Origin: a virus
Taxonomy: Duplodnaviria > Caudoviricetes
IMG/VR virus record: IMGVR_UViG_3300027741_000085
Coordinates: 1 to 54,249 of that record
DNA: 54,249 nucleotides
Strand: one strand, 5' to 3'
The notes under the pieces: model-generated
Told to the model about the DNA's origin: nothing
The model's input: the letters and a program-made list of their open reading frames with translations, nothing else
The model's database searches: none
Position numbers and translations under genes: made by a program
Shown: positions 1 through 54,249 of the stretch, one piece after another
Layout: each line of letters opens with the position of its first letter
How positions within the stretch are numbered: the first letter of the stretch is position 1

Positions 1-229
1 CGTTATGCCTGTCTTTGGCAGCCACAGCCAAGCCGAGCATGTAGTGGTCTTCGAGGCCCTCACGGACTCCGAGTTTGGGGGCCTTTCGTAGTCCGTGACC
101 CACTTCCCACCCAATCCGCCAAGCCGATTCGATGAATGGATTGCCCTTTGGAAATTCGGGGTGCGCATCGGCATAACTAGCGGTTGCAGGCAACCCCTCT
201 ATGCTATCTGTCGGTGGATTCGTCTTCAT
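1..229 (-). CDS. Cassette-borne hypothetical protein, truncated at the window edge (MKTNPPTDSIEGLPATASYADAH...KDRHN)
   Basis: Manual translation. The ATG lies in the loop of attC A1 and the frame stays open to position 1, ending at GGCATAAC, the start of the next attC. Confidence 0.65.
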   Translation of the reverse strand, partial: MKTNPPTDSIEGLPATASYADAHPEFPKGNPFIESAWRIGWEVGHGLRKAPKLGVREGLEDHYMLGLAVAAKDRHN

Positions 230-262
230 GGCTTCGTGGTTGCCTGACCCTTATCGTTCTAA
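171..262 (-). mobile_element. attC-like site A1
   Basis: Minus strand AAC-gataa-gggtcaggcaacc...ggttgcctgCaacc-gcta-GTTATGC: an imperfect inverted repeat with an extra C. Its arms are nearly the same as those of site C4. Confidence 0.85.
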
Positions 263-571
263 TCATTCATCGGGCATATTGGGTAGCCACATCCAATGCG
301 TGATATGGCAGTCGATTGCTTCGTCGCTATGCACGTCGATCCAGTCTTTTCCGTCCCATGACGCGACGTAGTGCGTGCCTTGGTCGGTGGCGAGCACTGG
401 CTCAGGATCAGGCGGGAGCCACGAATCGGAGTTTACCCATGTCGGCACATTGCGCTTTTCCGCCATCGCTATGATTTGATCATGGACGCGGTCAGGCATC
501 TGACCAGAACCATGCGGTGCAGCGCAACGGGCAGGGTCTTCGGTGGTTTGAATATCGTTCGCTTCGTTCAT
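263..571 (-). CDS. Cassette gene, DUF551-like protein
   Basis: W-x-P...VL...W...ITHWMWLPNMP motif typical of phage DUF551 proteins. Confidence 0.75.
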   Translation of the reverse strand: MNEANDIQTTEDPARCAAPHGSGQMPDRVHDQIIAMAEKRNVPTWVNSDSWLPPDPEPVLATDQGTHYVASWDGKDWIDVHSDEAIDCHITHWMWLPNMPDE

Positions 572-634
572 ATTTTTTGGTGGTTTAATTGTTGGTTGCG
601 GTCAGCCTGCCCGTTGCTGACCTGATCGTTCTGT
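504..634 (-). mobile_element. attC-like site A2
   Basis: AAC-gatcag-gtcagcaacgggcagg...cctgcccgttgcgctgCac-cgcatg-GTT on the minus strand. Confidence 0.85.
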
Positions 635-879
635 GAATAGATCGGCTCGCTCCACGTCCGCACAGGGAAGTGGATTCGCTCGCCGCCGAGTCCGTTCTTC
701 CGCAGGAGTGAGCAGACACCATCCGCTTGCTCCTTCGTGTCGTGTCGATCTCGGGTGGTGTTTTCGTGCCCCTCGTAGGAGAAGCTAAGCAGGTCGTCAG
801 GCCATTGAGCGCACGAGTTCCATGCGATCACAGAACACGGCACTGGTGGCAACGGAAGGGGATTCTCTGGAGTATCCAT
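568..879 (-). CDS. Cassette gene, hypothetical protein (probable start MDTPENP at 879)
   Basis: The ATG lies in the loop of attC A3. The stop overlaps the next ATG (ATGA) inside attC A2. Confidence 0.7.
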   Translation of the reverse strand: MDTPENPLPLPPVPCSVIAWNSCAQWPDDLLSFSYEGHENTTRDRHDTKEQADGVCSLLRKNGLGGERIHFPVRTWSEPIYSQNDQVSNGQADRNQQLNHQKI

Positions 880-959
880 ATCAGTCTTGATTTGAGTGTT
901 GAGCGGCTTCGTCGGAGCGCATCGCCGCCCCTTCCGTCGCCACAGTTTTGACGTTCTCT
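830..959 (-). mobile_element. attC-like site A3
   Basis: AAC-gtcaaa-actgtggcgacggaaggg...cccttccgttgccacCagt-gccgt-GTT on the minus strand. Confidence 0.85.
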
Positions 960-1246
960 CAACTGAACATAGCGGCATGTTTGATCGCTACGCATGATGA
1001 GCAAACATAGTATTCAGCCTCTTGTGTGCCGCCCTCATAGGCTCCAACTATTTGCACCCATATCAGTTCACCTTCTTTTGCGTCGGAACACACATCGCAG
1101 TCACGCGGATCTTTTGCCCAGAAGTCGCAGCACTCTAGCCCCATCTGGTCAGCCATCTGGTCAACCGTCAGAGAACACGGCACTGCATCCGACACGCAAA
1201 GCGGCGGTGGCGGTTCCGCGGGCGGAGTATGCGCGATCTCACTCAT
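959..1246 (-). CDS. Cassette gene, small Cys-rich (CxxC...CxxC) protein
   Basis: ORF track; CDVC and CSSC motifs; start lies inside attC A4. Confidence 0.7.
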   Translation of the reverse strand: MSEIAHTPPAEPPPPLCVSDAVPCSLTVDQMADQMGLECCDFWAKDPRDCDVCSDAKEGELIWVQIVGAYEGGTQEAEYYVCSSCVAIKHAAMFS

Positions 1247-1279
1247 GATTCGGCGTGCGTATGAGTTTGATCGTTACAT
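1170..1279 (-). mobile_element. attC-like site A4 (outer boundary of array A)
   Basis: AAC-gatcaa-actcatacgcacgc...gcgtgTcggatgCagt-gccgt-GTT, with two extrahelical bases (T and C). Confidence 0.85.
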
Positions 1280-1755
1280 AGTTGACTAATTTTCACAGCC
1301 CAGCCTTCCGTTTGCTTCTGAGCAAATCGCCATGTCCACATGGGGAATGCGCTGACGGCTTCTTTGTATGCGCGCAGGGTGTGTCCGTTGTGGATACGGG
1401 GGCCTTTGACTTCACAGAGGCACACAATTTCTGCGCCTCGCAGGACGACTAAATCAGGGGTGTAACGGGTGCCGCTGGGGAGATGTAAGGTGAAGGGTTC
1501 AAAAAGCACGAGGCAACTTTGATGTTCAGCGATAAGAAACCGCTGATATTCTTGCTCTCCTTGGTTCATCTTCCGGGGGCGGGGCATCCGAATCTGGGGC
1601 GCGCTAGTGGCGGGTTGAACCAAGCCGTTCGTGCGAACGAACTCAGCGGCTTTCACGCCTTTGGGAAGCTGGATCGTGCTGCCAGACGGCAAGTTCATGA
1701 ACGCCCGGTATTCCTTCGCGGTCATCTGCATCTGAGCTGGAGAAAGGGTGCTCAT
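1243..1755 (-). CDS. PD-(D/E)XK endonuclease (phage resolvase / DUF1064-like)
   Basis: YTPDL...EVKG motif; the C-terminal tail is encoded by attC A4. Confidence 0.75.
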   Translation of the reverse strand: MSTLSPAQMQMTAKEYRAFMNLPSGSTIQLPKGVKAAEFVRTNGLVQPATSAPQIRMPRPRKMNQGEQEYQRFLIAEHQSCLVLFEPFTLHLPSGTRYTPDLVVLRGAEIVCLCEVKGPRIHNGHTLRAYKEAVSAFPMWTWRFAQKQTEGWAVKISQLCNDQTHTHAES

Positions 1756-1811
1756 ACGTAAGAGAATGCTTTTTGCTTGTGAAAGCGGGCGTTCTCGGGT
1801 TTACTAAGGGT

Positions 1812-2036
1812 ATGAAACTGGAGGCTCCCACCAATCCTGATGTCATTGAAGCGCTGAATCTGCCCGCCAATGCTCCCTTCATTCAACTGGTGATCCCGCC
1901 GCCCACCTGGTGGCAAGAAAACCGCGAATGGATCATTACCGTGTTTCTCCTGCTGGTCATCGCTGTTTGGATACTGAGCGCCCGCAGTGAGCAGACTGAG
2001 GAGGATTACAACTCCCGGTATGAACTTGTTCATTAG
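1812..2036 (+). CDS. Small membrane protein
   Basis: Hydrophobic stretch WIITVFLLLVIAVWIL. Confidence 0.5.
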   Translation: MKLEAPTNPDVIEALNLPANAPFIQLVIPPPTWWQENREWIITVFLLLVIAVWILSARSEQTEEDYNSRYELVH

Positions 2037-2214
2037 CTTTTTGCTAGGGCTTACTTTGCTCTGCTCCTCCTGTCGTAGATCGTATCCGCATTGTGATCCT
2101 ACTGCGTCAGTATGCCCAGCTTGCGCAAACTGCACCAAGTGCCGCGCCTGCGTAAGTGGCATTACCTGTTCCGTGTGCCGCGAGAATCCACTCCAGAAGT
2201 TTAGAAAGCACTGA
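2020..2214 (+). CDS. Small Cys-rich putative lipoprotein
   Basis: Signal peptide with LCSSC lipobox-like motif followed by several CxxC motifs. Confidence 0.5.
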   Translation: MNLFISFLLGLTLLCSSCRRSYPHCDPTASVCPACANCTKCRACVSGITCSVCRENPLQKFRKH

Positions 2215-2325
2215 GCCAATGCGGCCAAGTAGGTAGAAGGTTGATCTATAAAATAGGTATTCATGCTTATGGATAACGCTGGCTTGGGAATGCTATGACA
2301 TTGGATGGACAGACAGGGCGTAGTT

Positions 2326-2748
2326 TTAAGCACTCTTTTCCTTACCGTAGTGCAATGGTTCATCAGCGATAATGGCAAGATTATTTCGTTGCTCGGCTCC
2401 CTCTTCCGTGAGTTTGGCTTCCTCATCGCAGCACTGAATGGCCCATTGCTCAAGGGTTAGCCCTGCGGCAAGAGATGCTTCGTTGTAAGCGCGGAATCGG
2501 GGTAGATCGACCTCTAGGCTAAAGATCTGATTTGTAGGCTGGAGTTGTTGTTTGCGCTGTTCTTCCTCTGCGGCGCTGTCTTCCATTAGGCGCTGGATTA
2601 ACAGTAATTTGGAATGAGGAATATTTTGCGGACTTGATAACCAGTTATCCACCGTCTTTGAGGCGACTCCAAGCTGCTCTGCTAGCCAATCTCTTTCTCG
2701 GTTAGATTTTTTGAGCCAGTTTTTTATGGCCTCTTTAGTAAGCGTCAT
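2326..2748 (-). CDS. XRE-family HTH repressor (cI-like)
   Basis: HTH WLAEQLGVASKTVDNWLS; divergent from a small cro-like gene. Confidence 0.75.
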   Translation of the reverse strand: MTLTKEAIKNWLKKSNRERDWLAEQLGVASKTVDNWLSSPQNIPHSKLLLIQRLMEDSAAEEEQRKQQLQPTNQIFSLEVDLPRFRAYNEASLAAGLTLEQWAIQCCDEEAKLTEEGAEQRNNLAIIADEPLHYGKEKSA

Positions 2749-2758
2749 AGTGACTAAT

Positions 2759-2834
2759 ACCTTGTTTGAGGCGATCTGGCAAATAAAAACCTTAAATAAG
2801 GCGTTTTAGTGTTGCATACTGCCTCACATGAGGT
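2759..2834. promoter_or_regulatory. Immunity switch: three 14-bp palindromic operators and a rightward promoter
   Basis: ACCTTGTTTGAGGC (2759), ACCTTAAATAAGGC (2789) and GCCTCACATGAGGT (2821). TTGCAT...TATTAT overlaps the third operator. Confidence 0.7.
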
Positions 2835-2848
2835 ATTATTAAGGCGTT

Positions 2849-3058
2849 ATGAGCACCCAATCACCACAACTACAGCTTCCACCCATCGCCTTGGATGCCT
2901 TGTCGCCACGGGGTAAGGATTACCTGATTGCGATGGCGAACAAGGACAACGTTACACCTACAGATGCGTTTATCCGTCTGCTGGATCGTGCCGCCGCCCG
3001 CGCTGGTTTCCGCACTACGCCCGCCTCCAACCAGCAACGCAAAGGAGAATCCGTCTAA
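2849..3058 (+). CDS. Small DNA-binding protein, cro-like by position
   Basis: First gene of the rightward operon, divergent from the repressor. Confidence 0.55.
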   Translation: MSTQSPQLQLPPIALDALSPRGKDYLIAMANKDNVTPTDAFIRLLDRAAARAGFRTTPASNQQRKGESV

Positions 3059-3267
3059 TGAACGAGGAATTACCAGAGCTCGAAGACTCTACAGAAGAGA
3101 ACGCGGTTCTCTACGGTGGGCCTTTTGATGGCTTGGGAATTCCTCCTCATCCGATGGGCGGCGAGATTCTTTACTACGGACATTCCTACCACTGGTGCGC
3201 GTGGATGACTGCCCGCCTGCGCAAGCCAACCTTTATCAGTGAGCATTTGCACCTTCAGTTCTTCTAA
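3058..3267 (+). CDS. Hypothetical protein (GGPFDG motif)
   Basis: Coupled to the previous stop codon; the GGPxDG motif is common in small phage proteins. Confidence 0.6.
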   Translation: MNEELPELEDSTEENAVLYGGPFDGLGIPPHPMGGEILYYGHSYHWCAWMTARLRKPTFISEHLHLQFF

Positions 3268-3272
3268 CCATC

Positions 3273-3458
3273 ATGACGACGACACCACAATCCAAACAAA
3301 ACCTGCGCCGACTGGCCATAGCCAAGCCTGCCTGTCTCTACACCACGCCTTTCTGTGCGAGCTTTCCCACGCCGCCGCTGGTATTTGAAGAGGCGAGCGT
3401 TCAGCAAGAGGGTAAGAAGCTTTATGGACTCCGCACGCGTCGCACAATGTGGCGCTGA
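3273..3458 (+). CDS. Hypothetical protein
   Basis: ORF in operon context. Confidence 0.45.
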   Translation: MTTTPQSKQNLRRLAIAKPACLYTTPFCASFPTPPLVFEEASVQQEGKKLYGLRTRRTMWR

Positions 3459-3500
3459 TAATTAGTCAACCATCCATTCAACCACCCTCCACTCCACTCC

Positions 3501-3779
3501 ATGAAACCCGAAGACATTACACCAGAAGCCGCCCTCAACTGGATACGCAACCAGCGCCGCTACCTCATCGTGCGCGGCTACCTCGGCTACCACATCGCCA
3601 GCATCACGGGAAAGCGACTCACGGAGTCCTTTCGCAGCAATGGTGCCGCCGCCCTCGACCTTGTTCGGAAGGTGAAACCCACGAACCTCAAGGAAACCGC
3701 CACGCCCAGACGCACGGCGCTCAGCCAACGCACTCAGCGCGGCATGGCTGGTTTGGACTTCAGCCTTCTCACCAAATAA
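3501..3779 (+). CDS. Hypothetical basic protein
   Basis: ATG after the AATTAGTCAAC motif and a pyrimidine-rich leader. Confidence 0.65.
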   Translation: MKPEDITPEAALNWIRNQRRYLIVRGYLGYHIASITGKRLTESFRSNGAAALDLVRKVKPTNLKETATPRRTALSQRTQRGMAGLDFSLLTK

Positions 3780-3785
3780 CGCACC

Positions 3786-4151
3786 ATGAGCCTAACCACT
3801 CTTAGCCCTCAGATGCTCAGCGCTATCGCTGGGCAACGGGAAAAACTCATTGTCATTCAGGTGCAGGCGGACCATGCGCCGCAGCCGGAATGGATTACGC
3901 CCCCTGCCCGCAGTGTGCCAGGGAAACCGCCGGTGCGCTGTCCTTACACGGGGCTATCCCGCAGCACGCTCTTAGATCTGATCATTGAGAGCATAGGAAC
4001 AGAACACGAGGTCGTTATCAAACATCGGCGCAAAGCCGGCGCTGATAAAGGCGTCATCCTCATTCACTACCCCAGCCTGAATGCCTACCTTCATTCCCTA
4101 CCTGCGTGGAAAGAAGCCAAGGTGCTGGAAACAGCAGAGCAGGATAATTAG
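3786..4151 (+). CDS. AlpA/excisionase-like DNA-binding protein
   Basis: CPYTGLSRSTLLDLI...GVILIHYPSLNAYL resembles wHTH directionality-factor proteins. Confidence 0.6.
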   Translation: MSLTTLSPQMLSAIAGQREKLIVIQVQADHAPQPEWITPPARSVPGKPPVRCPYTGLSRSTLLDLIIESIGTEHEVVIKHRRKAGADKGVILIHYPSLNAYLHSLPAWKEAKVLETAEQDN

Positions 4152-4188
4152 TCAACCATTAGTAAACATAACACTCCACTCCAAAACC

Positions 4189-4587
4189 ATGAGCTTCCTC
4201 ATTGAAACAAACCAACAACCAGCCGTTACTCCACCAAACGCCTACGAGGTGTTAGGATGGACTGTTCAATATTGCAGTGAGCAAACTGCCGAAGGCCGCG
4301 ATCTACAGACAATTAAAGCGACTGAGATAATCTTAGCATTTCAGCAAGCGTTTCACCTAAAATTAACCACCAGCACCACGCCTCCGACAGCCGCCGGAAC
4401 GTGTGAGTTCAAAGGCGTGCTGAACTCGGACTTCGTAGGCTCTATGGAGTTCTCGGATTTCTGCCCCTGTGAAGTCTTCATCCATGAGGAATCCAAACTG
4501 CTCTACGCCAAAGTAACCGCAGGCGGGTTACTGGAATACACGGACTACATCGGCCAGTTCCAAGGCGAATGGAGAACCGCAGCTTAA
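4189..4587 (+). CDS. Hypothetical protein
   Basis: ATG at 4189 in the long ORF. Confidence 0.6.
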   Translation: MSFLIETNQQPAVTPPNAYEVLGWTVQYCSEQTAEGRDLQTIKATEIILAFQQAFHLKLTTSTTPPTAAGTCEFKGVLNSDFVGSMEFSDFCPCEVFIHEESKLLYAKVTAGGLLEYTDYIGQFQGEWRTAA

Positions 4588-4635
4588 ACAAAAGAATTTT
4601 TCAATCATTCACTCCAACCCAACCAAGTAAACACC

Positions 4636-4893
4636 ATGTCCGAATCCGCTCCATCTCCAACTATCCCTATCACTGGCGAAGCCCCAGAAACTACTCCTAA
4701 AGACAGTCTTACCGTGAAGATGCCTGCGTTTCTGCGGGCGGCACTGGATCGTGAAGCGGCCAAGTGGGGCCAAAGCGCGCCGGAGTTTATCCGGTCCTTT
4801 ATCATCTTCGCCATGCGGCAGGAGGAAGGGGTAACGCTGAAACTGCACGCGGCGGCCATGGAAACAACGGGTGAACTGACTCTTAACGCATGA
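4636..4893 (+). CDS. Ribbon-helix-helix-like DNA-binding protein
   Basis: SLTVKMPAFLRAALDREAAKWGQSAPEFIR fits an RHH pattern. Confidence 0.6.
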   Translation: MSESAPSPTIPITGEAPETTPKDSLTVKMPAFLRAALDREAAKWGQSAPEFIRSFIIFAMRQEEGVTLKLHAAAMETTGELTLNA

Positions 4894-5066
4894 TGCCTAT
4901 TCTCACCGCTTTAGCCAAGAGCTTTCCGATAATACTCGGATTTGGGATTGGCGCTCTCATAAGTCACTTCATGGGGATTAACTACGACCATAACATGCTG
5001 GTATTTATGATGACGAGCATGGGCGTTTATATCGCTAATTTAGCCAACGAACTTGATGCCTTTTAA
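4890..5066 (+). CDS. Small membrane protein (58 aa, not in the ORF track)
   Basis: Manual translation MMPILTALAKSFPIILGFGIGALISHF...; ATGA overlap with the previous gene. Confidence 0.45.
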   Translation: MMPILTALAKSFPIILGFGIGALISHFMGINYDHNMLVFMMTSMGVYIANLANELDAF

Positions 5067-5415
5067 ATCGTTTATGCACTATCCTTATCAACACGGTTTT
5101 TATCAAGCTTGGGCGAAGGCATGGGAGCAGGAGCAAACGGCCCATCCGGTTAAAGACCTGAACACGTTGCCTCCGCTGCCAGCCAAGCCCAAGGAAGGCG
5201 TTTACTCGCGTGCTTTTTGCATGGACGAATACGTCCACCGTTACCTAATTTACTGGCGTGGGCAGTGGCGAACCTGTTTGGTTACCATGGAAACTTTTAG
5301 TGATCTCAAGATATGGCCTAGTCCTGAGCTTTCACTGGAGACTTTACTGAAAATCTTTGACCATCTTGAACCCGCGCATCGCTGGGAACTGCCATTAAGA
5401 CTCCTTCCACCTTGA
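5053..5415 (+). CDS. Hypothetical protein
   Basis: ORF track, operon context; start codon uncertain. Confidence 0.5.
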   Translation: MMPFKSFMHYPYQHGFYQAWAKAWEQEQTAHPVKDLNTLPPLPAKPKEGVYSRAFCMDEYVHRYLIYWRGQWRTCLVTMETFSDLKIWPSPELSLETLLKIFDHLEPAHRWELPLRLLPP

Positions 5416-5455
5416 ACCTTGAACCTTCATTCTTTCTTACCTCCTCTCCCTTGTT

Positions 5456-5872
5456 ATGAAAAGCATCTCCTTTGCCCTCACTGTTCCGCAGTTTCAAGAT
5501 CGTAGTAAATCGGTGACTCGTCGCCTTGCCTGGGATTCGCTCGTCGAAGCCTGCGCCCGTGGTGCGAAACCTATCCTTCGCGCCTGCGAGAAGTGTCAGG
5601 GCTTGAAGAAGGGAGAGAAAGCCGTGGTGCTGGGTTACATCCGTGTCGTGAGCGCACGGAAAGAACAGCTCAGTAAGATGCTGGACAATCCCGACTATGG
5701 CCGCCGGGAAGTGATCAAGGAAGGATTCCCAGAAATGGCTCCCGAGGAGTTCGTGGATTTCTTCGTGAAATCCCATCCCGACAAAGCGAACCCGACCACG
5801 AAGAAGACTTTTGTGACGCGGATTCAGTTTGAATACCTGAGTGAAGCCGAAGCGGCGGCGTTAGAGAATTAG
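5456..5872 (+). CDS. ASCH/PUA-like domain protein
   Basis: ISFALT..QF...KSVTRRL.W...EGFP...FVDFF...VTRIQFEY is typical of phage ASCH proteins. Confidence 0.8.
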   Translation: MKSISFALTVPQFQDRSKSVTRRLAWDSLVEACARGAKPILRACEKCQGLKKGEKAVVLGYIRVVSARKEQLSKMLDNPDYGRREVIKEGFPEMAPEEFVDFFVKSHPDKANPTTKKTFVTRIQFEYLSEAEAAALEN

Positions 5873-5895
5873 TCAACCATCCACCCCTCCATCCC

Positions 5896-6156
5896 ATGAA
5901 TACCGAAAGCTTAGCTGAACTTCTCCCACTTCCAGACACCACCGCGGGTAACTCCGCCCGCCGTCTTGTCTGGTCCCTTTGGAACCAGCATTACACCGTG
6001 AATCTTTATGAACACATTGGGAATCTCCCTCTTCCGGCCCGTGTGGAGTTCGGCGCGTTGATCGCTGGAAACATCGAAGATAGCGAACCCTACCTGCGTC
6101 GGCTTATGACTCAGACGGGTGAGTTTGACCGCATTGACACGCACCCTTTGAACTAA
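5896..6156 (+). CDS. Hypothetical protein
   Basis: ORF after the motif leader. Confidence 0.6.
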   Translation: MNTESLAELLPLPDTTAGNSARRLVWSLWNQHYTVNLYEHIGNLPLPARVEFGALIAGNIEDSEPYLRRLMTQTGEFDRIDTHPLN

Positions 6157-6160
6157 GACC

Positions 6161-6376
6161 ATGAAAGCTCTCAAACCCTTCATTGGAAAGCGTGTTATAC
6201 ATCACGCCAAACTCAAGGACATTGGGACAATCAAAGGGAAAAGCGCATGGATTACCACGATAGACCATCGTGATGTGATCCTTTTGTGTGTTGCAGGGTC
6301 ATGGGCATGGGTGCGCCGCCCAAAATGCAATCCTTACACATGCCGAACTAGAGAGATTACCCCAATAACAGCATGA
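6161..6376 (+). CDS. Hypothetical protein
   Basis: ORF in operon. Confidence 0.55.
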   Translation: MKALKPFIGKRVIHHAKLKDIGTIKGKSAWITTIDHRDVILLCVAGSWAWVRRPKCNPYTCRTREITPITA

Positions 6377-6477
6377 CCTACGGTTCCATTTGCAGCGGCA
6401 TCGAAGCCGCTACCACCGCTTGGCATTCGCTGGGCTGGAAGCCTGCATTCGTGGATTCACTACCCCTTACGAATTAG
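6373..6477 (+). pseudogene. 34-aa N-terminal remnant of a phage C5-cytosine DNA methyltransferase
   Basis: MTYGSICSGIEAATTAWHSLGWKPAF matches the motif-I region of phage Dcm proteins, then stops. Confidence 0.75.
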
Positions 6478-6534
6478 TCAACCATATCCCGCCCTCCTGA
6501 CTACTGGCTTCTGTCTTCTCACTCTTTCCTCCCC

Positions 6535-7425
6535 ATGTCTGACTGGATCAAATTCAACCGCTCGCTGCTCGCGAATCCCAAGGTGGACGCGATGCTGGCG
6601 ATTCTTTCCCAGCGTCGCAATGTTACGTTACGTGTTACGTCACGCGATACGGTGATTGTAACATTGCTCTCGTTATTCTTCGTCATCAATGATCATGCAG
6701 ACGGGGAACTCGTGCGTAACGCAGATGAGGATTGGGTGGACCGTCACAGCACGGAGGGCTTCGCAAGCGCACTCCAAAAAGTGGGGTGGTTGGAAGTGAC
6801 GGAAGAGGGATTACGCTTCCCGAAATTCCTTAACCATAACTCTCCAGCCCGCTCCCGTAAGCCTGCGAAGAGCAATGCAGAGCGGCAAGCTGAGTATCGC
6901 GCTCGTAAAAAAGGCGTTACTTCACCCCCCGCAGAATCCCCAGCCAGTGACGTAACAAGTAACGATGATGTTATGTTACGCTGTAACGTTACAGTAACAG
7001 AGAGAAGAGAAGAGAAGAGAAGAGATATTAATAAAGAAAGTAATCACGCGGGCGTGAGGGAAGCAGGAAAGCCGGACCCAGAAACGGAACTCGTGGAGAA
7101 GATCGTCACGGCCTACACGAAGCGAAAGGACGCGCCGATGGAGTGTCGCCAAGCAGTGCTAGCTGCTCTGCGCGGCGGTGAAGATGGCGTTACGATTCTG
7201 AGCGCGGTGCAACGTTACGTTACGGAAATCGAAGCGTCTCCGCACGGTTGGGATAACGCTTACATCCCGAACGCTAAGGCGTTCTTCACGGGCGCGCAGT
7301 GGGGCAGCATCGGCGGCCTCATCGCTCGGCTGAAAACGAACGGAGAGAAAGTCATTCGGCATCAGCAGGAGCAGAAGCGCTTACCTGTGACCACTGGACT
7401 CACCTTGGACTGGAACAATTCCTAA
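6535..7425 (+). CDS. Phage replication initiator protein
   Basis: DWIK N-terminus, wHTH (FASALQKVGWLE), NAERQAEYRARKK and REEKRR motifs; lies upstream of a DnaC-like ATPase. Confidence 0.75.
   Translation: MSDWIKFNRSLLANPKVDAMLAILSQRRNVTLRVTSRDTVIVTLLSLFFVINDHADGELVRNADEDWVDRHSTEGFASALQKVGWLEVTEEGLRFPKFLNHNSPARSRKPAKSNAERQAEYRARKKGVTSPPAESPASDVTSNDDVMLRCNVTVTERREEKRRDINKESNHAGVREAGKPDPETELVEKIVTAYTKRKDAPMECRQAVLAALRGGEDGVTILSAVQRYVTEIEASPHGWDNAYIPNAKAFFTGAQWGSIGGLIARLKTNGEKVIRHQQEQKRLPVTTGLTLDWNNS
6945..7030. repeat. Probable replication origin within the initiator gene
   Basis: Clustered GTAAC/GTTAC repeats, palindrome CTGTAACGTTACAG and an AGAGA tract; a second GTTACG cluster at 6620-6645. 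Confidence 0.5.
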
Positions 7426-7429
7426 CGCC

Positions 7430-8161
7430 ATGACTACCACGACTGCACCTTTACAAAATCCCCATTCTCCGGGCAGCAAAGCTTTCTGGGACTGGCATCA
7501 TGCCCGAATCGCTGCGCTGGATGCTGAACAGCGGGAAGTGATGAAGGTCGCGGGCGTGGAAGCAGCGCGGCGGCGCTGGAAAGCCATCCCGATAGAACTC
7601 ACTATGCCAATCAATCCGAAGCATTCCGGTTTCTGCATCTCTGACGAGTATTTGCAATACTGCCGGAAGTGGGACCCCGCGAGCGGGCGCGGCATCGGCT
7701 TGGTGGGAAGCCCAGGGATCGGCAAGACTCGAGTGCTCATTGAGATTCTTGGTCGCCTGCCGGTCTATGTCCCGTGGCTTTACCTCCCTGTGTGGCAGTT
7801 CTGCGAGTGCGTGGCCTTGGCTAATAGCCGCAACACGCAAGAAGCGCAGGAAGCACGTCATCTGCTGCAAAAAGCGCGCCGAGTGAAGGTGCTACTCTGG
7901 GATGACATCGGCGATCTCCGCGCCACGGATGCCTGCGTGCAAGAAGCGAAAGCCATGGTGGACTATCGCGTGCATCATCGGCTCCCCTTGCTCTGGACGG
8001 GAAACCCTAGCCAATCTGCACTAATCAGCAAATACGGCAAAGACGAAGCCATGCTGACCCAGATGCAAGCCGTGGTGCGCCGCCTGACCGGGTTCTCATG
8101 GATGCCTGGTGCGCGCACTGAAGCCCAGCCTAGCCTTTCGTTGGACACTCCAACAAACTGA
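7430..8161 (+). CDS. DnaC/IstB-like AAA+ helicase loader
   Basis: Walker A GSPGIGKT and Walker B LLWDDIG. Confidence 0.8.
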   Translation: MTTTTAPLQNPHSPGSKAFWDWHHARIAALDAEQREVMKVAGVEAARRRWKAIPIELTMPINPKHSGFCISDEYLQYCRKWDPASGRGIGLVGSPGIGKTRVLIEILGRLPVYVPWLYLPVWQFCECVALANSRNTQEAQEARHLLQKARRVKVLLWDDIGDLRATDACVQEAKAMVDYRVHHRLPLLWTGNPSQSALISKYGKDEAMLTQMQAVVRRLTGFSWMPGARTEAQPSLSLDTPTN

Positions 8162-8390
8162 CAAGAATCAACCCTAAAACCTAAGACATCTCATTCAATG
8201 AAAAAACCAAAAGTCAAATTCAGCCCCGAAGAACGCGAACGCTGACGCTTTTTCCAGCATTACACGGCCCGTATCCCTCGGAACATCATGAGCCCGCAGA
8301 ACGGGAAGAACAAGGTGCAACGGGCGCGGTTATCGTCTGCCTTTAGCAACTTCCGCCGCTGGGATAAACTGCCCGCATTCATTTAAGATC

Positions 8391-8606
8391 ATGAACAGTA
8401 AAACCGCTAAACTCATCCGTCGCTTTTCTCATGAAGGCGAACGAAGATTCGACCCAAACATTCGCGCTCATTATTTAGCAGCGAAACGAGGCTGGAACCG
8501 CACACCCCGCGCGCAACGGAAACTTATCCGCCAGGATATGAAAACCGTGGTGCGGCATCGGGTGCCATCGGCTACTTTAACCTCAGTTCCGGCGACAGAG
8601 AATTAG
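8391..8606 (+). CDS. Hypothetical basic protein
   Basis: ORF track. Confidence 0.6.
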   Translation: MNSKTAKLIRRFSHEGERRFDPNIRAHYLAAKRGWNRTPRAQRKLIRQDMKTVVRHRVPSATLTSVPATEN

Positions 8607-8632
8607 TCAACCATCCGCCCTTTCTTCTCCTC

Positions 8633-9172
8633 ATGAGCACCATGCATTTATCTAAATCCGAGATGCCGCCGATCCCATCGGCTCCACCGGACCCGATCTT
8701 GCTTGGCGCTCGTGGGGATCGGAGGTTAAATTACAACAGCGCCACGGGGCGGCGCTTGTTCCACCAGTCCCACATGCCGCTGGGTCGGCACGCGGGAAAG
8801 ATCATGGAGCGAGTGCCGGCGGCTTATCTGGTGGAGTTCTACGACTGCCGTTATGCGGAAATGAGCACGCAGCAACGCAAGGACTGGTATCCCGTCTGGT
8901 GCTACTGTGATACGCACATCAAAGACCTTCGCTGCCGTGTGGAAACCGAACTCGTCTTAACCGACCTGAAACCTAAGCTACCCAGAGAATACACCCTACG
9001 CCTGAAATGCACTCTCATCAGCTTAACCGCGGCAGCTACCAGCCAGTCTCCGCACCACAAGTGCGAAATCTGCCACGATATAGCGGGTGTGAAATGTGAC
9101 TGTGACCCTGTTTTGAAAAACAAACGGAATATGAGCCGCGCCAGTTATGTAAAGAGGAAAGGAATTTTATAA
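8633..9172 (+). CDS. Hypothetical protein with a DUF3820-like motif
   Basis: MPLGRHAGKIMERVPAAYL resembles MPFGKYKG...VP..YL. Confidence 0.6.
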   Translation: MSTMHLSKSEMPPIPSAPPDPILLGARGDRRLNYNSATGRRLFHQSHMPLGRHAGKIMERVPAAYLVEFYDCRYAEMSTQQRKDWYPVWCYCDTHIKDLRCRVETELVLTDLKPKLPREYTLRLKCTLISLTAAATSQSPHHKCEICHDIAGVKCDCDPVLKNKRNMSRASYVKRKGIL

Positions 9173-9195
9173 CGACAAGGTGAGCGCGCGCCTGA

Positions 9196-9489
9196 CAGCG
9201 CCGCTCCGAATCGGAAAGAAACTCCATAAGCAAAAAGAAAGCATCAACGTCACATCGGAAGTCGCAATCGGGTAAAGTCTCTGACAAAATTGCCCGCCAC
9301 TTTTTTCAACGCTTCGACAATGGAAGCGACACATGCAAGCGGCTCGCTGCTCGTGGCGGGCGATGGCCGGACAAAGAAACCGACCTCGGTGGAGTCTGTG
9401 AATCCGCCTTCGCATCAATAATTGAGGACGCACTCAATGCGCTGAACGACCAAACTCTGCCGACCGAAGGGGCGGCGAAAAAGCCATGA
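9196..9489 (+). pseudogene. Decayed cassette gene (no start codon; its attC has only the left arm)
   Basis: Frame ...KIARHFFQRFDNGSDTCKRLAARGGRWPDKETDLGGVCESAFASIIEDALNALNDQTLPTEGAAKKP* ends inside attC B1. AAC-gacaag-gtgagc at 9171 has no matching right arm. Confidence 0.5.
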
Positions 9490-9542
9490 AATCACGAAAG
9501 ACTACATCCGCCCCGAAGGTTGGCAGCAGTGCCTTGTTCGGC
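9441..9542 (+). mobile_element. attC-like site B1
   Basis: AAC-gaccaa-actctgccgacc...ggttggcagCagt-gcctt-GTTCGGC. Confidence 0.85.
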
Positions 9543-9806
9543 ACTTGGTCGCCGCCAGACACGGCCCCGAGAAACGGCACGCTCATCCTCGGAGACTTTG
9601 GATGGCCATGGCCGCTGCTTGCGGTCTGGGATGAGTATGATGAGCAATGGGTGACGGCCACCCTGCAAGCCTGCCCGATGGAGAATGGGAAGAAGAACTC
9701 ATACCTTGAAACTGACACGGAAAAGGGCAGCGCATTGAAGCGATGGACTCCGCTACCGCTGCTGCCGAACGTCTCGGATCAGGCGACGGCGAGGAGGAAG
9801 CAATGA
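9486..9806 (+). CDS. Cassette gene, DUF551-like protein
   Basis: WSPPDTAPRNGTLIL...W...WTPLP motif; starts in B1 and stops in B2. Confidence 0.75.
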   Translation: MKSRKTTSAPKVGSSALFGTWSPPDTAPRNGTLILGDFGWPWPLLAVWDEYDEQWVTATLQACPMENGKKNSYLETDTEKGSALKRWTPLPLLPNVSDQATARRKQ

Positions 9807-9855
9807 AGACACGACAGACTAAATCGAGCCGTTGCCTGCATCCGATTTGTTCGGT
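9764..9855 (+). mobile_element. attC-like site B2
   Basis: AAC-gtct-cggatcaggcgacggc...gccgttgcctgCatccg-attt-GTTCGGT. Confidence 0.85.
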
Positions 9856-10087
9856 CTTGTTGGCGTGTCCATTTTGCGGCGGCAAAGCAAAACGTGGCCG
9901 CAAGGCGATAGGCTTCGACACCATCGCTGATATCGTGCGTTGCGGTGCGGTGCGTTGCCCTGTGCATCCAGAAACAACACCGTGCGACCATCGCGGAATA
10001 CTGCGAGGCAAACGAGGCGCGGCGGAAGTGTGGAACCATAGACCGAACGTCGGCGGTGAGGCGACGGCGAGCGAGGCGCACCGCTGA
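9803..10087 (+). CDS. Cassette gene, Lar (restriction alleviation)-like zinc ribbon protein
   Basis: LLACPFCGG...C..C...AAEVWNHR pattern of the Lar family; the ATG overlaps the previous stop. Confidence 0.7.
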   Translation: MKTRQTKSSRCLHPICSVLLACPFCGGKAKRGRKAIGFDTIADIVRCGAVRCPVHPETTPCDHRGILRGKRGAAEVWNHRPNVGGEATASEAHR

Positions 10088-10134
10088 CACGACAAAATTT
10101 TTACGAGCCGTTGCCTCCACTGCTCTTGTTAGAC
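10042..10134 (+). mobile_element. attC-like site B3
   Basis: AAC-gtcggc-ggtgaggcgacggc...gccgttgcctcCact-gctctt-GTTAGAC. Confidence 0.85.
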
Positions 10135-10312
10135 CCAACGAACCACAAATATGCACTCCTGCCCTGAATGCGGACAAGCCTGTTATTGCAATGGCGACAT
10201 CGACGACATTGACGCAAACGCGATGGATGGACCACCGTTCTGCGAACACCCATGTATTGAGCCAGAGAAAGATGATCGCTGGCCTGATGACCCACCAGAA
10301 GTGAAGTCTAAC
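10046..10312 (+). repeat. 264-bp cassette, copy 1 (copy 2 at 35493-35759)
   Basis: Identical apart from two substitutions seen; identity starts and ends at the AAC boxes. Confidence 0.95.
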
Positions 10313-10321
10313 AGTGATTAG
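10151..10321 (+). CDS. Cassette gene, small acidic Cys-rich protein (MHSCPECGQACYC...)
   Basis: Manual translation; duplicate of 35598-35792. Confidence 0.7.
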   Translation: MHSCPECGQACYCNGDIDDIDANAMDGPPFCEHPCIEPEKDDRWPDDPPEVKSNSD

Positions 10322-10343
10322 CCTACCACCCGTTAGCATAATG
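10310..10343 (-). mobile_element. attI-like terminal site of array B
   Basis: 33 of 34 bp identical to 36066-36099; no hairpin; minus strand reads ...GGCTAATCACT-GTT. Confidence 0.6.
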
Positions 10344-10363
10344 GTTTTCCGTTGTAATATTGC

Positions 10364-10612
10364 ATGATGCATTCACCATCAGGAATAGAGGTTGCAGTTT
10401 GCCAAGATATTGCGGAGCGTCAGCAAAAGGGTATCGCTAAATATGGCGTGACGGTGGCGGATAATCCGCTGGAATTGCGGGACTGGCTCCAACACGCCTA
10501 CGAGGAGACTTTAGACAAAGCTGTTTATCTGAAACGAGCTATCGCGGAAATGGATAGGGCGAATCAAAACCCATCGCTAACACTTCCCCCACTGCTACCG
10601 AAGTCTGAATAG
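10364..10612 (+). CDS. Conserved phage protein, possibly MazG-like helical
   Basis: RQQKGIAKYG...WLQHAYEETLDKAVYL. Confidence 0.7.
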   Translation: MMHSPSGIEVAVCQDIAERQQKGIAKYGVTVADNPLELRDWLQHAYEETLDKAVYLKRAIAEMDRANQNPSLTLPPLLPKSE

Positions 10613-12396
10613 GAAGTGACGCCTGCGCCGATGGGTCCTTGATAAAGGGTAGCCGAGGGGAGACACTTGATACCGATGGCGCTACTCATAACCCAATCGT
10701 CATGCCAACCGGCTGCGGCTTCGAGTTTGCCGTCCACGTTCTGAAACACGCGGAGTTCGTGGCGGGTGCGCTCACAGGGGATGCTGATTTCTTCTTCACG
10801 CACGAGACGGGCGACGACATCTATCATGTCCCGCTTGTTGTTGGCAGTGGTAAGCCAGCCGGGGATGCGAATGATTTTCCCCTGCCCTACAGGTTTGGTT
10901 TCGTCCGCGCGGCGTCGGCACCAAAGAGGCACGCCACGGCGTCGAAGCATCTCAATGATGCCGTGCATGTTGTTGACCTCCGGGGCGCAGACGCAGTTCC
11001 CATACTCACGGGACATGAGGCTAATCCAGTCACAAAGCACATCCAAGTCCACCCGACAATCTGGCGGGATGGCTGCGACTTGTTTGACAGGCCAGTAAGA
11101 ACCTTCTGAATCCGTGTAAGCATCCCGCCACACACTGACGGCGTGGCAGTCAGGTTCACCCCGACTGCCTGCGGCTTGTTCTCCCGTCATGAAGTCGGCG
11201 CTGATGAGGTAGCGACAGCCGATGCGGGGCGGCTCCCACACGCGGAGCCAAGCATCCGAACGGGCGCAGGGCTGAAATACGGGCGGGCGCATCTCATTGA
11301 GCTGCACTTGTCCATCACGGTTTAGCTGCTCACTTTCCAGCGTGCCCCAAAGCGTTTGCTGGGTGATGGCCATGGTGTCCAGGGTATCAAGGCCATCGAG
11401 GTCAAAGCGATTGTTTCCCGTGCCCCTGAAACAAGTGATGTCATCTGAGGGATATTCGACATCGAAACGCCGTGGATCTCCGCCTGATCGAGGATCTGAA
11501 ATCACGTCACGCCGCCACTGAAGATGTGCGGCGCTGATCTTCCAGTGATTCCCATATTTGGCCATCAAGCGCGATTCCCACTCGTCCAAGGAGTTCATGA
11601 GGGCTTCGCCTTCTGTAGCGGTCATCTTGCGCAGCGGTTTGGAGTCTTCAAAACCAAACCATGGATAGAAGACTTTCACGTAGCCATTGCCACGCTTGCC
11701 CGCTTTGAACTCGTCGAACGTGATCGCACCGTTGTAGGTTTCGTAGTAGACGCCTTGCTGTCCGTTCGCGGTGCTCTCAATGATCACGCAGGTATTTGGC
11801 AGGTCCGGCACACAGTTTAGGAGCGACTGGAATACAGCCTCGCCCGTGGCCTTGCCGCTGGGTCGGTAGTAGGCGGCTTCAGAAGCGAGAACAAACTGGA
11901 ACGTCCCGCCCATCCCGGCGCGTGGATCGTTCGCGGTTTCTTCGTAGAGCTTGCTGCCGTGGCTGAAGCCCATGCCGTCTTTGTCCGGGGTATTCCCCCA
12001 ATTCCATCGGTCGTTATCTGTGTAGCGATGGAAGATTTCCATCAGTTTACCCGTGGTATTTTTATCGTCACCAAGAATGCCGCCTGTGCAACAGAAGTTC
12101 CGCAAGTGCGTGTAAAGCAGGGCAAGCGAGATGGTGGAAGATCCTTTCTGCCGTGGCTTCAAGATGACGATGCGGCAGGGCTGCCCCGTCTCAATGCAGT
12201 ATTTATAGATGTCTACGACCTGACGCTGGAATTCGTTGAGGCGCAGTTCAGGGAACTTCACCAGTCGCCCGCCCTTGTCCTGAATGGCCCCCTCCATCTG
12301 AAGCCAAACGGCAGGATTCCCGCGCACCTCCATCTGGGCCTCAAGGCGAGCGATGGCGTCCGCTGCCTTGGTCTTGGGGGAAGCGATGGCGACCAT
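10564..12396 (-). CDS. terL: Terminase large subunit
   Basis: ILKPRQKGSST Walker A, LASEAAYY Walker B, IESTANG motif and C-terminal nuclease HDDWVMS. Confidence 0.9.
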   Translation of the reverse strand: MVAIASPKTKAADAIARLEAQMEVRGNPAVWLQMEGAIQDKGGRLVKFPELRLNEFQRQVVDIYKYCIETGQPCRIVILKPRQKGSSTISLALLYTHLRNFCCTGGILGDDKNTTGKLMEIFHRYTDNDRWNWGNTPDKDGMGFSHGSKLYEETANDPRAGMGGTFQFVLASEAAYYRPSGKATGEAVFQSLLNCVPDLPNTCVIIESTANGQQGVYYETYNGAITFDEFKAGKRGNGYVKVFYPWFGFEDSKPLRKMTATEGEALMNSLDEWESRLMAKYGNHWKISAAHLQWRRDVISDPRSGGDPRRFDVEYPSDDITCFRGTGNNRFDLDGLDTLDTMAITQQTLWGTLESEQLNRDGQVQLNEMRPPVFQPCARSDAWLRVWEPPRIGCRYLISADFMTGEQAAGSRGEPDCHAVSVWRDAYTDSEGSYWPVKQVAAIPPDCRVDLDVLCDWISLMSREYGNCVCAPEVNNMHGIIEMLRRRGVPLWCRRRADETKPVGQGKIIRIPGWLTTANNKRDMIDVVARLVREEEISIPCERTRHELRVFQNVDGKLEAAAGWHDDWVMSSAIGIKCLPSATLYQGPIGAGVTSYSDFGSSGGSVSDGF

Positions 12397-12413
12397 GGTA
12401 ACAAATGAGCGGT

Positions 12414-12728
12414 TTAACCCCAATCATCATCTGCGGGCGGGCCATCATCGTGGCCGCCGCTTTTGTCTTGTCGTTTTTGGACAACATCGAAAAGCTTCAC
12501 CCGCGCGGAACTGCTGCCCTTGTCCGCCATGGCTTTAGCGAGCATAAAAAGGGCGGGATGGAGAATGTCCAAATTGAACTTCAACTCGAGCCACTTGTTC
12601 CCATCGTTGTTGTTTTCGTGCTCCAGTAAAACACCGATGTCTCGGTATTCGACGGTAGGTTTGTCCTTTCCTTGCTGCTGGTAGGAACCGACGGGAAGAC
12701 AGGCGCGTTTAATGATGCGGGTGCTCAT
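12414..12728 (-). CDS. Putative ssDNA-binding protein
   Basis: Beta-rich, with YRDIGVL and an acidic C-terminal tail DDDWG. Confidence 0.5.
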   Translation of the reverse strand: MSTRIIKRACLPVGSYQQQGKDKPTVEYRDIGVLLEHENNNDGNKWLELKFNLDILHPALFMLAKAMADKGSSSARVKLFDVVQKRQDKSGGHDDGPPADDDWG

Positions 12729-13054
12729 GAGGGTGGTAGTAGGCGTTGATCACAATGAGGGCCTCCGTAGTAGGAGGTGAAATTATCAAGTCGCCATGGC
12801 TCTAGGTGCTCGCGGTAGCGCAGGCATTTGTCTCTGATTGAGCACTGGTTATTCACGCAAAGCGGGGACTCGTCCGGTAAGGCGTCCGATGGCACACGGA
12901 AAACCATTGCCTGAAGCAAGCAGCCGTTGTTATTGACGGGACCGCCCACGACTTCACAGTCCCAACGGTCCAGCAGGGTATTGACCCGTGCTTGCAATCC
13001 GTTCGGCGTGGATGACGTAATGAGGGCGTAGCGTTGTTGGCGTAGGGTGCTCAT
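12725..13054 (-). CDS. Hypothetical protein (DUF1737-like N-terminus, Cys-rich C-terminus)
   Basis: LQARVN.LL..W...GGP...QAMV pattern. Confidence 0.55.
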   Translation of the reverse strand: MSTLRQQRYALITSSTPNGLQARVNTLLDRWDCEVVGGPVNNNGCLLQAMVFRVPSDALPDESPLCVNNQCSIRDKCLRYREHLEPWRLDNFTSYYGGPHCDQRLLPPS

Positions 13055-13067
13055 GAGAATTAGTCGT

Positions 13068-13667
13068 CTAAGCACGTCCACTTGCGCGAAGTTGAGCAAG
13101 TTTCGCGGCGGCCTCATCCAGTGGGGTGAAGTCATCTTTTCCACCGACTTCGACACGATCCCGGTATTTGTTGGGGAGTCGGCCCTTTAGCATAAGGGCA
13201 AGCAGGGTATCGCTGTATTCGCGCCCCTCTTCGAGAAGCTGGCCTTCTTTGCCAAATTTGGCGTAGGGGACACCTTCGACAGCGCGTATATACGCGGCAT
13301 CTTCTAGGGCATCACTGCCTTCCGTAAAGGCTTCATCCCATTCTCGGGCGAAATTCGGGTATTGTTTGTAATGATTGTAGGCTGTCTGGTAGGAAATGCC
13401 CGCTTTCTTGGTGGCTCCACGGACGGTGCGGCCTTCGCTCAAGGCCTCGATAAAGAGTGGATGCCAGGACGTAACGTGATGCACGCCCCGTCTGCCGTTC
13501 CCTCGCTTGACAGGTTGGACGGCTTTACGCGTGGAGCGTGCTTGAGACGCTGGAGGCGTTTTCGATTTGGGTGGGAGAGCCGCTTTAGATTTGGATTTGC
13601 CGGAACCCTTCTGAGCGGCTCCCGCCTGCTTGGATGGTTTCTTCATGGCTTTGGAGGATGCGGACAA
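13068..13667 (-). CDS. terS: Terminase small subunit
   Basis: HTH followed by FAREWDEA...LE....RAVEG...YSDTLL..MLK....KYRD; upstream of terL. Confidence 0.8.
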   Translation of the reverse strand: MSASSKAMKKPSKQAGAAQKGSGKSKSKAALPPKSKTPPASQARSTRKAVQPVKRGNGRRGVHHVTSWHPLFIEALSEGRTVRGATKKAGISYQTAYNHYKQYPNFAREWDEAFTEGSDALEDAAYIRAVEGVPYAKFGKEGQLLEEGREYSDTLLALMLKGRLPNKYRDRVEVGGKDDFTPLDEAAAKLAQLRASGRA

Positions 13668-13711
13668 AGAAACGTATTGTCAACTAATTATCAATGTGCA
13701 AGACTTCGCCC

Positions 13712-15784
13712 GTGCATCCCGTCTTCACTCCTAGCACTCCTGAAAGCATCAAGGCCATGCCGCCACGGATGCCGATGCGCACGTCCCTGCTTTTGGATCG
13801 GCATAATGAGGACTTGCTCGTAAATTACTTTATGGAGCGGCATCAAGGTTGTCGTGATGCCTATGACGCGAGCAATCAAGGCCTGCTGAATCAACGCGCA
13901 GCCCCCGGCTTGGTCGGTGGCGTGATGGACTCGTGGATAGGGATTCGCCTCAAAGCAATGGCGCAATGGAAGGGAGATTTCTCTTGGAGAGCCACCATTC
14001 AGGATAGTGTTTACCAACTTTCCAACAAGAGCCTAAACACCGTGCGCCGCGTGATTCGTGCTGCTGCGGCTAAAGTCGTGGCGGACATCGTGGGAAGCGA
14101 TCCATTTTTTGGATTGATTCCACAAGGGCCGGAAGATGACCCGAAGCTTTGCCAAGACGTGGAACGCTGGGGACATGAACAGGCGCGCAAAGCGAATGCC
14201 CGCCACGTTTACAGGTCTGCCATTTTAGGCGCGCTCATTCGTGGGGAGAGTGTGGTGAAACGGCGCTACAACGTCCATGAAAGCAAGTGGGTGGAGCTCG
14301 TCGTTATCGCCCACACCGCCGAGGGCGAACCTATTGGTGATAGCAAGCGCGGCCCCATCTATCAGACAGATGATTTGATGCCTCATGCTTCTTTGAAGGG
14401 AGTGATGGTGTTGGTTCGAGATCCAGAGACGTTTCTTCCGCCAGATGTGAAATGGCTCGGGGTGCGGATGCCGCGCTCTGAAATCAATCAATCCATTGAA
14501 CTGGAGCAAGTTTACTGGTCTGACTTCTACTGCAACACGACGGAAGAGGACATTCATAAAGCGGACTACATCGGCCAGAGCGCGGATGTTAGCTACTACA
14601 CGATAGCGGACATGGTGCGTGGTCCGAATCTGCTAGACCCTGCGGCGGCACAAGAACTTTTGGATGCTGTAAAAAATCAGCAAACTTCCGTGCAGTCTCA
14701 GAAGTCTCTGCCTGATGCGAAGAAAGGCGAGGACGTAACCCGCCGAGGTAATCTGAAACTGCCTGCGGGTTACATTATCGAAAGTTACGGACGAGTGGAT
14801 GCCGATGGCGATGGTTCCGCCGAAGAAATCTTTGCGGTGATTGAGAAAAATACGGGGCGTCCAGTGTTCTACGATTATCTGAACGCCGTGTTTAAGGACA
14901 AGAAACGGCCTTTTGATGTCATTCGCACGGACCCTGTAGAGGGGCGATGGTATGGCACAGGGCTATACGAAGCGAATGCGCCGCTGAATGAGTTTATTGA
15001 GTTACTGTTCAATCGTATCAACCTGCGTTGCTCCAATGGTGGGCGCATCAACTTCAGTAACCCGCAAGCGACTAAAGAAACGGCTGCGGGTGAAAAGATC
15101 AGCTTTGGTAATCCCACGAAGAATTACACGTTGAACGATGGATTTACGAAGGATGATGCTTACTCCTACGTAATCGCCCCGGAGATCGACGAGAAAGCGA
15201 CGGCGCTCATGCAGATGTGCCTGCAAGCCATCCAGCTAGAGACGGGTGAGATAACCGCCGGCGATGGAAACCTGAGCGGCTTACCGTCCACTAATCTGGC
15301 GACGGGCATTCGCTCACTGGAACGGCAAGCGGCGTCTCTCATGAAGGACATGCTCATGACGCTAAGCCAAGGCGTCAGCGATAGCATGGAAGGCTTTTTG
15401 AGCTATTGCATTGCCTACATGAACGAGGAAGAAGCGTTCAACGTGATGCAGGCGGATGCGCCTAAACTGATCCAGCTCAAGCGGCAGGACGTTCAAAAGC
15501 TGAAGTATCTCTTCCGCTTATTGCTTACCCCATCTCGTGGCGACGAATTACTCGAGGCTAGCAAGCAGCGTATCGACATCGCTACGCAGTATCACGAGTT
15601 GCTGATTACTAACCCCAGCGCTGCGGCTTCCATGCGTTCTTTGTTCATTCAAGAACTTACGGCTTTAGAGACGCAGGACATTGATACCATTCTTCCTCCG
15701 GTCGTGCTGCCGCCACAAGGTGGGGCGTTGCCGCCAGAGTCAACGTCACAGCCTCAACCAACCGAACAAGCGCAAGCAGTTTAA
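13712..15784 (+). CDS. Portal protein (start probably GTG 13712; ORF track start 13694)
   Basis: Size about 690 aa; RPF....DPVEGRWYGTG motif and ATG..L helical C-terminus resemble P22-like portals. Confidence 0.75.
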   Translation: MHPVFTPSTPESIKAMPPRMPMRTSLLLDRHNEDLLVNYFMERHQGCRDAYDASNQGLLNQRAAPGLVGGVMDSWIGIRLKAMAQWKGDFSWRATIQDSVYQLSNKSLNTVRRVIRAAAAKVVADIVGSDPFFGLIPQGPEDDPKLCQDVERWGHEQARKANARHVYRSAILGALIRGESVVKRRYNVHESKWVELVVIAHTAEGEPIGDSKRGPIYQTDDLMPHASLKGVMVLVRDPETFLPPDVKWLGVRMPRSEINQSIELEQVYWSDFYCNTTEEDIHKADYIGQSADVSYYTIADMVRGPNLLDPAAAQELLDAVKNQQTSVQSQKSLPDAKKGEDVTRRGNLKLPAGYIIESYGRVDADGDGSAEEIFAVIEKNTGRPVFYDYLNAVFKDKKRPFDVIRTDPVEGRWYGTGLYEANAPLNEFIELLFNRINLRCSNGGRINFSNPQATKETAAGEKISFGNPTKNYTLNDGFTKDDAYSYVIAPEIDEKATALMQMCLQAIQLETGEITAGDGNLSGLPSTNLATGIRSLERQAASLMKDMLMTLSQGVSDSMEGFLSYCIAYMNEEEAFNVMQADAPKLIQLKRQDVQKLKYLFRLLLTPSRGDELLEASKQRIDIATQYHELLITNPSAAASMRSLFIQELTALETQDIDTILPPVVLPPQGGALPPESTSQPQPTEQAQAV

Positions 15785-15796
15785 CTTTTATTTATC

Positions 15797-16303
15797 ATGA
15801 CGACGCAAGAAGTTACTGACCTTACTGCCGCTTCTAATCGCGTTACAAGCTTATCGTTAAGCTTGGTGAATGCGAAGCGTCTAAAAATACAAGTGATTGA
15901 TGCTTATGGCGCTTTGGCCATCAATTTGGTAAGTTCACAAACGGTTTCTGATCTTGGTTCCAACTACAGTTCTGTCTTCGCTGAAGTCTTTCAAGAGGTT
16001 TCAGCTTACCCTGCAAATGGGGCGATTACTCTGGCGTCAGGAGTCGTCAAGCTCAGCAAAACCAGTGCAGGGGCATACACTTTAGCCGCGCCTACCACCG
16101 CACAAGATGACATGTATTTGATCATTTTTACGAGCACTGCTTTCGCTCATGTCATCACAGCTACAGGCCTGCTTGATGATGGAACCGCAACCCCAAAAAA
16201 TACGGCTACTTTTGCTGCGACGGTCGGTAGTAGTCTAACTCTGCAAGCAAGCAGTGGAAAATGGAAAATGCTTAACAAAAACAATTGCACCATTGCCAGT
16301 TAA
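15797..16303 (+). CDS. Virion structural protein, paralog of the next gene
   Basis: Shares AYTLAAPT.AQD...TAFAHVITATGLL.DG...KNTATF with 16349-16837. Confidence 0.7.
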   Translation: MTTQEVTDLTAASNRVTSLSLSLVNAKRLKIQVIDAYGALAINLVSSQTVSDLGSNYSSVFAEVFQEVSAYPANGAITLASGVVKLSKTSAGAYTLAAPTTAQDDMYLIIFTSTAFAHVITATGLLDDGTATPKNTATFAATVGSSLTLQASSGKWKMLNKNNCTIAS

Positions 16304-16348
16304 TTAAATCATCACTCCTCAGTATCCTAACCTCAAACTCACATTGCC

Positions 16349-16837
16349 ATGCCAACTCTATCCCAAGTCTTCTCAGCAATCGCTTACCAAGTCACCGGTA
16401 AAGGTGACAATCCCCGTGTGGAACGGTCAACCCTGGCTCATGCTGTATGCAGCGGCACGGGTGTCTTGCTCCTGAACTTCTGGAACTTCACCAGCACGAT
16501 TCTGGCGCGGGCTTACCTGCAAACCATGGACATCACGGCTTACTCCGCTGATGGTGCGATCACTGTCCAAACGAGTGCGGTGAATCTGAACAAATCAAGC
16601 ATTGGTGCTTACACTTTAGCAGCTCCGACGGCTGCGCAAGATGGGGTTCAGCTTGAAATCTTTGCAGGCACTGCCTTTGCTCACGTCATTACGGCTACCG
16701 GTTTACTTCAGGACGGTGTGACAGGTGGCGCTAAGAATACGGCTACGTTTGGGGCGTTTGTTGGGGCAGGTCTGACGTTGCTCGCCTCGGGCGGCAAATG
16801 GATCGTTCTGAGCAAGAACGTCTGCACCATCGCTTAA
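16349..16837 (+). CDS. Virion structural protein (decoration or fibre-like)
   Basis: Paralogous beta-rich domain. Confidence 0.7.
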   Translation: MPTLSQVFSAIAYQVTGKGDNPRVERSTLAHAVCSGTGVLLLNFWNFTSTILARAYLQTMDITAYSADGAITVQTSAVNLNKSSIGAYTLAAPTAAQDGVQLEIFAGTAFAHVITATGLLQDGVTGGAKNTATFGAFVGAGLTLLASGGKWIVLSKNVCTIA

Positions 16838-16848
16838 TCCGCATCTGC

Positions 16849-17121
16849 ATGAGTGAGGATCTCCCAATCTTCTCAGATCTTAGCAGGCATGACCGCCTGC
16901 GGTTGCTTCGGGAACTCCAGTCCACCAAGGGCTGGAGTGTCTTTTTGCAACCGTATCTTGCCCGCAGAGAAGAGACGGCCTTGCAGAATGTCCGCACGGC
17001 TAAGGCTGGCGATGACCTGCTCGTAGCGAGGGAAACATGGAAGTTCCTAGAATCTCTTACCAATCTGGTATCGGACACGATTAATACGCTGGAGGTAGAA
17101 GAGGCGCAGGAGCGCACATAG
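16849..17121 (+). CDS. Small head-assembly-associated protein
   Basis: L.STKGW.VF pattern common in genes near portals; ATG at 16849. Confidence 0.55.
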   Translation: MSEDLPIFSDLSRHDRLRLLRELQSTKGWSVFLQPYLARREETALQNVRTAKAGDDLLVARETWKFLESLTNLVSDTINTLEVEEAQERT

Positions 17122-17157
17122 TATTTGACCGAAACAATAATTAGTTGACTATCCATC

Positions 17158-17439
17158 ATGGCTGAATCCGCTGCACTCTCCACTTCGTCCGGCCCTATTT
17201 TCACCATCGCTCAAGGTGCGGTCGGTGTGCTCATCCAAAATGATAGCGGGATAGACTGCCGGTTTAACATCGATTCTCCTGCCGCTAATAGTGGCGCTAC
17301 GAAAGGTGTCCGCATCAAAGATGGAGAGGCTATTTCTCTGTCTTGGCCGCTGCCGCTGACACGCTCGAAGCAAATTCATGGCATAGCCGCAAGCGGCACA
17401 CCAACGCTGACGATTTTGCAACTACCGACGGGTGAATAA
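17158..17439 (+). CDS. Small beta-rich structural protein
   Basis: ORF track; LIQNDS motif. Confidence 0.6.
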   Translation: MAESAALSTSSGPIFTIAQGAVGVLIQNDSGIDCRFNIDSPAANSGATKGVRIKDGEAISLSWPLPLTRSKQIHGIAASGTPTLTILQLPTGE

Positions 17440-17447
17440 CAGCTTTT

Positions 17448-18299
17448 ATGAACGTCGCCTTTTATCCCAAGAAGCATACGATTGTCGGCAGCAGTGTCGC
17501 CAGTTTTGCGCCGCAGGGGTTTAAAGGGATTTTGGATGCTTACGCCTCATCCATTTATGATGCATGGGATGTGCAACGAAGACTCTTAGTTACATCTCCC
17601 GTGAACCTAATACGGGTGCGGCGTAGTTTGGATAGTTTGGAGACGGATATAGGGACAAGCGGCGGCAATCTTGATACTACAGCGTTACTTGCATGGACAG
17701 GCTCAGGAAGTGGTTATGTCACGAAGCTGTATGGCACAACAGGAGATCTTGTTCAAGCGACGGCAGCACGGCAGTTGAGAATTGTCAATGCAGGCTCGCT
17801 AGTGACCGATTCCAGCGGACGCCCGACCATGGAATATCCAAGCGCTGGAGTGTTTAATTACATACTGTCCATCACAGCCACGGCTACATTCACGCAGTTC
17901 ATTACCTGCCAGCCTGTTAGCACAACGGGAACAACTACTTTTGGCGGTTCATTCCGAACTGGAGACTTGGACCTTTGGGGTGTTGGAATGACAAGCACTA
18001 ACTGGCTAGCCATTAATTCAGTGTATGCTTATTCTATCACTTTAGCTGGAGCCGCAGCCGGATCAAGGAAAGCTATTGGAAGCGCTTTTAGATCATTGTC
18101 TAGCATCGTCACATGGAACTTACGTGAAGGTGCAAATAACGGCACAACAACGTTTAGCGGGAACTCTACGGGATCGAGTGTTCAGCTTGGCAGAACAGGG
18201 GCGGGCCGCAGTGGAGATAAAATCAGCGGCATTGTTCATTCTAATTCATTTTTATCCAACACCACAATGGACGCCATTAATACCATTTTAGCTGCTTAA
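17448..18299 (+). CDS. ConA-like / arabinofuranosidase-B-like lectin-fold virion protein
   Basis: RRL...IRVRRS.D..E.DIG...LDT.ALL.W.G.GSGYV.KLY pattern. Confidence 0.6.
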   Translation: MNVAFYPKKHTIVGSSVASFAPQGFKGILDAYASSIYDAWDVQRRLLVTSPVNLIRVRRSLDSLETDIGTSGGNLDTTALLAWTGSGSGYVTKLYGTTGDLVQATAARQLRIVNAGSLVTDSSGRPTMEYPSAGVFNYILSITATATFTQFITCQPVSTTGTTTFGGSFRTGDLDLWGVGMTSTNWLAINSVYAYSITLAGAAAGSRKAIGSAFRSLSSIVTWNLREGANNGTTTFSGNSTGSSVQLGRTGAGRSGDKISGIVHSNSFLSNTTMDAINTILAA

Positions 18300-18301
18300 T
18301 C

Positions 18302-18706
18302 ATGATCCGCTACATCCCAACCTCTGGTTCTAACACGGCTGCATTACTCAGTGATGCGCTGTGGGCGCTTACTGTGCCAGAAGATTTACGGGGTGATAAT
18401 ACCACGTCGAAGATGTTCGCTTCCATCGTCTGCCTAGACCAAAGCGTTTGGCTGGAAGTGAATACGGAGTTTGATATTCCCGTTCATGCGCAAGCGGTGC
18501 TGAATGGCCTGGCTGACATCCTTCAGCCGTGGATCAACAGCGCTTTGTTACCTGCGGACACGAACACGATTCTGGCAGCGTTCATCGAATCCAAACGCGG
18601 CCAACGGCTTGTCGTCTATGACGCTTTCCCGCAGCTCTTCAAAGATCAAAGCAAGACGTATGATGAGCTTGTAGCTCTCGGACTCCTTCACTCTTCTGAT
18701 CTGTGA
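18302..18706 (+). CDS. Hypothetical protein
   Basis: ORF track. Confidence 0.65.
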   Translation: MIRYIPTSGSNTAALLSDALWALTVPEDLRGDNTTSKMFASIVCLDQSVWLEVNTEFDIPVHAQAVLNGLADILQPWINSALLPADTNTILAAFIESKRGQRLVVYDAFPQLFKDQSKTYDELVALGLLHSSDL

Positions 18707-19176
18707 TGAAGATTTACCACTATCTCCCCAGAGGACCATTTCAAACGCTGGACGGCTACGATGCTGCGCTTGCGCTCAGGGATGCCCTTAAGCGATGGGA
18801 GAAAAGCGGATTAGTAAAGTTTATCGAAGGCACTGGAGAGAATCAGCTTGTCTTTGAGTTTGGTGAACTGGACGAGGCTGTAGTTGCTCATACCTACCTA
18901 CCCGAACGCCAAGGCGATGCGACGAAGATTGTTTTGAACGACGAGAAGGTTTGGAGTCTTGCCACGGGTATCTGGAACGTCTTTACGTTTGGAGCCGTGA
19001 ATACGGTCGCCGTGATCGGTCATGAAGTAGGCCATGCGTTAGGCTTTCAACACGCCCCGCCAGATGTGGCGAGTGTCATGGTGCATAACGATGACAAGGC
19101 CCGTGTGTATCAATCCAGATACCCGACGGCCTATGATTACCGAGTCTTGGAACTTTCACAATTGGATGCGTCATGA
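18703..19176 (+). CDS. Matrixin-like zinc metalloprotease
   Basis: HEVGHALGFQH plus the SVM Met-turn. Confidence 0.85.
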   Translation: MMKIYHYLPRGPFQTLDGYDAALALRDALKRWEKSGLVKFIEGTGENQLVFEFGELDEAVVAHTYLPERQGDATKIVLNDEKVWSLATGIWNVFTFGAVNTVAVIGHEVGHALGFQHAPPDVASVMVHNDDKARVYQSRYPTAYDYRVLELSQLDAS

Positions 19177-19334
19177 GTTACCCCTCACCCGCAGATTCTA
19201 ACACTCAGCATGGATGCGCTTTGTTCGCATTTATGCTGATTGTGGCGGCTGCGGTGCTTTGCGCCTTGTGCGCTGCGGGAGATGCAGGCGTGAAGTCACA
19301 GGAACTACCACACATTACCATTTTACCCCAATGA
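19173..19334 (+). CDS. Small membrane protein (53 aa, not in the ORF track)
   Basis: ATGA overlaps at both ends; transmembrane stretch ALFAFMLIVAAAVLCALC. Confidence 0.5.
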   Translation: MSYPSPADSNTQHGCALFAFMLIVAAAVLCALCAAGDAGVKSQELPHITILPQ

Positions 19335-19675
19335 CTGCTATCGCCCGCTCTATTTATAACGACATCCCGGCTTGGATTGTGCGAGGAATTATCATCGCTT
19401 TTGGTGGCTTAACTTTTGGGTATGTCGTCTTTTGGTCAGACGACCATAATGATTCACGATACATCAAACAGATGGATTGGAAGCGTGAGCATGATCGCGA
19501 TGTAGACATTCAGAAAGACAGTTCAGACAGGCTTAAGGCCGTGGAACACGCGCAACGTTCTAACGAACTGGTAAACATGTCTGTTTCTAAGGATCTGAGT
19601 TCCCTCAAAGAAGGGCAAGGACGTTTAGAAAAGCATCTCGAAGAAATAAGCATGTCGTTAAAATCCAAGCCATGA
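19331..19675 (+). CDS. Membrane-anchored coiled-coil protein (lysis-associated)
   Basis: One transmembrane segment followed by a coiled coil. Confidence 0.55.
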   Translation: MTAIARSIYNDIPAWIVRGIIIAFGGLTFGYVVFWSDDHNDSRYIKQMDWKREHDRDVDIQKDSSDRLKAVEHAQRSNELVNMSVSKDLSSLKEGQGRLEKHLEEISMSLKSKP

Positions 19676-19869
19676 GAACGCTGCTTCCCTTTCTTTTCAT
19701 TTTGAGCGCGTGCTCATCCCCTCCACTGCCGCCGCATGTGATCCAATACAGCGGGAAAGGCACGCTAACGGTGACGGTGCAACGGGACCAAGCCAATAAC
19801 ATCTTTACCTCATGGGGCGAGAGCCTCGGAGGAATCGCTAAACAACTGCTACCCTTCATCGGATTATGA
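19672..19869 (+). CDS. Small lipoprotein
   Basis: LSAC lipobox. Confidence 0.6.
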   Translation: MRTLLPFLFILSACSSPPLPPHVIQYSGKGTLTVTVQRDQANNIFTSWGESLGGIAKQLLPFIGL

Positions 19870-20300
19870 ACTTCTTCCAGAAAGCTGAACAAGAAATCCT
19901 TGCGATTTATCACAAGATGCTGACCCCAGGCAATGAGGCGATCATCATTGGTCAGATTGCCTTGGTGAATAAAAATCCAGACACAGCTAATAAGCTGGGG
20001 GATGAAAAGCATTTCATTCTTGCGAGCATCGTCGCTGAACTGCTGTCTATCTCAGAAGCGGTGGCGCATACGTTGGTGAAGATCGTTTTCCAACGAGTCG
20101 AAGAGAAATCGCCAGAAATCTTGAAGCCGTTGGAAAAGCAGATTGAAGACGCGGCTCAAGCTTCGGTGACAAGTGCTGCGGCACAGGCTGAGGCCAAGCT
20201 AACGACCAACCCTTTAGCCGCTATCGCTACAGCGCCCGCTCCAACATCGCCCCCAACGGAAACAGTCGCCCCTGGTGCTGACCCCGTGGGAAAACCTTAA
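19866..20300 (+). CDS. Hypothetical protein
   Basis: Translationally coupled ORF. Confidence 0.6.
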   Translation: MNFFQKAEQEILAIYHKMLTPGNEAIIIGQIALVNKNPDTANKLGDEKHFILASIVAELLSISEAVAHTLVKIVFQRVEEKSPEILKPLEKQIEDAAQASVTSAAAQAEAKLTTNPLAAIATAPAPTSPPTETVAPGADPVGKP

Positions 20301-20476
20301 CCCTGTCGCCATTTGCGCGGATGGCAGGGTGGATCAAGCAAGCAAGGTTGAGTTTAGCGGCGCTCATTGCGCCGAGTGCTCCTAAACCGCAAAATGGAGC
20401 GATGCTAAACCGAGTCATTCAAGATCAAACGGAGATTGTGCCACGGAAGAAATTGGAACCCTTAGCCACCTGACTT

Positions 20477-20788
20477 ATGCCTATCATCGAATCCCTTGAG
20501 AACCGCGCTCTTCAATGGGCGTTTCAGAAATACTTGCTCAATGCTTTGCGGCATTGGAAGACAACGTTGGCGGGCGTGATCACGCTCATTTCCGCTCTCG
20601 GGATGACGTTGAATTATGTGCAGCAATGCATTGCTAATCCTAGCGCGCTTGATGTCGCCCACATCGGCAGCATTGGCACGGTGTATGCCATTGCGTTTGG
20701 GCTTATCAGCGGGAAAGACATGGGCACTACAGACGTGGCTTTTGATAGCAACGGTTTAGCAATCCCTAAAGGTGAGACAGTGAAATAA
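20477..20788 (+). CDS. Holin-like membrane protein
   Basis: WKTTLAG...two transmembrane segments...GKD; directly upstream of the hydrolase. Confidence 0.6.
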   Translation: MPIIESLENRALQWAFQKYLLNALRHWKTTLAGVITLISALGMTLNYVQQCIANPSALDVAHIGSIGTVYAIAFGLISGKDMGTTDVAFDSNGLAIPKGETVK

Positions 20789-20854
20789 CGATGTTTGAAT
20801 GGCTAAGTAAAATCGAAGACGCTCCCCTGCCACCTCCTACCCGTGAGGACATCT

Positions 20855-21481
20855 ATGGATAACACCCGAAAGATCATCGCAACCATCGCTAATACCAATG
20901 TGTATTGGGATGGTGAGTGCATGGAGTTTATCGCGGGAATGCAAGTGGATGCTGACGGCAGCCCGAAAGCCTATCATGCGACTGATCCCCACGGCGGACT
21001 CGATGATTGGTCTTCGGCTGGTTATCCCAATGGGCATTATCAAGACATCCTCGTGTGTGATGAAGCGGGAAAGCCGATTGTGCAAACGGGGCTGTCTGCC
21101 GGAGATCCAGCGAAGGGTTACTTTATCTCAGCTACCAGTCTGCAACGTCCCAACTATTCCAAACAGGATGTGCGGCGCTACGTTGATGCAGCCGTGATTC
21201 CTTACGCGGTGATCAATGGGGCGCTGAAAAAGATGGTTGAGCCTAAGTTTCTCGGCTGCCGTGTTGAAGTGGAAAACATGCGCTTAGGTCGGACTTATAA
21301 TGCCGTGTGCGCGGATGTGGGACCGGCTAATAAGCTTGGAGAAGGAAGCATTGCCCTAGCTCATTTTGTGGGCTATCCGAAAGCTTCGCCTCGGAATGGA
21401 ATCGATGACAAGATTTTCAGATGGCGCTTTTATCCGGGGCAATCGGCCACGATCAATAATGAAAAGTGGGCCTGTGTGTAG
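20855..21481 (+). CDS. Glycoside hydrolase family 75 (chitosanase-like), candidate endolysin
   Basis: VDADG, SATSL, YVDA..IPY.V and DVGP..KLGEGSIALA motifs. Confidence 0.75.
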   Translation: MDNTRKIIATIANTNVYWDGECMEFIAGMQVDADGSPKAYHATDPHGGLDDWSSAGYPNGHYQDILVCDEAGKPIVQTGLSAGDPAKGYFISATSLQRPNYSKQDVRRYVDAAVIPYAVINGALKKMVEPKFLGCRVEVENMRLGRTYNAVCADVGPANKLGEGSIALAHFVGYPKASPRNGIDDKIFRWRFYPGQSATINNEKWACV

Positions 21482-21528
21482 CCAGCCAAATTAGTTGACA
21501 ATAGTTATCTTAACCGCACTTTCCAGTA

Positions 21529-22575
21529 ATGCCTGACTTCGCTCCCATGCCCTCCCTTGCAGATGATGCCGACGCTAACACGTGGGACATCCTCAACGCG
21601 GCTATTCAAGGGACTGCCCTTCCTGCTGCTGCGCCTGCTACTCCGGTCACTGTAGAGACGCCTGCCGCGCCTACGCCTACCCCTGCGGCGGAAGTCGTAA
21701 CGCCGCCCGTGGTTGAACCAACGGAGACGCCCGCAGAAGGCACCATCATTGATCCCGCTGAAGAAGTGGATGATGATGTGGGAAACATCCGCCCGGAAAA
21801 GGGAAAGGCCATCCGCCTTAAAGGACCAGACTTTCACTTCGCTGCTTTGACCAAATCAGGAGTGTCTCCCGCCGAGGCATTCCAGCAAGCGTATGGCACT
21901 TCTCCGACTCACCTTGAGGAGACGCCTGCGCCGAATGAGCAAGGTGCCGCGAATCAAAACCAAACCCAAACTTCTGCTCAAATCGAAGCGCAGATAGCAG
22001 CCCTTGAAGCTGAGCTCCTGGACGCAGGCGCGAACGAAGGATTGCTAACAACTGACATCGCTAAGAAGCAGATTGAACACGCGAAACTGTGCGCGCAACT
22101 CCAACCGATCAAGCAACAAGAGGCGCAAGCCCATGATGCGGAAGAGGTCCAGTTCGCCACCGCTCGCAATGATTCACTTGAGAAAGCGAAGGCATTACAT
22201 CCAGACGCGGCTAATCCTGATAGCGTGCTGGGCAAAGCTGTTGCTCAGGTGCTCGGTGAGCTTCCTGAACAAGTGCTAGCTTTACCGAATGCGCCAGAAA
22301 TAGCTATTAGCATGGCGTTCACCCGCACAGGTGTTACCCCTGTTACCAACAAAACTCCATCGAATCCTCTTCAGACGCAGCCGTTACCGGCGCGGACGAT
22401 GATTCCGCCGGTGCTTCCTGGTAATAACGGTGGTGGCGTCAATGGTCCGCCCGCTTATAGCGAGCAAGATTTGATGTCAACCCTTCAGGAAATGAGTCCT
22501 GAAGAACTGACAGCGGCCTTGTTTACCCCTCCTGCTAATAATGGCCGGTGGGCAAACATGCCGATGATCCGCTAA
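21529..22575 (+). CDS. Capsid scaffolding protein
   Basis: Acidic, Pro/Ala-rich, coiled coil; just upstream of the capsid gene. Confidence 0.65.
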   Translation: MPDFAPMPSLADDADANTWDILNAAIQGTALPAAAPATPVTVETPAAPTPTPAAEVVTPPVVEPTETPAEGTIIDPAEEVDDDVGNIRPEKGKAIRLKGPDFHFAALTKSGVSPAEAFQQAYGTSPTHLEETPAPNEQGAANQNQTQTSAQIEAQIAALEAELLDAGANEGLLTTDIAKKQIEHAKLCAQLQPIKQQEAQAHDAEEVQFATARNDSLEKAKALHPDAANPDSVLGKAVAQVLGELPEQVLALPNAPEIAISMAFTRTGVTPVTNKTPSNPLQTQPLPARTMIPPVLPGNNGGGVNGPPAYSEQDLMSTLQEMSPEELTAALFTPPANNGRWANMPMIR

Positions 22576-22790
22576 TCTTTAGTCAACGATATACCCCCAA
22601 AGCCGCTCTTTTTAAAGGGCGGTCAGTTCATCTCCAGACCAACAGAGAGCCGACGTAAGATCGCTTTCAGGCGGAGAGACTGGATGAGGCGAAGCCCATC
22701 CTACCCGCAAACCGTTCACCTAGCCGCCGGCGTGTGCCGTGATGTGCCGTGGGTGGGCCTTAACGCAACAACGTCTCTCTTTTTACGGCC

Positions 22791-24275
22791 ATGGCCTCAT
22801 ATACCAAACTCAATGTTCAGACAGTATCCGACATGCTGTCGCAGAACTCCAATGCCCAAGTAACGGCATGGGTGATGCGCGCTTTGCAACTCGGAAAAGC
22901 ATCGTGTGTCTTTTATGACAACTTTATCGGGGGCACCGGCAGCGGTAAGCCCATTATTGAAATGTCCGACATGAACGTGAAAGCGGGTAACACGCTGGTC
23001 GTTCCTACGCTGGCCCGCCTCGGTGGTCCAGGTGTGCAGGGCAACGGTGAGCGCACCGGTCAGGAAGAAAAGATGCGTCAAGGCAGCTTTACGACCAAGA
23101 CAGGCCGCCACTGGTGGGGCACCGCGCTTGATAGCGTCGCCAAGAACGAAACCGTCATCGGGACGCAGTGGGATCTTCTCCGCAATGAAGCCCTTGGGCA
23201 GCTTTGCAATAAGGAGAAATCCGACACCATTCAGATGGAACTGATCAATAACGCCTCAGGTCTGAACACGATCTACGCGAACAACGTTGGCTCCGTCGAA
23301 AACCTGCGCTCCAAGGATTACTTCCTTACCGACACCGTCAGCGAAGGGCAAGAAGTCCTCGCCACAAACGCCGCTAAGGGGATGAACATCCGTAAGAGCA
23401 CCGCTGGCGCTCCTTATCGCTGCTTCACTTACTACCTCCCTCACTTGGGAGCGAGTGCGATGAAGCGCACCACGAAATACAAGGATCTCATCCAATTCGC
23501 GAGTGAACGTGGCGACTTGAACCCTGGCTTCACGGGTGACTTCGCCATGATCGACGGTTGCGGGATCTACTCCGATGAAGTGGAGGATCATGATGCGTAT
23601 GGTCCGGTGGGTTCTCCTTGCCTTCCTCGCGCCCGTTTGGGTGTGGCCATCGCTGCGGGCACTGGCACCTTTGATATTCAAGGGGGTGGCAGTGCGGAAG
23701 GTGCGGCGCTTACGGCTCCGCTTTACTTCCGTTGGTTCAACAATTCGCTTTGGAGCAGCTTCAACGTGACCCGTCGACAGGCGTCCACCTCGACCACGCG
23801 CTATGTGCTGATCAAGAACGTGACGGGCTCTGATGCGGGCAAGTTCGGGATGTATTCCTACACCACGAACAACGGGAATAAGCTGACCATCGTGAACCGT
23901 CTTGGTAGTGCGGCCTCGAGTGCGCGCGTAACCACGCTGGGCAACGTGACTTGGAACACAGGTGTGTGGAATGGTCTGCATACCGACGTTCACCCTGTCG
24001 GTTCCATCGTGATGGAGTGCAACAGCTACGGTCAAACGTTCTGCTATGGCTTCGGCCTTGGTGAAATGGCCGCCGTTGCCGGCCATGCGAACATTGACGG
24101 AACGCTCGGCATCGGTATCCGCACCGAGGAACACCGCAACCACAACATGGACCACGCCATTGGCTTGGAAACGGCTTGGGGTTGCGCGGTTACTCAGCGC
24201 ACGGACGGCCTCGCGAACAACTACATCCTGACGGTGAGCGCCTACAACCCGCCCGGATTACCTAACATCGTCTAA
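22791..24275 (+). CDS. Major capsid protein (DUF4043/N4-gp56-like) with a beta-rich insertion
   Basis: AGNTL.VP...RL.GPGV.G....GQEE.M and F.G....IDG..I motifs; position after the scaffold gene. Confidence 0.8.
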   Translation: MASYTKLNVQTVSDMLSQNSNAQVTAWVMRALQLGKASCVFYDNFIGGTGSGKPIIEMSDMNVKAGNTLVVPTLARLGGPGVQGNGERTGQEEKMRQGSFTTKTGRHWWGTALDSVAKNETVIGTQWDLLRNEALGQLCNKEKSDTIQMELINNASGLNTIYANNVGSVENLRSKDYFLTDTVSEGQEVLATNAAKGMNIRKSTAGAPYRCFTYYLPHLGASAMKRTTKYKDLIQFASERGDLNPGFTGDFAMIDGCGIYSDEVEDHDAYGPVGSPCLPRARLGVAIAAGTGTFDIQGGGSAEGAALTAPLYFRWFNNSLWSSFNVTRRQASTSTTRYVLIKNVTGSDAGKFGMYSYTTNNGNKLTIVNRLGSAASSARVTTLGNVTWNTGVWNGLHTDVHPVGSIVMECNSYGQTFCYGFGLGEMAAVAGHANIDGTLGIGIRTEEHRNHNMDHAIGLETAWGCAVTQRTDGLANNYILTVSAYNPPGLPNIV

Positions 24276-24343
24276 CGACGGTTTGATAATTAGTTGACGA
24301 TGTGAAGCGGTGCGGCGAAGGTCGCACCGCTTCCTTTGTTCTT

Positions 24344-24826
24344 ATGACGACTCCCACTATCACCTACGTCCTTGAGTGTCCTGATGCCCGTGTGAACGAT
24401 CCCGTCGAAGGGAAAAGCGGCAAGGTGTATGGGGTCTATTTGAGGGATGCGGTAACCAGCGTTCCTACGCTGCGGATGACAGCGGCACAGTTTGAGGAAG
24501 CGAGGAAAGATTTGTTTGGTTATCAGCGCAGGCATAACCACATCATCCCACGGGTCGAGATTGAAGGAAGTGAGCCTGAGAAGAAGGCTCCTAAAGAACC
24601 TGATCAGAAAAAGGAAAAGGAAGAACCAAAGCGTTCACACAAGAAAAAAACTTTACCGGAAGTTCCAAAATCACAGGATGGAGAAGCGGCATCTCACCAG
24701 TCTCATAATCTGGAGAACGAGGGTTCAAATCCCTCTCCTGTAACCCCTCCTCCTGCTGCCGCGCCGGCGCCAGCATCTTCTGCACCCTTAAAAACAACGC
24801 CTGACGGGAAGGTGAAGAAATACTGA
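24344..24826 (+). CDS. Hypothetical protein with a low-complexity C-terminus
   Basis: ATG at 24344; Lys/Glu/Pro-rich tail. Confidence 0.6.
   Translation: MTTPTITYVLECPDARVNDPVEGKSGKVYGVYLRDAVTSVPTLRMTAAQFEEARKDLFGYQRRHNHIIPRVEIEGSEPEKKAPKEPDQKKEKEEPKRSHKKKTLPEVPKSQDGEAASHQSHNLENEGSNPSPVTPPPAAAPAPASSAPLKTTPDGKVKKY
24672..24743 (+). tRNA. tRNA-Met(CAT), initiator-like cloverleaf, inside a CDS
   Basis: Acceptor CACAGGA/TCCTGTA with C1:A72 mismatch; D stem GAGA/TCTC; anticodon loop CTCATAA; T arm GAGGG-TTCAAAT-CCCTC; followed by CCC rather than CCA. Confidence 0.75.
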
Positions 24827-24842
24827 CCAAAACTAAGACTTC

Positions 24843-25775
24843 ATGGCTGCTACCTCTCCAGTTAAGCTACGGGACATGCTCCTTAATATGGTGGGAGTAA
24901 CCGATGTTTCAGCCCTTGATGTCATTGGCGCGGATACAAAAGATCAATATCTAAACCGTATTCAAAGCGACATAAATACGGCGCTGCAAAAACTGTATGC
25001 CGTGATGCCTGATCACGTTCTGCAACGGAATGATTTTAAAGTCATTTATCCACCTACAACACTCACCCTTACAGGATTGGGTGCTTATAATAAGTCATTT
25101 GTTAGCTCAACACCTTTTTCAGGTTGGATGAATGGTTGCACCATCCGCATTGATGGAGATCCCAATGACAACCGAATCATTGATGCTACGACCTTGGAAG
25201 CTCCTTACATGGGGACTTCTGGAACGCGCACCGCGACTGTTTTCTGTGACTGTATTCTTCCAACGAGCAACATCGCAAGTGTGGATGCGCCTGTGAGACT
25301 TGGCAGCCAACCTTATCCCGATTTGGTGCCTGTCGTCGCACGAGCTAATCTAATGGATAGCTGGTTTATTCCTGTCTGGAATACAGGAGGGCTAACGGCT
25401 TGTATTACCCGGCCCATTCGCCGTCCGCAACTTTACTTTGTGGAAGCGATGACTTCTAACAATGTGATCAAGCCTCGCATTTTATTGGATACCTTGCCGG
25501 AAGCTGCTTACCGTTTGGACTTCAATACTCATTTAGCTGCACCACGTTTTGAAGTAAGTGATTTAACGAGCACTACGCCGATTGATTTACCTTTAGGCTA
25601 TGGAGAGTCTATTCTAGAACCTTTGGTTAGGGCAGAGTTTTCTTCTTTTGAAGCGTTTAACGGTGATAGTAAAGCCTACATGAAAGCGGCTGAGGTTGCT
25701 CTTCAAACAGTAGGCAGCGTAGCCAAGTTTCAAACCCATGTAAGTAACTACACGCGGGTAAACCCTCACGAGTAA
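24843..25775 (+). CDS. Head-tail adaptor / tail tubular-like protein
   Basis: Position after the capsid; IN.ALQ, P..Y, P.AAY.L and P...LP..Y...L patterns. Confidence 0.55.
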   Translation: MAATSPVKLRDMLLNMVGVTDVSALDVIGADTKDQYLNRIQSDINTALQKLYAVMPDHVLQRNDFKVIYPPTTLTLTGLGAYNKSFVSSTPFSGWMNGCTIRIDGDPNDNRIIDATTLEAPYMGTSGTRTATVFCDCILPTSNIASVDAPVRLGSQPYPDLVPVVARANLMDSWFIPVWNTGGLTACITRPIRRPQLYFVEAMTSNNVIKPRILLDTLPEAAYRLDFNTHLAAPRFEVSDLTSTTPIDLPLGYGESILEPLVRAEFSSFEAFNGDSKAYMKAAEVALQTVGSVAKFQTHVSNYTRVNPHE

Positions 25776-25781
25776 ACGATT

Positions 25782-26384
25782 ATGGCGTTACACAATTACT
25801 ACGTTTATTTTAATGATGGAACTTTTCAAGCGGTGCCTCAGTCGAAGCCGCCTGTATTAGTAGGTGTTTCCGTTGCGATGGGCACGTATCGCGATTTGAA
25901 CGGGGCGGGCACGCAAACAAACATCCCCACGAGCAGCAGTTCTTTGGGCAATGAATCAGGTTCAGGCACCAAAGCCGTCAATAGCAGCACGCCTTCATCT
26001 GTTGCAATCGGAACTGGAGATGGCGCCACCAATACGTTGCAACATCAGACAAATAACACTTCTGATGTAAGCAATACTTCTAAAGTGTCATCCTCTGCAA
26101 GTGAAGGCTCAGGAGGCATTTTAAATAATCAAGGCGTTGCAGTAGCCGGCACGGGTCATGATGTGCTGACGACGTTGAGCGCAGACGGTTCCAATGTTGT
26201 TAAAGCGACGGCTCCAAATGTGTATTCGTTTCCTGATGACATCACACACATTCCGCCACGCCCTAAAACTGAAACGTGGTCCCATTGGGAGTTTCGAGAT
26301 GATAATGATGATTTACTAGCCTCACCCAGATATGAGGATGTCCTCAACTTTTCAACGTTGCCTCCTCAAGTCTTAATCGCGTAA
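25782..26384 (+). CDS. Structural protein (Ser/Thr/Gly-rich)
   Basis: ORF track. Confidence 0.6.
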   Translation: MALHNYYVYFNDGTFQAVPQSKPPVLVGVSVAMGTYRDLNGAGTQTNIPTSSSSLGNESGSGTKAVNSSTPSSVAIGTGDGATNTLQHQTNNTSDVSNTSKVSSSASEGSGGILNNQGVAVAGTGHDVLTTLSADGSNVVKATAPNVYSFPDDITHIPPRPKTETWSHWEFRDDNDDLLASPRYEDVLNFSTLPPQVLIA

Positions 26385-26387
26385 CTT

Positions 26388-27158
26388 ATGGCTGAGAAAC
26401 CACCCGGATTTCGCATGGAGACGACATCACCGCATAGCCGCGATGATCTTCTACATGTCCCTTTCCAAATGGTGGCGATGTCGCCTGATACCCGCCCAAA
26501 TTTGGGTGAGAAGCTAAAAGATATTCGATTTGATGCCAATGCGCGCCCAAGCATTTCTAAATTCTCGGATTGGGTGTTAGTGGAAATTGACAGCGGATCG
26601 CTGGTGTTCGGTCAAAACAATCTTCCTACGGCGGCTTTAGCGCTGGAACCAAGTGATACGTTACATGATCGAGATCATTGGAGCTGGCCGACGGTGATAC
26701 GCGGTCAACCGATTTGGCAACATATTATTGGCACAGGTGGAAACTACTTGGAGACAAGAGTCATTATTGATGAAGTGCCAGAGCAAACGTTACCTACGTT
26801 TTTCCTAACGGAAATCTGGTGGACCACTGAACCTTGGCCGCTGGAATTACTTAAAACAAAGCAACCTCTCACTTCTCCCGTGGTGTGGGGCTATCCCGGA
26901 GCGCGAGGAAGTAGGCAAGCACTCCATGAAACTATCGACACGCCCCCACTAACGATCACTTCTATACGCGGACAAACGGCACCGGTTCATATTCCTTCCC
27001 GTCGTTTTCCTGGCACAGATTTCAAGCATTGGACCCGTTACGTGGTGTCTGATAAACAGCCCAAGATTCGAGGCCGTTATCGCCGTGAACGGCGCACGGC
27101 TATTCCTCCTTACGATTCACGTAAATATCCTAACCCACCTTTTGATTTGAGTTCATGA
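26388..27158 (+). CDS. Hypothetical tail-region protein
   Basis: ORF track. Confidence 0.6.
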   Translation: MAEKPPGFRMETTSPHSRDDLLHVPFQMVAMSPDTRPNLGEKLKDIRFDANARPSISKFSDWVLVEIDSGSLVFGQNNLPTAALALEPSDTLHDRDHWSWPTVIRGQPIWQHIIGTGGNYLETRVIIDEVPEQTLPTFFLTEIWWTTEPWPLELLKTKQPLTSPVVWGYPGARGSRQALHETIDTPPLTITSIRGQTAPVHIPSRRFPGTDFKHWTRYVVSDKQPKIRGRYRRERRTAIPPYDSRKYPNPPFDLSS

Positions 27159-27925
27159 GTGACGGCTATTCGAGTGTAGAAGCCTGGCGACAAGCGGAGC
27201 AAGCGCCTTTTTTCATGGCCCCGAATCAGCGCCAAAAAGGCTTTGGTTCGCGGGTGTTTTTGCAAGCACAGACGCCGCAGGATGAATACCCCTTGGATGG
27301 GTGGGGTAACCCAGGCATTCCGGGTAAAGATGGCGTGTCAAGCAGTGGTGTGGATGGACTACCCGGAAAAGACGGAGTAGACGGAGCAGACGGGACGCCT
27401 TCCACGGTAGCAGGTCCAATGGGTCCACCGGGTTTAGCAGGCGCAAACGGAGCCGATGGCAACCCTTCTACGGTAGCTGGCCCCCCTGGAGATGCTGGTT
27501 CTCCAGGAACTCCTGGGAATCCATCAACAGTGCCGGGACCGCCCGGACCGCCCGGACCACCGGGAGCTCCTGGAAGTGATGGCGGACCCCCAGGCCCCCC
27601 AGGTTCACCTGGAGGCCCAGGAAGTGACGGAAGTCCTGGCGGCGCTGGTAGCCCAGGAAGTCCTGGCGGCGCTGGTAGCCCGGGAAGTCCCGGAGCGCCC
27701 GGAATAGACGGCACGGATGGAAGAGACGGCACGGATGGAAGAGACGGTGTAGGTGTGCCTTCCGGTGGCCATACCGGCCAAGTTTTACGCAAACTTGATG
27801 AATCTCCTTACACATCCGTTTGGGATGAATTGGGTAAAACTATCAACGTGGCAGTGCTCGCCAACGATGGGGTTACAACCATTATTCTACATTTTACCAA
27901 CGGCCTTTTAACCTCAACCTCATAA
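27155..27925 (+). CDS. Collagen-like fibre protein
   Basis: Long interrupted Gly-X-Y repeats, including GPP runs. Confidence 0.9.
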   Translation: MSDGYSSVEAWRQAEQAPFFMAPNQRQKGFGSRVFLQAQTPQDEYPLDGWGNPGIPGKDGVSSSGVDGLPGKDGVDGADGTPSTVAGPMGPPGLAGANGADGNPSTVAGPPGDAGSPGTPGNPSTVPGPPGPPGPPGAPGSDGGPPGPPGSPGGPGSDGSPGGAGSPGSPGGAGSPGSPGAPGIDGTDGRDGTDGRDGVGVPSGGHTGQVLRKLDESPYTSVWDELGKTINVAVLANDGVTTIILHFTNGLLTSTS

Positions 27926-27942
27926 TAATTTAAACTACTCCC

Positions 27943-28512
27943 ATGACATCTTGGAAACATCTTCTTCCTGCCGCCCTGACACCTGCTGAGTGTCAGCAAC
28001 TCATTGCCTACGCTACGACACAGATTCCTGATACTGAAGGTGCGATTGGCTACGGGGGAAAAAACGTGATCGTGAATACGTTTCGTCGGTCGCGACTACG
28101 TTGGTTAAAGCGCGAAGATCCTGAATTGCAATGGTTGTTCACGCGTATGGATCAGTGGGTGATGAGCGCAAACGCTCGAGTCTTTGGCTTTGATGTCACG
28201 GGCAACTTTGAAGTGCAGTTTACCGAGTATCACGGCTCCAACGCGGGCAAGTATGACTGGCATGAAGATAATTCATGGTTGGGCACCACGCCGTTTGACC
28301 GTAAGCTGAGCATGAGCATTCAGCTTTCCCATGCACAGACCTACAGCGGTGGACGCATGGAACTGGCACAGGGGAACCTTGCAGAAGGTGAGTTCTGCAA
28401 CCAAGGCGACGCACTGATTTTTCCTTCCTTTCTGCGCCATCGCGTGCTGCCCGTAACCAGCGGCGTGCGTTATTCCCTCGTCTCATGGTGGCAAGGGCCA
28501 CGACTGCGTTGA
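27943..28512 (+). CDS. 2OG-Fe(II) oxygenase (prolyl-4-hydroxylase-like)
   Basis: WHED...RKLS...FPSF..HRV.PVTSG.RYSLV.W. Confidence 0.9.
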   Translation: MTSWKHLLPAALTPAECQQLIAYATTQIPDTEGAIGYGGKNVIVNTFRRSRLRWLKREDPELQWLFTRMDQWVMSANARVFGFDVTGNFEVQFTEYHGSNAGKYDWHEDNSWLGTTPFDRKLSMSIQLSHAQTYSGGRMELAQGNLAEGEFCNQGDALIFPSFLRHRVLPVTSGVRYSLVSWWQGPRLR

Positions 28513-28535
28513 TTGGTTAGATCCCTCTTCCTTTT

Positions 28536-28670
28536 ATGAAAACCCTCGATCATCTCGACTGGCAACAGATCATCAGCATAGAGCCTGACGGGGAAGACGA
28601 ATGCGTGTGTATCGAAGTCACTCACCCTAGCAAGTGCTACATCACGGATGACGGGATCGTGACACACAAC
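28536..28670 (+). other. Orphan intein C-terminal fragment (IntC, 45 aa)
   Basis: Blocks F and G ending in HN, followed by Thr+1, directly after the start Met. Confidence 0.8.
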
Positions 28671-31600
28671 ACGACGGTGAACACCCCATCTTTGCAAATG
28701 GGGGCTGCACAGGAGAATCCAAATGCTGCATTGCAGGATAAAGCTATTCGTGGTATAGATGAGGCACTCTATGGAGACTCCCGCAAAGAAAATCAGCAAC
28801 GGAGGCGTGGTCACACCGGAAACGATGCCCGATCTTTTAGCCGCGCCGCGCTCCAAGACGAACGCCGAAATAAGGGCGCAGGCGGAGCGCGCGAGGAGCT
28901 GGCGCGCGACACAGGCGCAACGCGAAGAGAAGAAGCCGCTCGTCTCGTAGATTACGCACGGGATAACGGCTTCCTCATTGAGAAGATGCCGGAGCAATGG
29001 AAGCCCTACGCCGAGGGTGATGTGGGCGGACAAGAGCACCATGTGTGGATTCCAGAACAAGGAGCGCGGGTTATCAAGCTTACAACGCTGAGCAAACGCG
29101 GTGCCGACATTTTTGGTATGAACCCTGTGCCCTATCAAGGGAAGTGGGACTTGGACACGAAGGGAGCGACCGCTTACCGCTATCTTCAGCGTCTCGAAGA
29201 CGGAAACCAGACTTTCGGGGATGATCACATTGTGCATGGTGTCTGGAATGATCGTGGAGATGTCCACCTTCTTACGAGTCAGCGGGCCTATGATGGGGAA
29301 CTGCCTAGCAATCTTCCCGAGGGACTCGCAGCAGCCGAAGAAGCGGCGGAGAGCGACCGACGCACGCAAGATGTTGCCGAGGCGTTTGCTAAACAAGGCT
29401 TTGTCGCTCTAGATAACCGCACCTATTACCGTCCTTCCGACAATACAGCCGTCTTTGATGCCCACTTAGCAAACGTCATGTGGGTTACTGGAAAAAGCGG
29501 AGTGCGTCGCCTAGTTCCCTTTGATGTCACGACCATGCATCCCGTGGGCAAGCTCAAGGAGAATTTAGCTCAAGCAGCGCAGGCTGTTGCCGAACCCCAA
29601 CGTCTCTACATGGCCGCCGCACAAGCTGCGGATGAACTCGCCCGTATCAATCGCGAAGCTGGCGCCGCCCGCGTGATCAAGGATGAACTTGAGGAAAAGG
29701 GCCAGCCGGCGAAGCAAATGACCGGAGTGAAGGAGTCGGCAGCCGCCGCTCTGCGTGGCATCTTTGCTGGGAAGTTTGATAAGATGGAAGCCGCCGCCCG
29801 TGGTCTTGGTGACTTGGTGCGCGGGAATGACATTGAACAGCACTTCTCGGAAGCCGCGCTCAATGACTACATGGATAAGGTGCGCCAGTCGGTAAAGGAA
29901 AGCTTCGGCTCGCCTTCCTACTGGCATAACCGACAGAACCGGAAACGTCTCCAGCGCTTCAGTGATACCTTGCTGCCTGTCGCGGCGCGCTTGAATGCCA
30001 CGGGGATTGATCCAACGGGCTTCACGTTCTCCGACTTCGACATGCGCGTGGGCACGATCTTTGAAAGTGACCTCAAGAAAATGAACGCTAAGCCGGGTGA
30101 CATGATCCCGTGGAAGGGCGCGAGTGGCATGATGGAAATGCTCAAGGTAGGGCCGCTCATCATGGACCAAGGCGTGAACGCCCGTAGTTCCAAGAATGGG
30201 CGTTATACCCTGCTCCGCCACATGGCTGCGGATACTCAACAGATCATCTATGACCACTTCAAACAAGAATTCCCTGAAGGCGCGGCGTGGTTAGATCAAT
30301 GGATTGATCCCCTGCTACGGGATGCCACGCAGACGGGGCCGGGTAATGTGCAAGTGCCTGTGTTCAATCGCCACGCGCTGCTCAAGAGTTTTAATGACTG
30401 GTCGCCAGAACTGAAAGCGCTCTTTGGTAGTGAACCCCTGCCAGGCATCACCGGAATGGAAGGCTACACCCCGGACGTGATGGCGCAGAAGGGGCTGATT
30501 AACAGCATCGGTGCTGCCTTGAACGGCAATAGTTACCTGAATCGATTCATGTCCAGCGCTCGCAAATTCAAAGCGGGTGACTTACGCGAAGAGGGCAACG
30601 TCAAGAACCTTTTCGACGGCTTTACGCAGCGGGCCATGGAATCGCATCGTGAGAAGATTCGCCTCAAGACACGGCGCGACATCATTCAGAAAGCCGCCCG
30701 GCCAGCGAACAAGGTTCAACCGGAAGACTTGCGCTCTGGCTTGTTCATTCCCCTCGATGACACGTTCAAGAAGCTTTATGAGGCGCATGTGATCGCCTCT
30801 GGCCTTGATCGTGCGAAGTTCCCCGTGCTCACGCAATCTCTCAATCCTGACCAGAAGAGCGCCTTGCAAAAGCTCTTTGCTGATATGTATCAGCTCTATG
30901 GGAACGGCATGGTGATTCATCGCGATATTCACCGCCAGCTTGTGCTGGGTGCCGCCATGACCCAGACAGAGAATAGCCTCACTAAAGCGCTGTCATGGAT
31001 CATTGGACGACGTAACCGTAACGTTTTAGTAGAGTTGGGCACGTATGCCAATAATTGGAGAGGTAACTTTGTGCTGCAACCCGTGGAACTTATGAACCGG
31101 GTGAACCTTGCGATTGTGAACGGATTGACGGCTCCGTTCAGTAGCAAGGCCAAGGATGAAGGTGAACTAGCCGCTCGCCAAGTAGCTGAGCTCTTCAAGG
31201 GCTTCTTTGCTGATCGCCGTATCTTCGACCTCTGGACACTGAATAACGGTTTAGGGGCGGGGATTGGGAAGATTCGTCCATTTGTGCCGCAAGAAGTCTT
31301 TGGCGACGGTAGCAATCTTAGATATGACGAGGATTTTCGAGACAAAAGCGTGCTCGGTCATTTGAAAAACCTCGACGTAGGCGCGGCGTTCCTGCAAGGC
31401 ATCCGCTACGGGAACATCGATACACATCCAAAGATGAGTAACACGTATCGGCTTCTCCGGGCAGAAGCGGCGCATGTGGCCGCCCGTCAGAAGATTCCCA
31501 ACGCCAAGCGTGAAGCCTTCATCAATGATTGGATGCTGAACGCTCATAAGGATAATCCCCTTGCCTTCCTGCGAGCGTTCAAGGCTAGTCAATCCCGGTT

Positions 31601-33047
31601 CATGGACTATGAGAACGTCCCTTCGTGGATGGACCCTACGCAGTCGGCTTTGCCCCTGAATGCTAGTGACAACGCTCGTCATTGGGAAAAACTGCTAAAA
31701 AGCGCCACGTTCCCGTTCATCCGCTGGAACTACAACATGATGCGTCAAGTCTATCATCAGAGCTTTGGCGCGCTCATCAATGCCACGCAAGGCGCGCAAG
31801 AGGGCGACTGGAGCAAGGTGCGTTCTGAAGTGGCAAACCTCATGACGACGGCGGCTCTAACGGGTGTGGCTTCCTATCTTATTGGTGGTGGCGGTGGGGA
31901 TGATGACAAGGAGCTTTCTCTAGGCACAAATCAAGATGCTGAAGGTAAGTATCTGCCTAAACAACTGCGCAGTGGTAGCCGATTGAATTGGGCCTCTATT
32001 ATGCGTAGGCTTACGGGTAAGCCAGCTACAGATGACTATAGCGTTGAAGGTTTAGATCATAGTGCGAATGATTTATGGTATCGCTACAAACAAGACCCAT
32101 GGTTGCCTCAAGCCATCATCCTCGGTTTGCTTGCTCGAGGCCGTGCCGATGAAGCTTACAAAGCGGCTGGCGATCTGGGCACCGATTACTTTTTAAGTTT
32201 TGGTGTGATTGGGAATACTATTCCAGGTCTGCGCGCTGTTCTAAATCCTTATACGGCGGATCAGAACTATAGTTATGCAGCAACAGGCACCGCTATTGAT
32301 TTGGCCATCTCGCCGCTTGTGCCAACTCGGTTGATTCAACACATCAGTAAGATTATCGACCCTGTGACCCGACAGGAAGCACCGCGTGTGTTGCCTCGCA
32401 GTGAGGGCAAGACCAAGAAAGGCTGGGAGGATTATCAGCCTGGACCACTCGAAGCATTGAAGATGCGTATTCCAGGCATGAGCAAAGACTTGCCTGCTGC
32501 TGGCACTCTTACACAGGGGGAAGCGGGGAACTTTGATCCTGAAGCATGGTTACGCAATAAGACCAGCACGCTACGCACCCAGCTTAATAAAGGACTGATC
32601 ACGAAAGAGCAGTTCCGCCAAGCCGCCGGCGATGCCGTCAACCAAGCCAAGGAACTTGCCGCCAACAAGCTGAGCCCTCCCCAAGTAGAGAAGCTCTATG
32701 CCGACATGGGCATTAATCAGACTCCCGATGATAAAAAGCGGGTGAGCGGCGTTCCCATGATTCCTGAACTGCGCACGCTTCAGGATCTCGGCGTAGGCAA
32801 GGAGAGCGTGAGAACCTACGTCAGCAAAGATAGCAAAGGCCGTGATGTAACCAAAATTACCGCGCCAAGCCCTGATACAATAACTGTCGCCGATCCGCGC
32901 TTAGAAATCCTTAAAGCACTTACAGGAATTAACGTATCTTTGATCCCCACAGGGCGCGTGAAAGCTGCCGTTCAAAAAGGCGATTTCTACAAGACCCCGT
33001 GGAAACCTAAGCAGGCGTTGACGGGTAAGGATTGGTTCAAGAAGTAA
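28536..33047 (+). CDS. Giant polyvalent virion protein: N-terminal intein C-fragment, PolyVal-type kinase and large C-terminal region
   Basis: CVCIEV...YITDDGIVTHN/T at residues 1-46; GGQEH.VW...RVIK...DAHLANV...PFD kinase-like motifs; C-terminal region paralogous to the 4450-aa protein. Confidence 0.8.
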   Translation: MKTLDHLDWQQIISIEPDGEDECVCIEVTHPSKCYITDDGIVTHNTTVNTPSLQMGAAQENPNAALQDKAIRGIDEALYGDSRKENQQRRRGHTGNDARSFSRAALQDERRNKGAGGAREELARDTGATRREEAARLVDYARDNGFLIEKMPEQWKPYAEGDVGGQEHHVWIPEQGARVIKLTTLSKRGADIFGMNPVPYQGKWDLDTKGATAYRYLQRLEDGNQTFGDDHIVHGVWNDRGDVHLLTSQRAYDGELPSNLPEGLAAAEEAAESDRRTQDVAEAFAKQGFVALDNRTYYRPSDNTAVFDAHLANVMWVTGKSGVRRLVPFDVTTMHPVGKLKENLAQAAQAVAEPQRLYMAAAQAADELARINREAGAARVIKDELEEKGQPAKQMTGVKESAAAALRGIFAGKFDKMEAAARGLGDLVRGNDIEQHFSEAALNDYMDKVRQSVKESFGSPSYWHNRQNRKRLQRFSDTLLPVAARLNATGIDPTGFTFSDFDMRVGTIFESDLKKMNAKPGDMIPWKGASGMMEMLKVGPLIMDQGVNARSSKNGRYTLLRHMAADTQQIIYDHFKQEFPEGAAWLDQWIDPLLRDATQTGPGNVQVPVFNRHALLKSFNDWSPELKALFGSEPLPGITGMEGYTPDVMAQKGLINSIGAALNGNSYLNRFMSSARKFKAGDLREEGNVKNLFDGFTQRAMESHREKIRLKTRRDIIQKAARPANKVQPEDLRSGLFIPLDDTFKKLYEAHVIASGLDRAKFPVLTQSLNPDQKSALQKLFADMYQLYGNGMVIHRDIHRQLVLGAAMTQTENSLTKALSWIIGRRNRNVLVELGTYANNWRGNFVLQPVELMNRVNLAIVNGLTAPFSSKAKDEGELAARQVAELFKGFFADRRIFDLWTLNNGLGAGIGKIRPFVPQEVFGDGSNLRYDEDFRDKSVLGHLKNLDVGAAFLQGIRYGNIDTHPKMSNTYRLLRAEAAHVAARQKIPNAKREAFINDWMLNAHKDNPLAFLRAFKASQSRFMDYENVPSWMDPTQSALPLNASDNARHWEKLLKSATFPFIRWNYNMMRQVYHQSFGALINATQGAQEGDWSKVRSEVANLMTTAALTGVASYLIGGGGGDDDKELSLGTNQDAEGKYLPKQLRSGSRLNWASIMRRLTGKPATDDYSVEGLDHSANDLWYRYKQDPWLPQAIILGLLARGRADEAYKAAGDLGTDYFLSFGVIGNTIPGLRAVLNPYTADQNYSYAATGTAIDLAISPLVPTRLIQHISKIIDPVTRQEAPRVLPRSEGKTKKGWEDYQPGPLEALKMRIPGMSKDLPAAGTLTQGEAGNFDPEAWLRNKTSTLRTQLNKGLITKEQFRQAAGDAVNQAKELAANKLSPPQVEKLYADMGINQTPDDKKRVSGVPMIPELRTLQDLGVGKESVRTYVSKDSKGRDVTKITAPSPDTITVADPRLEILKALTGINVSLIPTGRVKAAVQKGDFYKTPWKPKQALTGKDWFKK

Positions 33048-33076
33048 ATAAAAGCTACGCCGTGCGGTGGCGTGCT

Positions 33077-33268
33077 GTTAGCAAATCTGTTAGCAGATCT
33101 CTCATTTTGCGCCTGCCTACCCTTTAAAAAGGGTGGCGGAATCGACGGGACTCGAACCCGCAACCTCACTCCTAAGTAAAATAGGTAGCGGTAAAGCCTT
33201 TATTTACTAGGGTTAGCTGACGTGACGTGATGGAAAACTCTTGACGTTCGTTAGCAAATCTGTTAGCA
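33077..33268 (-). other. attP: 3' half of tRNA-Asp (33134-33167) flanked by integrase arm-type repeats
   Basis: Minus strand GAGGTTGCGGGTTCGAGTCCCGTCGATTCCGCCA; 19-bp direct repeat GTTAGCAAATCTGTTAGCA at 33077 and 33250. Confidence 0.8.
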
Positions 33269-33349
33269 TGGCTTGCCCTCAATTCTCCCCAAAGAATCAC
33301 GTTTCAAATCAGGAACGATGCTTATGTTTGATCTAAAAATCTAACGCTT

Positions 33350-33793
33350 ATGACGGAACTTCCTACACCGCCTAAAATTAATCAGAACCCTGAAACTCTG
33401 AATTTTGAAACTGCTGCCGTTGAAGAGTGGGCGCTCCGAAATGATTCTTTGTGGCAGAATAGTCAACGCTATTGCGAACTGATGGGGATACCTGAGCAGG
33501 GATACTATCGTCTTATCGCAGCCCGCCAACTCGTGGAACTCTACCGACTTAAAAACGAGATCATTAAAATGATGGATAGAGCACCAACCATTTCTTTGAA
33601 CTTCCCCGGCTTAGAAGAGCCTATGCAAAAGATCGCTCTGGATTTGGTAGCGACACTTAACGCATACGAGGGTGGTGGATCAAGTATTGCTAATCAGGGG
33701 CAAGCCTTGGATGGGTTTAGTGCATTGGCTGGGTTTGTGAATACGGCCAAACGAGCACGCACGGCGTTAAGTGAGAAAAAAGACGGCAACTAA
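33350..33793 (+). CDS. Hypothetical protein
   Basis: ORF track. Confidence 0.65.
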   Translation: MTELPTPPKINQNPETLNFETAAVEEWALRNDSLWQNSQRYCELMGIPEQGYYRLIAARQLVELYRLKNEIIKMMDRAPTISLNFPGLEEPMQKIALDLVATLNAYEGGGSSIANQGQALDGFSALAGFVNTAKRARTALSEKKDGN

Positions 33794-33812
33794 AGCGAGT
33801 AAGAAAATATCT

Positions 33813-34238
33813 ATGAATGCCAAAAAAGAACTGATCACACTTGGAAATTATTTTATTGCAACTCGGCAAGTGGGGCATACCACGGCAATGATGGAGGGGG
33901 CGAAGAATACGTCTTGTCTCATTCTTACAAGTAATCAAATGGGCGTTGATCGGTTGAAAACCTTCAAGCCTAAAGGTGATGTCATTTCTATTCAAAATGT
34001 AGAACAAGATTTGCGAGGGAGAAATCAGCCTTTGCTGTTGGATAATGAGGCAGTGGTTACCGTTATTAGTCATGCGCTTGAAGAAATTAGAAGACTTGAA
34101 GCTTTGAGATCTCACTATAAAAAAGCGCTGCAAAAGATTGCTGATTTAGGAGGCGGATACTTGGGGTCTGAAGATCGAGAGTATGACGGGAATGTGTGTG
34201 CGATGACTGCGCGGGAAGCTCTAATAGAAGTTAAGTAA
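33813..34238 (+). CDS. Hypothetical protein, degenerate P-loop-like (RQVGHTT)
   Basis: TRQVGHTT and LRG...PLLLDN. Confidence 0.55.
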   Translation: MNAKKELITLGNYFIATRQVGHTTAMMEGAKNTSCLILTSNQMGVDRLKTFKPKGDVISIQNVEQDLRGRNQPLLLDNEAVVTVISHALEEIRRLEALRSHYKKALQKIADLGGGYLGSEDREYDGNVCAMTAREALIEVK

Positions 34239-34241
34239 GCG

Positions 34242-34559
34242 ATGCCTGTTGATTACTCCAAATATCCCAAAGACTGGAAAACAGTGATTCGTCCGCGAAT
34301 CCTTGAACGGGCGCAGCACCGATGCGAGGGGACGCCATCATTCCCAAACTGCCAAGCAGTGAATAAAGCCTGTCATCCTGAGACATGCTCAATGGTCGTG
34401 CTGACTATCGCCCATTTAGATCATGATGTGACTAATAACGCCGACTCTAACCTCAAAGCTTTATGTCAACGCTGCCACCTGACTTACGACGCCGCGCATC
34501 ACGCCCACAATGCACGGAAAACGCGAGAAACGCGAAGAGGTCAGATGGTGCTGCTATGA
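34242..34559 (+). CDS. HNH-like protein
   Basis: YP.DW..IR..IL.RA..RCE...VLTIAHLDHD..N....NL.ALCQRCHL.YD. Confidence 0.8.
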   Translation: MPVDYSKYPKDWKTVIRPRILERAQHRCEGTPSFPNCQAVNKACHPETCSMVVLTIAHLDHDVTNNADSNLKALCQRCHLTYDAAHHAHNARKTRETRRGQMVLL

Positions 34560-34945
34560 TTAGGAACGTTCGCATCAGCGATGGCGGAAGTCCCTGCTCT
34601 GTTGACCAGCAGCAGGCTTGTTCGGCTTGTGTGCTGATTCACGATCTGCATTTGCGACTGAGCGCCTTGGAGGCGGCCCATCACCGTCTTGTGTGGAAGG
34701 TGGCAGAAGCGACCAAATGGGAACCGCAAGGCTGCGATGACCAGCCAGTGGGAATAGCTGAATCGTTCTGCCAAAACTGTCGGACGTGCCACTATCCGCT
34801 GTCCGGCTGCCCTGGTGATGGCGGCCCTACGGGACCAGAACCAAATGGAGCAGATGGGCCTGTCGGAATGCCTGGCCCGCGTGGACCAAATGCAGACGGA
34901 GCGCCTAGAGAAACGGAAGAAGAGCACAGGCAACGCCTGAGCTGA
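34556..34945 (+). CDS. Cassette-like gene with Cys motifs and a short Gly-X-Y segment
   Basis: ATGA coupling; spans degenerate attC C1; stops inside attC C2. Confidence 0.55.
   Translation: MIRNVRISDGGSPCSVDQQQACSACVLIHDLHLRLSALEAAHHRLVWKVAEATKWEPQGCDDQPVGIAESFCQNCRTCHYPLSGCPGDGGPTGPEPNGADGPVGMPGPRGPNADGAPRETEEEHRQRLS
34561..34626 (+). mobile_element. Degenerate or chimeric attC-like site C1
   Basis: GAAC-gttcgc-atcagc left arm; short hairpin cctgctctg/cagCagcagg followed by GTTCGGC; the outer arms do not match. Confidence 0.45.
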
Positions 34946-34992
34946 GGCACACAGCCTTGCGGGCTGTGTTGGCCTCCGGCGCTGTGTTCCCC
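34928..34992 (+). mobile_element. attC-like site C2
   Basis: AAC-gcctga-gctgaggcacacagcc...ggctgtgttggcctcCggc-gctgt-GTTCCCC. Confidence 0.85.
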
Positions 34993-35033
34993 TGCGTTCC
35001 GACTGACCTACAAAAGATTTCTAAAAATATCGC

Positions 35034-35063
35034 TTGCGCATCTACGGCAATGCCGTATTATAT
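35034..35063 (+). promoter_or_regulatory. Cassette-internal promoter with a palindromic operator
   Basis: TTGCGC...TATTAT, with TACGGCAATGCCGTA (35043-35057) in the spacer. Confidence 0.6.
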
Positions 35064-35097
35064 AAGGCAGTCAGAAACCAACAAACTAAGCGAAAAT

Positions 35098-35304
35098 ATG
35101 AACACAGTCACACTCCACGTATTCACCAACGAAGCAGACATCGAAGCCGACTCTGATAAAGACACCGCTTTTACGCGGTGGAACGAAAACTTCAGCGATC
35201 CTTACACGCGCTATTTCACGATAGCCATTGAGGTTCCTGCTGTGGTGTCGCAAGCAAAAATTGTGCTACCAGTTGAGCCTACTCCAAGCGTCACCTTCGC
35301 ATGA
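35098..35304 (+). CDS. Cassette gene, small acidic protein
   Basis: ATG after the promoter; coupled to the HTH gene. Confidence 0.65.
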   Translation: MNTVTLHVFTNEADIEADSDKDTAFTRWNENFSDPYTRYFTIAIEVPAVVSQAKIVLPVEPTPSVTFA

Positions 35305-35534
35305 TTTTTGCTCAACAACTCCGAGCCGCCGCTGGCGACCTGACCGCACGGCAGGTCGCCTTTGCGGTGTCTCCGCTCCTGAGCGTCCGCACGGTAGAGG
35401 ACTGGCTCGCGGCCAGACGGACGCCACCGGACTGGACGCACGCATGGATTCTGAAAAACGTCGGAAGTCCAAAGAATCCCCGCAAGCGGGGGAACGTCGG
35501 CGGTGAGGCGACGGCGAGCGAGGCGCACCGCTGA
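35301..35534 (+). CDS. Cassette gene, XRE-like HTH protein
   Basis: LT.RQ.A....LLSVRTVEDW...RRTPP. Confidence 0.75.
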   Translation: MIFAQQLRAAAGDLTARQVAFAVSPLLSVRTVEDWLAARRTPPDWTHAWILKNVGSPKNPRKRGNVGGEATASEAHR

Positions 35535-35581
35535 CACGACAAAATTTTTACGAGCCGTTGCCTCCACTGCTCTTGTTAGAC
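35489..35581 (+). mobile_element. attC-like site C3 (same as B3)
   Basis: Identical to 10046-10134 from the AAC onward. Confidence 0.85.
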
Positions 35582-35597
35582 CCAACGAACCACAAAT

Positions 35598-35792
35598 ATG
35601 CACTCCTGCCCTGAATGCGGACAAGCCTGTTATTGCAATGGCGACATCGACGACATTGACGCAAACGCGATGGATGGACCACCGTTCTGCGAACACCCAT
35701 GTATTGAGCCAGAGGAAGATGATCGCTGTCCTGATGACCCACCAGAAGTGAAGTCTAACGGTCAGGGTCAGGCAACCTCCGAAGCGAAATGA
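35598..35792 (+). CDS. Cassette gene, small acidic Cys-rich protein (copy 2)
   Basis: Duplicate of 10151-10321 with a different C-terminal tail. Confidence 0.7.
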   Translation: MHSCPECGQACYCNGDIDDIDANAMDGPPFCEHPCIEPEEDDRCPDDPPEVKSNGQGQATSEAK

Positions 35793-35855
35793 AGACGAAG
35801 CTACCAGACAAGGCGCACCAAAGCGACGGGGGTTGCCTGCAACCTGTGGTTATGC
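35753..35855 (+). mobile_element. attC-like site C4
   Basis: GTCTAAC-ggtca-gggtcaggcaacc...ggttgcctgCaacc-tgtg-GTTATGC. Confidence 0.85.
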
Positions 35856-36067
35856 GACGGCTCTTCCTAGAGAAGGTGGCCGCAAAGGAAGCTGCTGCTG
35901 CTGCTGCCCGCACCGCCGCCATCCGCCGCAAGCAACTCGGCCCCATGCAGACAGAGGAGGGGATGCGCCATGACATCCAAGGCATCTTTGCTGATGGCGT
36001 CCACGCCCGAGGCGTCGGCTCTGCGGCAACCAAAATTCGCATCAAGGAACATGGGCAAGACGCATAA
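35789..36067 (+). CDS. Cassette gene, hypothetical protein
   Basis: Start lies in the C4 loop; the TAA overlaps the terminal AAC. Confidence 0.65.
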   Translation: MKTKLPDKAHQSDGGCLQPVVMRRLFLEKVAAKEAAAAAARTAAIRRKQLGPMQTEEGMRHDIQGIFADGVHARGVGSAATKIRIKEHGQDA

Positions 36068-36099
36068 CACTGATTAGCCTACCACCCGTTAGCATAATG
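36066..36099 (-). mobile_element. attI-like terminal site of array C, just upstream of int
   Basis: AACACTGATTAGCCTACCACCCGTTAGCATAATG; second copy at 10310. Confidence 0.6.
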
Positions 36100-36127
36100 C
36101 TACGCAACGTCATGCACCAATAACGTT

Positions 36128-37285
36128 ATGTTTACGCTGATTCCACGCGGGAAGAAAGGGTTGTTCTCGGCTGTTTGGTGGGAGAAGCAGCCGGATGGGA
36201 CGCTGAAACAGCAGTGGAAGGCTACGGGGACGAGTAATCGGAAGCTGGCTAAGGAGATGGCGGAGCTATGGGTGGAGGCTTCGCAGGAAAAGCGTATTTC
36301 GGAACGATTTAAACAACGCACTTTGGAACTGACTCGACGGCTTTCGGGGCGGTCGGGATCGTTGACGGTTCGGGATTGGTTCAAGAAATGGATTGAGGAA
36401 CGCACGCCCGAGGTGAGGCCTTCAACGCTGGCGTATTTCAAGGGGAAGACACAAGCGTTCATGGATTACCTGGAGTCGGTGAAGATGGCGGATGCGGATC
36501 TCGGAGCCATTGATGCGCGGCATATCCAGGGGTTCCGAGATGCGGACCTGAAGCGAGTGACGGCGGCCACGGTAAATCATTCCCTGAAGTGCTTACGGAT
36601 GGTGTTCAAGGCGGCGTGCGAGCGGGGCTTGATCATGGAAGATCCGACAAAGACGGTGAAGACGTTTAAGAAAAGCACGCAGGAACAAGAGGGCGATGAG
36701 ACGCGCCGCGCTTTCGAGGTGGCAGAACTTCAGGCCGTGCTCAAGGTGTGTAATGAGGAATGGCAAAGCCTCGTGATGTTTGGGGTTTACACGGGTCAGC
36801 GCCTCCATGACATCGCGAAGATGAAATGGAAGCAAGTGGATGTGGCTACGGGAATGATTCATTTTAAATCCAGTAAGACGCGCCGCATTGTGCGGTGTCC
36901 GCTCCCTGCGCCCTTGCATGACTGGCTCCTCACTCAGACGATGCCGGATGATGAGCGCGCGCCCGTGCATCCGCTGGCGTTCAAGGCTGGTTCAAGCACG
37001 TTGTCTGGGCAGTTCGGTGATATTTTAGCGGCGGCTGGACTGCGGAAAAAGATTCCCCGGACAGCCTCAAAAGATCGAGTGCTTACGGGCGACCGACGAA
37101 CCAAGAACGAACTCAGCTTCCATTCGTTGAGACATACCTATGTCACTTGGTTGAAGATGGCTGGCGCATCATCTGCCGTGGCCATGGACGCCGTGGGGCA
37201 TGATTCCGCTGGAATTAATGAGCATTACACGCATGTGGATGATGACACGAAAAAGCGCTTTGCGGACTTGCTGCCAAGATTGTGA
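36128..37285 (+). CDS. int: Phage tyrosine integrase
   Basis: TGQR, K, HSLRH and GH...HY catalytic residues; SAM-like core-binding domain; no IntI-specific insertion. Confidence 0.92.
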   Translation: MFTLIPRGKKGLFSAVWWEKQPDGTLKQQWKATGTSNRKLAKEMAELWVEASQEKRISERFKQRTLELTRRLSGRSGSLTVRDWFKKWIEERTPEVRPSTLAYFKGKTQAFMDYLESVKMADADLGAIDARHIQGFRDADLKRVTAATVNHSLKCLRMVFKAACERGLIMEDPTKTVKTFKKSTQEQEGDETRRAFEVAELQAVLKVCNEEWQSLVMFGVYTGQRLHDIAKMKWKQVDVATGMIHFKSSKTRRIVRCPLPAPLHDWLLTQTMPDDERAPVHPLAFKAGSSTLSGQFGDILAAAGLRKKIPRTASKDRVLTGDRRTKNELSFHSLRHTYVTWLKMAGASSAVAMDAVGHDSAGINEHYTHVDDDTKKRFADLLPRL

Positions 37286-37319
37286 TTGTCAACTAATTCA
37301 GATGTGGCATGAATAGGGC

Positions 37320-38219
37320 ATGGCGGATGCTTCTATAGGCGAGTTGGCTTTAAAAAATCGGGCGCTCAAAAAAGCGGATTGGTTCAAGCCTAAAATAAAA
37401 GTGCGGGGCCAGCCCGAGGAAGAAATCCGTTTAGCTCAACCTGTATCTAATGGATTCAACCCTAAGATCGCTACTGCAAAGCGATCAGTTCCATCGCCAT
37501 CAAAAGATTACCAACAGGTTACTGGTGAATTTCTAGACCGCCTCAACGATGAGGATCTTAAAAAGGCCAAACAAGCGCGTCCTGAAGGTAATGCTGATTT
37601 TGAGAAAAAGATGGGACTAGATGATTCAACCCGGAAATTAACGGGCAAGCCAAAGAATTGGAAAGATGAATTAGATGCAGGTGTGGATGAGGGGTCTATG
37701 CGGATTGGGCAAATGGCGGCGGGACTTAGTAGCTTAATGCCTGGGAAATTTGGTAATGATGCTGAAAAAAGGAGAGTGCTCTATAAAGACCGTGCCGATA
37801 TTGATAATGCGTTCAGAAATCGAGGAGCCCCTAAAAAAGCATGGAACTCTTTTAGTCCTGGCGATGTAGCTACGACCACTATACAGCATGTCCCAGATGT
37901 CTTGAATCCTGTAAACAAGGCTGGCGCTGCTGCGAAAGTGGCTAATGGTCTTTGGCATGGGGTGAGAGGTTACACTTCAAACAAAGATGTTGGTGAGGCA
38001 CTATCATCAGCCGCAGGTAGTGTCATCGGTGAAAAGGCTGATGATCTTGTGACACATGGTAAAGGTATTGTTGGAAACGCCGCCGGAGCACTGGCTGAAG
38101 CAGGGTTAGATAAGTTACGTAGCATGATACCACAACAACAGTCAGCACCTTCAACTCAACCTAATGAGGATTCTGGCACGGAAGATAACAACCGTAAAAG
38201 AATAGCGATTATTAGATGA
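37320..38219 (+). CDS. Hypothetical protein, likely internal virion/ejection protein
   Basis: Gly/Ala-rich C-terminus; position. Confidence 0.6.
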   Translation: MADASIGELALKNRALKKADWFKPKIKVRGQPEEEIRLAQPVSNGFNPKIATAKRSVPSPSKDYQQVTGEFLDRLNDEDLKKAKQARPEGNADFEKKMGLDDSTRKLTGKPKNWKDELDAGVDEGSMRIGQMAAGLSSLMPGKFGNDAEKRRVLYKDRADIDNAFRNRGAPKKAWNSFSPGDVATTTIQHVPDVLNPVNKAGAAAKVANGLWHGVRGYTSNKDVGEALSSAAGSVIGEKADDLVTHGKGIVGNAAGALAEAGLDKLRSMIPQQQSAPSTQPNEDSGTEDNNRKRIAIIR

Positions 38220-38273
38220 TTACTCCAAATGTAGAATTAGTTGTCAACTAATGCTAATGTGCCATGATGCGGC

Positions 38274-38654
38274 ATGGCTTCCCGAGCTTTGAGCGCTGAT
38301 TCCTTTTTTCGCCGTCGCAAACCACGGCTTCCGAATCTACCCCAGCAGCCAATGCAACCGGGAGAAAATGCGAAGCCTAGTCTGGTGGATCAAATGAATG
38401 AAGACAGGGCTTCTCAAGTGGCGCAACAACAAGTCTCTGACCAAGCGAGAGATGCCCAGGCTCAAGTTGAGCAAGCGCAGCAACAACGTATGCCTAAAGT
38501 TCAAGGCTCTTCCGATGTGCTGGAACGGGCCTCAGCTTATGGGCAACATTTGAGAGATGAAGCTGTTCAGGGTAACGGCTATAATCTGGACCTGATTGAT
38601 GCGGATGGTAAACGAGTTAAAGGGGGTGGAATGCGGATTCATCCACCTTATTGA
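38274..38654 (+). CDS. Gln-rich hypothetical protein
   Basis: ORF with an upstream promoter motif. Confidence 0.6.
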   Translation: MASRALSADSFFRRRKPRLPNLPQQPMQPGENAKPSLVDQMNEDRASQVAQQQVSDQARDAQAQVEQAQQQRMPKVQGSSDVLERASAYGQHLRDEAVQGNGYNLDLIDADGKRVKGGGMRIHPPY

Positions 38655-38681
38655 TTAATAGGATTTTAAACTCATTTTCTT

Positions 38682-39317
38682 ATGGCTACTGCAATTCCTC
38701 GTCAACGAGTTCGTTCTCGGAAAACTCAAGTTCCTCGGCAACTGGAAGACTTACGCCCTGCTCGTGGCGTGGCTGCTTTGAATGGAGCCGGACAAATGCA
38801 ACCCATTCAGATGGGAAAGCGGTTCGGTTATCATACCGATAGCGCGGGCAATAAGATCGATTCGCGCACGGGCTTGGACTACGACGAAGCACAAGCGTCT
38901 CGCGCTCCATCTGATGGCAGCGCAGGTTTGAAACGCTGGGAAGCGGGCAAGGCGCAGGATTTCACCAACTTCTTTGGTCCTAAAGGGCAGTCCTTTAAGG
39001 ATCGCGAAAGCAAGCTGGCGGTAGGTGATCCTAACCGCGTGGGCTCATGGAATCGGAAGCAGATTGATCAAGTGCAACCCAAGGCGGATGCCTCCATGCA
39101 GCAGCAAGGCGCGGATGCGTTGAAGAAGCTGGGAAGTTCCACGGTAGCCTCAGCGATGCCGGGGCGGAGTCGGATATTAAAACCAAATGACATGCTCTCT
39201 GGTAAAGAGAGCGATGGGCTGAACGGCGGCGCGGCCAATGCGTTCAAGTCTGCGTCTACCGATGAACCGGAAACGGGGCCTTACGATAAGAAGGAAGAGG
39301 ACGACGAAGGGGAATAA
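38682..39317 (+). CDS. Hypothetical protein, likely internal virion protein
   Basis: ORF track. Confidence 0.6.
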   Translation: MATAIPRQRVRSRKTQVPRQLEDLRPARGVAALNGAGQMQPIQMGKRFGYHTDSAGNKIDSRTGLDYDEAQASRAPSDGSAGLKRWEAGKAQDFTNFFGPKGQSFKDRESKLAVGDPNRVGSWNRKQIDQVQPKADASMQQQGADALKKLGSSTVASAMPGRSRILKPNDMLSGKESDGLNGGAANAFKSASTDEPETGPYDKKEEDDEGE

Positions 39318-39381
39318 GTAAAATCACAAGCTACCCTAGTTCGTCATTGTCAACTAAAGCGGATGTGGCAACATCCGTATC

Positions 39382-42300
39382 ATGCCTAAAGCACCTCGGA
39401 CCCTGGATGATCTTGTCGCTAAAGACCCACTCTCGCAGGGGCTCAAGGCGTCACAACAGCACTCGCTGACGATTGGCGCTCCCCAGGCTGCCGCGCATTA
39501 CGAAAGGTTGGCTTCTCAACGAGCCTCGACGCTGGCGTCTAAGTTACCACCGCCCGCAGCGCCGCAGGCACCTAAAGAACCGACAGCGGCGCAACTGGTG
39601 CGCCAACAGAACGCGGCGACAAAGCAAGAGAACACGGCGACACGTCGGCAGTTCCAGAATGATGCGGTGGCATGGTTCACGACGGCAGAAGGTAAGCACA
39701 TCCCTATCACGGCACCCTCGGGCGGGCGACTGGTCAAAAAAGATCAGACGCCTTATTACTACGATGAAAAGACGGGGCAACCGTATCGCGTGATCGGTAA
39801 TAAAGCCGTGGGCGTAAATGAGCTTGGCGCAGTAAGCCGGAAGGCGAAGCCGGACGGGCTGGTGTATGAACACCTCGCCCAAACGAACTCGAGTAAAGAT
39901 GTGCCCGTGGATGTGAATGAGCAGAATCCACCGGGCATGAAGGAGTTTGAGCAAGGGCTCAAAGAAGATCAGGAGCAAGTGACAAAGGGCGTCGTTAGTG
40001 CAAACGCCAGCGTGACAGCTCACTCCAAAGCAGTCACCCAAGCCAAACAGGATCTGGCCGTCATGAACAAGATCGGCGCGGGAGATGATCCCGTTCATGC
40101 GGCGCTCGTGGAGAAGTATGGGCAAAATCCCGCTACGGAACACGATGAAAGTTCGGGTGAATACACCCCTACCGAACCCACGGACCCCGAAGAACTCGCA
40201 AAGAAAAGGCTGGGTGATATTTACACGCTCGCCAAAGAACAGAAAGCGCAAGCCATCATCGCTCTGAACACAGCGCAAGCGGCTAAGGATTCGTTCTTTG
40301 CAAAGAAAACTGAGCGACTCGCCACGGCGCGGGAAGGCTTCGCTTATGAAGCACGGGAACGCCTTCCCGGAACAGGGAGACTTGCGACTGCTGCCAATGA
40401 TCAGATTATCGGCGTGGTGCCACCGCCACCGCTGCCTGTAACGAAGGAAGATGCGCTGGACCCGGTGCGCGCCGCTGCACAAGCTGCTATCCGCACGGTG
40501 ACCGATGTGTCAGGGCTGAATCAGCGTGTGGATAAGGATGCGCTGCACTTTGATTTCCGTGGGATGCCAACACTTCCGCCGCTTCATATCAAAACGCCAA
40601 CATCGGCCACGGATTCAGCACCAGACAGCGAAATCGATACCGATACGGCCCCCGCTCCTGAAGCACCGATTGCCTATTCCACCTCCGTTCCTGACACCGC
40701 GCTTTTACCCAGAGCCGCTGAATTGCAAAGCTACGCAAAGGCCGCGGGTAAGACAGACTTCCATGCGACTCCCGGCTTGCAGATGCAGGACGACGGGAAA
40801 CTGATGGTGGACATGGAGCCACCAGCGCCCGCAGAAGAAGCGCCTGCGCCTTCCTACCCTGAGAAGCTGTTGAACATGGCGAACGATGCCGTAACAAAAG
40901 CGCAGATGGCCCCATTCGGAGCTGCCGCTGGTTATGTGCAGGACGGTATTAAGGCGCTTGGAGAGGGAATCACGAAAGCCTTTGACCCGAAAACTGGCAA
41001 GCCTTCGCTCGTGCCGACCGAACGCGGGCAACGGGTGTATGATCAATACGGCATTCCTTCGCTGGAAATGCATTGGCAGGGGTCCGAAAAGCCCGGTGCG
41101 CCTGTGTCCCCTAGCCTATTGGCGAACGATCCTTATCACGGATTGCCTGAGTATGCCGCCGCGCCGCGTGACTTGTTCCCTGCGCCTGATTCCCCTTCCC
41201 TGAAGGGGATGTCTGAAGAGGAGATTGCAAAAGCACGCGAAGACGTGACGAATCAATGGCGGGCAAATCGCTGGGAACCAACCAAGACAGCGGACTTCCT
41301 CACACGTTGGAAAGCGGGAGACGATGCCGCGCGCCGTGAGATGATGGCGGAAGTGGATTCACGCCAGAACGATCTTCGCCCTGAACTGCGCCGCTTGGAT
41401 ACCAAGATGCTCTGGGAGACGGGGCAAATCTCCAAGCAGGAAGCGCGCACTTTAGAAAACATCGAAACCCAACGCCTGCCCGGACTGCCAGACTTGGATA
41501 TGCAGTGGGCTGTGAAAGGCGATAAAAACGCCGATGGACCAGCACGGCAGAAGTTCATTGAGCAGTATCTTCGTGATAATCGCAACACCGTGGACTTTGA
41601 TGACGCCACGTTCACCGCGCAGCGGGACAAGCTGTTGGCGGGGGTGCCAAGTGACCTTATCAGCGATGCAGGGCAGTGGATGAAGAACACCACCGCCGGC
41701 GCATTGGGTAGCAGCCCTGGGATGTTGATTGATCAACCTGTGAACATCCTTGTCGCGGGTGCTCATGCCGTGGTCGGTGCCTTGCAAGGCAAGCCGCTGA
41801 GTGGTGGGCAGAAAGACTTGCTCGCCGAGGACAACAAGCGCATGGGCTTGATCGCTGGGCAAACGGGCGATTCCCTCTATAACATGTATGCGCAGACTCG
41901 CGAACGTCTGCGCACGTTGACGCCGGACGGCGTGAATCGATTTGATGAGATGCGTCAGGATCTCGCGGGCATTCTTGCGGATATTGACAACGGGAAGCGC
42001 CCCACGGAAGCCGAGTTCCAAGCCGTGCGAAACCGCATCGCGGACCGAGCCTTAGTCGTGAACGGGGTTGCTGACAAAAGCATCCCACAAGAGCGCGCCC
42101 GTGCTTACTACGACATTGGAAACTTAAACTCCCGTGTCGGTGGCATCTTCGCGCAATACAATGAGACTCGTGACCCGAATCTCAAAGACCAGATGATTAC
42201 GGAGTTGCTCGCCCATCCAGGCGAGATGCAGCGCCGAGATCAGGCTTCGCAATACGCTGACCCGACGATTGCAAAAGAAAGCTGGCTCCGAACCATCGGC

Positions 42301-45300
42301 GAGGCCGAAGAAGCGGATAAGCTGGCGCGGGATCGCTCGGGTTTCATTAATCAAATTACTTCCGGCTATCGCTCCGGCGGTGTGGCTCCATTGACTGAGA
42401 CTGCCGTGGAAATGGCGAGCGCTGGCTTGGAAGGCTGGTTTGCGAAGGCTGCGGAACGCGGGCTTGGGTTGGCTGAGAAAGCCACGATGGAGACAGGGCG
42501 CAAAATGGCCGCTGGTGAAGCCTTTGAACATTGGTGGGAAAAGCTGGGCATCAAACACGCCGCAGAAGATGCGCCGCTTACGCTCGGAGATAAAGCGCGT
42601 AACCTTGCGGTGAGTGCGGCTAAATCTGCGGGCGGGGTAAGCCTTACGGAAGGTGCGGAGGAAATCGTGGGTGGCTTTGGGCAGAAAGAGAATACGGACA
42701 AAGATATTGCGATGCAGGGCTTGGGCGGGGCTTTCGGTGGGCTTGCGCTTATGCCGTTCTTCCATGGGCAGCATTTAGTATCTACAGGAGTAGCTAGCGG
42801 GTTGAATGCCGCTAGCTCCTTCCTTGATAATCGCCGTCAAGTGCTTGCCGATAAAGCAGCGGTGGCGAAGATCGTCGAGACACACAATCGTCTCAATCCA
42901 AGTGACCCGATTGACTTCGACCTCGCGCAGCAGGCTCGTGCTTACCTGCCTTCTCATGAAGTGGTCACGGGTGCGATCAATGCCGCCACTCAGCAAATGA
43001 TGAATGCGGCGGCGCTGCCTGAAGGTCCAGTGAGAGATAAAGCTTTACAAAAAGCCAATGACCTCTGGCATAGCACGTTCAACTTTCAATTCCAGAACGA
43101 GCAAGCTGCGCTGAATGCAGCCAAGGAAATCAACGGCCTCAAAGACCAAGGGCCGGAAGGCGAAGCCCTGCGTAACGTGGCGGATGCTGCCTTGCGGGCA
43201 GTGCAGGACGGCACGCTGACGCCGGACCAATCAGGATGGCTCGCAAACTACCATCTCCCCACGGGTGAGAAGGCAGCTTACTATGCCGAGGGGACCGACA
43301 ACACGGCGCGGCTGAAGGAAATCAACCAGCGCATCACGGAGCTGGAGAAGCAACGCGATCAAGCAAAGCAGAAAAACAAGCTCTCCATCGGTGACTTCAC
43401 GGGCAAGCCGCAAACAATCAAATACGACGCCAGCCAGTGGAACGCCGCGAAAAGTGGCGAACTTGAGTCGCTCAAGAAAGAAGCAGAATCGTCAACTAAT
43501 GTTCCACATGGAACACCGGACAAAGGGCGCTGGATCTTCACGGATGCTTTCCGTAATGCCGTGGCGGAAGTCGCCCCGCAGACTGCGGCAGCGTTCTTTG
43601 ATCAGACCGAGAACCAGCAGCTTGACGCGCATCAACAATTAGTCAACAATGCCACGTCTGGAGCGCCGACAGATACTCAAGCTGCTAAAGCAGCTTCGAG
43701 GGCAGGCGCAACGCCTGGGACGGGCGCGAACTTCATGGGAGTGGAGGGCGTTCCGTCTCAGGCATCTTCTACTTCTGCGCCCTCAGCACCCCAATCTCCG
43801 GCTGCTAGGTCTTTGGTTGTTTCTCCTAGCAGTGGGGAAAACGTAGGAGTCAGTGCGCCGGAACGTGGTTCGGCGGCTGATGTTCGGGCTTCTGCGGTGG
43901 GGAATCCGGTTTCCTCCACTGGCTCCTACACCTTCCCACTGAGCTACACGAGCAAGGAAGGATTGGAGGTAAAGAACACGCCGACTATCAAAGCGGCATC
44001 CCTCAGTGAGGCGAAATCAAAGCAACAGTCTTACGTGGCAAAACTTGAGAAGGTAGGACACACGGACGTCGTGGCTGGTGAACTCTCGCCAGTAATGTCG
44101 AAGGCAACTGGTAAGCAAAGCTTACAAGTTCAAGAACAGGAACAGGAACAGCAGCCTTACATTGCTTTGGATTGGCCACAGCAAGCACAATCATGGAAGA
44201 TTGAGACGCTAAAGGATCTGCTGACGAATGTAGCCAGCACTTACGGCTACGCGCTCGCAGATACGGGTATTCCAACGGGGATGCATGACCGTTGGGGCAA
44301 GGCGCTACATTGGGGCACCAATCTTTACGACAAGCTTGGAGATCGTCCCCCTGGCATTTCCCCTCAAGCGGAAACCATAGGCCATTGGATTGATAACCTG
44401 AGCAACTCAGGAATGAAAAGGGAAATCCTTTCACGCATGAGTGAAGGGGTAAACGCGGGCAGTGTCACGGGCGGTTATCTGCATCGCGTGTGGTTCGGTC
44501 ATGATGCGCTTAGTAACATGGGCGACATAGTGAGCAAGTTCGGTGTTAGCTCTGTGCCTCACTACTTTATGGCGTTGTTCAAGGACAGCACCACAAAGAG
44601 CGGCATTCCTCTCCCTGGGGTGCAGATGCTCGTGCGCTCCGGTGCCGTGTCTGACAAGCTGGCGACGAAGTGGATGTCCGTGACCCTGCCCGGCATGTTC
44701 GGCGCTGGCATGGCCATCTATGGCACGCTCCGCCTTGCCCGAACGCTGGAAGGTGGAAAGCTCACGAAGACTAAGGCCGTGCTCGCCACGCTCGGCGTAG
44801 GCTTCAAGGTCATCGGTGGGGCCCTTCATGCGCAGCCGTTCCTTGTGCTTTCAGGGCTGGCAGATGCCGCGCTTTTGATTACGCACTTAGGTGACATCAA
44901 GCGCGTTTTTGCGGCTACCTCCAAAGAGGAATTGAATACTCACGCGGCAGAAGTGAAGCAGGAATTTAAGCAATCCAGTCAGAGTCAGCCTGTGGCAAAT
45001 GATAAAAAAAATGTTACATTAAAAGATGATCTTTATCCCAAAAACCATGAGCCGGGAAGAAGCTCTGAAAGCTCGGTTGAACACGTCCACGGGCAAGACC
45101 GTGGAGCAAGTGACACGCAGCGCGGACGAGCACCACTGGCAGACGGCGGAACCCAAGTATCTAATCGCGCCGGACAAGTTGCAGGAACCGAAACGCCATC
45201 AGCACTTTCAAGAGGTAATGACGGCACGCTTCAAGGGCAATCTACCGAAGGATCTCGGGAAGGGACCGCCGCCACCGGTGGCTTACCTGCCCTTAATTCT

Positions 45301-48300
45301 ACTGCCTTGGAACAGGGTGCGCCCCAAGAAGTAAACGCTGCAACTGACCAAGAAGAACAAATTCCAGAACCCGCAATTGATGAAGGGGGTGGGAAAGTCG
45401 TTCCAAGTCGCACAGCGCCTACGAACAATAAGGAAAACAGTGTTCCGGCAGTAAAGCGCAAGGACAAGATTAAACTGACACACAAGAACACGTTTGAGGC
45501 GCTCAAGGAGCATTTCCAACCGGGAGAGATTGTTAACGATTATCTCGGGAAGAGCCGGGTGATTTCATTTACTGGAACCAATGTGGCTGATTGGTCCGTC
45601 AAAGTTCAAGGCTTGACCAAAGAAGGTGAAGACCTACCCAATGATGTCCGCACTCACAGGACATTCCCCAGTGCCAAAGAATTACAAATAGCTCTGAACA
45701 AGCCGCCTTCAGAAAGCGAAGCCGTAGATCAGCGCGCCCCTACCAACGCCTCACCTGAAACAGTAAAGAGTGCGAAAGATGAAGCGTATCTGAAAGCCGC
45801 TCAAGCTGGAGACCTTACGACTGCGCAGGATATGGTGGATGCAGCAGCAAAAGAGGCTGGCTACAATATTCCTGTCTGGCATGGCTTGAACTATGGAGGG
45901 TCCAAAGAAATCGAAGGGCATTCTTTTGACTTTGAACGTGGACGTTATGGGAAAGGTGCTTGGGTTACGACTTCTGAAGAAGTGGGCAACCGTTACGGAC
46001 CTAAGAATAAGTTAAAGTTATTTCTTAAAGCGGATCGAGTTTTCACCCAAAAAGACTACGAACAGCTACCCGAAAATGATCCCATTAAGCAGGCGATTGC
46101 CCGCAACAACGCTAAGCCTGAGACGCTCTCCACAGTCATTGATTTCTCAGAAGCGGAACCTCTTTTAAAAGCAAGAGGCTATGATGCTGCTGCGCACACG
46201 CGCCCCGGTTCTATGGATGGTGCACCGTCAGACGCGCTGCACACAGCCTACTTTGTTTTTATTAGTCCATCTCAACTCAAATCTGCAGACCCTATCATCC
46301 GCGATGGATCTGGTAACATCATCCCACTGAGCGAACGCTTTGCCAGCGGACCGGGGGAGCGCCGTGAACAAGAGCTTACTGGCAATCCTATAAGCACTCT
46401 TGAAAAGCAATCTTTTTCGGGTTGGTCAATGGTTGATAAAAATGGCGGAAACAGTGGAAATAGTGCCTCGGATGTGGTTAAATTTGAGGATGTCCCCTCC
46501 CACTCCCTCACTGACCAACAGCGTGACAACCTTGCCGCCCTTGCGTCAATCTGGCGTCAAGACGCCGGCGCAACTGGAGAGACTGGAGCGTTCACATCGC
46601 GCCGCATATCGTCCGTTGCCGACGGACGAGGAAGATCCCTTGTTGAATTCACTCAGGCATTTGAAGCGGCTACAGGAAAGCGAATTGAATGGGTAGATAC
46701 CCCTGCTGAATTGCCACTTCCTTGGAAGGCGGCGGTGAGCCCTCAGCGAAGCAACACAATCTTTGTCCATTCCCGTGCTCCTGGGAATGTGCTAGCCCTG
46801 ATCGGGCATGAGTGGGGCCACACTTTGAAGTCGCAGAACCCTGCTCTCTATCGGGATCTGCAAACGGCACTAGCAAAGCAAGCCTCCCGTGAGGATGTTA
46901 AAGTGCTCCGTAGTGATTTATCAAAACATTACCGGCGGGACATTCTTAACACAGAGCTGACGAACAACGTCATTGGAGACTTCTTCACTGATCCTGAGTT
47001 CTGGAGGCAAGTAGGCAAAGAAGAGCCAAGTCTGCTGCACCGCGTGGTCCAAAGCCTTCAAGACTGGTTCACGGGACTTGTGGCCAAGGTGAAAAGTCAG
47101 TGGGGCATGGAGAAGTATGCGAAGAGCCTTGATGACGCCCGCCAAGAAGTTGTGGCAGCTTTCACCCAAGCAGTAAGAGAAGGGCCTTATTCAGAACTTT
47201 CTAACGTGAGTGATGATGAGCTTGTTCGCAGTGGTATAACGGAAACGGATTTGGCCGCGCATGATGCAGCCACGTCTCCGCACAATAATCTTCCTGAACC
47301 TACACAGGCTCAGAAAGAAGCGGGCAATTACAAGGTTGGACGCTTGCGGCTTGGAGGCATGAATATTTCTGTTGAGAATCCTGCTGGAAGCACTCGCAAG
47401 GGCACAGATGGTAAAGGTAAGCTGTGGTCCCGTGAGATGAAGAGTCACTATGGCTATTTCCGTGATACCCAATCACGCGATGGGGACCACATGGATGTCT
47501 TTGTCAAACCCGGCACTTCGGCAGATTACAATGGCCCCGCCTTCGTCGTAAACCAAATTGACCCTAAGACCGGGAAGTTTGATGAACACAAGACTATTCT
47601 TGGTGCTCAGACACCAGAAGAAGCCCGTGCTCTTTACCTAGACAATTACGATGCGACTGGACCGTCTCGCATCGGCAGCATCGCCCGTTTCAGCACGCTA
47701 GAGAATTTCAAAAAATGGGCTACAGAGAAGCAACGCATAGCTCCTGCAAAAGAAGGTATGGAGGCAAAGCGTTCGAGGCGCTTGAGCGACAACGCCGAGA
47801 TGCCGACTGCGGGGGTTAGTGAAACTAATAATCATGCAAAAGAACTCGCAAAACCAAACCTAGAGAGCTATTTTAACTATCATGGACTCCCATCCTCCGA
47901 ACACGCCGCCGCCGAATCTTCCATCAGAGGATCTTTTGCCGCCTCCCCTACCCCCTACGAAGAAACAGCCGCTCGAGTATCCTCCAACGGAGGAGTGGAT
48001 CGGGGAGCCGTCAGAAGCGCCCGAACACATCAAGCAGCAGTTTATCAAGGATTGATCAATGGAGACATTGAAGGAACGGCCAAGAGCATTTCCGATGGGG
48101 TTCCTTTGTCATCCCTCATGCCACAATTCATTGGTCGTGAGATTTCGGGCTTTGATATTCGCGGGGCAGTCATCAACTCGCCTAAGGAGCTAGCACTTCA
48201 TGCCTTAGCCCACCGCACACCATATTTCGAGTCGGTCAAAGTCGTCGTTGTGGACAAAGCCCATCAGGTCATTCACAGCCAAGTAGTGCATGTAGGCTCT

Positions 48301-51300
48301 CTTAATTACTCAGTTGCTTCTCCGCAGAGCATTCTAGGAGTAGTCAACGCGGCGCGGATGATGGCTCCTAATTCCGAGATTGGAGGCTTTCTAGTTTCAC
48401 ACAATCATCCGAGTGGCGACCCAGCTCCGAGCAGCGAAGATGTGACCTTCACCAAGCGCATGAAGCAAGCTTCTGATGCTTTGAATATCCCGTTTATCGA
48501 TCATGTCATTACCAATGGACGGAAATATTACTCTTTCTTAGAAAATGATAAATTGGATGATTCAGCAAAGGGAACAAAAAATGATTCATCTTCATTGGGA
48601 TTGGAGACGAAGCACCCCTATGGAGAATTGGCAGACTTTGAAGCTATCCCCGTTGAAGACCGACTAAAGGTTGCGCAACCGGTGGACTCGGCATCCATTA
48701 TTTCCACGCTCCGCACGGCTGACCCTGGCTATGTTCACGCTCTGCACTTAGACACAAGAAAAGGACTCATTGGAGTTACGAGGCATTCAATCGGTTTATT
48801 AGATGACGATCTGGCACGTTCGATCGTGAGCGATACCCAAATGATGGGTGCTGCATCGTTTGCCATATCATTCCCTCGTGAGGATATAAACGTCCAAGCA
48901 ACGGTTCAACCAGTCGTAAAGGGCGTCTATAAAAATCTAACGCTTAAACAACGTTCAGTTGTTGGGGCTCTTATGAGAATGGCTAAACTGATGGGAGTAT
49001 CATTTGTTGATGCTCATGCGTCGAAGATCGGTTCTTTTTACGAAAATGGTTTAATGGAAGCAGTCGCAGAGCACATAGCTGGTGAAGAAAATGTAGTGCG
49101 AGAAGATGGGCCGGAATATACCTCCACACCAAGCGGGGAATCACCATTTGATGAAGACCCTGAGGTAGCTAAAGCCTGGCACGCCTCGAAGGAGCAGGAA
49201 AAACTTACAGACGCTGCTAATGAGTGGAGCCGCATACGCATGGAGGCAGGAAAGCGCCGTGTAATTCAGAGCGAGATTGAGGCAGGTAAAACAACGCAGA
49301 AGCCGGAGACTGGCATGAATGAAGGGCTAGCCACTCTCGGGCGCGCTTTCTTTGCAGGGAAGTTTGATAAGCTGGAAGCAGCGGCTCGTGGGCTTGGTGA
49401 TCTAGTTCGCGGCAATGACATCTCTCAGCACTTCAGTGAGGCCGCCCTCAATGATTACATGGACAAAGTGCGCCAGTCGGTAAAAGAGAGTTTCGGCTCA
49501 CCCTCTTACTGGCACAATCGGCAAAACCGCGCCCGGATGCAGGAGTTCCTAGATAATCTACTACCAACGGCAGCGCGATTGAATGCCGTCGATGTGGAAG
49601 ATGGGGAGTTTAAGTTTGCCGATTTTGACATGAGGGCAGGCGTTATCTTTGAGAATGATGTCAACCGTATGCAGGCAAAGCCGGGGGATGAGATTCTTTG
49701 GAAGACTGCCTCAGGGATTCCAGAAATGCTGAAAATAGGTTCTATGATTATGGAGGATGGGAAACCATCCCAGCCAGGGCAAAGGCGCTTCATGTTAACA
49801 CGGACAATGTCTGAAAGCACTCAGAAGACACTTTATGATCACTTCAAGCAAGAGTTTCCTGAGGGTGCTGCTTGGCTGGATCAATGGATTGATCCCCTGC
49901 TACGTGATGCCACGCAGACGGGGCCGGGCAACGTGCAAGTGCCAGTGTTCAATCGTCACGCTCTACTCAAGAGCTTCAATGACTGGTCCCCTGAGTTAAA
50001 GGAACTCTTTGGGGAACAACCGCTGCCCGGAGTTACTGGCGTGGAAGGCTACACGCCGGATGTGATGGCGCAGAAAGGACTGATTAATGCCATCAGTGCC
50101 GCGCTCCATGGTAACAGCTACTTGAACCGCTTTATGAGCAGTGCTCGCAAGTTCAAGGGCGGAGAACTCAGAGAGACAGGCAACGTTAAAAACCTTTTCG
50201 ATGGTTTCACGGGCCGCGCGATGGATTCGCAGCGCGAGAAAATCCGATTCAAGACTCGGCGAGACATCATTGAGAAGGCTTCCAAATCCAAAGATAAAAT
50301 AGCCAAAGAAAACCGCAGTCAGTATGTCAGTCTCGACGACACGTTCAAGAAGCTCTATGAGGCGCACGTAATCGCCTCTGGTTTGGACCGCACCAAGTTC
50401 CCCGCGCTTACACAGTCGCTTAATCCCGAGCAACGGAGCGCACTTGTTAAACTCTTTGGGGAAATGTATAAAAAATACGGGCAAGGCCTTGTGATCCACA
50501 AGGATATCCACCGCCAACTGATGCTTGGCGCGGCTATGACGCAGACTGAGAACAGTGCGATTAAGGCGCTTCAATGGATCATTGGCCGCCGGAATCGGAA
50601 CATGCTTGTGGATCTAGGCACCTATGCAAAGAACTGGACAGGTAATCTGATTTTTCAGCCTGTAGAGCTGATGAATAGGGTTAATCTCGCCATTGTGAAC
50701 GGGTTAACCGCACCTTTCAGCAGCACCGCACAGCAGGAGGGTGAACTTGCTGCACGGCAGGCAGCGGAACTCTTTAAGGGATTCTTTGCAGACCGCCGCA
50801 TGATGGATCTCTGGACGCTGAATAACGGTCTCGGCGCAGGCATCGGCAAGATTCGCCCTTTTGTTCCTCAGGAAGTTTTCAGTGAGGGTAATAACCTCCG
50901 CTACGATGAGAGTTCCCAAAACAAGACGTCATGGGAGCATTTGAAAAACTTCGATGTAGGGGCCGCGTTTCTGCATGGCATCAAGTATGGGAACATTGAT
51001 ACCCATCCCAAAATGAGCAATACCTATCGGCTGCTCCGCGCCGATGCCGGTATGGTGGCCGCCCGACAGAAGGTGCCAAAAGACCAGCGTGAAGCTTTTA
51101 TCCAGAACTGGATGCTGAACGCACATAAGCAACATCCCGCCGAGTTCCTTCAGGCGTTCAAGGCTAGCCAATCCCGCTTTGGAGATTATGAGAACGTCCC
51201 CTCATGGATGGACCCAACACAATCTATTCTTCCGATTGATTCCTCTGACACCCAAAAGCAGATTGAAAAGCTGCTAAAGAGCGCCATCTGCCCGTTCATC

Positions 51301-52734
51301 CGCTGGAACTACAATATGGCCCGTCAGAGCTATCATCAGAGCTTCGGTGCGCTTGTGAATGCCACTCTTGGAGCGAAAGAGGGCGACTGGAGCAAGGTGC
51401 GGGCAGAAGTGGCCAACGTCATGACGGCGGCAGCGTTGACTGCAGTTGGTGCTTTCATTGTTGGCGCTGGCGGCGGCGCAGGTGATGATGATAAAGAACT
51501 CACCCTGGGAACAAACGAGGATGCTGAAGGTAAATCCATTCCAAAGCAGTTGCGCACCAGCGAGCGTATCAACTGGTCGGAGATCATGCGCCGTCTAACG
51601 GGCGACAAATTAGGAGATACTTATGCCACAGAGGGCGCAGACCATAGCGTGAATGACCAGTGGTATCGCTACAAGAATGACCCGTGGTTACCACAAGCCA
51701 TTATCCTTGGACTGCTGGCCCGTGGACGCGGTGCCGATGCCTTCAAAGCTTCCAAGGATCTTGGAACCGACTACTTCTTGAGTTTTGGAGTTGCGGCTAA
51801 TCTGGCTAAGGCCGTATGGCATACTTCCTCCTATGAGGCCACACAACTAGCCGTGCAGATGGCGGAAGCGCCATTGATTCCAACTAGGTTAGTCGATCAC
51901 ATCAGCAAAGTGGTTGATCCTGTCACGCGCCAGACAGAACCTCGTGTGGCTTTCCGTGGTCAGCCAGGCGAGAACCAGAAAGGCTGGGAGGATTACAAAC
52001 CCGGTGCGTTGGAAGCCCTCAAGATGTCTGTTCCTGGCCTCAGTAAAACACTACCTGCGGCTGGAACTTTGATGAGTGGAGAGGCTGGAAACTTTGACCC
52101 TGAAGCATGGCTGAAGAGTAGGGAAAACGCGATTAAAGGTAAATTCACCAAAGGTGCGCTTACGCCTGAACAGGCATCACAACAATCAGCTTTGCGAAAG
52201 GAACTCAAGGCTAAGAAAATCACACCAGCGGAATATGTCAGTAAGGTTACTTCGCCTGAACTCACTGGCACCAAGCTTTCTAAAGCGGACATGCAGGACG
52301 GTTACAAGCAGGCCATTGCTGATGCCCGAGAACTGGTTAACAACAAATTGAGCCCCGCTCAGGTGGCGCAGCTTTATACTGACTTCGGTATTGTGCCGAC
52401 GCCTGATGACAAAAAGCGTGTAACCAGCATTCCGATGGTGCCGGTCCTAAAGACACTACAAGACCTCGGTATCGGGCCGGAGAGTGTTGGCACCTATGTT
52501 ACTCAGGATAGGCTTGGACGTCCCGTAACCAAGATCAGCGCTCCGAAGCCTGACACCCTGTCTGTCACTGATCCCAAGTGGGAAATATTAAAGGCACTTA
52601 CGGGAACGAACATCCGGCCTATTCCAACCGGAGCAGTAAAGGCTGCCGTCGCTAAAGAAGACTTCTACAAAACCCCGTGGAAGCCTAAGAGGGCATTGAA
52701 TACCCAAGATTGGTTTAGTGGTGCAAAAAAATGA
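39382..52734 (+). CDS. Giant (4450 aa) polyvalent ejection-type protein with ART-like, zincin, inorganic pyrophosphatase and JAB/RadC domains
   Basis: VWHG...G.G.W.T...SPSQLKS (ART-PolyVal-like); GHEWGH; ISVENPAGS...HYGY....DGDH.DVF; HNHPSGDP.PS.ED...DHVI. Confidence 0.85.
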   Translation: MPKAPRTLDDLVAKDPLSQGLKASQQHSLTIGAPQAAAHYERLASQRASTLASKLPPPAAPQAPKEPTAAQLVRQQNAATKQENTATRRQFQNDAVAWFTTAEGKHIPITAPSGGRLVKKDQTPYYYDEKTGQPYRVIGNKAVGVNELGAVSRKAKPDGLVYEHLAQTNSSKDVPVDVNEQNPPGMKEFEQGLKEDQEQVTKGVVSANASVTAHSKAVTQAKQDLAVMNKIGAGDDPVHAALVEKYGQNPATEHDESSGEYTPTEPTDPEELAKKRLGDIYTLAKEQKAQAIIALNTAQAAKDSFFAKKTERLATAREGFAYEARERLPGTGRLATAANDQIIGVVPPPPLPVTKEDALDPVRAAAQAAIRTVTDVSGLNQRVDKDALHFDFRGMPTLPPLHIKTPTSATDSAPDSEIDTDTAPAPEAPIAYSTSVPDTALLPRAAELQSYAKAAGKTDFHATPGLQMQDDGKLMVDMEPPAPAEEAPAPSYPEKLLNMANDAVTKAQMAPFGAAAGYVQDGIKALGEGITKAFDPKTGKPSLVPTERGQRVYDQYGIPSLEMHWQGSEKPGAPVSPSLLANDPYHGLPEYAAAPRDLFPAPDSPSLKGMSEEEIAKAREDVTNQWRANRWEPTKTADFLTRWKAGDDAARREMMAEVDSRQNDLRPELRRLDTKMLWETGQISKQEARTLENIETQRLPGLPDLDMQWAVKGDKNADGPARQKFIEQYLRDNRNTVDFDDATFTAQRDKLLAGVPSDLISDAGQWMKNTTAGALGSSPGMLIDQPVNILVAGAHAVVGALQGKPLSGGQKDLLAEDNKRMGLIAGQTGDSLYNMYAQTRERLRTLTPDGVNRFDEMRQDLAGILADIDNGKRPTEAEFQAVRNRIADRALVVNGVADKSIPQERARAYYDIGNLNSRVGGIFAQYNETRDPNLKDQMITELLAHPGEMQRRDQASQYADPTIAKESWLRTIGEAEEADKLARDRSGFINQITSGYRSGGVAPLTETAVEMASAGLEGWFAKAAERGLGLAEKATMETGRKMAAGEAFEHWWEKLGIKHAAEDAPLTLGDKARNLAVSAAKSAGGVSLTEGAEEIVGGFGQKENTDKDIAMQGLGGAFGGLALMPFFHGQHLVSTGVASGLNAASSFLDNRRQVLADKAAVAKIVETHNRLNPSDPIDFDLAQQARAYLPSHEVVTGAINAATQQMMNAAALPEGPVRDKALQKANDLWHSTFNFQFQNEQAALNAAKEINGLKDQGPEGEALRNVADAALRAVQDGTLTPDQSGWLANYHLPTGEKAAYYAEGTDNTARLKEINQRITELEKQRDQAKQKNKLSIGDFTGKPQTIKYDASQWNAAKSGELESLKKEAESSTNVPHGTPDKGRWIFTDAFRNAVAEVAPQTAAAFFDQTENQQLDAHQQLVNNATSGAPTDTQAAKAASRAGATPGTGANFMGVEGVPSQASSTSAPSAPQSPAARSLVVSPSSGENVGVSAPERGSAADVRASAVGNPVSSTGSYTFPLSYTSKEGLEVKNTPTIKAASLSEAKSKQQSYVAKLEKVGHTDVVAGELSPVMSKATGKQSLQVQEQEQEQQPYIALDWPQQAQSWKIETLKDLLTNVASTYGYALADTGIPTGMHDRWGKALHWGTNLYDKLGDRPPGISPQAETIGHWIDNLSNSGMKREILSRMSEGVNAGSVTGGYLHRVWFGHDALSNMGDIVSKFGVSSVPHYFMALFKDSTTKSGIPLPGVQMLVRSGAVSDKLATKWMSVTLPGMFGAGMAIYGTLRLARTLEGGKLTKTKAVLATLGVGFKVIGGALHAQPFLVLSGLADAALLITHLGDIKRVFAATSKEELNTHAAEVKQEFKQSSQSQPVANDKKNVTLKDDLYPKNHEPGRSSESSVEHVHGQDRGASDTQRGRAPLADGGTQVSNRAGQVAGTETPSALSRGNDGTLQGQSTEGSREGTAATGGLPALNSTALEQGAPQEVNAATDQEEQIPEPAIDEGGGKVVPSRTAPTNNKENSVPAVKRKDKIKLTHKNTFEALKEHFQPGEIVNDYLGKSRVISFTGTNVADWSVKVQGLTKEGEDLPNDVRTHRTFPSAKELQIALNKPPSESEAVDQRAPTNASPETVKSAKDEAYLKAAQAGDLTTAQDMVDAAAKEAGYNIPVWHGLNYGGSKEIEGHSFDFERGRYGKGAWVTTSEEVGNRYGPKNKLKLFLKADRVFTQKDYEQLPENDPIKQAIARNNAKPETLSTVIDFSEAEPLLKARGYDAAAHTRPGSMDGAPSDALHTAYFVFISPSQLKSADPIIRDGSGNIIPLSERFASGPGERREQELTGNPISTLEKQSFSGWSMVDKNGGNSGNSASDVVKFEDVPSHSLTDQQRDNLAALASIWRQDAGATGETGAFTSRRISSVADGRGRSLVEFTQAFEAATGKRIEWVDTPAELPLPWKAAVSPQRSNTIFVHSRAPGNVLALIGHEWGHTLKSQNPALYRDLQTALAKQASREDVKVLRSDLSKHYRRDILNTELTNNVIGDFFTDPEFWRQVGKEEPSLLHRVVQSLQDWFTGLVAKVKSQWGMEKYAKSLDDARQEVVAAFTQAVREGPYSELSNVSDDELVRSGITETDLAAHDAATSPHNNLPEPTQAQKEAGNYKVGRLRLGGMNISVENPAGSTRKGTDGKGKLWSREMKSHYGYFRDTQSRDGDHMDVFVKPGTSADYNGPAFVVNQIDPKTGKFDEHKTILGAQTPEEARALYLDNYDATGPSRIGSIARFSTLENFKKWATEKQRIAPAKEGMEAKRSRRLSDNAEMPTAGVSETNNHAKELAKPNLESYFNYHGLPSSEHAAAESSIRGSFAASPTPYEETAARVSSNGGVDRGAVRSARTHQAAVYQGLINGDIEGTAKSISDGVPLSSLMPQFIGREISGFDIRGAVINSPKELALHALAHRTPYFESVKVVVVDKAHQVIHSQVVHVGSLNYSVASPQSILGVVNAARMMAPNSEIGGFLVSHNHPSGDPAPSSEDVTFTKRMKQASDALNIPFIDHVITNGRKYYSFLENDKLDDSAKGTKNDSSSLGLETKHPYGELADFEAIPVEDRLKVAQPVDSASIISTLRTADPGYVHALHLDTRKGLIGVTRHSIGLLDDDLARSIVSDTQMMGAASFAISFPREDINVQATVQPVVKGVYKNLTLKQRSVVGALMRMAKLMGVSFVDAHASKIGSFYENGLMEAVAEHIAGEENVVREDGPEYTSTPSGESPFDEDPEVAKAWHASKEQEKLTDAANEWSRIRMEAGKRRVIQSEIEAGKTTQKPETGMNEGLATLGRAFFAGKFDKLEAAARGLGDLVRGNDISQHFSEAALNDYMDKVRQSVKESFGSPSYWHNRQNRARMQEFLDNLLPTAARLNAVDVEDGEFKFADFDMRAGVIFENDVNRMQAKPGDEILWKTASGIPEMLKIGSMIMEDGKPSQPGQRRFMLTRTMSESTQKTLYDHFKQEFPEGAAWLDQWIDPLLRDATQTGPGNVQVPVFNRHALLKSFNDWSPELKELFGEQPLPGVTGVEGYTPDVMAQKGLINAISAALHGNSYLNRFMSSARKFKGGELRETGNVKNLFDGFTGRAMDSQREKIRFKTRRDIIEKASKSKDKIAKENRSQYVSLDDTFKKLYEAHVIASGLDRTKFPALTQSLNPEQRSALVKLFGEMYKKYGQGLVIHKDIHRQLMLGAAMTQTENSAIKALQWIIGRRNRNMLVDLGTYAKNWTGNLIFQPVELMNRVNLAIVNGLTAPFSSTAQQEGELAARQAAELFKGFFADRRMMDLWTLNNGLGAGIGKIRPFVPQEVFSEGNNLRYDESSQNKTSWEHLKNFDVGAAFLHGIKYGNIDTHPKMSNTYRLLRADAGMVAARQKVPKDQREAFIQNWMLNAHKQHPAEFLQAFKASQSRFGDYENVPSWMDPTQSILPIDSSDTQKQIEKLLKSAICPFIRWNYNMARQSYHQSFGALVNATLGAKEGDWSKVRAEVANVMTAAALTAVGAFIVGAGGGAGDDDKELTLGTNEDAEGKSIPKQLRTSERINWSEIMRRLTGDKLGDTYATEGADHSVNDQWYRYKNDPWLPQAIILGLLARGRGADAFKASKDLGTDYFLSFGVAANLAKAVWHTSSYEATQLAVQMAEAPLIPTRLVDHISKVVDPVTRQTEPRVAFRGQPGENQKGWEDYKPGALEALKMSVPGLSKTLPAAGTLMSGEAGNFDPEAWLKSRENAIKGKFTKGALTPEQASQQSALRKELKAKKITPAEYVSKVTSPELTGTKLSKADMQDGYKQAIADARELVNNKLSPAQVAQLYTDFGIVPTPDDKKRVTSIPMVPVLKTLQDLGIGPESVGTYVTQDRLGRPVTKISAPKPDTLSVTDPKWEILKALTGTNIRPIPTGAVKAAVAKEDFYKTPWKPKRALNTQDWFSGAKK

Positions 52735-52768
52735 TGACGAAATGAGGTTCTCAGGTTTTAATGTAATC

Positions 52769-53209
52769 ATGAATCTGCGAACCTTACTCGTCGTGTTGTT
52801 GGCAGTGCCGCTGTCATCTTGTGATAAGCCAGAGCTACCTAAGCCACCACTGAACTCAGATGGGTCACTAAACATCAATCATGTTGCTTGGCTGGCGGCT
52901 AATCGATCCAGCTTAGGGAGTGATGATAAAGATTACCCCCTTGAGGTTACGTTTAGAGATACTGTGTCCTCCGTGAATCGTGCTCCAAGTGGACAGTGGT
53001 ATCTTCATTTTGGAGGTTCTTACCCTACTCAGGTTCTGAGTGTTTGGGTGCCTAAGACTTACTCAAAGCGGTGGAGAGCTCCATATTTTGATTCATTGGT
53101 AGGGCAGCGCGTTGAAGTCAGCGGCTTTGTTCGTTACTACCATGACCAACTAGAGGTTGTGGTTCATGACTCTAAACAGGTGACCTTACTGACTTCAAAT
53201 TCTCAATAA
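52769..53209 (+). CDS. Lipoprotein with an OB-fold-like domain
   Basis: LSSC lipobox; YLHFG..YP....VW...GQRVEVSG.V. Confidence 0.65.
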   Translation: MNLRTLLVVLLAVPLSSCDKPELPKPPLNSDGSLNINHVAWLAANRSSLGSDDKDYPLEVTFRDTVSSVNRAPSGQWYLHFGGSYPTQVLSVWVPKTYSKRWRAPYFDSLVGQRVEVSGFVRYYHDQLEVVVHDSKQVTLLTSNSQ

Positions 53210-53218
53210 CAGAATACA

Positions 53219-53920
53219 TTAACGAAGCCTTCCAGATTCGACATTATGTCTGTAAAGTTGGCGTCCGATAGACTTGAGTTTTAACATGCCACTAGCTGTA
53301 AAGTTTGGAATACAGCCCGTTAATTCATGTTTCAGGTGTTCAGCGTTTTCTGAGAAAAGCTCTAGGTTATCTGGATCGTTGTTGGCAACGTCCTTGTCTT
53401 TGTGATGCACCACTTCTAGCCGCGTAAGATATCGGCCTAGTTTTTTTTCCATCACGAGCCTATGCTCTCTGACATACCCGTGTCGGTTTGCAAAGGGATG
53501 GTCTGGAGATTTGATCAAAATATAGCCATGTTTATCTACTGTTTTCCCGCCGGACCAAAAGGGATTTGTGTCTAGTTTCCAAGCTTTACCACGTAGTGAC
53601 TTTAGTCCTAGCTGCCTCATCCTATTTTCAATAGTGGGCTGAGAAAGCTTTAGCCGCTTACCTATTTCTGTGGTTGATAGTTTCTGATTGATGAGGCTCT
53701 TGAGTTCATCTTCATCAATTTTCGCTTTGCGCTGCTGGTGACGTAGATGGACAGCTTCGCTTCTTGATCGTATTTTTACTCCTCGATCGGCCAAGCATTG
53801 TTTAATCCTATAGGTCGAGATTTTGTATTTGTTGGCCAACGTCACCATGTCAACATTCGCCAGATATTCCGTCTCAATAGAAAGCGCTATTTCGGCTTGG
53901 ATAGGAGGTGGGAGGGCCAT
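53219..53920 (-). CDS. HNH homing endonuclease with N-terminal HTH repeats
   Basis: GY....P.HP....GYV.EHRLVME..LGR.L...EVVHH.D....NN..DNL. Confidence 0.88.
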   Translation of the reverse strand: MALPPPIQAEIALSIETEYLANVDMVTLANKYKISTYRIKQCLADRGVKIRSRSEAVHLRHQQRKAKIDEDELKSLINQKLSTTEIGKRLKLSQPTIENRMRQLGLKSLRGKAWKLDTNPFWSGGKTVDKHGYILIKSPDHPFANRHGYVREHRLVMEKKLGRYLTRLEVVHHKDKDVANNDPDNLELFSENAEHLKHELTGCIPNFTASGMLKLKSIGRQLYRHNVESGRLR

Positions 53921-53990
53921 TTGTTTTTATAAATGCATGTGGAGCGTTGTCAACTATTTGCCATTGGCTACTAATTTGCTTTAGTGTGAC

Positions 53991-54249
53991 ATGTGTTTGC
54001 ACCTTTCTTGTTTTTCACCTTTCAATCACAACGTCAAAACTAGTGAGGATGAAGGCAGTAGTGGCCACGCGCAGCCCCTTCGCTCTCATGTGCGGACACC
54101 CCACGGCTTGCGCACGATTGGCTCTCTCCGGTTGGGTGAAGACCTCTCCAGTCCTGATGGTGAGCCTTCACAGGTGAAAGGCATCTATCCGCAAGGAGTG
54201 CAAAAGGTCTATCGAGTCACCTTGGCAAATGGTAAAAGCACCCGTGTTA
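53991..54249 (+). CDS. Partial ORF: short leader then intein/Hint N-terminal region starting at Ala (54069), truncated by the window edge
   Basis: Manual translation ...GH/AQPLRSHVRTPHGLRTIGSLRLGEDLSSPDGEPSQVKGIYPQGVQKVYRVTLANGKSTRV. Confidence 0.75.
   Translation, partial: MCLHLSCFSPFNHNVKTSEDEGSSGHAQPLRSHVRTPHGLRTIGSLRLGEDLSSPDGEPSQVKGIYPQGVQKVYRVTLANGKSTRV

Follow-up and report, generated by a model that had tools for sequence, protein, structure and literature searches.

Phage tRNA genes normally lie between genes. The locus described here raises the question of whether a complete tRNA can also be encoded inside a protein-coding gene, on its sense strand and in its reading frame, with both the RNA and the protein being genuine products. 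The sequence analyzed (hereafter, the window) is the whole of a linear IMG/VR virus record of 54,249 nt (IMGVR_UViG_3300027741_000085), for which the CheckV completeness estimate is 69%. The DNA occurs in freshwater metagenome runs, and among the sequencing runs listed for the stretch that carries the tRNA and the open reading frame (ORF) there are no RNA runs.

The first step is to establish that the tRNA is there. A model reading of the letters alone (the sequence-only reading) had placed a four-armed cloverleaf on the sense strand at 24672-24743, and both programs used here recover it. ARAGORN calls a tRNA-Met with anticodon CAT at 24671-24746, and the whole Rfam model RF00005 (positions 1-71 of 71) aligns to 24672-24743, scoring 58.3 bits at E 4.5e-10 where the gathering score is 29. 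This is the sole ARAGORN or Rfam match within the 54,249 nt. The tRNA-Met(CAU) is 72 nt long, lies on the plus strand and runs from C1 to the discriminator A73. In the cmscan alignment it has four regular arms, in which the only non-standard pairs are C1/A72 and U31/U39, and the CAT anticodon, the C1:A72 mismatch and the TTCAAAT T-loop (UUCAAAU in the RNA) that had been read from the letters all appear in that alignment or in the ARAGORN call. The anticodon arm is CCAGU-CUCAUAA-UCUGG, with a 4-bp stem, a U31-U39 mismatch and a single G:C pair at the three positions by which initiators are recognized (see below). There is a U at position -1, and CCA is not encoded, as had also been stated: A73 is followed by CCC, so that only CC of a CCA end would follow the discriminator. 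The minimum free energy fold of a 192-nt context retains the cloverleaf, and the fold energy of the tRNA by itself is unremarkable (z -1.44).

An assembly chimera or a chance cloverleaf would be the most trivial account of such a structure, and the odd location is the only thing that speaks for it. However, a 267-nt contig from another sample and another study spans 24521-24787 with 0 differences, so neither of the two junctions between the tRNA and the ORF is an assembly artifact. Together with the Rfam E-value of 4.5e-10, this refutes the explanation, to which we give practically no weight. There are no direct repeats flanking the tRNA, and therefore no insertion scar.

The next question is what kind of tRNA this is. 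Measured against E. coli tRNAs, it is identical at 50/72 positions to metY (the initiator), at 34/72 to metT (the elongator) and at 35/72 to ileX (Ile2), this overall identity to ileX being the full extent of the comparison with tRNA-Ile2. It has the CAU anticodon, A73, the C1xA72 mismatch and a GAGA/UCUC D-stem with A11:U24. The A11:U24 pair in the D-stem is an initiator-specific feature; metT and ileX carry C11:G24 where the window tRNA has A11:U24. An elongator tRNA-Met should have a paired 1:72 and a pyrimidine11:purine24, the positions at which C1xA72 and A11:U24 are found here. The remaining marks of an initiator are present only in part. In place of the three consecutive G:C pairs of the anticodon stem (29-31:39-41) there are A29:U41, G30:C40 and U31/U39, and because of this we do not file the tRNA as a canonical initiator; the sequence-only reading was right that the triplet is missing, G30:C40 being the one pair of the three that is present. 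G2:C71 and C3:G70 are the determinants of formylation, and of these C3:G70 is present and G2:C71 is replaced by A2:U71. The label “tRNA-fMet-like” that the element had been given is accordingly apt for the acceptor, D and T arms and inapt for the anticodon stem. According to a 2026 survey (PMC13092985), 4-bp anticodon stems occur in 27.3% of bacterial elongator tRNA-Met genes and in 82/50,849 bacterial initiators (0.2%). Judged by its sequence, the window tRNA is thus an initiator-type body that carries an anticodon arm avoided by cellular initiators. Whether it would function as an initiator is uncertain, because two of the three canonical G:C pairs are absent from the anticodon stem.

Related tRNAs are found in other viruses. 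A 24-letter pattern taken from the 5′ half of the tRNA is present in 45 IMG/VR stretches, and a scan of cellular genomes gave no contig with it. In 44 of the 45 stretches the pattern belongs to an ARAGORN tRNA-Met (the copy in the other, L030, is cut by the locus end), and the 44 called copies are mostly in arrays with tRNA-Gln, tRNA-Ser and a second tRNA-Met. The window tRNA is identical at 59/72 positions to the copy in GenBank MT838775.1, and the tRNA of one comparator locus, L080, is the nearest to it found by eye. The 23-mer comprising the T-arm and acceptor has no other copy in IMG/VR, and blastn returns no match to the tRNA in E. coli genomes.

A search for compensatory changes had been proposed along with the original observation, and it was made on 18 distinct sequences, i.e., the window tRNA and 17 related viral tRNAs. 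In this alignment 94.4% of the cells are paired, and 1:72 is unpaired in 18/18. Three pairs (2:71, 28:42 and 51:63) are changed on both sides, all of them via the window sequence. This number is equaled in 1/500 shuffles, and control alignments that were slid out of register give 0-1 doubly changed pairs. In addition, the exact anticodon arm (CCAGUCUCAUAAUCUGG, a 17-mer) occurs in 17 other viral loci, and in 16/17 of them ARAGORN calls a tRNA-Met across the match, the sequences being otherwise diverse. The CCAGUCUCAUAAUCUGG-type arm is, by all appearances, a recurrent form that has been selected. A scan of cellular genomes with a GGAG-D-stem pattern found nothing, a result that leaves room for the arm in cellular tRNAs of other types.

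These comparisons bear on whether the tRNA is only a relic, i.e., whether its role in translation has been lost and it is kept solely as the code for a linker or as a cleavage signal for RNase P, by which the message near the capsid gene would be parted from the genes downstream. Decay of this kind could account for an anticodon stem that is weak and, going by the survey (PMC13092985), atypical of an initiator, for the CCA that is not encoded, and for A2:U71 where the E. coli initiator has G2:C71. However, none of the universal tRNA positions has been lost, the anticodon is still CAU, and the Rfam score is double the gathering threshold. Moreover, the changes relative to the related viral tRNAs are compensatory, and the exact anticodon arm recurs in 16 ARAGORN tRNA-Met genes among the 17 viral loci. 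We consider a relic quite improbable, and return below to a further point against it.

The other half of the question is whether the ORF is a gene. The frame that runs from 24302 (GTG) or 24344 (ATG) to 24826 is open straight through the tRNA, with no stop codon before it, and the other two sense frames each run into a stop within the tRNA. Using the ORF list and homologues, we delimit a coding sequence of 160 aa on the plus strand (24344..24826), a small post-capsid protein. Its first 75 residues (24344..24568) form a folded N-domain with the motifs PVEGxSGKxYG ... DLFGxxRRH, defined from family alignments and AF2. Residues 76-109 (24569..24670) are a K/E/P-rich, low-complexity tail that includes KRSHKKK. 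Residues 110-133 (24671..24742) are specified by the 24 codons that overlap the tRNA, and their translation is exactly the peptide that had been reported, SQDGEAASHQSHNLENEGSNPSPV. The remainder (24743..24826) is a P/A-rich tail with the basic C-terminus TPPPAAAPAPASSAPLKTTPDGKVKKY, followed by the stop. All of these segments are on the plus strand, and the two tails were delimited by codon score and alignment.

A codon-frame model was trained on 16 long ORFs of the window, with 2000 stop-free shuffles of each segment as the null. The N-domain scores +27.8 bits (3/2000 shuffles reach this value), the tail before the tRNA +17.6 bits (0/2000) and the tail after it +9.8 bits (40/2000; p about 0.02). 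The tRNA segment itself also scores positive (+8.6 bits; 33/2000), so the test is not fully specific. Following the tRNA there are 15 consecutive codons whose second base is C and whose third base varies.

Homologues make the stronger case. A phmmer search with residues 1-80 against 1.84 billion representatives gave 11 matches in total, among them the small proteins P0002, P0005, P0009 and P0010 (E 4e-12 to 2e-4), and four more, P0012-P0015, came from a profile search at E 1e-16 or better. The family as used here has nine members (the window ORF and these eight); the long phmmer matches P0003, P0004, P0006-P0008 and P0011, which are partial or in multiple stretches, were left out. All nine (9/9) have the same N-domain, a low-complexity or disordered tail and a basic C-terminal cluster, and in the window the basic cluster (DGKVKKY) lies downstream of the tRNA and in frame with the domain. 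When AF2 was run with the nine-sequence alignment, residues 1-60 were modeled as strands and one helix at pLDDT 84-93; from residue 75 onward pLDDT is 48-66 with no secondary structure (about 48-53 for residues 110-133). The tRNA-coded residues 110-133 are thus predicted to fall within a disordered segment. Taken together, conservation of the sequence indicates that 24344-24826 is a real, conserved gene. It belongs to no Pfam or PHROG family, a word-seeded protein search matched the window ORF only to itself (and P0005 likewise), Foldseek gave no match in the PDB at E <= 0.001, and the protein atlas yielded nothing usable.

The genomic setting is that of a structural module. The gene for the major capsid protein (22791..24275, plus strand; PHROG 334 major head protein, E 2.4e-11) adjoins the ORF on its 5′ side, which bears out the earlier placement of the tRNA just past the capsid gene. 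On the other side, a structural-module gene of 310 aa (24843..25775, plus strand), defined by tblastn to the loci L003-L013 and by ORF maps, begins 17 nt beyond the ORF’s stop codon, and relatives have it in a syntenic position. The P0010 locus (L082) has the same gene order, with a scaffold-like gene, the capsid gene, the small gene and the next gene; it is in this locus only that the post-capsid position of the family was checked. L082, whose capsid protein is 43% identical to that of the window, is the closest relative whose DNA could be compared, and it has no tRNA. Capsid-seeded scans of IMG/VR and JGI metagenomes returned relatives at 31-38% capsid identity only, and ARAGORN finds no tRNA in any of the eight IMG/VR loci among them that were scanned (L003-L010). 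In 7/7 of the capsid-relative loci examined, the small ORF after the capsid gene has a layout like that of the window ORF; these ORFs were tried as homologues and dropped (hhalign E 0.16).

How unusual is a tRNA in such a place? In 46 comparator rows from the tRNA family nearest to that of the window, the matching frame upstream of the tRNA is open for <=24 codons, versus 128 in the window. When all frames are considered at 62 comparator sites, the longest through-reading frame extends 69 codons upstream; this is at L080, where the real upstream gene is in another frame and stops 3-4 nt before the tRNA. None of the comparator tRNAs is in a long through-reading ORF. Contact between a CDS and a similar tRNA is also annotated in GenBank records of Pan5 and Brochothrix A9; these were considered as precedents and rejected, being end overlaps that most likely stem from annotation. 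In the open-access papers searched, we found no description of a phage CDS that contains an entire tRNA on its sense strand. In annotation pipelines, an ORF overlapping a tRNA is treated as spurious.

It could be argued that the tRNA works and that the frame through it is incidental, the late transcript being processed efficiently, the form that matters being a protein truncated after the N-domain and the 3′ part being a spacer that happens to be open. Only about 27 codons after the tRNA must stay open for this to be so, and 43% of dinucleotide shuffles of this flank are open; the tRNA of L080, wedged 3-4 nt past the stop of the upstream gene, illustrates the usual placement of such tRNAs between genes; and the codon test of the 3′ flank is only at about p = 0.02. 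Against it, all family members (9/9) have the basic C-terminal cluster, which in the window comes after the tRNA, and third positions vary in the P/A codons that follow the tRNA. We regard an incidental frame as unlikely, although it is the alternative that we take most seriously, and the family member P0005 counts against it as well.

P0005 is known as a protein alone, and its DNA was not found in IMG/VR, GenBank phages or plasmids. Its tail has KKSHKKK where the window protein has KRSHKKK. In a MAFFT alignment, the stretch that follows is gapless relative to the tRNA-coded peptide, and in both proteins TPP and a similar C-terminus come next (P0005 ends in ...LLTADGKKKIF, with DGKKKIF corresponding to DGKVKKY of the window). 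We therefore scored peptides for compatibility with a tRNA, the score being the number of constraints (20 cloverleaf pairs and 15 conserved bases) that a joint choice of synonymous codons can satisfy in the register of the window. The window peptide satisfies 35/35 constraints. Residues 142-166 of P0005 satisfy 33/35, made up of 18/20 pairs and 15/15 conserved bases, and the segment still allows the anticodon CAU, U8, G18, G19 and the T-loop. The control maxima are 29 (11,124 25-mers from the phage’s own proteins), 27 (5,000 shuffles of the P0005 tail) and 28 (5,000 shuffles of the segment). The best scores of the seven other homologues are 25-27, within the control range, and these proteins show no tRNA-compatible peptide.

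The P0005 segment shares just 9/25 residues with the window peptide. At columns 12:22 and 49:63 the bases are dictated by the amino acids on both sides and have changed on both sides between P0005 and the window, yet they are complementary. Such a pattern would be expected from selection on the RNA fold and not on the peptide, and it weighs against a relic, given that P0005 differs at 16/25 residues and that 18/20 pairs are still feasible. It weighs against an incidental frame too, in that P0005 is open through the tRNA-compatible segment and has a similar end. Because the P0005 segment fits 33/35 constraints versus a control best of 29, the in-frame tRNA arrangement seems to be conserved, and probably is, in a second lineage.

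We turn now to the rest of the phage, and to what the tRNA might do for it. The window also encodes a terminase and a portal protein (identified by PHROG search), a collagen-repeat protein and a protein of 4450 aa. No Shine-Dalgarno sequence is present at any of the 25 gene starts inspected, and several leaders are pyrimidine-rich; the leader of the ATG at 24344 is pyrimidine-rich as well, as for other genes of the phage. A consensus scan marks a terminator-like hairpin on the plus strand, past the capsid stop codon and ahead of the small gene’s start (24304..24343; 13 pairs, of which 9 are G:C, and a T-rich tract). The scan as a whole gave fewer sites than expected from shuffles, and a terminator after the capsid gene is to be taken as a lead only. 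A promoter scan likewise gave fewer sites than in shuffles, with no promoter-like site inside the tRNA-bearing ORF.

A tyrosine integrase is encoded at 36128-37285 (Pfam PF00589, E 2.8e-18), and there is a single tRNA gene. Both would suit a role in tRNA-dependent lysogeny, described in PMC10865867, in which the phage tRNA would replace a host tRNA of the same isotype destroyed by integration, with no more than a short core in common. Reading by eye, we noted an attP-like 3′ fragment of a tRNA on the minus strand (about 33125-33170), with a T-arm, a 7-nt acceptor strand, a discriminator G and CCA. This fragment, spanning T-arm and acceptor, is not a short core; its length would suffice to restore the host tRNA, and its G73-CCA end and different acceptor strand indicate another kind of tRNA than the A73 Met tRNA. 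Furthermore, the tRNA at 24672 is in the late structural operon, without a promoter-like site of its own in the ORF. A role in lysogeny thus appears very unlikely. The window tRNA was also considered as an attP fragment itself, and rejected: it is a full cloverleaf (1-73), 11 kb from the integrase and inside the structural operon. The fragment at about 33125-33170 fits the attP role better.

The reading that we favor, and hold to be probable though well short of assured, is that this is a working Met(CAU) phage tRNA, initiator-like in its body but not canonical in its anticodon stem, placed in frame in the part of a conserved post-capsid gene that encodes the disordered tail. The tRNA through its discriminator is exactly 72 nt, i.e., 24 codons, so the reading frame is neither shifted nor stopped. 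The peptide that it encodes is a hydrophilic linker, tolerable in a disordered tail. The suggestion of a dual-coding tRNA, put forward in the sequence-only reading, thereby gains support, by inference, from the strong covariance score, the compensatory changes and the conserved in-frame C-terminus downstream.

In bacteria, tRNA 5′ ends are matured by RNase P, and 3′ ends by RNase Z or exonucleases and then by the CCA-adding enzyme. The RNase P/Z processing signal proposed in the sequence-only reading would follow from this general fate of tRNA-shaped transcripts. For a tRNA working from within a gene, the late transcript would have two fates, translation through the tRNA or cutting, with ribosomes and RNA processing in competition. 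Should ribosomes pass first, the full-length 160-aa protein would be made. If cleavage by RNase P (at the 5′ end, where -1 is U) and by an enzyme that processes the 3′ end came first, the tRNA would be released and completed by the CCA-adding enzyme, which would be needed because only CC follows A73. Cutting would leave an upstream piece of mRNA without a stop codon and put the downstream genes on a separate piece. A further restriction is suggested by the hairpin that follows the capsid gene, namely, that only transcripts reading past this hairpin would carry the tRNA.

The released tRNA would supply methionine-tRNA in late protein synthesis. Our hypothesis is that it most likely acts as an initiator when the host initiator tRNA is depleted or attacked. 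In E. coli, initiators mutated in the three G:C pairs initiate when the cellular initiator tRNA is scarce (PMC3017606). VapC-type toxins cleave initiator tRNA, and it has been proposed that altered anticodon loops let phage tRNAs escape the anticodon nucleases of the host (PMC10264068). A decoy for such nucleases had been among the original suggestions. A working tRNA, possibly one that resists nucleases, seems to fit better than a pure decoy, because every feature of a working tRNA is kept.

A more elaborate version, which we offer as rather unlikely, is that the 24 codons are an excisable cassette, removed from the late message by RNase P and a 3′ endonuclease, such that the same cuts would release an initiator-type tRNA that escapes attack and would set the ratio of protein isoforms, the arrangement having been kept in at least two diverged lineages. 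The isoforms would be the full-length protein with its basic C-terminus, a form truncated at residue 109 on the stop-less message and, if the 3′-OH and 5′-phosphate ends were rejoined, a third form shorter by 24 residues. The race between ribosomes and processing would in this way couple tRNA supply to the isoform ratio.

With the simpler reading of a working tRNA within a gene, the locus is of interest for several reasons. The ORF that is overlapped here is a conserved gene, and its conserved end is on the far side of the tRNA. The arrangement appears to persist in a second lineage, in which peptide and RNA have diverged but pairing has not been lost. Provided that both products are made, selection acts on one stretch of 72 nt jointly as RNA structure and as protein, and each transcript is either translated or processed, which would provide a natural system for studying how ribosomes and RNase P compete. 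The locus is also an addition to the initiator-type tRNAs that are specific to viruses and have non-canonical anticodon stems, a class on which little has been written. Phage tRNA genes and overlapping coding are both already known.

Among known systems, the nearest are the phage initiator-like tRNA-Met genes, which have the same 5′ half, an unpaired 1:72, A11:U24, A73 and an A:U pair at 29:41. Unlike the window copy, which is alone and inside a 160-aa gene, they sit in intergenic arrays (the neighbors of the 44 IMG/VR copies and of the MT838775.1 copy are tRNA-Gln, tRNA-Ser or a second tRNA-Met), and U31-U39 is a further difference of the window tRNA from this family. With the viral tRNA-Met genes that carry CCAGUCUCAUAAUCUGG, the window tRNA has the whole arm in common; bacterial tRNAs with 4-bp stems include very few initiators (PMC13092985), and the window tRNA has this arm on an initiator-type body. 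E. coli metY is alike in C1xA72, A11:U24, A73, the anticodon loop CUCAUAA and the T-loop UUCAAAU, whereas the window tRNA differs from it in having one and not three G:C pairs, U31-U39, A2:U71, a 7-nt D-loop and no CCA.

As regards the arrangement, the tRNAs of the E. coli tufB operon and of the phage T4 tRNA clusters are co-transcribed with mRNA, released by RNase P and located outside coding sequences. The resemblance is that one transcript would give both a tRNA and a message, separated by processing; the difference is that the window tRNA is in frame inside a CDS, so that processing would destroy that frame. Overlaps of tRNA and protein genes in mitochondria are mostly short or doubtful, and tmRNA is a dedicated RNA. 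Both share with the window a sequence common to a tRNA-like RNA and a coding function, but unlike tmRNA, the window tRNA is nested in a gene of the structural module.

A tyrosine integrase is encoded on the plus strand at 36128-37285 (PF00589, E 2.8e-18), and the phage is therefore probably temperate. The minus strand of the gap that runs from 33047 to 33350 carries a 3' tRNA fragment (33125-33170) in which a T-arm (GGTTCGAGTCC) is followed by an acceptor strand of 7 nt, discriminator G, CCA, and then a hairpin. The only Rfam match to it is a weak one, to the 3' end of tmRNA (E 0.27). The fragment looks like an attP core through which the phage would integrate into a tRNA gene of its host, and it could reveal which host that is.

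Of the 25 gene starts listed between 6535 and 39382, 24 are ATG and none is preceded by a Shine-Dalgarno sequence; several have pyrimidine-rich leaders. Together, these leaders and the lack of Shine-Dalgarno sequences point to a host that would use SD-independent initiation.

A single plus-strand ORF encodes 4450 aa (39382-52734), with an InPase domain at residues 2642-2780 (PF18823, E 3e-44), a RadC-like JAB domain at residues 2940-3055 (PF04002, E 4e-23), and no Pfam match elsewhere. A collagen triple-helix repeat protein lies within the structural module (27155-27925, plus strand; PF01391, E 4e-14). On the minus strand are an HNH endonuclease domain (53219-53920; PF13392, E 3.8e-8) and, under the Pfam cut-off, a weak match to a YdaS-like helix-turn-helix (2326-2748).

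The 24-letter pattern from the 5' half of the window tRNA-Met (CAU) was not found in 185,579 species-representative cellular genomes. The genes sharing it (45 IMG/VR stretches, L020-L064, and L001, GenBank MT838775.1) form a virus-specific, initiator-like tRNA-Met family, in which A72 is mismatched with G1 or C1 and the anticodon stem has only two G:C pairs. Members vary mostly at anticodon-loop positions 32, 37, and 38, and most often belong to arrays that also contain tRNA-Gln and another tRNA-Met. Separately, one identical 17-nt anticodon arm, with a U31-U39 mismatch, is common to 16 diverse viral tRNA-Met genes (IMG/VR loci L065-L081), among which the remaining arms diverge widely.

Follow-up and report, generated by a model that had tools for sequence, protein, structure and literature searches.

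Within the window, i.e. the whole analysed stretch of 54,249 nucleotides of phage DNA, the forward strand encodes a protein of 1503 aa (P0001; 28536..33047, +), the opening residues of which are MKTLDHLDWQQIISIEPDGEDECVCIEVTHPSKCYITDDGIVTHN, followed by TTV. A preliminary description of this DNA had proposed that residues 1-45 constitute the C-terminal fragment of an intein (IntC; 28536..28670, +) with a Thr after it, and this identification, obtained by sequence comparison, is confirmed: an HMM of 15 uninterrupted (cis) inteins only matches the N-terminus of P0001 with E=1.6e-17, the runner-up among 1616 six-frame pieces in the same search having E=0.2, and the Thr is present at position 46. 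Similarly, tblastn with P0001 residues 10-46 matched 21 loci at 29-70% identity, at all 21 of which the IntC-like match sits 369-957 residues within a longer ORF; in each of the eight ORFs examined in full it ends a LAGLIDADG-bearing intein. By these comparisons the similarity of IntC to cis inteins is far above chance. Among solved structures in the PDB, IntC matches by sequence one protein only, the split intein VidaL, at its C-terminus (6vgv, E=0.1), and a search of P0001 residues 1-100 against Pfam and NCBIfam gave no match, even at E<=10. Directly 5' of IntC, and outside the intein, lies a gene for a 2OG-Fe(II) oxygenase (27943..28512, +; Pfam E=2.3e-12), which, just as had been stated, contains no N-terminal intein half (IntN); given this gene and an in-frame TAG six codons 5' of the P0001 ATG, the intein piece is therefore not extendable upstream.

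The C-extein of P0001 (28671..33047, +) begins with Thr46, the presumptive +1 nucleophile, and reads TTVNTPSLQ... from there. The description of this protein as kinase-bearing is not supported, the Kinase-PolyVal match at residues 131-184 being weak and below the Pfam threshold (17.7 bits vs a cut-off of 27). Residues 344-1503 form a C-terminal module shared with a neighboring polyvalent protein of 4450 aa (39382..52734, +; 67% identity over 1200 aligned positions), in which InPase and RadC-JAB domains are both detected above their cut-offs; the last ~1190 residues of this neighbor are a paralog of the P0001 C-module, fused directly without an intein. A PHROGs search of P0001, which the preliminary description had called a virion protein, gave no match, and its Atlas neighbors are viral clusters, one of them with LPD38. 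With their Kinase-PolyVal (weak), InPase and RadC-JAB domains, P0001 and the 4450-aa protein appear, with less certainty for P0001, to have the composition of the polyvalent proteins of phages and conjugative elements, the modules of which, in the available text of Iyer et al. 2017 (PMC5512222), are joined only by gene fusion and released by peptidase domains. The words 'intein' and 'splicing' occur 0 times in the main text of that article, the external architecture lists of which might include Hint domains. Relatives of P0001 itself are scarce: a word-based search recovered a single homolog, P0002, which is also the only other protein of the P0001 family found to start with IntC, and the same search with residues 1-60 returned P0153 alone, a cis intein of a primase-helicase. 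Neither tblastn against 50,697 phage records nor an IMG/VR scan with P0001 alone revealed a relative; an IMG/VR scan with the P0001/P0002 alignment and a scan of GTDB genomes yielded cis inteins only.

The proposal that the fragment is of class 3 type, a class reportedly defined by Tori and Perler, also holds. These inteins have no Cys at position 1 and are characterized by a Trp, a Cys and a Thr, as stated in the accessible sections of Hoffmann et al. 2020 (PMC7891396). The full set of class 3 features is found here, namely Ala1, Trp, Cys25, Thr43, Asn45 and Thr at +1. Cys25, the putative branch nucleophile (28608-28610, +; block F position 4, C2:4), aligns with a Cys that is invariant in 15/15 cis relatives and in P0002; the residue of VidaL at the same place is what we take to be the block F Asp of class 1. 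Thr43 (block G position 5, C1:5) precedes the His44-Asn45 with which IntC ends (28662-28670, +), and His44-Asn45 and Thr46 are also kept in P0002. On the N-terminal half, the Ala encoded at 54069-54071 aligns with intein position 1 of the 15 cis relatives, which is Ala in 13/15 and Phe and Ser in the others, and the Trp (block B position 12, N3:12) sits in TESHLW, aligned with the Trp-containing [DE]HLW of the relatives and read in a second contig, L023, beyond the window. These 15 relatives are cis class 3 inteins with LAGLIDADG domains from phage and bacterial helicase, terminase and PhoH genes (49-70% identity to IntC), which share the AQPL... start, the [DE]HLW block B, the invariant Cys and the THN followed by Thr. 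Each of them is a single chain of ~330-400 aa that includes an endonuclease domain and interrupts its host after a P-loop Lys or the PhoH Arg, whereas the present intein lacks the endonuclease domain, has its chain divided between two genes and shows Gly-His at the N-extein junction.

IntC had been regarded as an orphan, with the recommendation that an IntN-terminated ORF be sought across the sequence. Such an ORF is present on the same contig, which removes the orphan status of IntC: searching the six-frame window with a profile built from the N-halves of the relatives gave one match only (E=5.9e-22, 54069..54248), to the first 60 residues of an IntN (Ala1, AQPLRSHV...; 54069..54249, +) that is cut by the contig end. 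The ORF starts at 53991, 25.4 kb downstream of the IntC gene, runs past the contig end and comprises 125 codons once completed by the metagenome contig L023, which is identical to window positions 54123-54249 (100% over 127 nt) and supplies the remaining 39 IntN codons (TESHLW...PVMRD, then a stop); L023 is a different contig, probably from the same sample, and these last 39 codons are not independent support. The completed IntN has 99 aa from Ala1, contains a TxxH motif along with the Trp, and ends at the canonical split site, which coincides with the point where the relatives carry their homing-endonuclease domain. IntN and IntC lie in separate ORFs bounded by a stop and a start at the split site, and the splicing blocks of both halves are recognizable by means of custom profiles. 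Curated intein models stay below cut-off on both halves (the best being TIGR01445, 15.6 bits vs 24.5), and a six-frame search of the record with TIGR01445 and PF14890 produced no candidate; among solved structures the IntN piece matches the gp41-1 intein (6riz/6qaz, E=1.1e-3). A word-based search for proteins of 47-151 aa sharing words with the IntN ORF found none, and an IMG/VR scan with this ORF returned only L022, a cis intein in a RecA-like gene.

The putative N-extein of the IntN ORF is short (53991..54068, +; 26 codons from the ATG) and ends in ...EDEGSSGH. An in-frame stop at 53982-53984 limits it to 28 codons before Ala1, and this stop, together with a free-standing HNH homing-endonuclease-like gene on the other strand (53219..53920, -; PHROG HNH endonuclease E=5e-26; Pfam HNH_3), which is divergent from the IntN ORF and 70 nt apart from it, rules out a longer N-extein; an intron 5' of the ORF was likewise ruled out, Rfam giving no family at E<0.1 in 52600-54249. 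The earlier suggestion that the intein joins a separately encoded module to P0001 therefore stands in part: a separate IntN ORF exists, but its N-extein of at most 26 aa is no module, large ones being seen only in database relatives. Conservation of the N-extein was absent in all 3565 matches. No gene of this phage has a Shine-Dalgarno sequence, and hence its absence before the IntN ORF is uninformative.

With regard to whether both halves belong to one genome, 60 IntN residues lie on the window's own contig and the remainder comes via L023, and in the assembly graph of the sample two upstream contexts lead into the IntN segment. We consider it very improbable that the IntN at the contig end derives from another genome, mis-assembled at a shared repeat, which would leave the IntC of P0001 without a partner here. 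The contig does end in a segment common to two assembly-graph paths, and a 153-bp contig in a second freshwater sample is identical to 54081-54233, with little else of a 950-nt stretch (share 0.16); against this, an 8882-bp Logan contig spans unique upstream sequence to 54116, 48 nt into IntN, the window's own contig continues to 54249, and the unique N-extein is in frame with Ala1 and has the conserved junction. The second context is found in a 5334-bp Logan contig from the same sample (depth 8.1), which ends in window positions 54063-54116 with 2 differences and has 30 different letters before the shared part, reading in frame ...QSQEEEQPSSGH and then Ala1. On account of these two contexts, the partner that matters may not be the ORF in the window.

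The wider family of this IntN bears on the same point. Among 199 IntN domains in the proteins searched, 20 end 90-125 aa past Ala1 without an IntC, and 12 of these split forms resemble the window in their junction, which is Gly-His or Gly-Arg and not of the P-loop type, P0101 and P0069 among them carrying the polyvalent-protein domains LPD37 and ddrB-ParB, respectively. In a phylogenetic tree the IntN of the window falls in a clade of 13 (support 0.88) alongside 7 other split forms. In database relatives the same IntN type ends polyvalent modules of 190-2,400 aa, and relatives sharing the Ser-Gly-His junction have N-exteins in this size range; a further short form (27 aa) is found in P0055. 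As the same IntN type closes such large modules across the family, its general role is likely to be the post-translational joining of effector modules to a carrier that bears IntC. Searches for further IntN/IntC pairs confirmed none on a single contig elsewhere: the alignment of P0047, P0060 and P0072 retrieved nothing from IMG/VR, degenerate DNA patterns for the Gly-His and Gly-Arg junctions gave 0 and 3 matches (3/3 of the latter in cis inteins), and tblastn of P0019 and P0101 against phages found just cis inteins or LPD37 domains of DarB-like proteins.

One has to weigh a reading in which the split intein is the same and its true donor is a longer polyvalent module with the same IntN, encoded either in a region of the genome that was not sampled or by a relative circulating alongside. 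The ORF of the window would then be a copy decapitated when an HNH cassette replaced its upstream part. We regard this as rather doubtful, albeit worth serious consideration. It would account for the second junction with a different N-extein (30 nt of which are read), for the large N-exteins of the Ser-Gly-His-junction relatives and for the HNH gene adjoining the short IntN ORF, and it finds room in a record rated 69% complete; the depth of the shared 2075-bp continuation (17.3) is also close to the sum of 10.4 and 8.1, but these depths fit two strains equally well as two copies per genome. Moreover, the short ORF uses other codons for the Ser-Ser-Gly-His junction that it retains, suggesting that it is itself under selection to splice, and P0055 provides another example of a short N-extein.

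Comparison of P0001 with P0002, a 52%-identical homolog, shows that conservation is concentrated in the intein, with IntC being 68% identical vs 32-33% across the next 290 residues. By segment, 25/37 positions are identical in residues 9-45, 7/10 in residues 46-55, 25/75 in residues 56-130 and 68/213 in residues 131-343. This contrast counts in favor of purifying selection acting on IntC. A docking model of IntN with IntC had an ipSAE of 0.64 (runs 0.66, 0.64, 0.64) vs 0.00 for the best control, a value that may reflect likeness to solved split inteins, with a partner pLDDT of at least 61 and at least 80% of contacts shared between runs; the mark applied is reached by 51/78 solved complexes and by 2/108 mismatched pairs. 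These observations bear on an improbable alternative in which there is no splicing at all, the 45 residues being a tolerated remnant or having been reused, either for Asn-driven C-terminal cleavage only or as a non-covalent docking tag for the IntN protein. In its favor one may cite the tiny N-extein, which leaves splicing little obvious purpose, the failure of curated HMMs to recognize either half, and a Pro-Ser-Leu-x-Met-type motif after the P0001 junction, which is present three times in P0002 and, if it is a protease site, could allow the N-terminus to be trimmed anyway. On the other hand, the catalytic residues are all intact in both P0001 and P0002, IntC is the best-conserved part of the N-terminal 340 residues, a complete and intact IntN partner is present, and the halves dock in the predicted model.

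Taken together, we favor, with some reserve, the interpretation that P0001 is a precursor starting with a naturally split class 3 IntC, with its 99-aa N-half supplied by an ORF 25.4 kb downstream. IntN, which is basic (net +5), and IntC, which is acidic (net -8), would associate and fold into one Hint domain; charge complementarity was considered as a trait of the split form and rejected, as the cis relatives share the same acidic C-region in the alignment. Cys25 of IntC would then attack the His(-1)-Ala1 bond to give a branched thioester, the acyl group would move onto Thr46, cyclization of Asn45 would release the intein, and an O-to-N shift would leave ...GSSGH joined to TTVNTPSLQ.... Thr at +1 gives an oxyester intermediate and slower chemistry than Cys, which counts against this explanation. 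In this phage the outcome would be that P0001 loses IntC and gains a short leader, the steps that we infer being the association in the cell, the splicing chemistry and the expression of the small ORF.

The only solved structures matched by sequence, gp41-1 and VidaL, are both natural metagenomic split inteins and neither is from a polyvalent protein; gp41-1 follows class 1 chemistry with a Cys at position 1, and the break in VidaL comes after about 16 residues. In the fractured genes of Dassa et al. 2009 a split intein is said to break a phage gene, with a free-standing endonuclease gene between adjacent halves of an essential enzyme gene. The locus described here is similar in pairing a split intein with a neighboring free-standing endonuclease gene, but the layout differs in that 25.4 kb separate the two halves, the HNH gene sits 5' of the IntN ORF and the 26-aa N-extein matches nothing; further, the host here is an accessory multi-domain protein. 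The closest known system is AceL NrdHF, a class 3 intein that is likewise split in nature and comes from a phage-like metagenomic contig. Going by the available text, it too carries Ala at position 1, uses an internal Cys as nucleophile and shows a Thr before the terminal residues, and it is also split at the homing-endonuclease insertion point (98 + 48 aa vs 99 + 45 aa here; Hoffmann et al. 2020, PMC7891396). According to the same text, its triplet is a deviant MCT and two conserved His are missing, whereas the intein studied here has the canonical Trp, Cys and Thr along with His-Asn; its host is a ribonucleotide reductase gene in a fractured layout whose adjacent halves flank a GIY-YIG gene (PMC7891396), as opposed to the polyvalent-type host here, where 25 kb separate the halves and an HNH gene on the opposite strand lies upstream of the IntN ORF. 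Apart from the atypical AceL NrdHF, split forms number 0/1701 among class 3 inteins in nr as reported in this source, Table S1 of which might list others (PMC7891396). Our literature search found no intein in polyvalent-type phage proteins, as opposed to replication or packaging enzymes.

One could go further and picture a plug-and-splice arrangement, in which a constant IntC carrier (P0001 with its C-module) takes interchangeable N-terminal effector modules after translation, each ending in the same class 3 IntN, and the IntN cassette, flanked by HNH and tyrosine recombinase genes, moves between modules and phages, such that co-circulating variants show different N-exteins on an identical IntN; we offer this scenario as speculative and, on balance, unlikely. 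Split inteins are the main tools for protein ligation. Natural representatives of class 3 are nearly unknown, to judge from the available text of Hoffmann et al. 2020 (PMC7891396), and the present pair points to a split class 3 family that has the canonical Trp-Cys-Thr triplet, with both nucleophiles on the 45-residue half, and both halves of which are overlooked by standard HMMs. The probable function of the intein is to attach pieces made separately to large multi-domain proteins of phages; if true, the intein would be, as far as our literature search extends, the first one found in polyvalent-type phage proteins. This suggests post-translational assembly of some very large multi-domain phage proteins, in which case both the annotation of such genes and the reading of their modular evolution would change.

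P0001, a 1503-aa protein encoded by an ORF at 28536..33047 (+) with an in-frame TAG six codons ahead of its ATG, is preceded by a 2OG-Fe(II) oxygenase gene, in agreement with the preliminary description. Curated models detected no intein in its residues 1-100, even at E<=10, and in the PDB its N-terminus matched by sequence only the C-terminal end of the split intein VidaL (E=0.1). A search with residues 10-46 retrieved 9 viral and 12 bacterial loci, with host genes resembling helicases, terminases, PhoH and DnaB; in all 21 the matched segment lay 369-957 residues inside a longer ORF, and in eight of these ORFs, those inspected over their full length, it closes an uninterrupted intein that contains a LAGLIDADG domain. 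A profile made from fifteen such cis inteins alone matched the P0001 N-terminus with E=1.6e-17, against 0.2 for the runner-up among 1616 six-frame pieces, and hence the earlier observation of an intein C-fragment (IntC, residues 1-45) at the start of this protein holds.

The fifteen closest cis inteins (49-70% identity, several being near-duplicates) begin immediately past a P-loop Lys or a PhoH Arg, 13 of them with Ala (Phe in the L003 locus, Ser in L014); in L008 and L009, where the run begins at Leu, Leu takes the place of the Ala of the other inteins. All have [DE]HLW in block B and one invariant Cys in block F, and end in THN followed by Thr or Ser. Tori and Perler have reportedly published on class 3 inteins. 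By the definition in section 6 of PMC7891396, these common features are class 3 marks. P0001 itself has Cys25, the putative branch nucleophile, then Thr43-His44-Asn45, with Thr46 at +1; the class 3 features proposed earlier (a block F Cys, Thr before HN and an Ala start) are thus all recovered in the fragment or its relatives.

IntC had been described as an orphan, with a search for an IntN-terminated ORF suggested as a check; such an ORF does exist. Six-frame searches with TIGR01445 and PF14890 gave no match, and a profile covering residues 1-74 of the fifteen cis inteins gave a single one, on the plus strand at 54069..54248 (E=5.9e-22), extending past the 3' end of the contig. This IntN, starting AQPLRSHVRTPHGL..., lies 25.4 kb from the IntC gene, with an HNH endonuclease gene (53219..53920) upstream on the opposite strand. 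Since a stop is found only 28 in-frame codons back, with an ATG at 53991, its N-extein has at most 26 residues, ending ...EDEGSSGH. An exact 40-nt pattern from the window end matched a single contig of the JGI metagenomes (L023, 2045 bp), whose reverse complement overlaps 54123-54249 over 127 nt with 100% identity. It continues the ORF by TESHLW and 33 more residues, the last being PVMRD, to a stop, giving an IntN of 99 aa that contains Thr-x-x-His as well as the class 3 Trp and ends at the point where the endonuclease domain of its relatives sits. In the PDB the L023 IntN piece matched the split intein gp41-1 (E=1.1e-3); its match to TIGR01445, of 15.6 bits, fell below the 24.5-bit cut-off. 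Further downstream L023 encodes small ORFs and, on the opposite strand, a tyrosine recombinase. The partner IntN is therefore present, with almost no N-extein: of the earlier proposal that splicing joins an N-terminal module to P0001, the separately encoded partner stands and a sizeable module on it does not.

Structure models of an 81-residue L023 IntN piece with P0001 residues 1-60 gave ipSAE values of 0.66, 0.64 and 0.64 (best of three controls 0.00), with a partner pLDDT of at least 61 and contacts agreeing across runs in at least 80%; of 78 solved complexes 51 pass the mark used, as do 2 of 108 mismatched pairs. The modeling supports binding of IntN to IntC, and the pass may reflect likeness only, because split-intein complexes have already been solved.

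Logan contigs from the probable source run place IntN in a second setting. One contig of 8882 bp (depth 10.4) follows the window as far as 54116; a second, of 5334 bp (depth 8.1), has 54063-54116 at its end and shows two differences there; and a third, of 2075 bp, takes over from 54087 at a depth of 17.3, close to the two other depths added together. In the 5334-bp contig the 30 letters before the shared stretch differ from the window, reading in frame ...QSQEEEQPSSGH ahead of Ala1; this alternative N-extein has the same Ser-Ser-Gly-His end in different codons. As two contigs with different upstream sequence join one continuation, IntN and about 1.9 kb downstream occur in two upstream contexts, either a repeat in one genome or two strains, and the depths fit both.

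A phmmer search with the 86-residue ORF retrieved 3565 matches at E<=0.001 from 1.84 billion representatives; among the best 150 every alignment begins at about query residue 6-32 (mostly 19-27), so that no N-extein conservation is seen in these. The proteins collected contain 199 IntN domains: in 158 an IntC follows on the same polypeptide, 17 have a longer tail in which none was detected, four are cut short, and 20 end 90-125 residues past position 1 with no IntC. Twelve of these 20 (P0019, P0031, P0039, P0047, P0055, P0060, P0069, P0072, P0101, P0122, P0127 and P0138) have their junction at Gly-His or Gly-Arg, at neither a P-loop nor a PhoH site; P0059 is a thirteenth such protein, with a frameshifted tail. 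Their N-exteins range widely, with 27 aa in P0055, 191 in P0039, 1715 in P0019 and 2437 in P0069, and polyvalent-protein domains occur in P0101 (LPD37) and P0069 (ddrB-ParB). Ten IntN-ended proteins that were looked up lie on contigs of 2.3-65 kb, and most of their stops are therefore probably real. In a FastTree analysis of the first 80 intein residues (197 rows, domains <78 residues excluded), the window IntN falls in a clade of 13 with seven other split, four cis and one unclassified forms (support 0.88), an 80-column tree being weak evidence. In the partial P0122 (184 aa), an IntC with THN at its end is followed by an extein of 18 residues, closing in SGSGH, and then by IntN, the arrangement of a middle piece or a cyclising unit. 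Two terminase-like proteins, P0015 (729 aa) and P0052 (683 aa), combine a complete class 3-like intein with a further IntN at the extreme C-terminus, and thus split forms of this type may also occur in packaging genes.

Searches gave a single full-length P0001 homolog, P0002, whose 1642 aa are encoded on an NCBI contig of 57,208 bp and which begins with the same intein fragment. Identity between the two is 25/37 (68%) over P0001 residues 9-45, 7/10 over 46-55, 25/75 (33%) over 56-130, 68/213 (32%) over 131-343 and 57% over 344-1503. The intein segment is the best conserved part of the N-terminal third, and this conservation argues against IntC being a decaying remnant. Just past the splice junction (28686-28700) P0001 has a motif, Pro/Ser-x-Leu-Gly/Gln-Met-Ala/Gly/Val, that recurs three times in P0002 (residues 52, 331 and 396) and is absent from the 4450-aa polyvalent neighbor and from ten relatives that end in IntN; processing may take place at this motif.

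The window, an entire IMG/VR record of 54,249 bp (linear by class, CheckV 69% complete), comes from a tailed phage with a large terminase (10564..12423, minus strand), an SU10-type portal (13694..15784), a major head protein (22791..24275), an integrase (36128..37285) and the 4450-aa protein with InPase and RadC-JAB domains (39382..52734). P0001 residues 344-1503 share 67% identity with the stretch 3262-4450 of the latter, so this phage carries the roughly 1160-residue C-module twice (49165-52734 and 29565-33047), once fused directly to a long multi-domain N-part and once behind IntC and a segment of about 300 residues with a weak Kinase-PolyVal match. Atlas neighbors of the module are viral clusters, one with LPD38, and PHROGs gave no match for it in P0001. 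A collagen-like fibre gene (27155..27925) with collagen repeats is adjoined downstream by the oxygenase gene (pair at 27155-28512), an arrangement that would fit a prolyl-hydroxylase acting on a collagen-like protein. None of 29 inspected gene starts has a Shine-Dalgarno sequence; AACTAA followed by ATGTGGCA-like words is common to the regions upstream of 37320, 38274 and 39382. A 163-aa ORF (52718-53209) between the 4450-aa and HNH genes has a lipoprotein-like signal (a hydrophobic stretch, then Cys) and no family match. A 34-nt element occurs at 10310-10343, 36066-36099 and L023 3-36 (identities 100%, 97% and 100%); two of the copies each precede a different tyrosine recombinase gene by 14-28 nt, and the end of L023 comes 2 nt past its own copy. 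The element might act as a promoter of the phage or as a site of recombination.

PMC7891396 reports no split forms among 1701 class 3 inteins in nr and presents AceL NrdHF as the first class 3 intein of split type; its MCT triplet is atypical, whereas the intein of the window is of the canonical type. Passages of an actinobacteriophage survey (10.1101/2025.01.02.630785) mention one split intein, in phage Zeenon, and place class 3 inteins in no more than four host proteins. The main text of PMC5512222, on polyvalent proteins, lacks the words 'intein' and 'splicing', and a search on polyvalent proteins and inteins found only PMC7824862, with a single, unconnected mention of inteins. No publication joining a polyvalent protein with a split intein was found among the papers searched; by title and abstract nothing relevant appeared for split inteins with DarB, among the matches listed, or for trans-splicing, inteins, virion proteins and phages.

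Following the class 3 chemistry described in PMC7891396 and PMC10559147, IntN and IntC would associate, Cys25 would attack the His(-1)-Ala1 bond, the N-extein would pass to Thr46, Asn45 would cyclise and a peptide bond would form, with both nucleophiles on the P0001 chain. On sequence grounds, P0001, a phage protein of polyvalent type, carries one half of a genuine natural split intein that is intact, belongs to the canonical class 3 type and is predicted to splice. Because the donor visible in the window contributes only 26 residues, what splicing achieves here may in practice be the removal of IntC, or else the donor that matters may be the second gene with an IntN observed in the sample.

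Follow-up and report, generated by a model that had tools for sequence, protein, structure and literature searches.

Introduction

Integrons are known chiefly as bacterial platforms that store resistance and defence genes and express them from a promoter at the attI end of the cassette array. In the "reverse" (inverted-integrase) integrons of Treponema and some other phyla, intI is inverted, attI follows its 3' end and the cassettes lie downstream. Integron components have also been met in phages: among the 10,705 phage genomes surveyed by Qi et al. 2023, as summarized in that report (PMC9892861), there were 3 complete integrons, 1 In0 and 17 attC clusters, the pieces being mostly captured from host chromosomal or class 1 integrons. 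In mobile integrons, cassettes bounded by attI remnants have been described (PMC12901181).

Here we describe a 34-nt site, present in two copies in a 54,249-nt stretch of phage DNA that constitutes one whole IMG/VR virus record (hereafter, the window), which very probably represents the attI of an integron belonging to the phage itself. The site shares several features with bacterial attI (attI1 of class 1 integrons, attIA of Vibrio cholerae): a double-stranded, hairpin-free nature at the integrase-proximal end of the array, a crossover at a GTT/AAC triplet, inverted L and R boxes a few bases apart with a further direct-repeat box on the integrase side, and a cognate copy just upstream of the intI start. 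On the other hand, its sequence is unrelated to attI1 and attIA beyond the triplet and the TAA-type boxes, in relatives of this phage the site extends right to the intI ATG, and three copies are present per replicon, two of them away from intI. Unlike in the classical platform, the cassette genes point toward attI, and no Pc-type or sigma-70-like promoter was found at the site. The system resembles the "reverse" integrons in that intI and the cassette genes are transcribed in one direction, but differs from them in that attI precedes the start of intI, as it does in classical integrons, and in that the cassette genes, and not intI, have the reversed orientation with respect to the polarity of attC.

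As in the phage genomes described by Qi et al. 2023 (PMC9892861), intI, attI, attC and cassettes occur together on a phage; in contrast to the cases summarized there, this integrase clade occurs across many phage contigs of IMG/VR, the genes have the reverse orientation and there are three copies of the site. The attI-remnant cassettes (PMC12901181) offer a parallel, inasmuch as that account also concerns attI-type sites off their canonical place arising from unusual IntI reactions. However, those it describes are truncated pieces within resistance arrays, whereas here full-length sites end separate phage operons. In the literature on phage integrons that we covered, no phage-borne integron clade with reversed cassette genes or with several full attI sites was found.

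The chemistry appears to be the known integron chemistry; what is new, to our knowledge, is the carrier, the gene orientation with read-through, and the triplicated docking site. The phage integrons described so far look like captured pieces; the integrase-attI module described below recurs across many phage genomes, among the cassettes of our phage are genes for a Lar-like anti-restriction protein and a PAPS reductase, and the expression logic appears reversed, with promoter-distal insertion and in-frame read-through of the junction. If active, such a system would provide phages with site-specific swapping of accessory genes and would provide a new attI/IntI pair for study. The triplication of the site also raises the questions of whether one integrase can serve several docking sites on one replicon and of what attI x attI recombination would do to a phage genome.

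The repeated site and its surroundings

The preliminary description of this DNA reported a conserved 34-bp, non-hairpin site at 10310 and 36066. Its 29-nt core, TGATTAGCCTACCACCCGTTAGCATAATG, is present in the window as two exact + strand copies (10315-10343 and 36071-36099, 0 mismatches), a match not reproduced in any of 100 dinucleotide-preserving shuffles (0/100). Counting the five bases before the core, the 34-mers of copy 1 (10310..10343, +, beginning AACAGTG) and copy 2 (36066..36099, +, beginning AACACTG) differ at a single position, which bears out the reported conservation. A search for degenerate extra copies in the window recovered only these two. Both start with the crossover triplet AAC and end with an ATG; copy 1 in addition provides a TAG stop for the ORF of the adjoining cassette. 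The right-hand limit of the 34-mer, immediately after the ATG, is sharp and has no explanation from IntI chemistry.

The flanks of the two copies are unlike on the left (...GTGAAGTCT at copy 1 and ...GACGCAT at copy 2) as well as on the right. Copy 1 is followed by ORF82 (10364..10612, +; phrog_11184, function unknown), which is convergent with the gene of the terminase large subunit (10564-12423, - strand). Copy 2 lies 28 nt upstream of the start of a phage-type tyrosine integrase (36128..37285, +), which is not an IntI, matching the TIGR02249 profile with only 31 bits. The earlier statement that the site follows different cassettes and precedes different genes is correct for the adjoining units and the right flanks, but not one step further out: the next unit at copy 2 (B', see below) is the very cassette that abuts copy 1 (B). 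Each copy ends a string of co-oriented genes, copy 1 closing a rightward string of small early genes (2849-10321) and copy 2 closing a long rightward structural operon with its tail of small genes (13694-36067). Other recognizable genes of the window encode a terminase small subunit (13068-13667, - strand), an SU10-type portal (13694-15784), a major head protein (22791-24275), a tail-like protein of 1503 aa and a 4450-aa ORF. The phage integrase (P0001) found no relatives in viral contigs when used as a single query. A candidate attP is located at 33048-33349, where a tRNA/tmRNA-like 3' fragment (33134-33167) is accompanied by 19-nt arm repeats.

The claimed absence of a hairpin was confirmed by folding: the 34-mer has a DNA MFE of -0.1 kcal/mol (z = +0.7), 125-132 of 200 shuffles fold equally well, and with both strands considered (MFE -0.1 to -0.9 kcal/mol) the site does no better than shuffled sequence. 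A non-folding 34-mer is what a double-stranded attI should look like. Its minus strand reads CATTATGCTAAC-GGGTGGTA-GGCTAAT-CA(C/G)T-G|TT. The L box GGCTAA and the R box that is formed with the first cassette (TTAGAC at copy 1) are inverted repeats 6 nt apart, and a further GCTAAC box lies in direct orientation 16 nt upstream in the minus-strand reading. The L-spacer-R layout proposed earlier by analogy with attI1 is therefore present, with GGCTAA, 6 nt and TTAGAC here vs CCCTAA, 7 nt and a TAGGC-type box in attI1, as given for the latter in PMC2811028. The inverted core boxes thus surround the crossover, as in attI. The sole base that differs between the two window copies sits in the spacer, which is variable across the family too. 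On the other hand, a supposed link between the site and the attP arm repeats through a shared GTTAGCA unit did not survive the count: this 7-mer occurs 8 times vs 5.1 expected, 12 of 100 shuffles reach 8, and relatives mostly carry GTTCGY instead. We take its presence in both the 34-mer and the attP arms to be a matter of chance.

The cassettes preceding the site

The DNA to the left of the site is composed of units that, read in the orientation of their genes, follow one plan: AAC followed by G, a hairpin with the ATG of the gene in its loop, a box GTTNNNN, the gene, and a terminal NNNNAAC that coincides with the AAC of the next unit. The GTTNNNN box and the last 7 nt of the same unit are exact reverse complements, e.g. 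GTTAGAC/GTCTAAC in unit B, GTTATGC/GCATAAC in A and GTTCGGT/ACCGAAC in C. This own-box match extends over 7/7 positions in seven distinct units (D, C, B, H, A, F and G, B' being a repeat of B) and in one more unit on the minus strand; in the unit 628-257 it reaches only 5/7.

Three cassettes precede copy 1, all on the + strand. Cassette D (323 nt, 9447..9769) has an attC-like hairpin at 9441-9542, the own box GTTCGGC/GCCGAAC and a 106-aa ORF (9486-9806). Cassette C (278 nt, 9770..10047; hairpin 9764-9855, z -4.3) encodes an ORF with a match to Lar-like restriction alleviation. Cassette B (264 nt, 10048..10311) contains a Cys-rich 56-aa ORF (10151-10321) that ends as NSD* inside the 34-mer. The array before copy 2, likewise on the + strand, comprises cassette H (561 nt, 34934..35494; hairpin 34928-34992; own box GTTCCCC/GGGGAAC; two small ORFs), B' (264 nt, 35495..35758), which is a second copy of B, and A (309 nt, 35759..36067; hairpin 35753-35855; 92-aa ORF 35789-36067), which lies between B' and the 34-mer and is absent at copy 1. 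A third array runs on the minus strand at the left end of the window. It includes cassette F (3..256; hairpin 263-170, homologous to that of A, and with the same own box GTTATGC/GCATAAC) and a cassette-like unit at 629..953 (hairpin 959-830, z -4.2; own box GTTCTGT/ACAGAAC), the 628-257 unit lying between the two.

A whole-circle scan for the pattern of AAC, hairpin and GTT plus own box proved too noisy (88 matches vs 19-38 in shuffles), and a chain test was used instead. An automatic search for consecutive units from the three 34-mers (the third is described below) gave 3, 3 and 1 units, the chain at the third copy ending after 1 unit with a start unlike that of the manual reading. As a control, 400 AAC starts were drawn at random from the 1742 of the circle; chains of one, two and three units were obtained from 22, 2 and 1 of them, respectively, and no unit from the other 375.

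With the own box restored, the units fold into an R stem of 8 bp, an internal loop, a second stem whose 3' arm has a single bulged C in D, C, B and A, and a variable top. In array form the hairpins have z-scores of -0.7 to -4.3, the weak ones being those of F and G (z -1.3 and -0.7). At least one compensatory change is seen in the hairpin arms (TCAGGCGAC/GTTGCCTGC vs TGAGGCGAC/GTTGCCTCC). In the description of attC given by Bouvier et al. 2009 (PMC2727003), the recombined bottom strand is cut in the R' box between A and C, with a G right after the AAC, and the folded site has an unpaired central spacer and extrahelical bases on the R''-L'' arm. The units share with the attC so described the G after AAC (found in every unit), an unpaired spacer past the R stem and a single bulged base on the 3' arm, although this base is a C rather than the usual G or T.

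The genes of the cassettes, e.g. those for the PAPS reductase and the Lar-like protein, are oriented toward attI. Within the arrays they lack a stop of their own: their frames continue across the AAC junction and end in the hairpin that follows, often with an ATGA overlap with the next start.

Polarity of the arrays and cassette-exact variation

The own-box match alone fits two readings, with the crossover placed either at the AAC left of the hairpin or at the GTT right of it. The second, canonical reading, which would give the genes their usual orientation, satisfies the own-box test equally well; it was nevertheless rejected on three grounds. The similarity of B and B' includes the hairpin that precedes the gene but nothing that follows it; the 34-mer after the last unit has no hairpin; and A is found both with and without a following hairpin. 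In fact, B (10048-10311) and B' (35495-35758) differ by 2 mismatches in 265 nt, and this identity extends from the AAC before the hairpin to the unit's own AAC, and no further on either side. At copy 1 it is B that adjoins the 34-mer; at copy 2 the 309-nt A stands between B' and the 34-mer. A further variant comes from Logan contigs of run X2 (another freshwater sample), in which the end of A at 36068 is joined, exactly at the AAC, to a different attC-like start, with no 34-mer. Contigs of run X3, a third sample, bridge A, the 34-mer and the int gene as in the window (covering 36001-36420), and those of X2 also show the right flank of copy 1. A joint in run X1 that appeared to skip the 309 nt was rejected as independent evidence, being the copy-1 locus aligned on copy 2. 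The high depth of contigs from runs X1-X3 at 35869-36019 is due to a GCT-rich stretch, and the regions left uncovered in X2 and X3 are uninformative.

Taken together, the limits of B/B', the presence or absence of A and the X2 variant define the mobile unit as hairpin plus gene, with the + strand of the window as the bottom strand. With the unit so defined, attI should follow the last unit on its right, and this is the exact position of the 34-mer; the side assigned to it earlier from the polarity of attC was therefore the right one. A single cassette distinguishes the two orphan copies, so that one of them must have undergone at least one cassette-exact event since the copies arose.

A third copy next to an integron integrase-like gene

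A scan of metagenome contigs located the 34-mer on two short contigs, L003 and L004, that connect to the ends of the window. Positions 1-127 of L004 are the reverse complement of window 1-127, positions 1919-2045 of L003 are the reverse complement of window 54123-54249, and L004 1006-1132 equals L003 1-127 (100% identity in each case). Joined in this way, the window, L003 and L004 form a circle of 57,045 bp. The intI gene described here lies off the window, and its tie to the window consists of 127-nt overlaps with contigs of other records, where branch points of the assembly graph could hide other paths. The window contig begins one base past the boundary of cassette F, which is where an assembly graph would branch if the neighbouring cassettes vary.

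The third 34-mer lies outside the window, is inverted relative to the window pair and ends a leftward string of early genes. The last units before it are F (window 256-3, minus strand) and G, an 885-nt PAPS-reductase cassette on L003/L004 whose own box GGGGAAC adjoins the 34-mer. In all three arrays (3/3), therefore, the 34-mer directly follows the AA|C of the last cassette. Fourteen nucleotides past the third copy is the start of a 334-aa recombinase (P0002), whose top NCBIfam match is TIGR02249, "integron integrase" (2-314 of 315 positions; 256.4 bits, E 4e-76, the curated cut-off being 265). The protein aligns with VchIntIA (PDB 2a3v; E 7e-41) ungapped through the IntI-specific extra domain, and its catalytic residues R142, K170, H270, R273, H296 and Y305 are invariant in 26 homologues. 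The tyrosine integrase of the window is unrelated to it outside the catalytic core. A host IntI had been considered earlier, next to the phage Int, as an enzyme acting on this site; the relevant IntI is more likely the one encoded by the phage itself.

Relatives of the integrase and their sites

Homologues of the IntI-like protein are common in metagenomes at 55-77% identity, and several of them are named integron integrase by JGI. Used as a single query in viral contigs, the protein found no relatives, but a search of IMG/VR with an alignment of 26 sequences showed relatives to be encoded in 130 of 161 candidate stretches of viral contigs. In a scan of genome contigs with the alignment, the best among the matches listed were at 42% (an Opitutaceae MAG) and 37% (an Akkermansiaceae MAG), and no host or other bacterial counterpart of the site was present among the matches listed.

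The region upstream of intI was compared for 43 loci (41-60% identity). All of them have a box ending in AAC, nearly all have an A-N-K-GATTA..C block beside this box, and in most a GTT(C/A)G.ATA.. block follows 8-20 nt further on, abutting the ATG of intI. The 25 relative sites that could be aligned read RYYYAAC, A-N-K-GATTA.., GTT(C/A)G.ATA.. and intI ATG, with the AAC invariant and the GATTA..C kept beside it in the family consensus. The layout is the same as at the third copy of our phage (last cassette with its AAC, conserved site, intI ATG), which identifies the 34-mer as this phage's version of a family-wide site and matches its terminal ATG to the start codon of intI in the relatives. 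Thus, the third copy on L003 and all 25 aligned sites are adjacent to their cognate intI, unlike the two window copies. The suggestion in the preliminary description that the site be sought in phages and upstream of intI genes was fruitful as far as homologous sites upstream of intI in phage contigs are concerned; exact searches, on the other hand, returned no match, either with the 29-mer in IMG/VR or with a 24-mer in the GTDB species genomes.

When the chain test was applied at the sites of the relatives, at least one cassette was obtained in 35 of 41 loci (58 cassettes in total, the loci including near-identical pairs), as compared to 5, 2 and 6 in controls with random AAC starts. The junction AAC is a codon toward intI in the longest open frame of 45 out of 51 cassettes (those of up to 1500 nt, from 39 loci), a count biased by the TAA or TGA present in many of the boxes. 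A plain comparison of strands by longest open frame (34 vs 17) is weak, as expected in GC-rich DNA. The earlier proposal of insertion at the promoter-distal end, with cassette genes pointing toward attI, holds in this phage and in its relatives alike.

A portal related to that of the window was found in 1 of 5 relatives tested; with portals mostly unrelated, the integrase-attI module appears to be common to otherwise different phages. In 41 related loci, the 6 kb on either side of intI contained no second copy of the site, and each of seven whole related records (6 of them at least 91% complete, 3 with terminal repeats) carries a single site. The presence of one site in 7/7 of these records makes the three copies of our phage unusual, and its orphan copies could be accidents.

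Evaluation of alternative explanations

The anatomy of the cassettes, the polarity of the arrays, the AAC/GTT junction, the third copy upstream of the IntI-like gene and the homologous sites in relatives all argue for the 34-mer being the attI of the phage's own integron. Alternatively, the two copies in the window might be relics of the true attI beside intI, produced by some rearrangement, no longer recombined and kept for their stop codon and restart ATG. The single site of the whole related records would fit such an origin, as would the terminal ATG, which in all three copies opens a mini-ORF of 6-8 codons overlapping or abutting the next gene start, and the right-hand limit after this ATG, for which integron chemistry does not account. 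We nevertheless consider this rather improbable, as the orphan copies differ at the junction by exactly one cassette (A), so that, since copying, an orphan site must have gained or lost a cassette with exact limits at least once, and as both are intact (34/34 and 33/34), with their lone difference in the family-variable spacer. Less probable still is a role in transcription or translation, in which the 34-mer would be a signal (promoter, operator or terminator) repeated ahead of three genes and its proximity to cassettes would be secondary. The start codon found 14-28 nt downstream of all three copies and the CATAAT hexamer inside the 34-mer could be read in this way, and the position of the intI ATG at the very end of the relatives' sites suggests that binding of IntI could regulate intI. 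However, a consensus scan detected no sigma-70-like promoter in either 9800-10800 or 35400-36400 (0 and 0), none of the terminator-like matches in these regions (1 and 3, respectively) is at the site, and the 34-mer forms no hairpin. Moreover, such a role would leave the AAC junction, the inverted L/R boxes and the cassette-exact indel unaccounted for, and it can coexist with the function of attI instead of replacing it.

The two direct copies bound 25.7 kb, and an integrase gene (36128-37285) begins 28 nt from one of them, an arrangement reminiscent of the attL and attR cores of an element integrated by that neighbouring phage tyrosine integrase; the presence of GTTAGCA four times in the attP-like region 33077-33268 might be taken to point the same way. 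It is a highly improbable explanation, given that the integrase is located outside the repeat-bounded segment, that a better attP candidate exists at 33048-33349, that the third copy is inverted and beside intI, that in other phages the site is conserved beside intI while only 1 of 5 tested has a window-type portal, and that the count of GTTAGCA is within chance. A last possibility is that the copies are due to ordinary duplication or to faulty assembly: the record was assembled from a metagenome, and the 34-mer is accompanied by a 271-nt repeat of 99% identity; the preliminary description had itself named the leftover of an ordinary duplication as what would refute its reading. But this repeat is exactly one cassette, present in two arrays. 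The three copies have three different left and three different right flanks with sharp limits, contigs from other samples bridge the junctions (X3 over 36001-36420, X2 at the right flank of copy 1), and the site is conserved across the family, all of which makes a trivial origin hardly credible.

Proposed mode of insertion and expression

In the model that we favor, in which the 34-mer serves as attI, its minus strand would be divided into an accessory box TGCTAAC, an L box GGCTAAT, a short spacer and the crossover point G|TT, the R box being completed by the first bases of whichever cassette adjoins the site. We infer that the phage-encoded IntI binds the double-stranded 34-mer and recombines it with the folded bottom strand (the + strand of the window) of the attC of a circular cassette, so that new cassettes would be inserted between the last cassette and the 34-mer. 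On the putative circular genome of ~57 kb, one copy of the site would be located beside intI just outside the window and two would be orphans inside it. Each copy closes, on the 3' side, a string of co-oriented genes, two of these strings being divergent early operons and the third the late structural operon, and, provided that the orphan copies are active, small accessory genes could be slotted in at several places of the phage genome.

The cassettes are likely expressed as distal members of the operon to which they dock, the reverse of the Pc logic outlined for cassette expression in classical integrons (PMC5027507; PMC2727003). One may speculate further, and we regard this as an unlikely but not negligible extension, that these phages own a "backwards" class of integrons, in which promoterless and stop-less cassettes dock at the distal ends of operons and are expressed by read-through and restart. 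The three sites would then allow a given accessory or anti-defence gene to come under either early or late control, site x site recombination would move or merge modules, and the 25.7-kb packaging and structural block would be a giant attI-bounded unit derived from attI x attI co-integration.

At the level of translation, the cassette genes would read the AAC junction as an Asn codon and stop either in the next attC or in the 34-mer. Indeed, the + strand of the 34-mer supplies the stop of the last cassette gene (AAC AGT GAT TAG, i.e. NSD*) in copies 1 and 3. The ATG of the 34-mer may then act as a restart, opening a mini-ORF that abuts the downstream gene and could couple its translation to that of the cassettes. 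In the three copies this ORF has 6-8 codons and either overlaps the downstream start (ORF82, intI) or ends 4 nt before it (int). In the window there are two such ORFs of 8 codons, both on the + strand: the one at 10341..10367 has a stop overlapping the start of ORF82 (ATGA), and the one at 36097..36123 is that ending 4 nt before the ATG of int.

Probable integron module and its distribution across phages

The two ends of the window (1-127 and 54123-54249) each overlap, by exactly 127 nt, one of two short metagenome contigs (L004 and L003, respectively), which bear a third copy of the 34-nt attI-like site and an integron-integrase-like (IntI-like) gene; joined, the three sequences form a circle of 57,045 bp. 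The first base of the window lies 1 nt beyond a cassette boundary, and L003 begins 2 nt ahead of the third attI-like site; the assembly may have been broken at places of varying cassette content.

Two cassette genes could be given a family, one encoding a Lar-like restriction-alleviation protein (window 9788-10087; phrog_599, E 3e-5) and the other a PAPS reductase (L004 156-1019; phrog_424, E 5e-31), whereas the search for a family match returned none for the remaining cassette proteins.

An IntI-like gene with the conserved upstream site is also present in seven complete phage genomes of 46-75 kb (G001-G007, the records of loci L094, L101, L097, L110, L087, L089 and L127), three of them with terminal repeats. 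A portal related to that of the window was found in only one of the five tested among these genomes, which argues that the integron module is spread over unrelated phages.

attP-like region

An attP-like intergenic region (33048-33349) combines a piece similar to a tRNA or tmRNA 3' end (34 nt, 33134-33167, minus strand; weak tmRNA-model match, E 0.025) with a 19-nt direct repeat, one copy on each side of it (33077-33095 and 33250-33268). This piece is the only part matched, with 3 mismatches, by contigs of three freshwater runs, in which the sequence continues as an Asp-like tRNA gene. Beside this region, a 28-nt match (25/28) links 33016-33043, the last codons of a 1503-aa gene, to 36360-36387, which falls at roughly codons 78-87 of the phage-type tyrosine integrase gene (distinct from the IntI-like gene); this match resembles a scar left by an old rearrangement.

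Other features of the phage genome

Over about 2.8 kb, the same 1503-aa tail-like gene and the C-terminal part of a 4450-aa ORF (39382-52734) are about 70% identical in nucleotide sequence, the matching stretches being 29761-33021 and 49349-52699; the two are paralogous modules of one phage, probably for receptor binding. The structural operon contains a tRNA-Met (CAT) gene (24671-24746), and a 256-aa structural-region gene carries 27-nt tandem repeats coding for collagen-like Gly-X-Y (27560-27688).

Two repeated motifs lie directly upstream of start codons, TTGTCAACTAAT ahead of the portal gene and of genes after the phage integrase (13677-13703, 37286-37312, 38241-38267 and 39347-39373), and AATTAGTCAACCAT ahead of early genes (~3460, ~4146, ~5867 and ~8601); either could act as a phage promoter or as a translation signal.
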